From: Okamejei kenojei
Taxonomy: Eukaryota
NCBI GenBank assembly: GCA_035221665.1
Contig: CM069147.1
Span: forward strand, 14,508,001 to 14,572,000
DNA: 64,000 nucleotides
Direction of reading: 5' to 3'
In this document: positions 1 to 64,000 of the stretch, piece after piece
Layout: each line of letters opens with the position of its first letter
Numbering within the stretch: the stretch's first letter is position 1
Notes under the pieces: generated by a model
Database searches by the model: none
Told to the model about the DNA's origin: nothing
The model's input: only the letters and a program-made list of their open reading frames with translations
Position numbers and translations under genes: made by a program

Positions 1-299
1 GAAGGACGAATAATAAAACTGGAAACTTAAGAAATAGGAATAAGGAACAGCTCGGTACCCATTAAATAAAAGCATTCAAGTTCATGATCAAGTTCAATAA
101 ATTGTGATAGTGGTAAACTTTTCTCATTTACACCTACTCTAGACTATGCCTTTTCATTACGTCTCCTGTTTCCATCTTTCTTTGCCTGGCACCATTATCA
201 GTTTTGCCATTTAATCACGCCCTTCATCTAACCTCTCACAGAGCTGTCTTTTTGGTGTTTTTTCTCCCATTTTATCTGCTTTTCTGGTATTATTTCGTA

Positions 300-395
300 T
301 GTTTTCTTGTTCTGATAAAAGTGCATTGACATGAAATGTTGTCTCCAATTCTCTATAGATACTACCCAACTTGCTGAATATTTCCAGCATTTTAT
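300..395 (+). mobile_element. Degenerate hammerhead-type (Penelope-like) short repeat
   Basis: ctgataaaag...gacatgaaatgtt...agatactacccaacttgctgaatatttccagcatttt. Confidence 0.45.
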
Positions 396-574
396 TTATT
401 CCCTACTCTTTGGCAAAAGTGAACTGATCCAGACCTGCAATTTCAGAGGGCCAATCAACAAACCTTGTGCCTTCTTAAGACCGCAATAAGAATCATGGCT
501 GCATTTCACTAATCCTAAACTAATCCCACTTTATTGTCTTCATATTTCCCTAAAATCCTTCCCTATTCTATCGC

Positions 575-775
575 TGACCTACACACAGTTTAAAATGGAC
601 AACTAGTCTACCAACCTGCACATCCTTGTGCAAGGAAAGTGGTACACCTGTAGGAGATCTATGCAATTGTGAAAAAGAACAAGCAAACTCCACACAGAAA
701 GCGCCCGAGGACAGGACAGTACCTAGTGATTGAAAATATGAGACGGCAGCTTTACTGGCTGCACCACTGCACCAT
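575..775 (-). mobile_element. HE1/V-SINE, degenerate
   Basis: Reverse complement of the tRNA head (gcagtggtgcagccagta) and body (ggagtttgc...acagg). Confidence 0.6.
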
Positions 776-795
776 TCCAAGTCTAAATTCCTTAC

Positions 796-951
796 CTCAA
801 TGCCTTCTTTGTTGATCGCATATTCATCAAAGTTGAGAATGGCATTTTTGATAATATGTACTGGAGGTAACACCGTAAGACCAATGTTAATCGCATTACT
901 TCTCTTTGGATCCAGTATGATTAATCCTTGCTTTTTGGCATCTCCTCCTTT
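796..951 (-). CDS. FHOD1: FHOD exon, FH2 domain ([52 protein letters not shown])
   Basis: 156 nt, phase 0-0; acceptor ttctag|AAA, donor GAG|gtaagg; FH2 motif [14 protein letters not shown]. Confidence 0.95.
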
Positions 952-1524
952 CTAGAAGTTAAGACATTACAATGTGTTAAGTCAATGTGTACATTAAAAA
1001 TATCTTTAAGTGCAATAGTCGTTGTACCACCAGGCTGTCAGTAACGCCCACCTCATGTCTTCATCCATGCTGCACTCATCCCAATCACCTGACCTCCTTG
1101 CAGATTTGACTGCAAAACCAATCTATAGTTCATCCTTACATTAATTATCAATATATGTTCAACAGATTCAAATGAAACTCTTATCAACTGCTTTGCAGAG
1201 AGGAAGTTGGTGAATCCTTTCCACCCCAATTTCCTGCACATCAGCTTCCCCAGATCAGATTTTTTTGGAAGAACGGGATTACAGAAAAACTCATGGAGCA
1301 GCAGAAGAAATTGTTCCATGTGGCCAGCTAGGCCCTGTGGAAGCATATTGCCTGTGTGATGCAGCAAACTCTATTTCTTTAGTAATCAAATGTTCAATTT
1401 TTATAATAATGTATTTTTATCATGTATTATGAAAATTTCATCCTTTTCCCACGTAACAGTTCAATTTAGTTTTTAACCCCGTTAATATATGGGAATCACA
1501 AATTAGTCAGAACAAACAACATGA

Positions 1525-1797
1525 GCTTACAGTACCAGACATCCACGTTCAATCCTGACTATGGATACTGTCTGTACAGAGTTTATACATACTCCTCGTG
1601 ACCGCGTTGGTTTTCTCCGGGTGCTCTGGTTTCCCCCCACATTCCAAAGACGTGCAAGTTTGTAGGCTAATTGGCTTCGGTAAAAATTGTAAATTGTCAC
1701 AAGTGTGTAGGATAGTGTTAGTGTACGGAGTGATCGCTGGTTGGCACAAACTCGGAGGGCCAAAGGGCCTGTTTCATGCTGTATCTCTAAACCAAAC
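1525..1797 (+). mobile_element. HE1/V-SINE (tRNA-derived)
   Basis: B-box-like gttcaatcc, shared body, 3' end gggcctgtttcatgctgtatctctaaacc. Confidence 0.8.
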
Positions 1798-3844
1798 AAC
1801 ATGATCTATCTCAGAGATAACTGTGATGCAGACAAAGTGGCTACTGTACTCAAGGACTGGATCTAATTACTTGTAACATAATTGCTCCCTTTGGTAAGTT
1901 TGGTTAGCATGCAACAAAAGCTTTTCACTGTATCTCGATACACGTGACAATAAACTAAACGGAACTGAGATGTTGAATAAATGTTATATTTATTGGTTTC
2001 TTGAAAATCTTAAGCATTTGTGTAACGCACCATGTGCCTTACATTACAACATGACTACTCCTCACAAGTCCCTCGTTAAGGATGTAGCTATGGAACATCA
2101 TGAGGTCATGACTAATGGCAGAGAAGCGCAGTCAGAAAAGTTTTTCTTTCAGGCCAAGATTCAGAAAAGGCGCTGATCTTTGCAAGTGCACTTCCACAGA
2201 GTCCGTACGTTACGAGTGGAAAATAAGTTCATCCTTTTGCACGCCAACAATTCAGATGAATACAGCCATTTTACAACCTCTATGTTTAACGTCATGAGTT
2301 TTCAAAGCCAAATGAAGAATCCCTCCATTGTGGGATATTGTAAAATAAGACCAAGCCTTTCCTTTTCATGCTCATTCAGAAAATGAAATACGTGTGCACA
2401 TGATTATTTGAAGTTGACAGCTCTACATGTTTATCTAATGAGTGGGGTTTAGCCCAGCCAGATGCTGCAGTGAATCACGGTTTGGTGCAGAACTAGTTAC
2501 AGCCACTATTACTGCCTCCAAGCCTTAGGACAATTGTGGCATCCTGTTGAATGTACATGTGAGTAGATACTGGATGACCTCAGAAACAGGCTCTGCTGTA
2601 AGGCTTTTGTGGTCAAAATGCTTGTTGACGCTCACCAACAAATCTGGGATTTCGAATGACTATTGTGCAAGAAACTTCATACTGCTCGTCTGGTCAGTTC
2701 CCGAGAAAATAAAGTTGGATTGACTTTAAAGCATCTTTCATGATGTCAAGATATTACAAGCTGCATTTATACCAAATGAAATATAGCTGTCATCCAAGGA
2801 GCATAAAGACCCATCCTAAGCTAATAAACGCAGCAATCAAAATATTCGTACCCTTCCAGTCCATGTTTGAAGTTTCAACTAAACCTTTAATTGATGTTCA
2901 ATCACTTTATCCCAGCAATGTTCTCATGGTAGACAACAACAATCATAAGAGAACATCTTAACCTAATAGTCTACAACCTGTGCAAACACAGCAGCTCACA
3001 CTGATTTCTTAACTCATTTACTCTTCAAGTAATAGATTGTAAAACAGACCACTAGTAATCCACAGTAACCTTTTTTTAAACAATTTTACAAGCCAGCATG
3101 GTTCTCATTGGTGCTTGAACAGAACATCGGTTCTTCTGCAAGTTCCTCCCAACTACTTGAATATTTATTACTCCAAGACAGATATCTTTATTCTTTCAAA
3201 TATTTTAAAATTCATCTATTAACAAATGTAAAACCTGGGAGTAATTATTATGACATTTTATTGCTTCCTTAAGCATATTTGGGGCCAGAAATCTTGGAGT
3301 TTTAGTTTCCCCAAAGACCAAAATCATCACTATCAGAAGGATCTATGTTCCAGGCCGTGGCTTTAAAAAGGTTTTCGTTATTTTAGTAGGAAATGATTCA
3401 GAGAGTGAGGAATTAGTTTGTGCAGAAACCAGAGAGTTCATGCGAGCCTGCAACCAGCCCTCTTTAATTTTGCCGATGAGTTCACAAGGAATTTGCTTTG
3501 GGTAATACTCATCAGGAATTCCAGCTACATCTTGCGTCACTGCAGAAGATGGATATGTATTTTAACATTAGTCAGCAGTGTGCCCAATTATATTTATTCA
3601 TTTGCAATCTATTTTCTCTCCTCTCTGCCAGGGCATCGGGAGCAATAATCTGTGGTTAACCCAAGACAAGCCCTTTGTAAAAAAGTTCTTAATGTTGACC
3701 ACTCTAACACGATGCATTGAAGCCGCTGATCGGCAGCAAGGAAATCATCCACATTTACATTACTTTGCACGCCTCTCCCAACCTCCACAGTCAATCTTAC
3801 TGAATAAGCTGGCCTTGTTGAAACTTTATAATTGTGGTATATTA

Positions 3845-4010
3845 CACTGGTAACAGGGTATGTTTTGGGAGCATCCTACATAGATTTGTAATTCCATACA
3901 ATTACATGAATATTTACATACTGTATTAACAGAATAATTTATTTGCATCACACTCTATGAACCCATCACTAACGTTGGAATAAGGTAGAAACCAACAAAA
4001 TCGCAAACAA
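3845..4010 (+). repeat. Unclassified dispersed repeat, copy 1 (copy 2 at ~58778-58915)
   Basis: Shared blocks cactggtaac..g.tatgttttggga and catgaatatttacatactgtat. Confidence 0.6.
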
Positions 4011-4796
4011 GCAAGTGTAAAGTTTGAAGACATTGGAAAAACAGTTTCTTGTGGATGGGTGCTTGATAGTTGATAGTACAGGAAAAGTGGGCTTAGATGC
4101 CTATTTCTATGCTATAGGACTCCATGAGCCTTGGATAAAATAAAAGGAACAGATTCCAGGGGAACAGCATAACAGCATAAAGAGTATTCTACTGAGAAGG
4201 CCAGATAACCGAACGAATATAATCGCCTCAGTCTATCAATTTTTATTAGATGAGGTTCAATAGAAGGGGAGGAAAGGAGAAAATGGAAAGAAATATACAG
4301 TGATAATTGTGTATATCTTTTTAAAAAGTATATTTATTTCTGTTTGTCTCAAAAGAAGCTCACTGTTACTGGTGGCACCAAAGGCCACGGAATTGCCCAT
4401 TGACTCATTGACATTCGCTCTTAAATAGGTTAGTTCCTGCATATTTAAGTGCAACAAAATGTTTGCCTGCCATGATAGCACACTGTTTGGCCACTGAGTA
4501 GCACATGAATGATCATTTCAGATTCAGGACCAGGGTGAGATGGGGGGAGTGGGTGACACATGATGACCAGTAGTTGTGGAACTGAAGGAGACTGGGGGAG
4601 GGAACGACTAACTAGACACTGGTGCTTTGAGAGACTAGTTGGTCAGATCTATGAAAGTGCTGGGGCTTGTGTCATTCAGGGTGTGAAGGTCAGTGTCAGA
4701 GAAGTACCATGTGACTTGACTAAGTCAGTCCACTGGGATACCCAAATAATGATTGCTTTTGATTGCATATTTGAATGGCCCAGAGAAAAGTTTTGC

Positions 4797-5330
4797 TTTT
4801 AACAAGAGCGGAGAAATTTTGAAACACGACAAATACGTCCCAGCATGCCGTAGCCACACCCGACAGCGGGACTGGCTTGCCCACTGCGGAACCGGGAGCC
4901 CGGCCAATGTGGGAAGCTGCCGAGCCCGGCCCCTACTCACCCCGTGTAGAGAGTCAAGTCGGATGAGGACCCAGTAAGCACTCTGGCTGCTGGAGGCAGC
5001 GCAGAGACTTGCCGGTGGGGTGGACCGCTGGAGGCCCTGCAACAGCCTGGACCAGAATGGACTGTGGGCCAGATGTGGTCTGCAGCGGCACAGAATGGTG
5101 GAACAGTGGTGGAGGACTCCAACAGCTACGCTTGGCCAGGCTGGCCCTACGTTGTCCTCACCAGGAGAACAGGCCTTCATGGTCGTTTTAACAACTCTAC
5201 ACATATAACAACTGGGACTTGAATGCCAATTCTGGTGACTCTGTAAACTGTCTCAATGTACTACTACAATGCACATGTACTGTATCTGAGATGCTTATTC
5301 AGAATGTATATAAGCGCTTATGTATAGTGA
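4797..5330 (+). repeat. GC/CpG-rich unclassified repeat
   Basis: Abrupt GC-rich block in an AT-rich intron; no recognisable protein in the overlapping ORFs. Confidence 0.35.
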
Positions 5331-5819
5331 TAATTGTGCAGAATCCAAGTGGGTCCATTATCGCCCAGAGAGTGAGGAGTACCTGGAATGCATTGCCATG
5401 GAGATTGTTGACAGCAGTATTGCTAACATGCAAGTTGACCACTTGGTTCACCCTGACATTGAAGGCTCCAGGCCAAGTGCTGGTACATGGGATTGATACA
5501 GTTGTAATGCCCACTCAGAGTGGACCCGATGGGCCGAATGGCCTGCTTCCATGCTATATGACTCTATTTCCCATAATCATAATCAATTTTACAATATGAA
5601 AAGTTTCAAATATCTTTCCGAAATCATTGCAGAAAACATTTATCGCCTACTGACCCTGAGAGCAGCATTCCAATATTTGCACATATAAACCTGCTGTACA
5701 TGCAATTAAATGTTTTTATTCCATTTGAAACCGAATCAGAAATTAACCATTCAATTCCAAATTGAAGCCACAGATTATGAAAATCTTTGGAATGCAGCAG
5801 ATTCTATTTTCCTTTATTA

Positions 5820-6245
5820 CAGGTATATGGAGTTTAGGAGGATGAGGGGAGACCTCTTGAAACTTACTGAATAGTGAAAGGCCAGGGTAGAGTGATTGTA
5901 GAGAGGAGAGAGTGAATGTGGAGAGGATGTTTCCACTAGTGGGAGAGCCTAGGACCAGAGGCCATAACTTCAGAATAAATGTATGTACCTTTAGAATGGA
6001 GATGAGAAGGAATTTATCTAGTCAGATGGTGGTGAATCTGTGAAATTTGTTTCCACAGACAGCTGCGGATGCTAAGTCAATGGATGTTTTCCAAGGTGGA
6101 GATTGACAGATTCTTAATTAGTACGGGTGCCATGGGCTATGGGGAGTTGGCAAGAGAATGGGGTTGAGGAGGAAAGATAGATCAGCCATGATTGAATGGC
6201 GGAGTGCACTCGATGGGCTGAATGGCCTTGTTTTGCTCCTATATA
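5820..6245 (+). mobile_element. CR1/HER1 LINE 3' fragment, old
   Basis: Degenerate ORF2 end plus 3' UTR gatcagccatgattgaatggcgg; ends ~25 bp from the FH1 exon donor. Confidence 0.8.
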
Positions 6246-6270
6246 TGTGAATATATAATTCAGCCCTTAC

Positions 6271-7184
6271 CTTTGTAGGTAGTTCCTTGGCTTTAGATTC
6301 AAACAAGTGTTCCAATTTAGTGGTGTCCACAGTCACTTTATCCAAGGAAGCCCAGACTGTTCCACGGCCAAATTTACAGCTCCTGAAAGGGCCTTCTGGC
6401 TGCTTTAGTTCCTTCCAGAAGAGCTTAACGGTTTTTCTTTTATTTGCAAATGCAGAGACTGCTCCGTGCGGCGATGATAAATTAGATGATGGAGGTGGGG
6501 GAGGGAGAGGGGGGCTTGGAATTTGTCCAAAGGATGGTGGCGGAGGGGGAGGGGGAGGTGGAGGTGGACACCCGGGAGGTGGTGGAGGAGGAGGAGGAGG
6601 AGGAGGAGGAGGTGGTACATGTGGAACCATCGAACTACTCGGTAATGGAGCAGTTTGTTTATTGGCCGCACCAGGGTCTGCATCCAGAACATCTGTGTCC
6701 TCCTCATCTCGGAGATCTGTGAAGTCCAAGTCTTTGATCTTCAGCTCTCTGGGACTTGCTTCAAGTTGATCCCACATGTATTCAGAGTCTTTCTTCAATG
6801 GCATAATTATGGGAGACTTCTCCCCATTCTTCTCATTCAGTTCGGCATCAATGCTAAACTGTTCCTTCAAAACCTTGATCTGAGGTTCAGCAAATTTCTC
6901 CACCGTGGCTTTTACATTCCCAGGGATGCTTTCAATTGCAGGTTTCTTTGGGCTTTCCACATTCTGATGGATGTCCTGCCAGGAAAAGCCTTTGATCAAA
7001 TTCTCCGCGGATTCCGCCAGAGTCTCCTCTGAGAGTTTTTTCTCGCTCGCAGTAGGGACCTCTTCCTGGGTTACTTGCAGGCTGCTGGGCTCGGATTTTG
7101 CATACAACATGTCCAGCATGAATTTTTTGTCATTGGAGAGAGCACTGCACTGATCCAAACTGGACTGACGGATGAGACACGGTC
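6271..7184 (-). CDS. FHOD1: FHOD large exon: [16 protein letters not shown], polyproline FH1, start of FH2 ([13 protein letters not shown]...[15 protein letters not shown])
   Basis: 914 nt, phase 1-0, inside ORF 6118..7194; tandem acceptor cagcag (7187 or 7184); donor AAG|gtaagg. Confidence 0.95.
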
Positions 7185-7924
7185 CTGCTGCCAAACAAAA
7201 GAAAGCATTGTAATGGCCCTTTGATGTTCAAAAGCAAGTAAAGAGGTTACACAGCTTTTCAACCTAAGATTCAAACCCAAAACAAACAAATTCAGGATCA
7301 CAGTAAATCAATAACATTTGCTTACTTCTGTGGTGGCCAATATTGGAACAAACTTCCGAATTTCCACAAGCTACCATTTTGAAGTCAGGGAAGAAAAATA
7401 ATACTACTCTTCTGAACAGCAAAAGTAAAGTGGAAGTGTTGCTGCAAGTCCCACTGTGGGCTCTGAGTGGAGTGCACAAAGTGAGGAGAAACTAAACAGA
7501 GTGAAACATTTGTTTTGCACCGAGCAAGAACGTGACCATCTGATCTAAACAATTCACATACTTTTTTAACATAAACTTCAAATTACAAGTAATTTACTTT
7601 TCCCTGAGCTAGGGAGTAGCAACTAAGTGTATTGCCTGGCAAATATCCAAGAGCTTTCTTGATCATATCAAAAACCTCTGGTACTATTAAAAAGCAACAA
7701 GTCTCCTGAACTAATTAAGAAAATAAAGCAATGGTGGGTATAGTGAAGGGGTGCAAAATCATCACCTGAAGTTATTGATGAGATTGAGCTTTACAGAAGT
7801 AGCTTTTTTTCACTATTTATGGAGGAATGTCTATCCTCGCAGTTTGCAAGACCGTTAGTAGCAGATGTTCCTACAGTACGCTCATGGGGAATGAACGGAT
7901 ACTGAAAGATGCAATCTTTCTTGC

Positions 7925-8068
7925 CTGTCTCGTTATCGCCCGCCTGTCTGTCTTCTCTCTCTTCCCTCTCCAACGTACTGCTGGTGGAAGAGCTGCTGGA
8001 GGCTGAACATGGCTCTCTTTCATTTAACGCTTCATTCTGTTGTTCCTTTTCACTTAGCACCTCAACTG
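7925..8068 (-). CDS. FHOD1: FHOD exon (VEVLSEKEQQNEALNEREPCSASSSSSTSSTLEREEREDRQAGDNET)
   Basis: 144 nt, phase 1-1; resembles the FHOD3 segment LSEKERQNEGVNERDNCSASSVSSSSSTLEREE; acceptor ttctttccagcag; GC donor AG|gcaag. Confidence 0.88.
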
Positions 8069-8429
8069 CTGGAAAGAAGAATGATATGGTTTACTGAACC
8101 TCTGTGTAGCTCTGTGTATTTTCAGGATCAGTCATCCTCTCAGTTAACAGTGTGGAAAAAACCCCTCGGTTGTCATCAACACATCGTGATATGTCCCAAT
8201 ATTCCGTTCGCTCAGAAGCAACAACTCAGAATTTATTCATCGAACAAACTACTAAAATAACAGCTGATTAGGCCGGCATAAATGTCCATAGTTGGTACTG
8301 AGTCACACTAATCAACTTGTTTCTTAGGAGTGACTATTGGTCTTGGCATTTAGCTACACTTAACTATGATAACAGTTTGGGTACGAGAGTTTACCTTCAG
8401 ACAGCCAGTGGAGTACCAGAAAAATAAAC

Positions 8430-8785
8430 AATCTGCAAATGCTGGAAATCTGAAATAATAACCAAAAATGCTGGAAACATTCAGCAGGTCAGGCAGCATT
8501 TGCGAAAACAGTTAATGATTTAGGTCTGAGACTCTTCATCAGAACTGGGAACGGGAGAAAACAAATAATTTTTGATCAAAACACAAAGTGCTGGAGGGAC
8601 TCAGCGTGACAAGCAGCTCTGTGGAGGGAATGGAAATGGTGACATTTGGGGCCGGGACCCGGGTTGGCAGAAGGGCCACAACAGGAAACATCGTCAATCC
8701 ATTTTCTCCGCAGATGCAGCTTGACCTACTGAGTTCCTCCAGTACTTTATAGTTTGCTCAAGTATCCGCAAGTCTTTGTTTCACC
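8430..8785. mobile_element. Two degenerate hammerhead-type short repeats, one palindromic
   Basis: ctgcaaatgctgg...ttcatcaga, and acacaaagtgctggagggactcagc...gagttcctccagtactt. Confidence 0.6.
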
Positions 8786-8993
8786 AAATCATTTTTAATA
8801 ACAGACTAAGTGGGAGAAGGTTAGGAAGAAGAAGGGGAGCATTTCCAATTGAGTTAAACAAAGTGAGTTAACGTGGCTGGTAAAGCATATTATGTTTCTT
8901 TGCCTGTGTTATGTATTGCTAACAGCAAGGCTGTGGGATATGCCCTGCAAGATAGGCCGTACAAAAAATCCCGAGCCATATCAGAGTAAGTTA

Positions 8994-9302
8994 GGGCAGC
9001 ACCGTGGCGCAGCGGTAGTGTTGCTGCCTTACAGCACTGGCAGCACCGGAGAGCCGGGTTCGATCATGACTACTGGTGCTGTTTGTACTGAGTTTAGACG
9101 TTCTCCCCGTGGGTTCTCTCCGAGATCTTCAGTTACCTCCCACACTCCAAAGACGTACAGGTTTGTAGGTTAATTGACTTAGTATAAATGTAAATTGTCC
9201 CTAGACTGTGTAGGATTGTGCTAATGTGCGGAGATCCATGGTCGGTACGGACTCGGTGGGCTGAAGGGCCTGTTTCCGCGCTGTATCTCTAAACTAAAAC
9301 TA
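8994..9302 (+). mobile_element. HE1/V-SINE, near full length
   Basis: A-box tggcgcagcggt, B-box ggttcgatca, tail tctctaaactaaaactaa. Confidence 0.85.
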
Positions 9303-9373
9303 AGTGGGATGGGGTTTTAGGATAATCCAGTTGTTTGATGCTTGCTGTTATTGAGACCAGCTATTATCCTCAT

Positions 9374-9691
9374 AGCCCTGTCCCACTGTACGAGTTCATT
9401 CAAGTGCTTTCCCGAGTTAAAAAAAAAATCAAACTTGTGGTAAGCACGTGGAATGAACGTAGTGGGTACGTCGGAGCTCGGGGACGTCTCTTAGCAGCTC
9501 GTGTCGCTAACGGCAGGTACTCAGGAAGCGCGTTAAAGCTCTTGAAGACTCGTGAAGATTTTTCAACATGTTGCAAAATGTCCACGAGAGCCCCGTGCAT
9601 TTACGAGCGGCCATTCCCGTAAATCTCCGTGTTCGAATCAGGGCAAACTCGGGGAGAACTCTTGAATGAACTCATACAGTGGGACAGGGCT
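9374..9691. mobile_element. PIF/Harbinger-type MITE
   Basis: TIR agccctgtcccactgtacgagttcattcaag / cttgaatgaactcatacagtgggacagggct, followed by TTA. Confidence 0.8.
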
Positions 9692-10833
9692 TTAACTCCA
9701 TTTTCCTTTTAATCATACAAATTTAAATTCCTCAGCTGACACAGTGGGATGTGAAGCGTCGAGACCCATCTTCAGACAAAGGTCTGAAGAAGTCAAGGGT
9801 CTGAAGGGTCACGAGGAAGAGACAGATCCTCACAGTAAATGCCAACGTTCTGCGCTGTTAGTCAAAAGTGCAGTATATTTTTCTTAAAATGTCAATTTGA
9901 TCTTGCAGAGAAAAAAATCTTTACAAAGTTCCGATATGTTATTTTTCAAACGATCTCCGGCAAAATTTGTTGTCATGTTAACAGTAAGAGGCAATTAGGC
10001 ATTCTTGAAGATCATCATAACTGGTATGTCATCCCTGTGTGACCCCTTAAACTTCCCCTTCAATGTTGTATATACAGTACTGACAAATATACAACCGTAC
10101 AGTAGCTTCAGTACTGTTTGTGGGTGAGGGAGGGAGTACGGTATGAATGCCTAGAAACATAACCACAGAATGCTTTTATTTACCCCAGTGTTACACAATT
10201 AAAATAGTTCCCCCTCCCTCTCCCCCTCCAAAACTGAAGTGCCATAGCGACTGTTTCCAATTTGCTCTGAGTCATCCTGATGATGGACACTCATGACCAT
10301 GACATGCAAGAAATCAGTAGGAAGGAACTGCAGACGCTAGTTTACACTGAAGATAGACACAAAATGTTCATAAGTGATAGGAGTAGAATTAGGCCATTGT
10401 CTACTCTGCCATTCAATCAAGAGTAACTCAGCGCAGACCTCCCAACATTTGATTGTCAAAATTCATAATATTTCCCCTCAAAATTCATATTTTTAAATGA
10501 AAATTCATAATATGTCGCGGCGCCCTATTCGGGGTCCCATGTCACAAATTCTAAATTGTGAAGAAGTATTTTAAATGCCAAAATGTGAAAAAGGTACATG
10601 TATGCTGAAACATTTATAATTCTTTGTTAAACTTTGATAAACTTGGCACTAGACTCACCTTAATTTCTCTCACTTGGGGTTGTTGCCGGCGGCTATGCGC
10701 CTGCGCACTGGTGCAGATCAGCGGGCTGCCGGCGGGCGGGTGCGGCACATGCGCACTTGGCCAGGTTGCCGGCGGGTCTGCGCCTGCGCACTGGGTGGGG
10801 GTGGGGGGGGGGAGGCCCGGTGATGGGGCTTTA

Positions 10834-11042
10834 AAGAAGGAACTGCAGATGCTGGAGAATCTACACAAAAAGCTGGAGAAACTCAGCGGGTCAGCAGCAT
10901 CTAAGGAGCGAAGGAGATAGGCGACGTTTCGGGTCGAGACCCTTCTTCTAGCTGAAGAAGGGTCTCGACCCGAAACGTCGCCTATCTCCTTCGCTCCTTA
11001 GATGCTGCTGCACCCGCTGAGTTTCTCCAGCTTTTTGTGTAC
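10834..11042. ncRNA. Palindromic repeat with a minimal hammerhead-ribozyme core (putative), intact on + at 10952-10979
   Basis: CTGAAGA-A-GGGTC.TC.GACCC-GAAA-CGTC inside a near-perfect ~90-bp-arm inverted repeat. Confidence 0.6.
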
Positions 11043-11169
11043 CCCCGGTGATGGGGCTGCCGCGAGCGGCCGGCTGGCGGCCGGCTGGCGGCAAGAAAGT
11101 GCCGCTGATCGCGCGGGCCGGCGCCGCCCGGGCTCTGGGCCGGGCGTGGCGTGGCTCGAAATGGCGCCA

Positions 11170-11343
11170 GGCCCGGCAACCCTCCCCCACTGCGCACGCG
11201 CGGCCACTGGGGCCCGGCAACCCTCCCCCACTGCGCACGCGCGTCCACTGGGGCCCGGCAACCCTCACCCACTGCGCACGCGCGGCCACTGGGGCCCGGC
11301 AACCCTCCCCCACTGCGCACGCGCGGCCACTAGGGCCCGGCAA
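11170..11343 (+). repeat. 40-bp GC-rich minisatellite, ~4.3 copies, inside the DNA transposon
   Basis: Unit ggcccggcaaccctcccccactgcgcacgcgcggccactg. Confidence 0.9.
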
Positions 11344-11658
11344 AGTGCCGCTGATCGCGCGGGCCGGCAAACCGGGGACACATGGCGCCGGCGTTCACCA
11401 CGGGAGGAAGAATTTAGCGGGATAATTAGGGTACAAATCGGGATGGCGGGAAGGGAACCTAAAAAGCGGGAATATCCCGCCAAAAGCGGGATAGTTGGGA
11501 GGTCTGTCAGCGGGACAGGCAGCATCTCTGGAGCGAGACAATGGGTGATGTTTCGGGTCGAGACACTTCTTCATACTGAGAGTCAGGGGAGAGGGAAACT
11601 AGAGATATGGAAGAGTACAAAGACAATGTAGGGTGTGAAAATGACAGATCAAAGCAGA

Positions 11659-13113
11659 GGTAACCCCACTTTTTAAAAAGGGAGGGAGAGAGAAAACGGG
11701 GAATTACAGTCCAGTTAGTCAACATCGGTAGTGGGGAAACTGCTAGAGTCAATTATTAAAGATGGGATAGCAGCGCATTTGGAAAGTGGTGAAATCATTG
11801 GACAAAGTCAGCATGGATTTACGAAGGGTAAATCATGTCTGACGAATCTTATTGAATTTTTTGAGGATGTAACTAGTAGAGTAGATAAGGGAGAAGCAGT
11901 GGATATGTTGTATCTGGACTTTCAGAAGGCTTTCGACAAGGTCCCACACAAGAGATTGGTATACAAACTTAAAGCACACGGTATTGGTGGTTCAGTATTG
12001 ATGTGGATAGAGAACTGGCTGGCAGACAGGAAGCAAAGAGTAGGAGTGAACGGGTCCTTTTCAGGATGGCAGACAGTGACTAGTGGGGTGCCGCAAGGCT
12101 CAGTGCTGGGACCCCAGCTATTTACAATATACATTAATGATTTGGACGAGGGAATTAAATGCAACATCTCCAAGTTTGCGGATGACACGAAGCTGGGGGG
12201 CAGTGTTAGCTGTGAGGAGGATGCTAGGAGGCTGCAGGATGACTTGGATAGACTGGGTGAGTGGACAAATGCATGGCAGATGCAGTATAATGTGGATAAA
12301 TGTGAGGTTATCCACTTTGGTAGCAAAAACAGGAAGGTAGACTATTATTTGAATGGTGACCGATTAGGAAAAGGGGAGATGCAGCGAGACCTGGGTGTCA
12401 TGGTACACCAGTCATTGAAAGTAGGCATGCAGGTGCAGCAGGCTGTGAAGAAAGCGAATGGTATATTGGCATTCATAGCAAAAGGATTTGAGTACAAGAG
12501 CAGGGAGGTTCTACTGCAGTTGTACAGGGTCTTGGTGAGGCCACACCTGGAGTATTGCGTACAGTTTTGGTCTCCTAATCTGAGGAAAGACATTCTTGCC
12601 ATAGAGGGAGTACAGAGAAGGTTCACCAGACTGATTCCTGGGATGGCAGGACTTCCATATGAAGAAAGACTGGATAGACTCGGCTTGTACTCGCTGGAAT
12701 TTAGAAGATTGAGGGGTGATCTCATAGAGACTTACAAAATTCTTACGGGGTTGGATAGGCTAGATACAGGAAGATTGTTCCCGATGTTGGGGAAGTCCAG
12801 GACAAGGGGTCACAGTTTAAGGATAAGGGGGAAGTCTTTTAGGACCGAGATGAGAAAATCGTTTTTCACACAGAGAGTGGTGAATCTGTGGAATTCTCTG
12901 CCATAGAAGGTAGTTGAGGCCAGTTCGTTGGCCATATTTAAGAGGGAGTTGGATGTGGCCCTTGTGGCTGAAGGGATCAGGGGGTATGGAGAGAAGGCAG
13001 GTACAGGATACCGAGTTGGATGATCAGCCATGATCATATTGAATGGCGGTGCAGGCTCGAAGGGCCGAATGGCCTGCTCCTGCACCTAATTTCTATGTTT
13101 CTATGTTTCTATG
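11659..13113 (+). mobile_element. CR1/HER1 LINE, 5'-truncated, young (RT ORF 11731..12906)
   Basis: QHGF, YLDFQKAFDKV, GVPQGSVLGP and KFADD motifs; 3' tail (tttctatg)n. Confidence 0.95.
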
Positions 13114-13627
13114 ATCAAGGAAATGTAGAATTGTTCATTGTTGGCAGATGGGAAGGAAATCATGTCGTTCCCTCACTCCTTTGGAGCTTTTCAAGGTTGC
13201 ACTACATTGTTCCAGTAAGGACCATTGTTAGGCTCCTCCAGGACAATTAAATCTTCCCAGTTCAACGCCGGATCGATGCCCATGTCAGGTAAGGTCTCTA
13301 CTTAACTTTAATCATTTCTTGCATCTCCTGCCAACCTCCCCAGACCCACTCCAAAATGCTAAGGCCCCAGTCTTGTAATCCTCCTGACCCCCAGTCATGC
13401 ATATGCCTGATCCTGTGAACTCACACCTGGTAACTTCACAATACAAGTAGCTTCTGATGTCCCACCAGCCTGCAGATTACACCAGAATGTCAAAGTCATT
13501 AACATGCGTTTTTATTTTCTGATCTTACAATTGACGGTGTTATGTTGTATTTGTTTAATTATCTTGAATTTCAGAATACAGGTCAGTTGTTTCATCGGCG
13601 ATTACCGATTACACTCTGAATCACTTA

Positions 13628-13722
13628 TTCTGAAGAAGGGTTCCGATCTGAAACGCCACCTATTCTTTTTCTCTGGAGATGCTGCCTGACCTGTTGAGTT
13701 GCTCCGGAATTTTGTGTCTACC
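13628..13722 (+). mobile_element. Hammerhead-type short repeat, half copy
   Basis: ctgaagaagggttccgatctgaaacgccacc...gatgctgcctgacc. Confidence 0.7.
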
Positions 13723-14137
13723 AATTACACTCAGTGAGCTGAGCCCGTCTTTCTGAACGCATTCTCCAGAACGAGTTACATAATTTCCACGGTTAAAATT
13801 ACACATCAGTGTATCACTGAATAAAAGACACTCACAATGAAATTCCATTCACTCAGTTTCCATCAAATGCAATTTCAGGCATTACCTGTGCTATGTTGAC
13901 CACCTGATGCTAGTTCAGAGATGATGGACACTGTTAAGGATGCCCCCAATTCCTACTCCTCGTTGGCACCTTTCTCCAGTCTCATTGCTCGGTGCCATTT
14001 AATACATGGAAAAGACTATGGTCACTTGACAAGCTACGACCACTGTTTTGAGAGACACAGAGACCACAGACTTCGAGAATCACAGAAATTTACTGGGAGT
14101 CACTTGGCCATTATATCCCTTGGCCACCTAGGCCCCA

Positions 14138-14222
14138 ATCTGAAGAAGGGTCTCGACCTGAAACGTCACCTGTTCCTTTTCTCCAGCGATGCTGCCTGAC
14201 TTGCTGAGTTACTCCAGCTTTG
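14138..14222 (+). mobile_element. Hammerhead-type short repeat, half copy with intact core
   Basis: ctgaagaagggtctcgacctgaaacgtcacc...gagttactccagc. Confidence 0.75.
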
Positions 14223-14719
14223 ACATAGACTTGCTCAGACGCACACTCACTGCCTTGGACCATAATCGAGTGGGGGCTTCATCCACGGGCACATTCCAAC
14301 TCTTGTTCAGTTGTCTCCCGCTGCTTTTCGTTACGAGAGCAGTTGATATCCTGACAACAATGGGTGTAAAATATCTCTTATCTTCCTTGAATGTCTTTTC
14401 CCTGTGGCTTTTACCTCACCAGATGAACCCATTCACCAGAGGGGACAGTTTTTTTCTCAACTTTTGGTCCAGATGATAAAATCTGGAAAGCGCTGCCCGA
14501 TGAGCTGATGGTGACCGGGAATCCTCACAACATTTAAGAAATATTTAGATAAGCGCTTGAAACACCATGGCAGGAAAATACAAGCCAAGTGGCAGAAAAT
14601 GGGGTCAGTACAATTAGGCACTCACGGCCGTCCTGGACTTGGTGAAGCTGTATGGCTCTAATCCCTTGGAAGTGCTTTCATGTTTTTTGCAGATCCACAA
14701 CTGTAACTGTTATATGTGG

Positions 14720-14940
14720 CAACTGAACCATCCAACCAGAGCGTAGTCCTGAGCTACTAACTACCTCATTGGAGACCCTCAGACTATCTTTGATCGGACT
14801 TTACTGGACTTTATCTTGCACTAAACTTTATTCACATTTTTCCATTTATCATGTATCTGTACAGTGTGGGTGGCTCGATTGTAATTGTGCATTGCCTTTC
14901 GGCTGACTGCTTAGCATGCAACAAAAGCTTTTCACTGTGA
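14720..14940 (+). mobile_element. Rex1/L2-like LINE 3'-UTR remnant (related ends at ~1900, 36420, 41330, 55590, 57620, 61360)
   Basis: Shared end gcatgcaacaaaagcttttcactg...gtgacaataaa. Confidence 0.5.
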
Positions 14941-15444
14941 AATGGGAATGTTTTAGTTGTCAATTATATTAAATTCTGTACTGTAGTGTATAGTCAATGT
15001 TTGATATGCTGTGGGGCACAATGTGATTGGCCTCAGCACAACATTTGCCTGTATAATGCTGTATGCTGACTACCATCAGAGATGTTGCAAAAATGAAACT
15101 AAGCACCAAGCTATTCATCAGCAAACATCCCCATTTATGGTGTAATGATAGAAGGAAGATAATTTGTGAAAGAACTGCTGAAGACTGGGCTCAGAACAGA
15201 CATAAATGGCTGAAGGGCCTGTTCCTAAAATGAATCTTTCCTATGTTATTCAGTATATTATTCTTAGTGCCTTGAGGTCCATGTGTGTTTATTAATCACG
15301 TGTGCTACGTATCAAAGGCCTTCTGAAAGTGTAAACTTACATCCACCGATTCCCCTGAACTATTCTGCTGGTTACATCAAAAACACTTGACAGATGCGTT
15401 GAACATCATTCCCCTTTCATTCACCCAAACTGACAATGTCCGGT

Positions 15445-15540
15445 AGGACATAAAGTGCTGGAGTAACTCAACGGATCAGGCAGCATCTCTGGGAAACATG
15501 GACAGGTGATGTTTCGGGTCGGGACCCTTCTTCAGACCCG
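15445..15540 (-). mobile_element. Hammerhead-type short repeat, core in FHOD-sense orientation
   Basis: Minus strand reads gggtCTGAAGAagggtcccgacccGAAAcatcacct. Confidence 0.7.
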
Positions 15541-15609
15541 ACCACTTGACACTTCCCAGATATGTTATTATTTTCCGAATGTCCTATTCCCACTTCCTTA
15601 CAGATAATA

Positions 15610-16000
15610 GGTCCCCACATTGTGTATCATAGACGTGGCCCGGGACGGCCAATCAAGCGATGCTAAAGACGTTGATGTGTCAAAGTCAAAAGAGTTTATT
15701 GTCGTGTGTCCCTGACAGGACAATGACATTCTTTCTTTGCTTAGCACAACAGAACATAGTAGGCATTGACTACAAAACAGATCAGTGTGTCCATATACCA
15801 TTATATACGTAAATACGCACATGAATGAATAAATCGATAAAGTGCAAATGTTAGAGACAAAAGAGGAGCTTGCCAGCTGCATGGAGGACAGAGATGTGTG
15901 GTGCGTCCGTCACCATGCCCGTCGGAAACCAGCACCCCTGTGTCGCTAATTTTTCAATGATTTAATAAAATAATAAATAAAATAATAACAAATAATAACA
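15610..16000 (+). mobile_element. RTE/RTEX-like LINE 3' end interrupted by an antisense Rex1-like piece (~15690-15852)
   Basis: RRGPGRP and EELASCMEDRDVW peptides typical of RTE-type C-termini; (AAT)-rich tail. Confidence 0.45.
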
Positions 16001-16135
16001 TTTTCCATACTACTGATAGTTATAGCACTAGTGCTCAGTTAAAGCGTCTAATTCATGGTAACTTATGTCAGTTGACCACCATGGTATGTTACGTCAGTCG
16101 ATGATAACTAACGTCAACAGAAGTGGGCAACTTAC

Positions 16136-16239
16136 CATCAGAGGTTCTTTCCATGGATGTTGACATCACATGGTGTAAACATGATTTGTTCACATCCCTC
16201 TCTCTTTGCGTTGCGACGAGATTTTCTAAAAAGCGATTT
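16136..16239 (-). CDS. FHOD1: FHOD exon (NRFLENLVATQRERDVNKSCLHHVMSTSMERTSD)
   Basis: 104 nt, phase 2-1; acceptor ttctttcag, donor G|gtaagt; matches FHOD1 ARFLENVAAAETEK. Confidence 0.88.
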
Positions 16240-17013
16240 CTGAAAGAATTACAGCAGCAACTCAGAACACATTCATGCAATATGTTTTTTTCAATCCAGA
16301 CTTGTCTGGGGTCCCACAGCATGCCACACAACACCAACCACGCAGTTAAATAAATTAATCATTTTTCATTGCAGAGCGAACATTGTACAAGTATTGTACA
16401 ATACCATATACATCAAAGCAGCTTTTTTTCCCACATTCACCTTCAGTTTTGAACTGGTGGGAGAAGCTACTCAATCAAGATCAAAATTCACAAGAAGGAA
16501 AATCACACCCAATTTCCAAAAGAAAGATAATAACCACCGCACACTCACCATGGCCCAGCCACCACTACATGACGTCTGTTAGGATATTCCACCTATTATA
16601 GGCCAGTCACTTGCAAAATAAACACACGTATATAGTCGTGCAGCAGGGTTGGTCTCTAAAAATCGACTAATTGTCAATTCATTTTAAACACGAATTGAAA
16701 CAATCAATATAACTGGTTTAATGAAAGCTCAAATTGTATTTAAGATTTGCAGTGTAGAAACTGATGCTGGTTTGAGATACAGAGCACCAGCCTACCCAAG
16801 TGCAATAACTTGAGTGCATAACTTGATCAATCCGTTTCCATTCCTTTGTTGGAATAGGATCGGCTTAAATGTCTCAACCTTGCTTAATTTTGTACCGGCC
16901 TATAATAAAATGTCACCCCAAAAGTTAGAACCTGTACCAAGAAAAGACAAATCGCAAAGCAGACATAATGTAGCTCATACACTTAGCATCTTCATTCCTC
17001 AACCAATACTTAC

Positions 17014-17061
17014 CCATACTTTTGCAGAACTGGTTTATCCTTAATCTGAATCCTCTCAGCC
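17014..17061 (-). CDS. FHOD1: Candidate 48-nt FHOD cassette exon (AERIQIKDKPVLQKY)
   Basis: Acceptor tctttttctcag, donor GG|gtaagt; phase 2-2 and open, fitting between exons 20022 and 16239. Confidence 0.65.
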
Positions 17062-17304
17062 CTGAGAAAAAGACCAGTTTCAAGATCCATTGTCATTAAC
17101 AAGTCACTGCTGGCATTGGAAATGGTTGGTTCATAATTTCCAATATTAATGAGTAATGATTTTATTGCCCTATCATTAAATGAAAGCTCCCTTGAAGCAA
17201 GTGACATAGTCATTGTATCGACAGTGCACCCCAGGTGCAGCCATTCATTGTCATTAGAATCCAAAATAATCTAATGTGGAAAGCCATTAATCCCTATCAA
17301 CATA

Positions 17305-17610
17305 AGACATGGAAGCAGAATTAGGCCATTTGGCCCATCAAGTCTACTCTGTAATTTGATCGTGGCTGATCTATTTTTCCTTCTCAACCCCATTCTCCTT
17401 CCTTCGACAACCTTCCTTCGACAACCCCATTCCTGTAACCTTCGACAACCTTACTAATCAAGAACCTATCAATCTCACCCTTAAAAATACACAATGACTT
17501 GTACTCCAGAGCCAATGAATTCCACAGATTCATCACCCACTGGCTAAAGAAATTGCTCCTCATTTCCATTTTAAAGGTTTATTCTGAGGCTGTGCCCTCT
17601 GGTCCTCGAC
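17305..17610 (-). mobile_element. CR1/HER1 3' fragment
   Basis: EMRSNFFSQWVMNLWNSL peptide and 3' UTR. Confidence 0.8.
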
Positions 17611-18374
17611 TTAACCTTTAAACACTAATTGAAACAACCAATATAACTGGTTTAATGACAGTAATTTATTATTATAAAAGCTCAAGCTGCATTTAAGTTT
17701 TCTGTTCTCACCACATAAAATGTATTTGCTGTACCTTTGCCACCTGCCAACCAACCATCTCTTTATGCACAGGACATATCCATAAGCATTAGGGTCGGCA
17801 TCCAAAGATGCACCAATGCTCATCTTTACCCAAAGCCAACAATTTCATCTATTTGACTGTCATTGGCATTATCTTCCTGCCCAATGTGAAATTATGCATG
17901 AGATACTGGTTAGGTTAAAGACTTCCAGTTAACCTTGGCAAAAAAATTGCAGCTTCTTTCAGGACCTTCTTTACAGCCTGAACCCAATGATAGGCAAAGA
18001 GTGCGCTATTAAACTCTAATCTCAATTTTCAGCTTCTGCCAACTTCACTGATTTCACCAGTGTACACAGTCTCTTGCCACCTGTGAAAACCTCATTTACA
18101 TTTTCTTCTTGTTATCTCCAGTGTTCTCCCTAATCGTTTCTTGTGGCCCACACTGTTTAAACCCAAACTCACCCAGTTCTGCACCCTTAATCGTACCCTA
18201 TTCTGTTTGCCTTTGGTCACTGTTCACCACTCACCCATGTACTTGCCTCCACTCTCCACTGCTATCCCCTTGTACATCCACGTTTGTTGGCACAGGGTTC
18301 TGCTAACTTCCTCCTTCTTACCCAAATTCCTCTGCTTAATATCCTTGTTAAAAAAGCATGCCTGTACTATACAT

Positions 18375-18932
18375 TGTGTAGGAAGGAACAGCAGATGCTG
18401 GTTTACACCGAAGATAAACACAAAATGCTGGAGTAACTCAGTGGGCCAGGTAGCATCACTAGAGAGAAGGAACGGGTGACTGGTCGCTTCTTCAGACTGA
18501 TAGTCAGGGGAGAGAGAGACTATAGATGTGGAAGAGTAAGGTGTGATCTCATTGAAACATATACGATTATTAAGGGTTTGGGCACGCTAGAGGCAGGAAA
18601 CATGTTTCCGATGTTGGGGGAGTTCAGAACTAGGGGCCACTGTTTAAGAATAAGGGGTAAGCCATTTAGAACGGAGATGAGGTAACACTTTTTCACACAG
18701 TGGGTTGTGAGTCCGTGGAATTCTCTGCCTCAGAGGGCGGTGGAGGCCAGTTCTCTGGAAACTTTCAAGAGAGAGCTAGATAGGGCGCTTGACGATAGCG
18801 GAGTCAGGGGATATGGGGAGAAGGCAGGAACGGGGTACTGATTGTGGATGATCAGCCCTGATCACATTGAATGGCAGTGCTGGCTTGAAGGGCCGTATGA
18901 CATACTCCTGCACCTATTATCTATTGTCTATT
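18375..18932 (+). mobile_element. Hammerhead-type repeat (18375-18540) followed by a CR1 3' fragment (18541-18932)
   Basis: DLIETY..IKG...RGH.LRIRGKPFRTEMR; tail tctattgtctattg. Confidence 0.8.
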
Positions 18933-19349
18933 GACACCATTCACAGATATTTATTTTATTTTTTCTCTTTTGATCTGAATTTCATTTCCCCATCTGCCAT
19001 GTAAACTCAAGCCTCTGAATCATTAATCTAGGCCTCTGAATTAAAAGTATTAAAAAAGTACCCGTGTAAATGTAACCATAATGTTATTGTATCCCATTGT
19101 TGCAGGGGTAAATGGGGTAAATTTAAGTCAAAATGTTTGTTTTTACCAAGTCTCAATTCAAATTTGATTGATAATGTAAGTATGCATTATTGTCCAACAT
19201 AAAGGTCCTACTCTGTCAAGCCACCAGGAAGTCATCAACTAAATTCTAGAAATTGGTAATAGATATCATGGTGTTGTTATGGTTAGTGAGGATAATAAAT
19301 TTAGCGTACCAACTGGTTGGTGTTAAAATGGAATTTAATTGGAATTCTC

Positions 19350-19725
19350 TGGAAAACATGGTTAGGTGACTTTTCGGTTCAAGGCCTTCTTCAGACTCTC
19401 GGTCTGGAACTGTTTGTGGAATCCAGATGAGCTGACGGCCTCGGCCTGTTGGCGGCTGGAGGAGCGGTGAGGTTCGGCAGAGTCAGTGGCTCTGCAGCCT
19501 GGCCTGGCGATGAAGGATTGCTATGGAAGCAGCTGGGGTGGTGGCGCAGGTCGGCGGCAGCTTCAGTGGTCCTGACCCCAGAGAGACCGCTGTACGTCTT
19601 CCGACGGCATTCCTGGCAGGAGGGTGTGTGGCGTGCTCCGGCTGTGGGTCTCAGCCACACACCCTTCATGCTCTCCAGAGAAGCTGCTTGACGTGCTGAG
19701 TTACTCCAGCACTTGGTGTCCTTCA
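19350..19725. mobile_element. Palindromic hammerhead-type repeat enclosing a ~270-bp GC-rich insert
   Basis: Left arm ...ggtgacttttcggttcaaggccttcttcagact; right arm atgctctccagagaagctgc...gagttactccagcac. Confidence 0.55.
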
Positions 19726-20021
19726 TCATTGCGCAAGTGTTGATCAAAGCAATTGTTTGTCAACTTCAATGAAATTGCTGGTCAATTTCAATTCAATCTG
19801 CAGTGTAACTAACACCCTGTGCTCTTAAAGAGACAGTGGTGTCTGATTAGTGTGGGGATAGTCCATTTATTACAACAGTAATCCATTACAAAGAGGTTCA
19901 TGATAACAAAGGTTTACTGTACTTTAAAGTTTCACCTTGATCCCAGTTACTCCAGTCAAAATCAACCTTCAAATGCAAAAACAAGATCATATCTAAAATC
20001 CCTCTTAGTGATCTGACTTAC

Positions 20022-20129
20022 TTGAAAATACTTCTTTCTCCAGGGCCTGCTTTCTCAGTTTTGTTTTCTGAATTCTCATTCAGCAAATCTGACTTACTAA
20101 ATGATGGATATGAATTTTTCACAGTAGGC
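20022..20129 (-). CDS. FHOD1: FHOD exon (PTVKNSYPSFSKSDLLNENSENKTEKAGPGERSIFK)
   Basis: 108 nt, phase 2-2; acceptor tctctgcccacag, donor AA|gtaagt; ERSIFK corresponds to FHOD1 ERSIYK. Confidence 0.85.
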
Positions 20130-21324
20130 CTGTGGGCAGAGAAAATATAGATATTTAAACATATATACTTAACAATAAAATTCTCGTTAAATAAAAGAGC
20201 AGAAAATAGAGTAAAATGTCCCAATAACCTTACAGTGAATTCCCACGGTGATCTCACCCAAAGGGGAGACTCATCATCAGAATCAACAGACTGAACTATT
20301 TCCTGTCATCAATAACCTTCAGTATCAGCCTGGTACATTGTCACTGAGTCATTGAGATATTACAATACCAAATAATTGTTTCGTGGATCGCGATTCTTAC
20401 TAGTACACAGGCTTTGGAAAAACAACATTAAAAATAAATGTATTGAAATAATAAATGTACTGAAAAACCATGAGGAAGAAAACCCAAGTGTTTTGGTACC
20501 TAGAAAAACATTTACTGTGCATTTACCTCTAGTTTATGACATAATATAATTTGATGAATATCAGTTAGAAAAGCTTCATGGTTTGACTTTACTTTTAAAA
20601 GATACAGGTTTTAAGAGCTCAGGTAGTGGCTCAGGAAATCAAACAAAAATGATATGCGGATACTGAAACTCAGTATAGAAAAACTTGAAAGGTTTGATTT
20701 TCAGGAGTGGATTATGTGGGTAAAATTCTCAAAACCAAAATTCTACAGAGTAAAAAGCTATCCAGTAAAAAAAAAAATTCTTATTGTAAATCGTGACTAT
20801 TTTTCTATCATTGACAGGAGAAATTTCAATCGCGTATTGAAATTGTATAATGATTATAATACAAATTCCATCTACTTAATAATAATATTTTATTCTTCAA
20901 AGAGCATATCTATTGACTCATCCAGGCTGCCATGCATTTTTTTTTTCAATTCAATCTAGATCTCTATGCCGTTCTAAGGCAGTGAGAGGGGAATTTTGAT
21001 GGATGAGTTCATAAGCATTTGATACAGTCAGAATCATGTCTCTGACTCCTGAATAACTAAGGGAAGTGAAAAACTGATGAAAGAGTTTGTCAATGAAGAC
21101 TAAGGCAATTAAAGAATGCTAAATAACAGAAGTATTCAAAGGCATCTATAGGGGATAATATTAATTCAATCCATTAACCACCTATGTTCAAAAATACATT
21201 TCTTAAACCTCTCGTTGTTCAACAATACCTTGCACTCAACCAAATGGTCCCCAGCTCAGAGTTTCACTTTGGATTTGTGAGTGCACATACAGAATTTTGA
21301 CTGTTAAACCAATTTTCAGAGATG

Positions 21325-21530
21325 GAAATACAAGAGACTGCTGATGCTGGAATATTGAGCTAAAATAACTCAGCAGGTTAGGCAGCATCTGTGGAAGGAA
21401 ATGAACAGGCGACACATCGGGTCTAGACTGAAGTCTGAAGAAAAGTCCCAACCTGAAAACATCACCATTCTATTTCCCTCTACAGATGCTGACTGACCTG
21501 CATAGTTCCTCCAGCACTTTTTGTTCTCAT
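21325..21530. mobile_element. Palindromic hammerhead-type repeat, degenerate
   Basis: ctgctgatgctgg...agactgaagtctgaagaa...gaaaacatcacc...ttcctccagcac. Confidence 0.65.
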
Positions 21531-21607
21531 CTCCAGAGATAATAGCTATCACTGTTATTGGCGAGCCATGAAAATGTCCCGATCAAGATAACAAAAGTAA
21601 GACAAAC

Positions 21608-21712
21608 CTGGAGGAGCTCGGGGAGCTCTCATCTGGTGCTTGACTAACAACCCTAGGTCTTGATGGAAACGTGAAAGATGTTGCTACATAATGGCTGACG
21701 TAGGAGCATTCC
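21608..21712 (-). CDS. FHOD1: Candidate 105-nt FHOD cassette exon (ECSYVSHYVATSFTFPSRPRVVSQAPDESSPSSS)
   Basis: Acceptor ctctgtcctttgacag, donor AG|gtttgt; phase 2-2 and open; Ser/Pro-rich like its neighbours. Confidence 0.5.
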
Positions 21713-22039
21713 CTGTCAAAGGACAGAGCTGTGAGAGAATGAACTGGGCAAAGAGCAGCAGGACAAAGTTATCACATTAACACTGCATGGCATGTTTGAT
21801 AAGTTGCAAGCTATACATGCCACAAGATTGTTAAATAGCTTAATGAAAGATGAGAGCAGAAGCGTTGATATGTAATAGTAATGTAAATATCAGCATTTCA
21901 TGCAGACTAAAAATCTTACATCAAGTATTTCTGATAACTGAAAGGAGCCGCAGAACCATTATGGAAGAGTTGTTATTTTAAATCAGCAGCATTGAACTTA
22001 CTTTATGATGCAGGAACAGAAATTCAGATTGAGTTATAA

Positions 22040-22422
22040 GGCCACAAGGTCATAAGGGATAGGCTCATCAAGTCTCTTCCGGCCCATAAAGTCCCCTCCA
22101 CCATTCAATCATGGCTGATCTATCTCTCCCTCTTAACCCTATTATCCTGCCTTCTCCCCATAACCTCTGACACTTGTACTAATCAAGAATCTATCTATCT
22201 CTGCCTTAAAAATATCCACTGACCTGGCCTCCACAGCCTTCTGTGGCAAAGAATTCCACAGATTCACCACCATCTGACTAAATAAATGTATCCTCATCTC
22301 CTTCCTAAAAGAACATCCTTTAATTCTGAGGCTATGACCTCTAATCCTAGACTCTCCTACTAGTGGAAACGTCCTCCCCACATCCACTCTATCAAAGCCT
22401 TTCACTATTCGGTAAGTTTCAA
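22040..22422 (-). mobile_element. CR1/HER1 3' fragment
   Basis: ORF 22142..22432 IETYRIVKGFDRVD...NLWNSLPQ. Confidence 0.85.
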
Positions 22423-22615
22423 TTTTGTTCAATTCTTCAATATTTCAATTCAGTTGTTAGTCTGCTAGTAGATTAAAGGATTCCATGAAGAAGTGGTTTT
22501 GTAAAACCCCAGCACCATGTGGCACGCCCAGGAACCACAACCAGCAGAAGATAATCAGCAGAAATTCAGGAATCTCTTGTATGTTCTAATTCATGGACAA
22601 AAGCCCAGAATTTCA

Positions 22616-23377
22616 TTTAAATGGTGGCCGATTAGGAAAAGGGAGATGCAGCGAGACCTGGGTGTCATGGTACACCAGTCATTGAAAGTAGGCATGCAGG
22701 TGCAGCAGGCAGTGAAAAAAGCGAATGGTATGTTAGCTTTCATAGCAAAAGGATTTGAGTACAGGAGCAGGGAGGTTCTACTTCAGTTGTACAGGGTCTT
22801 GGTGAGACCACACCTGGAGTATTGCGTGCAGTTTTGGTCTCCAAATCTGAGGAAGGACATTATTGCCATAGAGGGAGTGCAGAGAAGGTTCACCAGACTG
22901 ATTCCTGGGATGTCAGGACTGTCTTATGAAGAAAGACTGGATAGACTTGGTTTATACTCTCTGGAATTTAGGAGATTAAGAGGGGATCTTATAGAAACTT
23001 ACAAAATTCTTAAGGGGTTGGACAGGCTAGATGCAGGAAGATTGTTCCCGATGTTGGGGAAGTCCAGGACAAGGGGTCACAGCTTAAGGATAAGGGGGAA
23101 ATCCTTTAAGACCGAGATGAGAAAGACTTTCTTCACACAGAGAGTGGTGAGTCTCTGGAACTCTCTGCCACAGAGGGTAGTTGAGGCCAGTTCATTGGCT
23201 ATATTTAAGAGTGAGTTGGATGTGGCCCTTGTGGCTAAGGGGATCAGAGGGTATGGAGAGAAGGCAGGTACGGGATACTGAGTTGGATGATCAGCCATGA
23301 TCATATTGAATGGCGGTGCAGGCTCGAAGGGCTGAATGGCCTACTCCTGCACCTAATTTCTATGTTTCTATGTTTCT
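22616..23377 (+). mobile_element. CR1/HER1 LINE, 5'-truncated, very young, with TSD agaatttca
   Basis: ORF2 C-terminus; (tttctatg)n tail; agaatttca at 22607-22615 and 23378-23386. Confidence 0.95.
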
Positions 23378-23524
23378 AGAATTTCACAACTCAAACTGTA
23401 TATGAGCAGCCTGGTCATCAAACTGTAGAAGAAAGTCTACAGTCCGGAAAAGGAAAAGTAGCCAACCTCATCAAAAATAAGGCAGGTAAACTATTTTATT
23501 CATGTGAACAAGAAAAAAAAAGGA

Positions 23525-23700
23525 AGCACAGTGGTGCAGCGGTAGAGTTGCTGCCTTACAGCTCCAGAGAGCCAGATTTGATCCAAACCACGGGTGCTTT
23601 CTGTACGGAGTTTGTATGTTCTCCATGTGACTTGCTTGGGCTTTTTCAGGGTGCTCCAGTTTCCTCCCACACGCCAGAGATGTATGGGTTTGTAGCATTG
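23525..23700 (+). mobile_element. HE1/V-SINE, 5' part
   Basis: gcacagtggtgcagcggtagagttgctgccttacagc. Confidence 0.75.
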
Positions 23701-23828
23701 ACGGCTTCAGGCAGCGCTGACGGCACGTGGATAGAAACATAGAAACATAGAAATTAGGTGCAGGAGTAGGCCATTCAGCCCTTCGAGCCTGCACCGCCAT
23801 TCAATATGATCATGGCTGATCATCCAAC

Positions 23829-26809
23829 TCAGTATCCCGTACCTGCCTTCTCTCCATACCCTCTGATCCCCTTAGCCACAAGGGCCACATCCAACTCACT
23901 CTTAAATATAGCCAATGAACTGGCCTCAACTACCCTCTGTGGCAGAGAGTTCCAGAGACTCACCACTCTCTGTGTGAAGAAAGTCTTTCTCATCTCGGTC
24001 TTAAAGGATTTCCCCCTTATCCTTAAGCTGTGACCCCTTGTCCTGGACTTCCCCAACATCGGGAACAATCTTCCTGCATCTAGCCTGTCCAACCCTTAAG
24101 AATTTTGTAAGTTTCTATAAGATCCCCTCTTAATCTCCTAAATTCCAGAGAGTATAAACCGAGTCTATCCAGTCTTTCTTCATAAGACAGTCCTGACATC
24201 CCAGGAATCAGTCTGGTGAACCTTCTCTGCACTCCCTCTATGGCAATAATGTCCTTCCTCAGATTTGGAGACCAAAACTGCACGCAATACTCCAGGTGTG
24301 GTCTCACCAAGACCCTGTACAACTGAAGTAGAACCTCCCTGCTCCTGTACTCAAATCCTTTTGCTATGAAAGCTAACATACCATTCGCTTTTTTCACTGC
24401 CTGCTGCACCTGCATGCCTACTTTCAATGACTGGTGTACCATGACACCCAGGTCTCGCTGCATCTCCCCTTTTCCTAATCGGCCACCATTCAAATAATAG
24501 TCTGCTTTCCTGTTTTTGCCACCAAAGTGGATAACCTCACATTTATCCACATTATACTGCATCTGCCAAACATTTGCCCACTCACCCAGCCTATCCAAGT
24601 CACCTTGCAGTCTCCTAGCATCCTCCTCACAGCGAACACTGCCCCCCAGCTTAGTGTCATCCGCAAACTTGGAGATATTGCCTTCAATTCCCTCATCCAG
24701 ATCATTAATATATATTGTAAATAGCTGGGGTCCCAGCACTGAGCCCTGCGGTACCCCACTAGTTACTGCCTGCCATTGTGAAAAGGACCCGTTTACTCCT
24801 ACTCTTTGCTTCCTGTTTGCCAGCCAGTTCTCTATCCACATCAATACTGAACCCCTAATACCGTATGCTTTAAGTTTGTATACTAATCTCTTATGTGGGA
24901 CCTTGTCGAAAGCCTTCTGGAAGTCCAGATATACCACATCCACTGGTTCTCCCTTATCCACGCTACTAGTTACATCCTCGAAAAATTCCACAAGATTCGT
25001 CAGACATGATTTACCTTTCGTAAATCCATGCTGACTTTGTCCAATGATTTCACCACTTTCCAAATGTGCTGCTATCCCATCTTTAATAACTGACTCTAGC
25101 AGTTTCCCCACTACCGATGTTAGACTAACTGGTCTGTAATTCCCCGTTTTCTCTCTCCCTCCCTTCTTAAAAAGAGGGGTTACATTTGCTACCCGCCAAT
25201 CCTCAGGAACTACTCCAGAATCTAAAGAGTTTTGAAAGATTATCACTAATGCATCCACTATTTCCTGAGCTACTTCCTTAAGTACTCTGGGATGCAGCCT
25301 ATCTGGCCCTGGGGATTTATCGGCCTTTAATCTATTCAATTTACCCAACACCACTTCCCGACTGACCTGGATTTCACTCAATTCCTCCTTTGACCCACAG
25401 TCCCCTGCTATTTCAGGCAGATTATTTATGTCTTCCTTAGTGAAGACGGAACCAAAGTAGTTATTCAATTGGTCCGCCATATCCTTGTTCCCATGATCAA
25501 CTCACCTGTTTCTGACTGCAAGGGACCTACATTTGTTTTTAACTAACCTCTTTCTCTTCACATATCTATAAAAACTTTTGCAGTCAGTTTTTATGTTCCC
25601 TGCCAGTTTTCTTTCATAATCTATTTTTCCTTTCCTAATTAAGCCCTTTGTCCTCCTCTGCTGGTCTCTGAATTTCTCCCAGTCCTCTGGTATGCTGCTT
25701 TTTCTGGCTACTTTGTACGCATCATCCTTTGCTTTGATACTATCCCTGATTTCCCTTGTTATCCACGGATGCACTACCTTCCCCGATTTATTCTTTTGCC
25801 AAACTGGGATGAACAATTTTTGTAGTTCATCCATGCAGTCTTTAAATGTCTTCCATTGTATATCCACCGTCAACCCTTTTAGAATTAATTGCCAGTCAAT
25901 CTTGGCCAATTCACGTCTCATACCCTCAAAGTTACCTTTCTTTAAGTTCAGAACCATTGTTTCTGAATTAACAATGTCACTCTCCATCCTAATGAAGAAC
26001 TCAACCATATTATGGTCACTCTTGCCCAAGGGGGCACGTACAACAAGACGGCTAATTACCCCTTCCTCATTACTCAAAACCCAGTCTAAAATAGCCGGCT
26101 CTCTCGTTGGTTCCTGTACATGTTGATTTAGATAACTATCCCCGCATACATTCCAAAAAATCCTCTTCCTCAGCACCCCTGCCAATTTGATTAACCCAAT
26201 CTATATGTAGATTGAAGTCACCCATTATAACTGTTTTGCCTTTGTCGCACGCATTTCTAATTTCCTGTTTGATACCATCCCCAACTTCTCTGCTACTGTT
26301 AGGTGGCCTGTACACAACACACCCACCAGCGTTTTCTGCCCCTTAGTGTTTTGTAGCTCTACCCATACCGATTCCACATCCTCCAAGCTAATGTCCTTCC
26401 TTTCCATTGCTTTAATCTCCTCTCTAACCAGCAACGCTACCCCACCTCCTTTTCCTTTCTCTCTATCCCTCCTGAATATTGAATATCCCTGGATGTTCAG
26501 CTCCCAGCCTACGTCACCCTGGAGCCATGTCTCCGTGATCCCAACTATATCATAATCATTAATATCTATCTGCACGTTCAACTCGTCCACCTTATTACGA
26601 ATACTCCTTGCATTGAGACACAAAGCCTTCAGGCTTGTCTTTACAACGCATTTACCCCTTATACAATTTTGCTGAAAAGTGGCCCTTTTTGATTTTTGCC
26701 CTGGTTTTGTCTGCCTGCCACTTTTACCTTTCACCTTGCTACCTAATGCTTCTACCCTCATTTTACACCCTCCTGCCTCTCTGCTCTTGTACCCATCCCC
26801 CTGCCACAT
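23829..26809 (-). CDS. CR1 ORF2 (APE endonuclease plus RT), split by several frameshifts
   Basis: LNARSIRNK, GITETWL, SDHN, NYRPVSL, GVPQGSVLGP and FADD across ORFs 26225..26809, 25502..26185, 24080..25480 and 23829..24092. Confidence 0.9.
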
Positions 26810-26813
26810 TAGT

Positions 26814-27755
26814 TTAAATCCTCCCCGACAGCACTAGCAAACACTCCCCAAGAACATTGGTTCCATTCCATTCCAGGTGCAAACCGTCCTGTTTGTACCG
26901 GTCCCACCTCCCCCAGAACTGGTCCCAGTGCCCTAAAAATTTGAATCCCTCCTTCTTGCACCACTTTTCAAGCCACGTATTCATTTGCATTATCCTCCTA
27001 TTTCTACTCTGACTGGCCCGTGGTACTGGTAGTAATCCGGAGATTACTACCTTTGAGGTCCTACTTTTAAGTTTATCTCCTAGCTCCCTAAATTCACCTT
27101 GTAGGACCTCATCCCTTTTTTTACCTATATCGTTGGTGCCAACATGCACCACGACAACTGGCTGTTCACCCTCCCCCTCCAGAATGTTCTGCAGCCGTTC
27201 AGTGACATCCCTGACCTTTGCACCAGGGAGGCAACATACCATCCTGGAGTCTCGTTTGCGGCCGCAGAAACGCCTATCTATTCCCCTGACAATTGAATCC
27301 CCTATTACTATTGCCCTTCCCCTCTTTTTTCCCCCCTCATGTGCTGCAGAGCCACCCATGGTGCCATGAACCTGGCTGCTGCTGCATTCCCCTGATGAGC
27401 CATCTCCCTCAACAGTATCCAAAATGGTATACCTGTTTAGGAGGGAGATGACCGCAGGGGACTCCTGCACTACCTGCCTACTGCTTTGCTGGCTATTGGC
27501 CACCCGTTCCCTTCTTGTCCTCCTACCTTTTGCCTGCGGTGTGACCAACTCACTGTACGTGCTATCCACGACTTTCTCCGCATCGTGGATGCTCCAGTAT
27601 GAATCCAGCCGCAGTTCCAATCGTTCAATGCGATCTGCCAGGAGCTGCAGCTGGACACACTTCCTGCAAACGTAGTCACCAGGGACACCGACCATCTCCC
27701 TGATCTCCCACATGTTGCAGGCTGAACAAACCATGGGGCCAATCTCTACTGCCAT
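26814..27755 (-). CDS. CR1 ORF1 (N-terminal CxxC...CxxC zinc finger, coiled coil, SGNH/GDSL esterase domain)
   Basis: CSAC...CRKC; VIGDSIVRG; HVGTND; DGLHL. Confidence 0.92.
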   Translation of the reverse strand: MAVEIGPMVCSACNMWEIREMVGVPGDYVCRKCVQLQLLADRIERLELRLDSYWSIHDAEKVVDSTYSELVTPQAKGRRTRRERVANSQQSSRQVVQESPAVISLLNRYTILDTVEGDGSSGECSSSQVHGTMGGSAAHEGGKKRGRAIVIGDSIVRGIDRRFCGRKRDSRMVCCLPGAKVRDVTERLQNILEGEGEQPVVVVHVGTNDIGKKRDEVLQGEFRELGDKLKSRTSKVVISGLLPVPRASQSRNRRIMQMNTWLEKWCKKEGFKFLGHWDQFWGRWDRYKQDGLHLEWNGTNVLGECLLVLSGRI

Positions 27756-27998
27756 ACCTTACTCCCAAATTACTAAAAAAAAACACAAAAACTTATCCTT
27801 TAAACTTTACTACTAAATACTAAATCCCTAACTCCCAGAATCCCTCACTCCCAGAAGGCAGAAATGTAAAATAGTAAACCCGGGGTTGCACCCAATCAGC
27901 TGCTTCCTCGGGTCCTCTTCCACCAATCAGCGGCCTTCCTCAAAAAAAACCCAAAAAAAAACCCACTTCTCCAAATGGAACGTTATGGATTTGGGTAA

Positions 27999-28192
27999 GC
28001 CTCTGGAAACACAAGCCCCGCGCTAGATTTTAAACCTACCGGTCGGGTGTCGCTCCTCCCCCTCCTTCACTTCCTCCAACGGCTCCTGTGGGCCTCTGAA
28101 AACACAAGCCCCGCGCTAGATTTTAAACCTACCGGTCGGGTGTCGCTCCTCCCCCTCCTTCACTTCCTCCAACGGCTCCTGTGGGCCTCTGA
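27999..28192 (-). promoter_or_regulatory. 93-bp tandem monomer (about 2 copies) at the CR1 5' end, putative internal promoter
   Basis: Units start at 27999, 28092 and 28185; CpG-rich; GGAAGTG (ETS-like) on the minus strand. Confidence 0.6.
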
Positions 28193-31100
28193 CGGCACGT
28201 GGGTTGCACAGAGCTTCCCTTGTTACAAGCGCTGCGGATGAAAGGCATGGAGAATTATGTCTACCTAAGAGATCGATCTCTTACATAGGCATAATTCTCC
28301 CATGCCTTTACTATTTATATTTAGTTATTACCATGTTATAATTTTAGTCAGGGTAGGCAGTGCCTGGTTTGTAGGTTAATTGGCTTTGGTAAAAATTGAT
28401 AAAATGTCCTCGTGTATAGGATAGTGCTGGTGTATGGAGTGATGGACTCGGTGGGCTGAAGGCGTTTCTGTGCTGTATCACAAAAGTCTGAAGAATAAAA
28501 GATTGATTTCATCATATATCGTTGCATGAGTTCTTGACTACCATTTAATGTGCTCAAATAATCAATGGGGAAAAGATCCCATTGATAAGCAGATCAGAGT
28601 TGGTCTTGGCATCATGTTTGGCATAGACATTGTGGGCCAAAGGGTCTATCCCTGTGCTGTACTGTTCTATCTTCTAGGTAATCATGCAGTTAATTTTAAG
28701 TGGACCAGACATTCCAATGGGACAGCTATGCTTCATATAATCCAAATGAGGAATATATTCTTTTCCGTACGTCACAGAGACTGCTTTCTTAGATTTTAAG
28801 CTTAAACTGCACCCACAGAATTTCTTCATGGGCTTCATTAAGAACTTTGGGAAAAATGCAGCCACTGGCCATATGATACATTTGAATGCAGAATGTTGTG
28901 GAATGGACAAATGTGTATATCTGTTGCACTCTCACTTTCCTATACAGAGATCAGAGTCCTTTGAGATTTATATTACTTATCCTGTTCATAAACCTAGCCT
29001 GAATTTCAAACTTAATCCCAATTAGGTTCAACTATTGTGAGAGTTGGGGTGGTCTCAGTGAGCCGAAGGGCCTGTTTCTATGCTGTATCTCTAAACCTCA
29101 CTAAACTAACCTGTTTTGACTCACAACAACACAATAATGATGAAAAGATGAAAAGTGGTTGAAATATGGCAAAAATTGGCAATAATTTAGGGTCAGAGAA
29201 TCAAAGGTACATTAGTTAGCTATTATTGTTATATCCGTCCCTTAAAGTTAAACATTGGAACAACCAACAGAATGACAGGCATGAATCAAATATATATTGT
29301 ATTGTCTCATATACCTAGGTAGAGTGAAATGCTTTGTTTTGCATACAAAAATGGCTATGACAATTCTTAAATCATTTAATGGTGTTGTTGGTCTTGAAAG
29401 GCCGGGTAGACTCATCAGCTGCCACCATATGGTGGAATCTGGAAGAAATTAATAGGAATGTGGATAGAATAAAATGTGATTACTGTAGTATTTGCTTGAG
29501 AATTGCCAAGGACACAGGGGGTCAAAGGGCCTGCTTTCATGCGGTACGCCTCCTTGATAGATCAGAACTTCTACATTCAGCAGACGTAAGTTATCAATTT
29601 GGAATTCAGGACAAAGTTTTGGTCAAGACCGCCTGAGCCATGTACTTTCTGACTCAGAAAGCCGACCACGGAGCCATGGCTTTGAAGCAACATTAGTTTG
29701 TCTGCTTAGAAATCTGATGGTGAAGCCACTACCTAGTGGTTCAGAAAGAAGTTAGCAAGTATGACGTTAGGTCTGCGCTGCAAGCTGATATTGCGCAGGG
29801 AAACAGGAGAAGGAATAAAGAACAGTGCCCCAAACTCAACAAATGGATGCACCTGAAATTAAGCTATCAGCACGCTAATCTTGACCTGCTTTGGCTGTGA
29901 AGAAGTGGTAGTATTCAAGCTTCAGTTGGAAAACAGGGGCTTTATTTCCATTCTCGAAACTTGAGCTCCGAACCTATGCCATGAGCACTCAGAGCTGATC
30001 ACTTTTCTGATGGGAACTATTCTGGACTCTGCCAACCTGTGAGATGGACTTAAAAAATTTATTTGGATCATTTAAAAAAAAACGGTATTAGGATGGTACT
30101 TTGTTTAGTAATTTCTGTGTTCTGGATATTACTTATATTGCATCCAATATCGCTAAAAAAAGTGGATTATCTGGTTCTTTTCACTTTGTTTGTGATCCCT
30201 TTCTGTCCACAAATTGACTACTACATACAATAATAACCACAGTTGGAAAGTACTTTACTCTGTGTAAGTCATCCAGAGAATGTACAAAGTTCATTATTTT
30301 ATAATGCATTATTGTATGCAAGTCAGTATTTACACTCTTAAATTGCAACGCACCATGCATACTCTCTGGGTGGAGGTAACAAAGAGAATGCCAACTTCTA
30401 ATGCCAATTGTAAGTGGCAAAGGTATTTAAGTCAAGTTAAACCTGACTGAAGGTCGATATTTTACCTAGAGAGAAATATTCACTTCTCTGCCTTCAGCGA
30501 CACCATCTCTGTGTTGGAATATTAGTCAATTACATTTTGCATGCGGAGGTATTTGAATGTTGTTGGGTAGAGAGTAGGAGAAATGATCAATGCACATACA
30601 TTTCACAACTCCTTGGCCATTTTCCATAATTCTATACTATAGAAAATGAATAATTTGCTGACTGCAAACCAACCAAAATTCCAGGTATATTACAAATGGA
30701 AAATGCAACGACTCACTTCAACAGAAAATAAAACGTATTCAATAATTACTGGTGAACCTAATGTAAACAGGCATCATTATCATACCTCAGCCCATAAAAA
30801 ATATCAAAGCAATAATAGGTCATTCAGCCCTGACACCTGCTCAACAATTCAATAAAGCCATGGCTTGTCTTTTATATCAGCTTCACTTTCCTTTACAGTA
30901 CAACCATAGGAACCAGAAGGACAACTTTTTCCTGACAGAGGGTGATAGGTATATGGAATGAACTGCTAGAGGAAGTGATTGAGGTAGGTACAATAACAAC
31001 ATATTCTTGACACAGATAGACACAAAATGCTGGAGTAACTCAGCGGCATTTAGTTGGTATCTCACTTGGTATTTTTGGTTCTTTCCCTTGCAGATAATCA

Positions 31101-31527
31101 AACCGATAATTTAAATCATAGCTAGTCTCCAGCGGAAAGTTGGTGCACAATTTTTTTGTTTCACTTTGTTCTGAAAGTACTTGGGTCAGTTCCACCAAAA
31201 TATTTAGTATCCCAAAAATAAATCTTAAGAAAAAAACTCAATGGGGAAAATCAAAGACATTCTATTTTATAATATATCTTTGGATTTATATTTTCAAAGG
31301 AGGGAGTTGATTATTCAAATTATGATTTCTAGCTGTCAAACTATTACATTTGCAAGCCCATTTGTCCTTTTGAGTAAACATGGAAACAGGATTCTCTGGT
31401 GTCCCGACCAATGTACATCCAACAGTCAAAAGAAGTATCTAGCGATGACCTATCTAGAAGTATGGCCTACTCCTGCACCTATTGTTGATCTTCCTGTTTG
31501 TGGAAGCTTACTTATACCGTAAGACAA

Positions 31528-32040
31528 CATGGGATAATAATAGAATATTGACTGGCCTTGAGGGGGATACGACATATATTGCCTGAAGTAGATTCATATT
31601 GCCCGAGTCGAAGACGAGGGCAATATGGATCTAGTGAGGGCAATATATGTTGTATCTCCCGAAAGAGGACAGTCAATATTGTTATTATTACCCATATCAG
31701 ACATCTAGAGGAAAATCTGAACATCTCAGCTCGGCGGACTTCCACGTAAAATTTAACCAAAATGGACGCGGCAGTCTTCCTGTCTGCCGTTTGAATATTC
31801 TAAATTTCCCACGCAGCGTCACGTTGCCGTCACGTTGCCAAGTTCCCGGATGTGAGACCAAGGGAATATAAGACTATATTCCCCGCTGTTTTAACAGGTA
31901 AAGTCCATAGGCGTTCGCAAGAAAGGGGAATACAAGAAAATATTGCCCTGTTACCCCTGCTGGCAGTAAAAACGAAGGGAATACAATTTTGTAAAAGCAT
32001 ACCTCAGATGTGTGATATGGGTAATAATAGACAATATTTA
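31528..32040. mobile_element. Crypton/Eulor-like non-autonomous hairpin element
   Basis: ~150-bp hairpin centred on cccgagtcgaagacgaggg; second inverted repeat 31675-31711 / 32002-32038; no TSD seen. Confidence 0.55.
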
Positions 32041-32599
32041 TCATCATTATTAATTATTAGTAACATGCTGCAGCTGAATGATCAATAAGGACAAATAATT
32101 AAACCTCTTATTTTTAAACACTTTTTCTCTGTTTTCTATTCATTCCTACATCTTTGAACCACCAGACTATTTATTTTCATGAATGTCTTTCCATTTCTAT
32201 TCATTATTCCTGTAAAGAACAATCACACACACTACATTCCAAGATATGTAGCCCCTTCCTTATTCTCAATGGGGAGAATAGAGTGTTCAAAACCTTTCCT
32301 TAAGCAAATCACCTATCCCTGGCATTCACCATTAATGCACCACCTTCCAATAAATTCATTGGGTAGAGCTTGAAGTTGTGTGTTTGTGCAAACTTAGTCA
32401 AAGCAAGGCAGCGATGTGTCTATTTTATCCCAATTATCATTTCCATTGAATCTACAGAAACAGAATTCTAGATACATTCACTGTTGCAGAAAGTCAAAAC
32501 ATCTCCATAAAAGGTGGATGAAGTTCCAAGGTAATCGCTCCATCTGAAACAGACTCATGTAGTATTCAGGTTCAAACCCAAAGTGATGGAGGAACCCAC

Positions 32600-34567
32600 A
32601 TTTAGTTTTTTAGTTTAGAGATATAAACTAAACATGAACCAGCAATCACACACTAGGGACAATTTTACATTGATACCAAGCCAATTAACCTACAAACCTG
32701 TACGTACATAAGGAAGACATAAATAATCTGCCGGAAATAGCAGGGGACCGCGGGTCAAAGGAGGAATTGAGTGAAATCCAGGTTAGTCGGGAAGTGGTGT
32801 TGGGTAAATTGAATAGATTAAAGGCCGATAAATCCCCAGGGCCAGATAGGCAGCATCCCAGAGTACTTAAGGAAGTAGCTCCGGAAATAGTGGATGCATT
32901 AGTGATAATCTTTCAAAACTCTTTAGATTCTGGAGTAGTTCCTGAGGTTTGGAGGGTAGCAAACGTAACCCCTCTTTTTAAGAAGGGAGGGAGAGAGAAA
33001 ACGGGGAATTACAGACCAGTTAGTCTAACATCGGTAGTAGGGAAACTGCTAGAGTCAGTTATTAAAGATGGGATAGCAGCACATTTGGAAAGTGGTGAAA
33101 TCATTGGACAAAGTCAGCATGGATTTACGAAAGGTAAATCATGTCTGACTAATTTTGTGGAATTTTTCGAGGATGTAACTAGTAGCGTGGATAGGGGAGA
33201 ACCAGTGGATGTGGTGTATCTGGATTTCCAGAAGGCTTTCGACAAGGTCCACCATAAGAGATTAGTATACAAACTTAAAGCATACGGTATTGGGGGTTCA
33301 GTATTGGTGTGGATAGAAAACTGGCTGGCAAACAGGAAGCAAAGAGTAGGAGTAAACGGGTCCTTTTCACAATGGCAGGCAGTGACTAGTGGGGTACCGC
33401 AAGGCTCAGTGCTGGGACCCAGCTATTTACAATATATATTAATGATCTGGATGAGGGAATTGAAGGCAATATCTCCAAGTTTGCGGATGACACTAAGCTG
33501 GGGGGCAGTGTTAGCTGTGAGGAGGATGCTAGGAGACTGCAAGGTGACTTGGATAGGCTGGGTGAGTGGGCAAGTGTTTGGCAGATGCAGTATAATGTGG
33601 ATAAATGTGAGGTTATCCACTTTGGTGGCAAAAACAGGAAAGCAGACTATTATCTAAATGGTGGCCGATTAGGAAAAGGGGAGATGCAGCGAGACCTGGG
33701 TGTCATGGTACACCAGTCATTGAAAGAAGGCATGCAGGTGCAGCAGGCAGTGAAGAAAGAGAATGGTATGTTAGCTTTCATAGCAAAAGGATTTGAGTAT
33801 AGGAGCAGGGAGGTTCTACTTCAGTTGTACAGGGTCTTGGTGAGACCGCACCTGGAGTATTGCGTACAGGTTTGGTCTCCAAATCTGAGGAAGGACATTA
33901 TTGCCATAGAGGGAGTGCAGAGAAGGTTCATCAGACTGATTCCTGGGATGTCAGGACTGTCTTATGAAGAAAGACTGGATAGACTCGGTTTATACTCTCA
34001 AGAATTTAGGAGATTGAGAGGGGATCTTATAGAAACTTACAAAATTCTTAAGGGGTTGGACAGGCTAGATGCAGGAAGATTGTTCCCGATGTTGGGGAAG
34101 TCCAGGACAAGGGGTCACAGCTTAAGGATAAGTGGGAAATCCTTTAAGACCAAGATGAAAAAGACTTTTTTCACACAGAGAGTGGTGAGTCTCTGGAACT
34201 CTCTGCCACAGAGGGTACTTGAGGCCAGTTCATTGGCTATATTTAATAGGGAGTTAGATGTGGCCCTTGTGGCTAAGGGGAGAAGGCAGGTACGGGATAC
34301 TGAGTTGGATGATCAGCCATGATCATATTGAATGGCGGTGCTGGCTCGAAGGGCCGAATGGCCTACTCCTGCACCTAATTTCTATGTTTCTATTTCTTTG
34401 GAGTGTGGGAGTTAACCGAAAATCTCGGAGAAAACCCACATGGTCACAGGGAAAATGTACAAACTCCGTACAGACAGCACACGTAGTTGGGATCGAACCA
34501 GGGTCTCTGCGCTGTAGGCTCTGTACGTCAACTCTAACAACTCTACTGCTGCGCCACCGTGCTGCCC
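32600..34567 (-). mobile_element. HE1/V-SINE split by a CR1 insertion (32600-32705 and ~34394-34567)
   Basis: acaaacctgtacgt | CR1 | ctttggagtgtggg rejoins the SINE consensus. Confidence 0.8.
32706..34393 (+). mobile_element. CR1/HER1 LINE, 5'-truncated (ORFs 32767..33657 and 33549..34322)
   Basis: RT motifs, one frameshift, small 3' deletion, tttctatg tail. Confidence 0.95.
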
Positions 34568-35199
34568 CGTGTCAGGCAGTGTCTGAGGAGGGAATGAATA
34601 GGCGATGTCAGGTTGGGACCTTTCAACTATGCATATTATTGCCAAAGGTTATTCAAGCCCATAAACAGCAGTGTGTTAGCTTGTGTTACATTGCAGTGTA
34701 CAAACAGGACCTAAAGATGGCAGAGAGAGATGTTGTTTCATGTTCCACTAACACAAAATCATTCCAGAGTCAGCTGTTCGCTGAGTAAAGATATTTATCC
34801 TGGTTTTCTAAAGTAAACACTGTATTCAACCCTATTACATTTATAAGTACGATTTCAAGCACTGGCCATCTGATGGTAGCTAGCAACTAGAATGGGAATA
34901 ATGTACAAACCCAAAAGAAACAACTTGGCAATAGATACTTTAAAACGTTGTACTCCATCATCAGTCAAACCTCAGCAGTTATTATTTTGTGTGGATTTGT
35001 TTGTAGAGGAGTATCACAATTAAAAGTCCCTGTTTTTCATGATGATATACAATGTAATTTAGACTACAAAGTAACAGCATGTTTCCCGCCTCAGGGCACA
35101 AGTTAAATTGCTCAAGAAGTATTTAAAGCAGCATTTAGTTTGGGAACATAGTCCCACCACAACTTTTTTCCCATGAAAGTCTTCCTAGCCAGTCCCTTG

Positions 35200-36360
35200 G
35201 GATATGGATGTCTTGCTTCCACTTTAATACTTTTGGTTCTGAGATGGCTGACGAGTCCTATATGTGGGATCTGCAGACTCTGCCACATTAGAGGGAGACG
35301 ATGTTCGATGGGGCAAGTGGGGCGTCATTAAGGATATTTTGCATTCCTTCCACAGTTTGCTCTCAATCTTTGTGTGTGCTTCCATCCTGGAGATTTAAAA
35401 TGCTCACTGCCCCTCCTGGATAATTCATCTCCATTTTGAGTAGCCACTGGCCATGGCTTCTCACAAGTAGGTGCAGAGGTCACATTTTTCAAGGAAACTA
35501 TTAAAGCCTCCTTGAAGTGTTTTCTCTGCCTTCCTGGTGGAGCCTAGAGTGGAGTGCTTGCTTCGGAAGTCTGGTGTCAGCATGCTGATGATATGGCCCA
35601 ACCTCTGTAGCTGTCTCTGCTGTTCGACCAAAGGTTGCGTTGATGTATTGAAGGCGCTGGTGAATGTCATCATCAACATCTGCCTTTGCTGAAAGGTGGT
35701 TCCTGAGATATCGGAAGTAGTCCAAGATTTCCAGTGTCTCAAATTTAATCTTCATTGTGAGGGAAGTGGGAGAAGGGAAGGTCGTATTGAGCAGCACAGA
35801 TTGGTAGAATACTTTTATTCCAGGTGTTTAACATATAGTTCATAAGGTTAGCACAATAGTGCAGTGGTAGAGTTGGCGCCTTTGACCAGGGTTTAATCCT
35901 GACTACGGGTGCTGTCTGTATGGAGTTTGTACGCTCTCCCCTATGACTGCATGGGTTTTATTCGGGTGATCCGGTTTCCTCCTGCACTCCAAAGACGTTT
36001 GGGTTTGTAGGTTAATTGGATTTGGTAAAAATTGCAAATTGGCCCTCACGTGTGTTGGACAGTGCTAGTGTATGGGGCTGATCGCTGGTCGGTGCGGACT
36101 CAGTGGGCTGAAGGGCCTGTTTCCATGCTGTATCTCTAAAGTCCATCCTCTCATGGGCTTCTGTGAAACAGTCAACAATGGCTTGGATTACAGCCTCCAA
36201 GCTTGTAGATGCCCAGTATCACATGAGATCTGCAGAACGTTTCTAGAATCAATGTTATTCTGGAAGTTACCAAATCATTCAGCCACTATCTCAGGCCCGG
36301 AAGTCCTGTACGTCAGTTGTCAAATGGCTTTTTATTTCCAATCTCCTGCTGGGCTGGATT
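35200..36360 (-). mobile_element. Old RTE-like LINE remnant interrupted by a + strand HE1 SINE (~35850-36140)
   Basis: FETLEILDYFRYLRNHLSAKADVDDDIHQRL resembles RTE RT (FxYLGS...DxDIxxR). Confidence 0.55.
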
Positions 36361-37284
36361 AACGCTAAAAATTATGCTGCCGGATGAAGTCTTAAACATT
36401 TCCACGTCAAAGACAGTCTCAGTGGATCGCATGTATTGTCTTTCTGCTGACTGGTTAGTATGCAACAAAACGCTTTTCACTGCACCTCGGTACACGTGAC
36501 AATAAACTGAATTGACTGACTGACAGTGAGCAGACCTTCTACCCGCCCATGCTTGCCGGTGCTAACTATCTCCTTGACCACAATAATCTGTCCTCTGTCC
36601 TAGGATCTCAGTTAGGTCTCTGAGTATTTCGGGTTGTATGTGAATCTAAAGTAATGCATGCGAGAATACAAATTTAATTGTTCAAGGAATATTTCAAGAA
36701 CTATTCAGTTATATTGGAAAACATAGTCGCTTCGCTATCTTTTTTCTCATTGAAAATGAAAGGCACTTAAATAATTTGTAATAATCACAACTAGAATGAC
36801 ATGGCCTTCTGATTCACAATTTTCAATGCAAAGCATTTTTTCCAGTTATTTATGTTTGTAAATATTTCACATTGATACTCTTATACTGCAATACTAAAGC
36901 TAGCCACCTATGAGGATGAAAAACTCACTACGGACACATGGTGGAGCTGGTCAGGAAACCCATCTACATTAATATTGCAACCTATCACATCAATATTACA
37001 TTATTTATCCAGCTGGTGCTTCTGTTTGTTGTTAATTTATTTTGCATGTTGAATTTTATTTCTTGCCACACTAATATGTTGAAGCAATTAGTTAGAGCAT
37101 TTTGGGGATACAAAGAGATTTACGTAGAAATAGGTCATTTATTTTAGCCAACTTCATGAGATAGTCTTTTTTTTTTGTTTAAATCTTGATTTCAACCCCG
37201 TTGTAATGCTTTTAATGTAAACCCTGAGGTCTGCAGAAAAGGGTATTCAAAAATAAATACTGAAAATGCATAATATATCTTATT

Positions 37285-40260
37285 ATAGAAAAATAGAAAC
37301 ATAGAAAATAGGTGCAGGAGGAGGCCATTCGGCCCTTCGAGCCAGCACCGCCATTCATTGTGATCATGGCTGATCGTCCGCTATCAATAACCCGTGCCTG
37401 CCTTCTCCCCATATCCCTTGACTCCACTAGCCCCTAGAGCTCTATCCAACTCTCTCTTAAATCCATCCAGTGATTTGGCCTCCGCTGCCCTATGTGGCAG
37501 GGAATTCCATAAATTCACAACTCTCTGGGTAAAAAAGTTTTTTCTCACCTTTAAGACTAAATGACCTCCCCTTTATTCTAAGGCTGTGGCCCCTGGTTCT
37601 GGACTCACCCAACATTGGGAACATTTTTCCTGCATCTAGCTTGTCCAGTCCTTTTATAATTTTATATGTTTCTATAAGATCCCCCTCATCCTTCTAAACT
37701 CCAGTGATAACAAGCCTAGTCTTTTCAATCTTTCCTCATATGACAGTCCCGCCATCCCAGGGATCAATCTCGTGAACCTACGCTGCACTGCCTCAATCAC
37801 AAGGATGTCCTTCCTCAAATTAGGAGACCAAAACTGTACACAATACTCCAGATGTGGTCTCACGAGATCCCTATACAACTGCAGAAGAACCTCTTTACTC
37901 CTGTACTGAAATCCTCCTGTTATGAAGGCTAACATTCCATTAGCTTTCTTCACTGCCTGCTGTACCTGCACGCCAACTTTCAGTGACCAGTGTACAAGGA
38001 CACCCAGGTTTCGCTGTACCTCCCCCTTACCTAGCCTAACCCCATTGAGATAATAATCTGCCACCTTGATATTGCCGCCAAAGTGGATAACCTCACATTT
38101 ATCTATATTATACTGCATCTGCCCACTCACTCAACCTGTCCAGGTCCCCCTGCAACCACCTAACATTCTCTTCACAGTTCACACTGCCACCCATCTTTGT
38201 GTCATCCGCAAACTTGCTAGTGTTGCTCCTAATCCCCTCTTCCAAATCATTAATATATGGTAAACAGTTGCGGCCCCAGCACCTAGCCTTGCGGCACTCC
38301 ACTCGCCACTGCCTGCCATTCTGAAAAGGACCCGTTCACTCTTACTCTTTGCTTCCAGTCTGCCAACCAATTTTCTATCCATGTCAACAGCCTACCCCCA
38401 ATACCATGTGCTCTAATTTTAGTCACCAGTCTCCCGTGCGGCACCTTATCAAAGGTTTTCTGAAAGTCTAGATCCACTGGCACCCCTTCATCCATTTTAC
38501 TTGTCACATCCTCAAAAAATTCCAGAAGATTAGTCAAGCATGACTTCCCTTTCATAAATCCATGTTGACTTGGACTAATCCTATTACTGCTATCCAAATG
38601 CTGCGTTATTACCTCTTTAATAATTGACTCCAGCATCTTTCCCACCACCGGTCAGGCTAACTGGTCTGTAATTCCCCGTTTTCTCTCTCGCTCCTTTCTT
38701 GAAGAGTGGGATAACATTAGCTATCCTCCAATCCACAGGAACTGATCCTGAATCTATTGAACATTGGAAAATGATCACCAATGCGTCCACTATTTCTAGA
38801 GCCACCTCCCTGAGGACCCTGGGATGCAGACCATCAGGCCCAGGGGATTTATCATCCTTCAGTCCCATTAGCCTACCCAATACTATTTCTCACCTAATGA
38901 AAATTTCTTTCAGTTCCTCTACCCCCTTAGATCTTCTATCCTCCAGTACATCTGGGAGATTGTTTGTGTCCTCCTTTGTGAAGACAGATCCGAAGTACCT
39001 ATTCAACTCTTCTGGCATTTCCTTGTTGCCCATAATTATTTCACCCGTGTCTGCCTTCAAGGGACCCACATTTGACTTTGTTACTTTTTTTCCCTTAACA
39101 TATCTTAAGAAGCTTTTACTGTCCTTCTTTATATTCCTGGCCAGTTTCCCCTCATACTTCATCTTTTCAGCCCGTATTGCCGTTTTGTTGTCCTATGAAA
39201 GTTTCCCAGTCCTCTGGCTTCCGGCTACTCTTTGCTGTGTTATACATCTTTTCTTTTAGTTTTATTCTATCCCTAACTTCTCTTGTCAGCCACGGTTGCC
39301 TCCTACTCCCCTTAGAATCTTTCTTCCTTTTTGGAATGAAATGATCCTGCGTCTTCCGGATTATGCCCAGAAATTCCTGCCATTGCTGTTCCACCGTCAT
39401 TCCTGCTAGGATCCCTTTCCAGTCTACTTTGGCCAGCTCCCCTCTCATGCCTTCATAGTCCCCTTTGTTCAACTGCATCACTGCCACTTCCGATTTAACG
39501 TTCTCCTTCTCAAATTGCAGATTAAAACTAATCATATTATGATCACTACCTCCAAGCGGTTCCTTTACCTCGAGTTCTCTTATCATATCTGGTTCATTGG
39601 ACAACACTAAATCCAGAATTGCCTTTTCTCTGGTCAGCTCCATTACGAGCTGCTCTAAGAATCCATCTCGGAGGCATTCTACAAACTCTCTTTCTTGGGG
39701 TCCTGAACCAACCTGATTTTCCCAGTCTACCTACATATTGAAATCCCCCATCACCACAGTGGCATTACCTTTGTTACATGCCAGTTTTAACTCCTGTTGC
39801 AACTTACACCCTGCACCCGGGCTACTATTTGGGGGTCTGTAAATAACACCAATTAGTGTCTTCTTGCCTTTACAATTCCTCAACTCAATCCACAGTGACT
39901 CTACCTCGTCAGTCCGTATGTCTTCCCTCGCAAGGGACTGAATTCCATCCCTCACCAGCAGAGCTACCCATCCTCCTCTGCCCACCTGCCTGTCCTTTCT
40001 ATAGGATGTATAACCCTGAATATTAAGTTCCCAGGCCCGATCCTCCTGCAGCCACGTCTCAGTAATCCCCACAATGTCATATCTACCAACCGCTAACTGA
40101 GCCTCAAGCTCATCTACTTTACTTCTTATACTTCGCGCATTCATATACAATACTTTTAATTCCTTACGCATCTCACCTTTCACATCAATCCCTATTACAC
40201 TTGGCCATACTCTCCTATCCCTTTGTGAGCTTCCTTTCCCGTTAATTATGGGGTCATTAA
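37285..40260 (-). mobile_element. CR1 LINE, second subfamily, near-complete ORF2 with disablements
   Basis: ORFs 39731..40183 (EN), 39167..39643, 38890..39162, 38617..38880, 38283..38648 and 37672..38130; (tttctat)n tail. Confidence 0.95.
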
Positions 40261-40294
40261 CTTGGACTAATTATACATTACTTGGACTAATTAC

Positions 40295-40520
40295 AGAGAC
40301 ACAAGAAACTACAGGTGCGGGAATCTTGAACAAAACACAAGGCGCTGGAGGAACTCAGTGAGTCCGATAAGCATCTGTCGAGGACATGGAGTTGCAACCT
40401 TTTAGATCGGGCCCTTCTTCACACTAATAAGGCAGAGGGTTGAAAGCTAGAAGGGAGAGATGGCGGCAGAACAAATCCTGGCAAATAATAGGTGGATACG
40501 GGTGAAGGGGGCTTGATTAT
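40295..40520 (-). mobile_element. Hammerhead-type repeat, degenerate
   Basis: cacaagaaactacaggtgcgggaatc...ggcccttcttcacact. Confidence 0.55.
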
Positions 40521-42409
40521 CAGGTGGGTTACATAATTACATGTGGTTGCAGACTTTAAAGGTATAGAAATTTGTAAAATAATTTTTTGTATCGAAGTTC
40601 TTTTGAACATTCTAATTCCTAACATCTTATATTTGAACTTCCTTTTAAATAACAGTTTCTGGCTTTTAGCTATATGGATAATTAATTCTATGGATGTTTT
40701 AAGACAATAAGAGTTTGTACAAAAATTATAAAAAGTTCTTTCTCTAATAAATATAAATTACTATAGAGCTTGTACTTAGGCTGTGTTTACTATACATGTT
40801 TGAAATCCAGAAATAAAGTCACCAGATCTTAAAAACTGGAACTGTATTACTTCCAGGTTTTCATATTTGTTCTATCTACCTACTAACAATTAGGATAACA
40901 TTTGTATTTCCGTAATCCTCTGTGTAACACCCGTGACTGTTTGTTATTGCGCTGTACAATGCTTGAATGGTTCTAGCTGTAAACATAATCTCACTGTATA
41001 CAAGGGTCAAAGCCAAGTGCCAATGATACATCTGAACAACTTGCTGAAACTGGTCACTTTTAAAGTGAGTGTTGATAGGAATTGATTATAATTCTCCCAG
41101 TATCCAGCTATCACCCTCTGTGTACGTCCACTATTGTTAATCTCAATTAAATCCTTCAAACTGTGTAGGCAAATTGGAGCCAAGATTAACAACCAGGACT
41201 GAATGGGTAAACAACTGTTGAGACAATAGGGAAATTCCAAATTACCACAAGTGACTAATGATAAACGCATAATAAAGCTTTTCGTTGTCCCACCATGGTT
41301 ATTTCTTGTTCTCCCTGCTTATATGTAGCAGATGGTACAGAAGCTTGAAAGTAGGCGCCGCCAGACTCAGGAACAGTTTCTTCCAGAAGCTAGGGTACTG
41401 TCTGATTCACCTCTGCTCCATTGTGAACATAAGACCTTCTCTATATAACAGTTGTGCTGCAATGCTGAGAATGATATCTTGCACTCTGTGTGTCCCCCTT
41501 TGCTCTCTATCTATTATACTTGTTTGATTTGATTATATAGTATTTATGTATGGATCATCTGATCTGTTTGGATAGCATGCAAAACAAAGCTTTACACTGT
41601 ACTGCGGTAAATGAGACAATAATAAATCTACATCTAATTTGGAAGAGGTTATTTATTTAGATAAAGTAGCTACAGCAAAGTCAAGTATGCATCCTTTCCA
41701 ACTCATTCTCTGCCCAAAGTGGAACCACCACACTGATTCTGCCACACATGCAAAATGCTTTAAGTTAACATGAAGGTGGCTGGCCATTCGATTCTGCAAT
41801 ATTATTAAAAACAACAGAGGCAATCGTGTGAGCTGCTTTGGCAAATTTCAACTTTTTTGCTTCAGAGTTTGAAGTGCCTCCATTAGGTTTTCTGCAGAAT
41901 TAAGGTGCTGGGAATCACAATCACAATACTACTTTATTAGCCAAGTATGTTTTGCAACATACGAGGAATTTCATTTGCCAAGTCACATACAAATAAACAG
42001 CAATAGAACACACAAAAAACACATTTTAACATAAACAGAGAGAAGTATGGCACTATCTATCATTTATTCCGAGCTATCATACCCATGTTGTCTCAATTGG
42101 ATCAGTTGGGAGTACCAACTTTTCATAGAGGTGATTATAGATTTTATCCCTACACAAAAGAGATTTGGGAATCTAATCGATACTGACACTTTAAGGTACA
42201 CTAAACGTCTGCTGGGTCATGCTATTCTGAGGCCCGAACTGCCTCAAGAGAAAGATGTAAAATATCTTCCGTTCTCCAGTCAGTATTAAGCCTTCAACCA
42301 AATCAAGACAAAAGTTGGCCTTTTATTTCACTAATGTTTCTGGTCAATGGCTGCAACCTTCTTGCCATGATTCCTACCGTATTTTAGCGACCACACATCA
42401 GGAGTACTT

Positions 42410-42778
42410 CATAAGTTCATAAGTTCTAGGAGCAGAATTAGGACATTTGGTCCATCTAGTCTACCCCACCATTCAATCATGGCTGATCTATCTTTCCCTC
42501 TCAACCCCATTCTCCTGCCTTCTCCCCATAAACCCTGACACCCTTACTAATCAAGAATCTGTCAATCTCCTCCATAAAAATATCCCTTGAATTGGCCTCC
42601 ACAATCGACTGTAGTAATTAATTCCACAGATTCACTACCCTCTGACTAAATAAATTCTTCCTCAATTCCTTTCTAAAGGTACGTCCTTTTATTTTGAGGC
42701 TATGCATCTGGTCTTGGACTCTCCCACTAGTGGAAACATCCTCTCCACATTCACTCTATCTTGGCCTTTCACTATTCA
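42410..42778 (-). mobile_element. CR1/HER1 3' fragment
   Basis: cataagttcataag tail; attcaatcatggctgatc. Confidence 0.8.
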
Positions 42779-42848
42779 CTATATTTTGGTACATCTTATC
42801 ACGGTTCATATTTGATACATCTAATCAATAAAAGTCTTTACTGGCTAA

Positions 42849-42945
42849 GGTACACAAAAATGCTGGAGAAACTCAGCGGGTGCAGCAGCATCTATGGAAC
42901 GAAGGAGATAGGCAACGTTTCAGGCCGAAACCTTTCATCAGACTC
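42849..42945 (-). ncRNA. Hammerhead-type repeat with intact minimal core in FHOD-sense orientation (putative)
   Basis: Minus strand agtCTGATGAaaggtttcggcctGAAAcgttgcc (42911-42944). Confidence 0.55.
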
Positions 42946-44424
42946 ACTATGTTAACCACAGAATGAAATTAATTGTACATGGAGGGGGCTAATGCTAAGA
43001 TATTGTAGCACAAGGCTGATCATAATAGAAAGATATTTTTCTATAAACTGCAAAGAATAGCCCGTAGAAATGGGTTAATACTTTACACCACTGGTTCCAA
43101 TCATAATTTTCTAAGTTCCAATTCTATAAAGTGTATGTTGGCTAAATACAACAGCTTTAGGCACATACCATGGTTTCAGAATCGTTTGGCACCAATGCAG
43201 TCTCCTAAAATGTATTTATTCTCAATGCCCGAGCCATTACTCACATCTTCAAAACTTATTCACCACAAGTGTTATGAATATTTGCTCCTTCAGAGCAGCT
43301 GCAAAACTAGTAACCATGATGTAAAGGAAAACAGCATTGTTTTTTAAGTAATCTGTGCCTCAATGAAATTCACCACACTTATCGCTGCAAAAGCAAACTG
43401 AACATTACATTAATTTGTTACGGGAGAAATGATGATGCACAAACAGAAGAAAAGGAGAAATGATTCTCCCACCAGTAAGGGAATTAATCCTACCAACAGA
43501 AGTTCAAATTAATCTTTAAAACAGCAGGTAACTGTATGTCAATGGGGAGTTTGAAGATCCAACTTGATTTATGGAGATGCGAGGAACTGCCTTTGTTGGA
43601 ATCGTGAGCAAAACACAAAGTGCTGGAGGAGCTCAACAGGTCAGGCATTGTCACACATTCCTCCACAGATGTTGCCTGACCTGCTGGGTTTTGTAGCTTG
43701 ATATATGCCCCAATACATGACAGTTGTACTGGTGACAGTAGATACTAAAGTGAGTGAAAAAAGACAACATGGGAGGTGGGGGTGGGGGGGAAATGAAGAG
43801 TCAAAAGGTCATGTAGCTGGAGAAAAACAAAGTGCAACAAATTTAAACCATTCATTATATTCCAATAACAACCTTGCATTGATCAATTAAAAAAAAACAG
43901 AATTAATCTGGAGCCGTTGTGTTATGTGATGTGATCTCAGCTATTTATTATTGGTAATAGGGGGCTGAGCTCGAGTTGCCTCAGTGATTCCAGGCTAAAA
44001 ATTGAATTATACGGCCTGGGTTCTTATGTCCAATTACAACACACACAGTGCACTTGGGAAGGTCATATGCTGCTGCTGGACTTTAAAGCCTGTTAACACG
44101 TAATCTCAGTGATGATGTGAAAAATAAGTGTTTCGACAAAAATCTGGACGGCAGCTAGATTTACGGAAATCAAAAAAATATCAAATGGGCAAAGTTTGTG
44201 CAATTAAATGTTTTGGGTTGTTTCTGAGAACATCATGTTCTGAAGCCAACCAGAAAGCAGTCTATACTAGACTGTGCTGTCCATAAAATGGCATTATTTA
44301 ATGGCCTCATCATGAAGGCATCCCGAAGTAACGATGACTGAATTTTGCATTCAGTGTGGGTGAAAGAAGAATGGGCACAAGACCCTGAGAACAGTTTTTT
44401 TCTGGAATGGATGAGAATAAAGAA

Positions 44425-45185
44425 GGCATGTGGATAAGAATGTTCCAGGCATGATAAGTAAGTTTGGAGATGATACAAAAGTGGGTGGTATTATAAGTGG
44501 TGAAGATAGTTATAAAAAATCGCAGCAGGACCTTGATCAGTTGGGTAAGTGGGCCGAGGAATGGTTAATAGAGTTTAATGCATTTTGGGAAGTCAAACTG
44601 CAGCAGAACCTTCACAGTAAATGGGGAGTGTGGTAGAGCAGAGGGATCTAGTCGAAGTACATCGTGCTGTAAAAGTGGCATCACAGGTGGATAGGGTGGT
44701 CAAGAAGGTTTTCGATGCATTGGCTTTCAACAGGGCATTGAGTGTAGAAGTTGCGATGTTATTTTAATGTTGATCAAGACACTGTGAGCGTGCATTTGGA
44801 GAATTGTGTTCAGTTTTGGTCACATTGCTACAGGAAGGATGTTGTTAAGCTGAAAAGAGTGCAGAGAAGATATACAAACATGTTGCCAAGACTTAAGGGT
44901 CAGATCTATAGGGAGAGGCTATGTAGGATAGGACTTTATTCCTTGGAGCGCAGGAGGCTGAGGGGTGATCTTATAGAGGTGCATAAGATCATGAGGGGAA
45001 TAGACAGGATGAATGCAGGAGTCTTTTACCCAGAGTAGGTTCATGGACAGGTACATGGACAGGAAAGGTTTAGAGGGACGTAGGCCAAATGCAGGCAGGT
45101 GGGACTAGTGTAGATGGGGCATCTTGGACAACATAGGCAGTTGGGCCAAAGGGTCTGTTTCCGTGCTGTATAACTCTATGACTGT
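44425..45185 (+). mobile_element. Old CR1 LINE 3' portion
   Basis: ISKFGDDTKVGG; LENCVQFWS; RRRLRGDLIEV. Confidence 0.85.
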
Positions 45186-45298
45186 AATTGGAAGAGGGGA
45201 AAAAGCTCTGAAAATTACAATCACCAGGGCAAGGGTACTGAGCAAATTGCTGGAGCTGCGGGCTGATTTGTCAGTGTCCCAGTGGACTCCATGCTGAA

Positions 45299-46624
45299 AT
45301 CCTAAAGACCAGGGAGATAACTGATGCATTGGTTTTAATTATCTGAAATTCACTGCATTGGGGGAAGGTTCCGTGAGGTAGAAAAATAGGAAGAGTAATT
45401 CCTTTAATCATGAAACTATAGGTTATCACAATGGTCATAAGGAAAATGTAGGAAACTATTATTAAAGACATAATAAAAAGCAACTGGGAAGCAAAATCTA
45501 ATTTATTATCACTTATTTCCTGTAAACCTGCATTGCTTTCTCCAGTTTGCAGTGACTCGTATTCAATTCATCAGCATGAATTAATAACTGGCACCATCAG
45601 CATTTATAAACTGACCTCATTATTTTTTATGGACGGGTTTTCTAACACTTGGTTAATGCACACAGGGGTGACGCGATGGGAAAACAACAAATGTTTTCCA
45701 TTTCTTTTTATTGCCAAGCAATCAGCCAGGTTGCAATGTGCAACAGTTCAACGATGAAACACCAACTAGCCCTGGCATGCACAAATCAATGCAGAGCATA
45801 GTGCAATATGCTTCCCAGTGGCTTTCTATTATGTCTTCAATAAAAATGTCCAACATTTTTTTATGTTATGATAACCTACAGTTTCTTGATTCCTCTCTCC
45901 TTTTTTTTTGATTATACGAATTACTCTTCCTATTTTTCTACCCCATGGAACTTAAACATAGAAACATAGAAAATAGGTGCAGGAGGTGGCCCTTCGAGCC
46001 AGCACTGCTATTCATTGCGATCATGGCTGATCATCCCCTATCAATAATCCGTGCCTCCCTTCTCCCCATATCCCTTGACTCCACTAGCCCCTAGAGCTTT
46101 ATCTAACTCTCTCTTAAATCCATCCAGTGACATGGCCTCCACTGCCCTCTGTGGCAGGGAATTCCATAAATTCACAACTCTCCGGGTGAAAACGTTTTTT
46201 CTCACCTCAGTCTAAATGACCTCCCCTTTATTCTAAGACTGTGGCCCCTGGTTCTGGACTCGCCCCACATTGGGAATATTTTTCCTGCATCCAGCTTGTC
46301 CAGTCCTTTTATAATTTTATATGTTTCTATAAGATTCCCCCTCATCCTTCTAAACTCCAGTGAATACAAGCCTAGTCTTTTCAATCTTTCCTCATATGAC
46401 AGTCCCGCCATCCCAGGGATCAATCTCGTGAACCTACGCTGCACTGCCTCAATCACAAGGATGTCCTTCCTCCAATTAGGAGACCAAAACTGTACACAAT
46501 ACTCCAGATGTGGTCTCACGAGAGCCCTATACAACTGCAGAAGAAATTGCAGAACTTTCCCACAATACAGTGAATTTCAGAAAATTAAAACCAATGCATC
46601 AGTTATCTCCCTAGTCTTTAAGAT
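45299..46624. mobile_element. Foldback/MITE with ~200-bp diverged inverted arms; right arm split by CR1
   Basis: 45299-45497 is the reverse complement of 45806-45953 plus 46552-46624. Confidence 0.75.
45954..46551 (-). mobile_element. CR1 LINE 3' portion with TSD gaactt
   Basis: ORF 46202..46534; aaacatagaaacatag tail; gaactt on both sides. Confidence 0.9.
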
Positions 46625-46745
46625 GTGAGGAAAAAGCAGGAAAAGGGGTACTGATTTTAGATGATCAGCCATGATCATATTGAATGGCAGTGCTGGCTCG
46701 AATGGCTGAATGGCCTACTCCTGCACTTATTTTTCTACGTTTCTA
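46625..46745 (+). mobile_element. CR1 3' UTR fragment
   Basis: gatgatcagccatgatcatattgaatggc...ctcctgcac. Confidence 0.75.
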
Positions 46746-47239
46746 GGTTTAACATATCTCTATCTCCATGCAAGGCACAGAAGCACACTGCCTGTTTGAA
46801 AGCACTCTCCATGCTTGCCTCCTTCCTCTTTGAAACATCGACCTTTTCAGGCGTCTGTCCAATTCCCTCAGAAAATTAGTGAATCTGCATCTGCCACTCT
46901 TTCAGGCAGTACATTCCACATCATAACAACTGCATGTAACTTCCGATTTGATACTGTCCAGGCTTCATTAGATGCAAACCAGAAAATAATTATTTTGGAA
47001 TTTCAACAAAAAATGTAGGATATATCTAATTACAAATGGCATCTTTGTTAATATTTAACTTTTGTGCCTGTATTTTTATTTTTCATGTTTATAATCATTT
47101 TTTCTAGGAGTCAAAGATCACTGCAGGGTCAAGCCATGAAAATGTTATATAATCTATCAATTTTTTCAAGTAATTAAAGTGCAGCAAACTGCCTGCCTGG
47201 AGATTCCTTCCAATGTGGTTTGTTGAGCGCTGCACATTA

Positions 47240-48570
47240 AACATAGAGCATAGAACAATACAAAACGAGAACAGATCCTTCATCTCACAATGTCCATGTG
47301 AAACACGATACCGTTAAACTAATCTCCTCTGCCTTTGTGCGATCCATATCGATCCATTTCCCACATACCTGTAACCATGTTCTGATCTAAAAGCATCTTA
47401 AATGCCACTATGTGACCTACATCCATCAGTAAAGGGCCTGTTCCACTTTCCCGAGCTGCTCACGAATTCTCCCGAGTTTTCCCCTTAATTCAAACTCGGA
47501 GAATGTTCGTAATGGGCCCGTAGGAGGCCGCAAGAGTCCGTAGATATATTGTAGAGGCTCGTTATGGCAGCCATAGGTGCTCAGGGCATTAAATGTTGCA
47601 ATTTTTTCTCCTGCCGACTATCTTTTTACTCGTGGACATTTTTTGTCATGCTGGAAAAAACGTCCTGACTTACCTGATGCCCCGAGTACCTACGGCTGAC
47701 ATAACGAGCCGCTATGATAAATCTACGGACTCCTACGGATCCGTTACGAACATTTTCCGAGTTTGAATCAAGGGGAAAACTCGGGAGAATTCGTAAGCAG
47801 CTCGGGAAAGTGGAACAGGCCCTTTACCCTGCAAGGCATTCCAGGCACCCATCACTTACTTTGTGAAAAAAACTTACCCAGCACATCTTCTTTAAACTTT
47901 CCCCATCTGACCTTAAAATTATGTCCTCTCAACTTTGACATTTCAACCCTGGGACACATGTTCTGACTATCTACCCTAACTAATCCCTGTCACAATTTTA
48001 TATATTTCTATTAGGTCTCCTCCTTCAACATCTGGCTCTCCAGAGAAAAACAATCCAAGTTTGTTCAACCTCTCTTGGAAGCCATTACCACCAAATCCAA
48101 CTAATACCATATAATCAAGGAAGCATTCTGGTAAACTTTTACTGCACCCTCCGCAAAGCCTCCACTTACTTGGATTAAACTACATCTGCCTCTTCCCTGA
48201 CCATATCTATAACTGACCCAATATTTCCTTTGACAGCCTTCCTCACTGTCTGCTACTCCATCAATCTTGGTGACATCTGGAAACATACTAACTAACCCAT
48301 CTACATTTACGTACAAGTAATTTATTTATATCTTAAACAACAGAGATCCCAACACAGACCACTGCGGAACATTACTGGTCACAGACCTCCAGCCATAATT
48401 TCACTCGTCCACCACTACCCTCTGTCTTTTGTGGGTAAGCCAGTTCTGAATCACAGTGGATCCCATGGATTTTAATCTTCTGGCTCAGCCTACACGAGGG
48501 ACTCTATCAAATGCCATAGAGACACCATCAACGACCCCAAGCAATCACCTTCATCACCTCCTCAAAACCA
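47240..48570 (-). mobile_element. Old CR1 LINE remnant hosting a MITE
   Basis: GLVSMFPDVTKIDGVADSEEGC is a degenerate FADDTKIGG region. Confidence 0.7.
47433..47823. mobile_element. PIF/Harbinger-type MITE
   Basis: Long TIR agggcctgttccactttcccgagctgct / agcagctcgggaaagtggaacaggccct; flanks TAA and TTA. Confidence 0.85.
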
Positions 48571-48729
48571 TATAGAGACAACGGTTAAAATTATCACATG
48601 GTATAGGGAGGTTCCAAGGTCTATATTTGAAATACTCTGAATAGCAATACACAGCAAAATGGGAAGGAGGTGAAAATATTATTTCCTCTCCTCACGTTTT
48701 CAACTATCTGTACTTTCTTATAAGTTTAA

Positions 48730-49330
48730 AAAGATTCAGCGTGCCACCAAATCCTCTCACATGTTTCTACAGATGTACTGCAGAAAGTGTCCTGACTAGT
48801 GGTGCCATGCCCTGGTACGATAATTCCAATGCACAGGAACTGGCAAAAGGCTGAAGCGCTCAGATGCTCCATTACGGGCACAGCCCTCCCCAGCCAAGTA
48901 GGCACCATCTATCGTCACGGATCTCCACCATCTGGATAAAGCTCTCTTCTTGCCACTACCATCAGTTAGGAGGTACAGAAACCTGAAGTCGCCCACCACC
49001 TTGTTCAGGGACAGCTACTTTCCTACAACTATCAAGTTCATGCACTAACTTCCACAATCTTAATCCCAATCCCAACCCATCAACACCATGACAGCCTCCT
49101 GCACTACCATGGACTTGTTCTTTTTAACTAATTGTGTTTCGGACAGTTTTTTTTTTGAGACTCTTTTCCTGTTTACTGTCTTGCCGAATTTAAGTGTATT
49201 TTATGTATCATTTATGTTTTTTGTATGTTATGTGAGTGATATGCCTGTGATGCTGATGCAAGCCAGATTTTCATTGCACCTCAACTTTACCGTCCTTGAA
49301 CATATGACAATAACCTCGACTTGACTTCAC
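48730..49330 (+). mobile_element. Rex1/Babar-like LINE 3' remnant
   Basis: Degenerate FYRCT.ESVLT..WY and LPS.RRYR.L...FRDSYFP; tail gacaataacctcgacttgacttcac. Confidence 0.6.
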
Positions 49331-49582
49331 TTGCTGTAACAAGATATGTAGACTATTTCTGTAAATAGAACAGTGCTTGTTTCTTCAATAATTAGTTTTC
49401 ACTTCCTCATAGGCTCCTAGATTTACAATCGAATGACCTCGCTCAAGTGATATATGTCAGGGGGACTAAGTGGAAAAAAAAACTATGATTCATCTCACAT
49501 CATGGATCTGAAACATTAACTCTGTTTCTCTCTTCACAGATGCTACCTGACAGTATTTTCCATGTTCATTTCTTGAGGATAA

Positions 49583-50159
49583 AGGGCCTGTCCCACCAGC
49601 ATGCAACTCCATGCAATGAGCGCGACCTAACGTGGTCGCTTGAGCCGTCCGGCGTCGCGGGGCTGGTCCCACTCGATCGCCGGAGCCGTGCGGAATTGTG
49701 CGGAATTCGTCCCGACATTGCGCGGGGCTCCGAAAAACTGACCATGTTCAAAAATTCCGCGCGGCAATGGCTTGTCGGCTTGCAGTCGCCTCAACACATT
49801 ACACACCGCCTCGACGCCATGCCTCCGTGACCCTCTCTGTAGGTGCCTCCGTGACCCTCTCTGTGTGTGGCTCCATGGCCCTCTCTGTGTGTGCCTCTGC
49901 GCCCCTCTCTGTGTGTCCCTCTCTTTCCTGGCGTACTTAACTTTCAGACTTCACTCCAAGTTCGCCTCACTTTGCGCCGCGATGCGCCACTCACCCGACC
50001 TCCGCGTGGCCCCCGTTGCCGGTTTGGTCGCGCTCTTTGCACGCAGGCACATGCTGTTGGGAACGGCCCTGTACAGGGATCACCCGACCTCCGCGCGGCC
50101 CCCGCTGCCGGTTTGGTCGCGCTCACCGCATGGAGTCGGATGCTGGTAGGACAGACCCT
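49583..50159. mobile_element. PIF/Harbinger-type MITE with internal minisatellite
   Basis: TIR agggcctgtcccaccagcat / atgctggtaggacagaccct; TSD TAA at 49580-49582 and 50160-50162; ~24-bp repeats at 49820-49925. Confidence 0.85.
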
Positions 50160-51450
50160 TAAGTGCGACTTGACCATGTAGGACATCATTCTGGGCTTCA
50201 TCCAAACCTTACCCGTTTCAGCTTCCTCCTCCATTATCCACAGGCACTAAAGTCAATGCAGCAACCCTATTGAGAAGTGGAACGGGTTTCTGCATTTGCC
50301 TGCTCAGTGGGTTAAACCACTGGACTGTTGGAATTTGTGTTGAAACCTCGTGCATTGTGATCATTGTCATCATTTTTATTACTTTGTTTCTGCACACCAA
50401 CATTAGTTTCCTTAGTTCTGTTTGATATACATGTTTTAAGTTGCCTTTCTTCTGTAACAGGCAATAAAGAAAATATTGCCAATTATGCTAAAGTTCAAAG
50501 ACCTAATACCCTCTATGCCTAGAAAGCCAAGACTGTGGACTTTTCTGATTTGGACCATTTTGCTGCATGGACGAGCAGGGTAGTCAGAATGTTTTTACTT
50601 GGCATGATATAATAATGTTAAATTTAGGCTTTCATGTTTGTGTATGAAAAGTATCTCAGACACACATGTATACTTGAAGGCGTATCCAATCCTGCTTTTG
50701 TTTCTGTGGTCAATTCAACCTTGGGCATCAGATGAAGGAGAAATAAAGACTAAGTCATCTCAATTACAACATTGTAAGAGAATACCTATACCTTGAGCTT
50801 ACAACACATTAATATTTTCCTTTGGGCCAGAAGATAACGTATCGTTTGCTTTTGACTATTGTATGAGTTGAAGCAGAGAATGTTATTCTGCAGTTAAAAG
50901 GCAACAGGACAAAAATTCCAAGATCAACACAATCAGTTAAACATGTTTGTTCTGTCATAATATCTCAGCTTATATCTCTGTGATGCTCTACATAAAACAC
51001 ATCTGAACTGTAAGCTACCCAGTGATACGCATCATTCTAAGAATCAAACACATAATAAATTCTTCTTAGTTGGCGAAACTATTGGCAACCAATAGAACCT
51101 CGCTTTTAAATGGAACTGAACAACAGCTGCAAACGCCAGCAACCAAAGCAAAAAAAGCACCTGCATTTATATAGCATCTTCCATTTGCTAAGAACTTCCC
51201 AAAGTGTTTATACCTAATCAATGACTTGTTTTGAAAAGAGTGACACTTACAACGCAGGGAGTGGCTCACCACACTTAATCTTCCAAACAAAAATTCCGCT
51301 TCACTAATTTAGCATAGCTGGACCTCATCATTGCCTCCTTACTGCTAATAATTATGATCATAACTCTACAAATGCAACAAATGGCAGGCACACCAAAATA
51401 AAACCATTTAGCAATATCAAAAGTGTTTTTCCTGCAAAACAGCAACTTAC

Positions 51451-51806
51451 CCTGTTGAAGCCTCCACTTGGTTTACAGATGGCGAGTTTAAGTCTCTTGC
51501 ACTGGCTACAGGTGTGGTTGAAGTTATTGCAGATTGTGTTTGGTCTTCAGATTGTTTTGGATGGATAGAAATCACTTTTGAAGCCTTAATGTCATGTGTT
51601 GTGGGGCTGTTGGGGCTAATTCCCTCAGGAGGTGGGTTTTGAGGACTAGCCTGAACTGGCCTGGTTGGTGACAGCTCAGCCATATTTTGTCCTGAAGATC
51701 GCTTGCTCTTTCGTCCATCATCCCCATTAGGCGTCAGCTTCCTTCTGTCCCTTCGTGAAGTTGGCGTGTGCCCATCTTCTTCACCATCTTCGTATTTTAG
51801 TGCATT
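51451..51806 (-). CDS. FHOD1: FHOD exon following the GBD/FH3 region (NALKYEDGEEDGHTPTSRRDRRK...VEASTG)
   Basis: 356 nt, phase 0-2; acceptor tctcctttacctag, donor GG|gtaagt; matches FHOD1 NALKLEDGD...RRERRK...GKRSRRS. Confidence 0.9.
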
Positions 51807-52111
51807 CTAGGTAAAGGAGAATATTGTTCATTTCCATTTATCCTTTGGGGTTTGGGCTTTGTTCTGAACAATAACCACATCAGAGTACCCCGGTAAGTAT
51901 TTTAACTGTAGTTTATTAATAACTTCAAACATGCGCGGGAGTTAACCGTTTGGGCAGTACAGACTTCACAGGCAAGGCCAGATTCATTGCCCATCTCTAA
52001 ATGCCTTTGAACTGAGTGGCATGTTCAGCATTTTCACAGTCACCAACATTCATGGGGCCTGGGTCTCATATATGGCAGATTTTCTCCCCAAAGTAAATCA
52101 GTGAACTATCC

Positions 52112-52380
52112 AAGACATAAAAAGCTGGAGTAACTCAGCAGGTCAGGCAGCATCACTGGAGAACATGGATATGTGACATTTCACAGAGTGCTGGAGTAAC
52201 ACAGCGGGTCAGGCAGCATCACTGGAGAACATGAATAGGCAGCAATTCAGGTTGGAACCCTTCTTCAGATGTCTGAAACCTGAATCATCACCTATCCATG
52301 TTCTCTGGTGATGCTGCCAAACTGGTTATGTTGCTCCATCACTTTCTGTCCTTTTTGGTAGACTAGCAGTCCCTTGTATC
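52112..52380. mobile_element. Palindromic hammerhead-type repeat with a duplicated left arm
   Basis: Two tandem gctggagtaac.cagc.ggtcaggcagcatcactggagaacatg, then ccttcttcaga and the inverted arm. Confidence 0.7.
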
Positions 52381-52794
52381 GATGTTGACCTAGCTGGAAT
52401 TTTATAGAATTGGTGTTTTATGTTCATTATGACTACACCGTCGCTAGTTTTATTTAAAATTCCAGATTTTCAACTAATTTTAGGTTCTGCAGTTGCCATG
52501 GTTGGATTTGAACTTAGGTCTGCCTTGTTCATCCAGGTTACCAGACTTGACCACTGCCACGTCTCTAAGGTCCTTCGCACAACTAATATTTGCGTTTCTC
52601 TTAAGGGATCTTCTGGTAACTGACCTTTATACACATGGGGTCTGGAGATCTTGGAAGAGAATTTAACATTGTTACTTCTTGTTCCTGAATGATGATCACT
52701 CTAATATGACATATGATAACCACTCCCCTATTACAAGATGCATCTATTGAGATGTTTAAGGATCAGGGGGAAATTTTAAGTATAAGGGGGACAT

Positions 52795-53082
52795 TTAAGG
52801 ATAAGCGGAAAATCCTTTAGGACCGAGATGAGAAAAATATTTTGCACACAGAGAGTGGTGAGTCTGTGGAATTCTCTGCCACAGAAGGTAGTTGAGGCCA
52901 GTTCTTTCTATATTTAAGAGGGAGTTAGATGTGGCCCTTGTGGCTAGAGGGATCAGGGGGTATGGAGAGAAGGCAGGTACGGGATACTGAGTTGGATGAT
53001 CAGCCATGATCATATTGAATGGCGGTGCAGGCTCAAAGGGCCGAATGGCCTACTCCTGTACCTATTTTCAAACTTTCTATGT
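52795..53082 (+). mobile_element. CR1/HER1 3' fragment
   Basis: aggaccgagatgagaaaa...gatgatcagccatgatc. Confidence 0.85.
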
Positions 53083-55109
53083 TGCGTGTCCCGCTGAGTT
53101 ACTCGGGCATTTTGTGTCTATCTTTGATTCAAACCAGCATCTGCAGGCCTGTCCTCCACAAGGAACTGAATGCAATTCTGGGGATTTATTTCCTGGACAG
53201 AATAGAGCGAGTCTCAATTATTGCTGATTCTTCCTCGCTTGCAATACACCAGGTCAAGAAACTTCAAGATATGTGTTCTGGCATCAAGTAACATCCAATA
53301 TTCATTTGCTATCATGCACGCACCTATGAGGGCAGTGAGAGGACAGACACAGCTGGTCTGTTGGAGCCTAGAACAGTAATAAATGGCCTGATCCTACTTG
53401 GTCTGTTGCCCATTATTTTCCAGTTAGACAATTCTAATTTAGACCACCCTTGCCCAACACCTTGCTATGGATACTCTCAGCCATTACTATCTACCTCTCC
53501 CCCCACCCTTGATCACCACTCCCACTACCTTGAAGTAAACATGTTCAACCAACCTCACTCTGCCTGACCCTACCCATCCCACCCATCCATCCATATCATT
53601 TGACCAACACCCCAGTGCAAAGATCTCCTCTCCGACCGCCCCACTCCTAGTTAACATCAATCCAAAATCAACCCCCCAAACTCCACCACTCTACAATCCT
53701 GTCCTTGGAATAAATTAACAATGCGATTTTGCACATGCTAAATGTTCTATGAAAATGACTGCTGTGCCTACCAATGCCAATCTCTAAAGTTGCCGTCCTT
53801 AAGCCTCTTCCCTTCCTTTTATGGAGTTTTTACAGAGATCTACCTCATTGGCCAAATAATCCCGTCATTGTCCTAATATCTTCCTTTGTCGTCCTGAACT
53901 AGACTTTGTTTGATAACACCATTGAGATGGTTTCCTACATTAAAGATGCTTTGTGGATCAGATTGGAAATATCATATAAATTAAAAATTAAAATAACAAT
54001 CTACTATTTAGTAATAGTCTAAAGGCCTCAAACTGCTTAGATCGTCAAGATGTAAACTTTTGCCAGTAATGTATTTTTGTTTTATATAGCACGTTTTTAA
54101 TATGACTGGAATCAGAAACTTCAGCCAGGAACACGCTATTCTTTTTACAGAACATTTTGCTACCTTTCCCCCACAGTTGAATATGAACAAGAATTAATCC
54201 AAATAGACTAGTGAATTCCAACAGCCTATCACTGTGAACAGAAGGGGAAATAGCCAGCTATCCGGGAGGGAGGTGTGGGGGAGGGAGGGGCACGTTGATA
54301 CCAACAAAGGCAACAACAGATCTGGAGGAAAGCAATAAACCATTTTATATGCAGTGACATGTCCTATAAAACAGGCATTACTCTGGTATTTTCTTGTTAA
54401 CTATTCATATAGGCGCTTACCCTAGATCAAAACATTTAAATTATTGATTTCATTTTGTTCTGTAATTGTGCTTGTATAAATGCAGCGGGGGGTTTGAATC
54501 AATCTCATGGCCAACTTCTGAAATGATGGTAAACGATCATGGATGAACTCATTGTCACACAATACTTCCTAAACAGAACGGTTAAAAAATAGGACTAAAG
54601 TTCATTCCAACGAATTCTAAAAATAACTTAGTTATGCCTTATAAGGAAACAGAATTCCAAGCAATACCACACAGTCATTCTGTCCATTATCATTCAAAAG
54701 CAAGTCACTCTATATGAACTGAGAGGCTTTTTTATGTTGAGAGTGAAATCATGTTTTGGTCTAAATGTTTTAAATGTAGATTTTGTCCCCGCGATTCACA
54801 TGATTCCAAAGAATTTAGCATTGTAATGGCGTGTTCAGCATGGACTAATTATGGAGAAGCACACTGATTTATCTAAACTTTACATGCAGGCCAAACAACA
54901 TGGAAAAATTAAAGGAATTAAGTGTAGTGTAAGCTTTTCAAAGTAAAACGACAGCCTCCCACAGCGAGTTATGCCAAATTTCTTCACCGTTAAAATGCCA
55001 TCCATTCCAACTAAAAACTGCATGAAATCATTTGTACTTTGCCGAGCTGAATACATTCCTTGTAAAAACCAGTATGCGGGCACATTTCCAGATCCAGTTC
55101 ATATTCACA

Positions 55110-55270
55110 AATGTAGGAGGGAACTGCATATGCTGGATTATACTGAAAATGCTGGAGTAATTCAGAGGGTCAGGCAGCATCTCCGGTGAAAAGGTGACGT
55201 TTTGGGTCGAGACCCTTCTTCAGACTGAGACTCAGGTCTGGTGTAAACCAGCATCTGCAGTTCTTTTACA
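55110..55270 (-). mobile_element. Hammerhead-type repeat
   Basis: ggaactgcatatgctgg...ggtgacgttttgggtcgagacccttcttcagact. Confidence 0.7.
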
Positions 55271-56419
55271 AATGGACTTGTTGAGTTCACACTGTCACCA
55301 GCAGAACAACCAGTTTTATTCAGAAACTATAATCCACAATATTTTTATTTTACCTGTCCAAAGCCAAAATGACAATGACTAAGTATTACTCTTGTAATTA
55401 GAATAAATGCCTCCAAAAAGGACAGGTCATGGAAGTTCTGCTGACAAAACAAAGGACCAATTCCTTCAGGCTGATCACCAGCTCCATGCTTCACATTTTG
55501 TTTCTAAGGAGATTCAACTGATTCTTTTTGCCTTTCTTCCTTTAGTCCAAGTTGGCAGAAATTCCTTTTAAAATTTAAGAAATAGCTTCTTCCCCACACC
55601 CATCAGACTACTAAACTCAACTGAAACAAAACTCTGAACACTAATAGACCATTATCTGTTTATTTGCACTTTATCTGCTTATTTATTGATGTGTGTATAT
55701 ATTTATATAATGGTATATGGACTCACTGATAAGATATGTTCTGTATTCGTGCCTACTATATTCCGTTGTGCTGATGCAAAGCAAGAATTTCATTGTCCTA
55801 TTGCGGACATATGACAATAAAATCTCTTGACATGAATAGGATTTTTTTCCGATGTTAAGGTATTAACCTTTTGTTTTGTACCCACTGTTCTACTTTCCAC
55901 TCTGTTCCACTTCCAATTGGCAAATGGTCCAAAGACATTATTAGGTTTTCACTTTCAAAATAAATTGAGCTGAACAAAATGGTAACTCGCATTATTATGA
56001 GAAAGAGAAGTCACTGAGTAACTCACTGATGAAAAAACAACACAAACAAGGTTCCAGAAGGAGCAAAAAAGGACTCATTTTAAAACCAAGAATGAGAACT
56101 TAAAAAAGCAAAACCAACAAACCATATTAAAATGTCTGTCGAGACCATAAAAGTTAAATAGCAGGAACCAAGTGTTCAATTCTTAACAAAAGAGAGGGAA
56201 AGTTCAGTTTACTAAAATTCTGCCCAGCGCCTTCACCCATCAAAGATGCATGCAGATCCACATGACAATAAACTAAACTAATGCAGACTGCAGATCAATA
56301 GATTGGCCGCAACTGCTGATGAGCTACTTTCCAAATCAGGTCCTTAGGTGCAGCATCAGTTTGTGCAGCAGCAGATCATCAGGGAGTGCCACAGATAAAT
56401 TACAGGATAACTGGGCAGA

Positions 56420-57575
56420 AGGTCACAAAGTGCTGGAGTAACTCAGCAGGTCAAGTAGCATCTCTGGAGAATATGGATATGTGACATTTTGAGTCTGAAG
56501 AACGGTCTCGACCCAAAACGTCACCTATCCATGTTCTCCAGAGATGTTGCCTAATCTGGTGAATATACATAGAAACATAGAAAATAGGTGCAGGAGTAGG
56601 CCATTCGGCCCTTTGAGCCAGCCCCGCCATTCAATATGATCATGGCTGATCATCCAAAATCAGTACCCCTTTCTGGCCTTTTCCCCATATCCCTTGATTC
56701 CCTTAGTCCTACGAGCTAAATCTAACTCTCTCTTGAAAACATCCAGATAATTGGCCTCCACTGCCTTCTGTTGCAGAGAATTCCACAGATTCACAACTCC
56801 CTGGGTGAAAACATTTTTCCTCATCTTAGTCCTAAATGGCCTACCCCTTATTCTTAAACTGTGACCCCTGGTTCTGGATTTCCCCAACATCGGGAACATT
56901 TTTCCTGCATCCACCCTGTCCAATCCTCCAAGAATTGTATATGTTTCTATAAGATATCCTCTCATCCTTCTAAATTCCAGCAAATACAAGCCCAGTCAAT
57001 CCATTCTTTCATCATGTCAGTCCCGCCATCCGGGGAATTAATCTGGCCAACCTACGCTGCACTCCCTCAATAGCAATAATGTCCTTCCTCAAATTAGAGG
57101 GCCGAAATTGCACTCCAGGTGTGGTCTCACCAGGGCCCTGTACAACTGCAGTAGAACCTCCTTGCTCCTAAACTCAAATCCTCTCGCAATGAAGGCCAAC
57201 ATGCCATTTGTTTTCTTCACTGCCTGCTGTACCTGCATGCTTACTTTCAGTGACTGATGTACAAGGACACCCAGGTCTCGTTGCACCTCCCCTTCTCCTA
57301 ATCTGACACCATTCAGTTAATAATCTGCTTTCCTGTTCTTGCCACCAAAGTGGATAACCTCACATTTATCCACATTATACTGCTTCTGCCACGCTTCTGC
57401 CCACTCACCCAACCTATCCAAGTCACCCTGCAGCCTCACAGCATCATCCTCGCAGCTCACACTGCCACCCAGCTTTGCGTCATCCGCAAACTTAGAGATG
57501 TTACATTTAAGAGTTACTCCAGCACTATTTTGTCCTTTTGTGTATTAACCTGGATCTGCAGGTCCTTGTTTCTAC
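56420..57575. mobile_element. Palindromic hammerhead-type repeat split by an antisense CR1 fragment (56567-57508)
   Basis: Host arm stops at ~56563 and resumes with gagttactccagcac at ~57511; CR1 ORFs 56660..56989 and 57089..57286. Confidence 0.85.
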
Positions 57576-58137
57576 AGGATAACTGAATAACTTATTCAGC
57601 GCCGTAGGTGGCTGCTATTTGTATACATTGGGTATGCAAGCAAAGAATCTCACTGTGCCTAGTCACATGTGACAATAAAGCATTCCATTCCATTCCAAGA
57701 TCCACAGGAAACCTAAAAGTCAACAATCAGCTTTTAATATAAGGTTGGATAGCAGCTAAAACAAAGTCATTCACCGTATCTTGGTACACAGAAGAATAAG
57801 AAACCAATACCAATATCAATGGTGCGCGGAATTATTCTAATAATGGAAGCTGGACAGATTCAACTTTAAAGCAATATGTGAACATATATTATTTCAAGAC
57901 AGTGATCGAAAATATTTTTAGATACTAATGGAATCAAGAGATATGAGGTTAATACAGGAAGGTGGTGCTCAGGTAGATAATCAGCTGTGATCTTACTGAA
58001 TTGTGGGGTAGACACAAGGACTCCATTACCTTCTCCTCATTCTTTTTCATATATCAACTCCACATGAATCTCTCCAATATGAACTAAGAGTCAGGGTTTC
58101 AAATGGTACAGAGGCACACAAGTACAATCAGTGTGTT

Positions 58138-58232
58138 GTCTGAAGAAGGATCTCAAACCGAAACATCGCCTGTTCCTTTTCTCCAGAGATGCTGCCTGAC
58201 CCATTGAGTTACTCCACCTTCTTGTGTCTATG
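58138..58232 (+). mobile_element. Hammerhead-type repeat, half copy
   Basis: gtctgaagaaggatctcaaaccgaaacatcgcc. Confidence 0.65.
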
Positions 58233-58777
58233 TTATATTTACAGTTTTATTAGGATACAGTTATTTAGTTTATTGTAATCTGCTGGTGATCTAATCTAAA
58301 CTGTGATAGGTACCAATTCTCCTACTTTTCCCATCACTTTTGGACTTTTTGGACAGCCTTCATAGACAATGACATTTTAGGAATGTGACACATTTATGGG
58401 GAAGGAAAATGATGAAAAGGCTGAGAAAGTTATCCCTGTCTTCAGTTTAATGCAATCTTTAAATTGCCCAATTGGACAGGAAACTGTTGTCTTCATTGAA
58501 TACAATCACACTGCCCGGTATTTGTCAATTGGCTCGAGATTGGACTTCACCATTTGCGTGCTTCAGGATGAAAGAGCATTTTAGTTCAACAAATAACCCT
58601 GATTTTCTCGTCTTTAAAATGACGATGGTGCGGCTGTTAATTGTAGCATAAAAAGGGTGTCCACGAGTTAGGTAATAGGACGATTTTTGTCCTTTTACCT
58701 AAAAAGGGATATCCTTGCTATAAGAGTGCAATAAAGATTCATCAGACTGGACAAATCTTCAAGTCTGTGGGACAGTG

Positions 58778-58915
58778 CACTGGTAACTGGATATGTTTTG
58801 GGATCATTCTACATATTTATGTCAATCCACACAATGACATGAATATTTACATACTGTATAGATAGAATCATTTCTTCACTAATGTTGTAAGAAGATAGAA
58901 GCCAACAAAACAAAA
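58778..58915 (+). repeat. Unclassified dispersed repeat, copy 2
   Basis: Similar to 3845-4010. Confidence 0.6.
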
Positions 58916-59084
58916 CAATTATAAGATTCAAGTCACTGAGCTTCAAAGTCTTGCAGTCTTGGATGAAACATTAAGTTAAGATGTGGCTAATGTCATGAAG
59001 GACGTAAAAGATTCTCTGATAGTAGAATCAAAGTGGATAGCCTGATAGGGCAGTTCTCCTGCTTGCCGGCATTAATGGATTTTC

Positions 59085-59255
59085 TCCGAGTGCTCTGGTT
59101 TCCTCCCACATGCACAAGTTTGCAGGGCTATTGGCTTTTGTAAAATTGTAAATTGTCCCTAGTGTGTCCGATAATGTTAGTGTATGGGTTGGTCGGTGGT
59201 CAGTACGGGCTCGGTGGGCCGTAGCGCCCGTTTCCGCTCTGTATCTCTGAAATCT
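59085..59255 (+). mobile_element. HE1/V-SINE 3' part
   Basis: ggcttttgtaaaattgtaaattgtccctagtg...ctgtatctctgaaatctaaa. Confidence 0.75.
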
Positions 59256-60764
59256 AAAGAGAGCTGATTTTGTTTGTTGACCCTAGAATACCCAGAGGGG
59301 AGTTGAACAACACTAATATATGAGATGAGCACCAAGGGTGAACAGGTTAATGAAATTATCTCCACAGTCATTCATGTGTTACAGTAAGTACCACAGACGG
59401 GAAGGGGTTGTAGGATACAGACCTAAACAGTATATTTCTACAGCACATTATCAAAGTTCTTAATTTAAAACGGTGAAAGGTTACTGTAAATATTTACATT
59501 GAGTGCAAGCGATAGATTGACGTGCAGACAGCAGACTCTTTCCAGTAATAACACCCACACACACTCTCCCCCTCACCCTTTTGCCAGCTCTCATCCATGA
59601 TGCTATTTCTACGATATGCAAAAAGTATTTTGTGATGACTGTTTTCCCAAGAATTTGTCATTAGTTTATTTTTGGCTTTTACTTATTTCCAAACTATTTT
59701 TTTAATTCTTGCATGTGCATTTGAACAGTGTCAGTGTAAATCTCCCATCATCACGTGTTTATTTATCACTTTGGTAAGACAACGATAACCAAGTCCCCAA
59801 CACAACATTCACAGCACCAAATTTTAGGATAAATCATCATTACACTATAGCTACTGGTTTCAGACTGGCATTTGCTTTGTTCAGGAGAAATGAGTTCTAC
59901 TTATTAAAGTCATACAGTAGGGAAAAAGACCCTTTGATCCACCACGTCCATGCCATCAACCTTCCTTTTAAACTAATCTTACATTAATCCCATTTTTAAA
60001 AATTCTCCACACATTCCCATCAACTCCCCCCAAATTCTACCACTTACTCACATGTTAGAGGCAATTTACAAGATCAAATTAACCTACCAACTGTGTTGTT
60101 CTCCCTGATCAAAGAAAACCTGTCCATTTGCACGTAACCTGCGTGAGCCTGTTGTGAGCGTGTCTGACATGTAAGTCACAACACAACACTACTTGCTGCG
60201 ACTGCATTGTAGGAGACTACCTCAGTCATAAGACTGTGTGTCCTACTGCAGAGCTTTGAGCACTTAATCCAGATGGACATTCCTGTGCAGTACTCAGGAA
60301 CATCTGCACTGTGAAATCGGGTATTAAAACCAAGGTCTTGTCTGATCTCTTAGTTGAAAGTAACAGATTCCCTGGGCCTAACACAAAGACGAATATCCTT
60401 GGTGTTCCATCCAAAATGTGCTCATCATTCAACATCACCAATAAGTTGTCAACCAGTCTTTATATCCTCGCTGTTTGAGGGAGCTGGCATTGTCCAGATT
60501 TGTGGCTTCCTTTTATATACTGGAACTGTGGCTGCATTTCATTAGTTGAAATGCCCCTCATTCTCTCTCAAGATCATCGTATATTAGGTAAATATAAGCT
60601 TTCCTCTCTTTTCCAATTTACCGACTTAGGTTTGGAATATTTAATAAACAAATCACACTGCTAAATTTGAATTATTGCAAGTCCGAAACTGGTCCATGTG
60701 TATAGCATTATATGGCATTAATGTTAGCATTGTTGAGAACAGATTTCACCATCAATATAAGTTA

Positions 60765-60900
60765 ATAAGTCATAGGAGCAGAATTACGCTATTCGACCCA
60801 ACGAGTCTACTCCGCCACTCAATCATGGCGGATCCATCCTTCCTTCTCAACCCCATTCTCCTGCCTTCTCCCCATAACCCTTGACACCCGTACTAATCGA
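60765..60900 (-). mobile_element. CR1/HER1 3' UTR fragment
   Basis: cataggagcagaatt...ctcaaccccattctcctgccttctccccataacc. Confidence 0.75.
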
Positions 60901-63251
60901 TTTCACCGTTCTCTACCACTTACAACATGCGCACCACATTCCTCGTGATTTGCCTACTTTCAAGAATCAAGAATGCAACCAACACGCGCAACAAAAACTC
61001 TCATCCCTCAACTCTGCTGATTTGTTAGAAATTGCTCGTAAAATCTCTAATTGGAATAACCATGGCGCTGATCGTTGGTTAAAACAAATTGAAGACCAGA
61101 ATTTTGCCTCAAATCTTCAGATCATTTAAAATTCCTAATTATTACTGAATAATAATGAGCTCCAAATTAATTAGTATTAAAATATTTAGTGCACTTAAAA
61201 TCAGTGTTAACATTTTCAGTGCACTTTAACAGCTTGGCACTTCCTGGCATCTAACAACCACCGCCATTTGGTGGAGTTAACCTCCCATGTTTTAGTTTTA
61301 TGCTGATTTTGAGTGCCATAACTTACATTTTCCTTTTTAAATAAAAATACTTTTGTTCTATTATTGTCACTGTACTACAATACAGTGAACAGCTTGTGGA
61401 TGTCACCTGAGAAGACTATACATGAATACAATCAAGCGGTCCACAGTGCACAGATAACGGATATAGGGGACAACATTCAGTTCGAGATAGAATATTGAAG
61501 TTCAATAAAGTCCAGTTTTTGGTAGTTCAAGGGTCTCCAATGAGGTAGATGGAAGGTCAGGAAACAATACATTCATTATTTTTTCTGATTTTGTAAACAT
61601 TTGTAAAGGTTTTTCAATCTGCTATTTTTAAGAACGTTTATTTTATTTTTAATAGCTTTTGAGTGTTTTTCTACATCTGGATGTCCATAAACGTTCAGAA
61701 AACTTTGACAAAGCGGGGGGCTTGGTTTTGGCAATAGTCAAAGGTTCATGCAGCAGTTTTGTGTGCAGGGCTTATTCTGGCCAGCCTGAGACCCAAATAT
61801 ATTGTACTGAGCCCTCGCTCTGCATGGGCCTAGGATGCTCTTGGCCAGCATTTGGTCTTCCAGATCCAAGTCTGGTTAATGCAATGAGGATTCCAAGCAG
61901 TGAGAACAAGTATTGGGTTCCACTCAACATAATCTGGATCTAAAACTTAGTAGGTAAAGATACTTGAAGCTGTCTTTAATTAGATCACTATGTGTGTAAC
62001 AATCAGCATTTTTGGTTAAATAACAAGACAAATTGCTTTTAATAAATCTGCACTTTGCAGAATTTTGTACAAAAATATCATTGCAATAACATTGTAATGG
62101 TTTATTTAAGCTCTTTGGGATGAAAAGAATCACTACAGCAATAGATCATGATTGGCACTGCATGAAAAATACATTTGCAAGTCTGTCTGAAAAAACAGAT
62201 TCATAGATATTGGCAATATCACAATTCAAAAATAGCCAAATTGAACAAAGAACAGTATTTGTTGATGCCCAGCCAGAAGAACAACTGCAGAGAATTTAAA
62301 TAGTTCTCTTGAGTATTGAGTATTGTCAAAATGTCTCTGTAGGCTGGTTGATAGAAAATCATATTCCATTTGCCACGTTTCACTGTTCTGTCCCATCAAA
62401 TGGTGGCTGATAGGGAGGCCTGTTCACATAATCTCAGAGTCTAACCAGGGATTCATAACAGTAAATCATTTCTATCCTTTGTATCTGTTCTCTAGATTTT
62501 TCAGCCATCGGATTATTCTCTGATCAATGGTATTTGAATGGTCTAAATACATGGATTGCCAAAATACTCTACTTCAAGTCTTTCGCATTTTGGAAACAAT
62601 GTTATTCTTGCTTTGAGATCCAAGTGGATAATGACCTCATGTTTGCCCATCTCAAGATCATTTGCTGTTATTTTTTTTCACCCCTTCCTGCTAGATCTAT
62701 TAATTTCAAATGTTGCGGTTCTGTGCAAATCAACAAAGCCGCCTACCTCCGTTGCCAAGAGCAAAATTGGATTTGTGGTTTTCAGTGTCAACATCAAAGT
62801 CATTGATTTGAATTTCAGAGACTGCAACAGAGACCCTACTGAACACTCACTTTGAGTCACATCCTGTTAAGTGTCTGCTCATTATCCTGGCTGTCTCCTA
62901 TCTTTCATTTACTTGCCCAACCTGGTTAAAAATTTAAATTCAATTCCCAGTGTAGGGATTTTCTCAAAACTCTTCAGGGAGTCCATGTAAATGAGAAATT
63001 GTCCTGTCCACTTCAATCGCATCCGATGATTAGTTGCATGGATCACTGCAATACCCAATACCTGGCCTCACTAACCTACCCACAATATGGTGGCTAGTAC
63101 TCTAGATTATCCCGTTCCTCCGAAATTGGTAAGCACAAAGCTGGATACAATGTTCTATTCATCCTTTTGAAAGAGTGGAATTCCACAGTTCTTCATCATT
63201 TCACAATCTAAATCAAGGCAGCCTTTCTGTTTGGCTTCCGGGGTGCAGTAG

Positions 63252-63550
63252 ACTTTAGACTTTAGAGGTACAGCGTGGAACGAGGCCCTTCGACCCACTG
63301 ACCAGTGATCACCCCATACACTAATGTTATCCTACACACTAGGGACAATTCTTACAAGTTACCAAAGCCAATTAACCTACAAACCTCTCCATCTTTGGAG
63401 AGTGGGAGGAACTGGAGCAGCCGGAGAAAACCCACGTGGTCACAGGGAGAACGTAGAAACTCCGTACAGACAGTATCCATAGTCAGGATCGAACCTGGGT
63501 CTCTGGTGCTGTAAGTCAGCTACTCTACCGCTGCACCACTGGGTCGCCCC
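63252..63550 (-). mobile_element. HE1/V-SINE, near full length
   Basis: Reverse complement has gtggtgcagcggtagag (A-box), ggttcgatcc (B-box) and a (ctaaagt)n tail. Confidence 0.85.
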
Positions 63551-64000
63551 ATAGTGGGTTATGTGCACACCATGGAGAACAAGGTACCACAGGCCAATGT
63601 TTGGGCAGATGTGACGTGTTATCTTCAGTTCGCTTCTCAATTTACATTTTTTTTAATTTTTGTGGTATCTTGCACAATGTTTTTCCATGTTTCCTAATTT
63701 GCATGTGTCATGCAAGGTTCCTCGCTATTAAATGGGTAGCATTAAATCCTTGTTTAAAAAAAAAGACCAAGAGATTCAACTGTAACATGGCAGCAACTTG
63801 GTAAATGAAGGGTTTGAATTATGCAGTTTAAGGCTCGCACACAATTATGTAACTCATTTATAGGAGTTGGTGAAAAGGCGAAATAAAAACAAATTAACAA
63901 ACTGCCTGACTGAAAATGTGAACTATTATAAAGAGGAGGGGGAACCACATCACTGATTATTCTGATTAATCCGAGCTCTCTGAAGTTTTCCCCATGTGTT

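Follow-up and report, generated by a model that had tools for sequence, protein, structure and literature searches.

What is the inverted repeat at 10834-11042 in a 64,000-nucleotide stretch of the Okamejei kenojei genome (contig CM069147.1; the whole stretch is called the window here), and does the hammerhead ribozyme that it carries take part in its formation? The original prediction read it as one of many two-polarity palindromes of a Penelope-derived, non-autonomous family, possibly processed by self-cleavage. We consider it probable that the locus is a young 213-bp double insertion of two copies joined 5'-to-5', in which the repeat is likely a Penelope-like 3' (pseudo-LTR) end copied from uncleaved RNA. 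Published systems are cited below as they are described in the portions of the papers that were covered.

Anatomy of the insertion

The features of the locus are the following.

8067-16136, minus: FHOD1 intron containing the locus, between exons 16244-16137 and 8066-7923 (tblastn with P0001)
10671-11400, no strand: GC-rich repeat with internal repeats that hosts the palindrome, approximate bounds
10816-10830, plus: left copy of the target-site duplication, an exact 15-mer repeated at 11044-11058
10831-10861, minus: 3' tail extension of about 30 bp, left arm only, matching the tails of other copies
10862-10948, minus: left arm of the palindrome, pairing with 10954-11041 in the predicted hairpin
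10923-10951, minus: damaged hammerhead copy with one extra A within the CUGA box, missed by the strict descriptor
10949-10953, no strand: palindrome centre, mostly CAG-T-CTG or CAG-A-CTG in other copies
10952-10979, plus: minimal type I hammerhead core, a strict descriptor match that fits the published consensus
10960-10963/10968-10971, plus: putative stem II of this copy, as read from the sequence
10954-11043, plus: right arm without tail (hairpin part 10954-11041)
11044-11058, plus: right copy of the target-site duplication, 15 bp

The insertion spans 10831-11043 (213 bp). The inverted arms of about 90 bp that had been described were confirmed at 10862-10948 and 10954-11041; they are joined 5'-to-5', are 98.9% identical over 88 nt and are predicted to form a hairpin of -192.6 kcal/mol (z -27.5). 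The one-sided tail (10831-10861) and the 15-bp target duplication are additional to that description. The tail matches those of other copies at 18382-18401, 55117-55137, 55248-55266, 10321-10338 and 53134-53146. We compared the locus with contigs from four runs (X1 and X8 from organism A, X10 from organism B and X14 from organism D), and in all four the contigs carry substitutions at 10949-10951 and a T or an A inserted behind 10951. Runs X17-X22, which shared few or no words, are left out of the comparison, and a run labelled as RNA was judged to be probably DNA.

The 15-mer is taken as a target duplication because X1 contigs cross the site with a single copy of it, joining 10799 or 10808 to 11044; these empty-site contigs may come from elsewhere in the host repeat family and not from an allele. 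Matches resembling such a duplication occurred by chance at 2 of 300 random positions, and only 3 of the 25 family loci have one, one of them weak. The host repeat (10671-10830 and 11044-11400) is GC- and CpG-rich with internal tandem units. Within 10700-11160 it is deeply covered in X1 and X8 and uncovered in X10 and X14, whereas the arms attract 49,663 contigs in organism A, 54,760 in B and 67,725 in D, contig depth being a crude measure that covers copies at least 85% alike and whose sum is not taken as copy number. As coverage of the host repeat is confined to organism A and that of the arms extends to all three organisms, the insertion appears young and the family older and shared. Seven FHOD1 exons were mapped between 796 and 51863 (minus); the exon at 6259-7188 is 88% identical to skate FHOD1 and 74-78% identical to ray proteins.

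The hammerhead motif at the locus

The motif first reported at 10952-10979 (+) is present in every part: the plus strand reads CUGAAGA, a bulged A, stem II, GAAA and the palindromic ACGU, with CGUC ending in the GUC triplet, and cleavage is predicted after 10979. Although the core is intact, stem I in register has 0 bp, because the palindrome centre has TAG in place of the AGT or AGA of other copies. From its letters, stem II would rather have 4 bp capped by a CUCG tetraloop; the alternative, 5 bp around a loop of 2 nt, is one that the folding program used does not permit. Stem II is predicted to pair with a probability of 0 when the whole insert is folded and of 0.04 when the right arm is folded alone; likewise, single units are not predicted to adopt the hammerhead fold (stem II pairing at most 0.04). 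An Rfam scan of the 64-kb window returned no hammerhead family up to E 5. The scan did match mir-9201 at 10904-10998 (39 bits against a gathering threshold of 95.5), which we rejected as accounted for by the hairpin.

Neither strand of the locus thus holds a complete ribozyme. The claim that both strands carry the motif fails here, since the core on the minus strand has an insertion and the plus-strand copy is without stem I, and the two polarities are best read as an inverted duplication, not as two working ribozymes. Moreover, the arms lie on opposite strands, so that one transcript holds one sense copy paired with its own antisense and cannot provide both of the ACGU words required for a dimer. 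Structure prediction buries the ribozyme of the locus in an 87-bp hairpin, where it is probably inactive.

A dense family with a minority of inverted pairs

A profile model of 90 positions detected 30 fragments of the repeat in the window, and a model extended by the tail detected 32 fragments at 25 loci (2,628 of 64,000 bp). This corresponds to about one locus per 2.6 kb, or about 4% of the window, with 14 fragments on the plus and 18 on the minus strand, mostly within FHOD1 introns. The earlier figure of about 20 copies was therefore right as to abundance but an undercount. All nine positions then quoted lie in family copies; those on the minus strand are not at C3, which is at 15535, 42941 and about 55223. 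If the window is typical, extrapolation would give 10^5 to 10^6 loci per genome. Head-to-head inverted pairs, said to make up many of the copies, are a minority: they occupy 7 of the 25 loci, a figure that includes the inverted tail piece at 55240-55266. Contigs of three organisms also contain many head-to-head joints of this kind. The copy at 55118-55266 is tailed at its 3' end and has this inverted tail piece at its 5' end, and so has tails on both sides. One of the 25 loci, 52112-52269, is a partial tandem.

A strict minimal-hammerhead descriptor gave four matches in the window (10952+, 14140+, 15535- and 42941-), whereas in 200 dinucleotide-shuffled sequences it matched 0.03 times on average and never more than once. 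Besides the flagged copy these are:

14140-14167, plus: second intact-core copy, stem I of 1 bp
15508-15535, minus: intact core with a 5-bp stem I and ACAU replacing the palindromic ACGU
42914-42941, minus: intact-core copy of another subfamily, with CUGAUGA, a different stem II, a UUCG loop, GUU and a stem I of 2 bp

The palindromic ACGU (15.2-16.2, for a dimeric stem III) is present in three of the four matches and in the alignment consensus, which keeps the full hammerhead core. Stem I measures 0 bp in the flagged match and 1, 5 and 2 bp in the others; across copies two of three tested pairs hold, the main subfamily having only 2 bp, and in an older copy (8462-8544) stem I has 5 bp and differs in sequence. 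Published metazoan Penelope-like element (PLE) rows have a stem I of 2 to 6 bp (PMC4209133, supplement). The original description holds for the very high copy number, the absence of coding and the Penelope-type minimal type I hammerhead, which fits the consensus published in that paper.

The inverted arms with a target duplication, together with the failure of single units to fold as a hammerhead in prediction (stem II pairing at most 0.04), could also be expected of a MITE-like DNA element or of a chance look-alike of the ribozyme. We give this very little credence: inverted pairs are absent from 18 of the 25 loci, the arms are 5'-truncated and of unequal length, target duplications measure 14-15 bp, the descriptor matches four times against 0.03 by chance, and the second subfamily retains the core with another stem II.

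Copy ends and cleavage

If self-cleavage processed the family, copy ends would be informative. The 5' edge of the ribozyme is kept in 18 of the 30 fragments; at most one begins 2 nt or less from the cleavage site, and none terminates at that site. The 3' ends are bimodal, falling at model positions 86-107 (15 of 32) and 122-125 (11 of 32), about 30 nt apart. The copies show no sign of shaping by cleavage: the proposed processing by self-cleavage finds no support in copies that retain an uncleaved 5' ribozyme and in ends that lie off the cleavage site. In anole Poseidon elements, the tail is defined by two internal start sites of reverse transcription and both target strands are primed, while ribozyme mutants still insert and RNA ends are not seen at the cleavage site (PMC11167929, portion covered). 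The two preferred 3' ends of the skate family agree with these internal starts.

A non-LTR retrozyme or two-polarity element, with RNA cut by hammerheads and circularised, would also place a type I hammerhead within a non-coding repeat, and retrozymes proposed to derive from pseudo-LTRs (pLTRs) have been reported in one chondrichthyan (10.64898/2026.07.22.740005, portion covered). The partial tandem at 52112-52269 and head-to-tail ribozyme joints in run X10 point the same way. Yet none of the 25 loci repeats complete ribozyme units in tandem, copy ends do not coincide with the cleavage site, and opposite-strand copies are unable to form the ACGU dimer within one transcript; in addition, retrozymes are mostly canonical type I in tandem units of 150-450 bp, whereas the skate motif is of the minimal PLE type (PMC7229834, portion covered). 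We regard this reading, which the original prediction had entertained, as quite improbable. The X10 joints (organism B), seen on 10700-11160, lead back from 10982 to 10952 across four intervening letters and have a period of 35 nt; these head-to-tail doublets may be candidate active dimers.

Selection on the ribozyme

Among the copies in the window, conservation of the core and covariation do not rise above background. In the 20 of 30 fragments that span the ribozyme, mean identity is 0.86 in core columns and 0.81 downstream (p 0.18), and 83 of 500 shuffles reach the covariation score of the 20 aligned copies; the core is intact in the consensus. G12 is changed to A in 8.6, 6.6, 5.9 and 7.0% of contig depth in X1, X8, X10 and X14, respectively, at or above the shares of non-core CpG guanines (2.3-3.9% at 10967, 0.6-6.6% at 10993). 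The catalytic G12 thus decays like other CpG sites in genomic copies.

Comparison of the copies at 10952 and 42941 gave a different picture: they differ at 6 of 28 ribozyme positions, none of which falls in the 11 invariant core or the 2 palindromic positions, and stem II still pairs. By a hypergeometric count this pattern has a chance of about 0.013, for one pair only. These alignments suggest that the ribozyme is under no selection among copies and probably under selection between subfamilies. With neither covariation nor core conservation at the level of copies, the case for ribozyme function comes from the consensus and this one subfamily pair. Between 10952-11041 and 42849-42944 the downstream part has about 3 differences in 60 nt and the ribozyme 6 in 28. 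The ribozyme module may possibly have been swapped between the subfamilies of the flagged copy and of 42857.

Proposed double priming and the origin of the palindrome

We infer Penelope membership from structure, not from protein: the type of ribozyme, the tail, the inverted arm and the target duplication are its four signatures. In the mechanism that we propose, a Penelope-type GIY-YIG/RT protein would nick the two target strands 15 bp apart, and two independent cDNAs would be primed, each from one of two internal RNA start sites, which would yield an arm with or without the tail. The cDNAs would run toward each other and be joined close to the ribozyme's 5' edge; there TCAG-T-CTGA, a natural short inverted word, would offer microhomology at the joint. 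The ribozyme would likely matter only in master elements, as a dimer or with help from protein.

The flagged palindrome is symmetric at its centre and does not discriminate this twin priming from a fold-back, in which one cDNA, halted near the 5' edge of the ribozyme, would pair with itself through TCAG-T-CTGA and copy its own strand. Unequal pairs with a single tail are more informative. In all three found (21332/21432, 43582/43650 and 52182/52277) the tailed arm is the shorter of the two at the centre, which argues for two primings since a fold-back copy cannot hold a tail that is absent from its template arm. The best-supported contig joints in three organisms link tail-only inverted pieces, also at odds with fold-back, to arms starting at 10952, an end partly dictated by the reference, which starts there. 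Symmetric CAG-T/A-CTG centres, common in all four runs, and the 98.9% identity of the flagged arms would suit a fold-back, and self-priming has been favoured for such junctions (PMC3846280, portion covered). We consider fold-back unlikely and twin priming the likely route, with the qualification that three pairs are few and that fold-back followed by later trimming of the tail would give the same picture.

As for a partner protein, no RT or GIY-YIG frame lies next to any of the family copies examined in the window, and translations upstream of the copies at 311, 11507, 34568, 40335 and 49504 contain nothing recognisable by eye. A 49-residue frame in an older copy (8353-8499, minus) found no relative in peptide searches, and so gives no sign that the unit encodes the start of an ORF. 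Motif scans of metagenome, viral and prokaryote collections, where skate DNA is not expected, were blank. The reverse transcriptases of the window were considered as the Penelope partner and rejected, as they are of the RVT_1 type and come from LINEs whose endonuclease is AP-type and whose first frame is esterase-type. The microsatellite 3' end of these LINEs is absent from the family copies. A young LINE at 24080-27758 (minus) combines RVT_1 and the AP-type endonuclease with a GDSL/SGNH esterase domain in its first frame, and belongs to a family which we take to be CR1/L2-like; LINE copies were also found at 11719-13110, 22637-23380, 32689-34390 and 37293-40270. Another short repeat family, D13 (1732-1792, 9233-9293, 36080-36140, 59191-59251 and others), resembles the LINE 3' end and, by this resemblance, is likely a SINE or a LINE tail.

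The five-prime edge and a possible self-contained unit

Out of the 30 fragments, 12 start within about 4 nt of C3 with unrelated sequence upstream, three share a longer 5' extension and three more have pyrimidine-rich upstream DNA. Two further features bear on this edge:

11576-11617, minus: pyrimidine-rich 5' extension common to 18497-18538 (88% identity over 42 nt)
13603-13732, plus: lone copy of the family (13629-13719), flanked by a 14-bp target duplication that has 1 mismatch

The extension common to 11576-11617 and 18497-18538 implies that some copies are longer than the short unit. Four different extensions (11576-11600, 18497-18520, 40424-40445 and 8544-8560, minus) end in a pyrimidine run and YAG before the ribozyme. 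The 5' edge could be a transcription start at an initiator-like word, a 3' splice site or an RT stop. The word at the edge, TCAGTC, presumably matches the initiator consensus. A 3' splice site at helix I is described for D. virilis Penelope (PMC4209133; PMC2377424), and in the portions of the Penelope-element literature compared we found no description of a preferred 5' edge.

It is a real possibility, though not the likelier one, that the repeat is a self-contained, SINE-like unit whose RNA starts at the initiator-like TCAGTC before the ribozyme, so that the short copies are full-length, and which is copied from internal start sites 90-125 nt downstream. This reading is compatible with the Penelope explanation and differs from it in the start of the template. 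The 12 fragments that start at the ribozyme edge, the discrete length classes and the single copy at 13629-13719 with its own 14-bp target duplication are consistent with it, as are the initiator-like words and internal promoters of Penelope pLTRs (PMC2377424; PMC3846280, portions covered). The three fragments with a common longer extension, the three others with pyrimidine-rich upstream DNA and the loose contig ends before 10952, part of which agree on a further extension, argue against it, and the boundary also resembles a 3' splice site (pyrimidines, then YAG) or an RT stop. A fuller version, that skates harbour a ribozyme-headed SINE of the Penelope world, a unit of 90-125 nt with its own start that inserts singly or as 5'-to-5' pairs by double target priming, is put forward only tentatively and strikes us as doubtful.

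Comparison with known systems

The closest published relatives of the motif are the PLE pseudo-LTR hammerheads (PMC4209133). These have in common with the skate motif CUGAnGA, one bulged base, G10.1-C11.1, GAAA, the palindromic 15.2-16.2, a short stem I, U-rich upstream sequence, mostly solo motifs and pairs on opposite strands. The published pairs are 100-700 bp apart, whereas the skate pairs abut directly. The 4,000-9,000 motifs counted in coelacanth and Xenopus are far below the skate extrapolation, most skate copies failing the strict descriptor, and no chondrichthyan was found in the portion of text or supplement covered.

Penelope insertions have inverted pLTRs, a 31-bp tail on one inverted pLTR, target duplications of 8-10 bp and head-to-head junctions (PMC3846280; PMC8557442). 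The skate family and these Penelope/Poseidon pLTRs share the head-to-head 5'-truncated copy, the tail of about 30 bp at one end, the enclosing target duplication and partial tandems. In contrast, the skate locus has no ORF between its repeats, its units measure 90-125 nt as against about 200, and its target duplications 14-15 bp as against 8-10. The anole element PAc (PMC11167929) likewise has two preferred 3' ends, about 100 nt downstream of its ribozyme, and its inserted copies keep the ribozyme uncleaved; its ORF, however, starts in the ribozyme, whereas no conserved frame was found in the skate family, and it prefers AT-rich sites, unlike the GC-rich target at the flagged locus. Non-LTR retrozymes (PMC7229834; 10.64898/2026.07.22.740005) are also non-coding repeats with a type I hammerhead and a proposed Penelope origin, but the skate window has no tandem arrays of complete units and its motif is minimal, not canonical.

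A search of the literature pairing Penelope with shark, elasmobranch or skate returned, by title and start of the abstract, no paper describing the family. As to ribozyme biology the family offers nothing new, for publications on other animals already describe the motif, pairs on opposite strands and the tail. The origin of the inverted ends of Penelope and the role of the hammerhead are, according to the portions of the papers covered, open questions (PMC8557442; PMC11167929). The skate family is so abundant and so short that its ends, tails and junctions, taken genome-wide, could decide between twin priming and fold-back, and the same counts in the skate genome could show whether cleavage ever shapes insertions. 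For the host, the family places long perfect hairpins in the introns of a gene, and the intronic palindromes of FHOD1 would give long double-stranded RNA in the pre-mRNA. If the repeat is indeed a SINE-like unit, its hundreds of thousands of copies would be a read-out of where Penelope cDNAs start, end and are joined.
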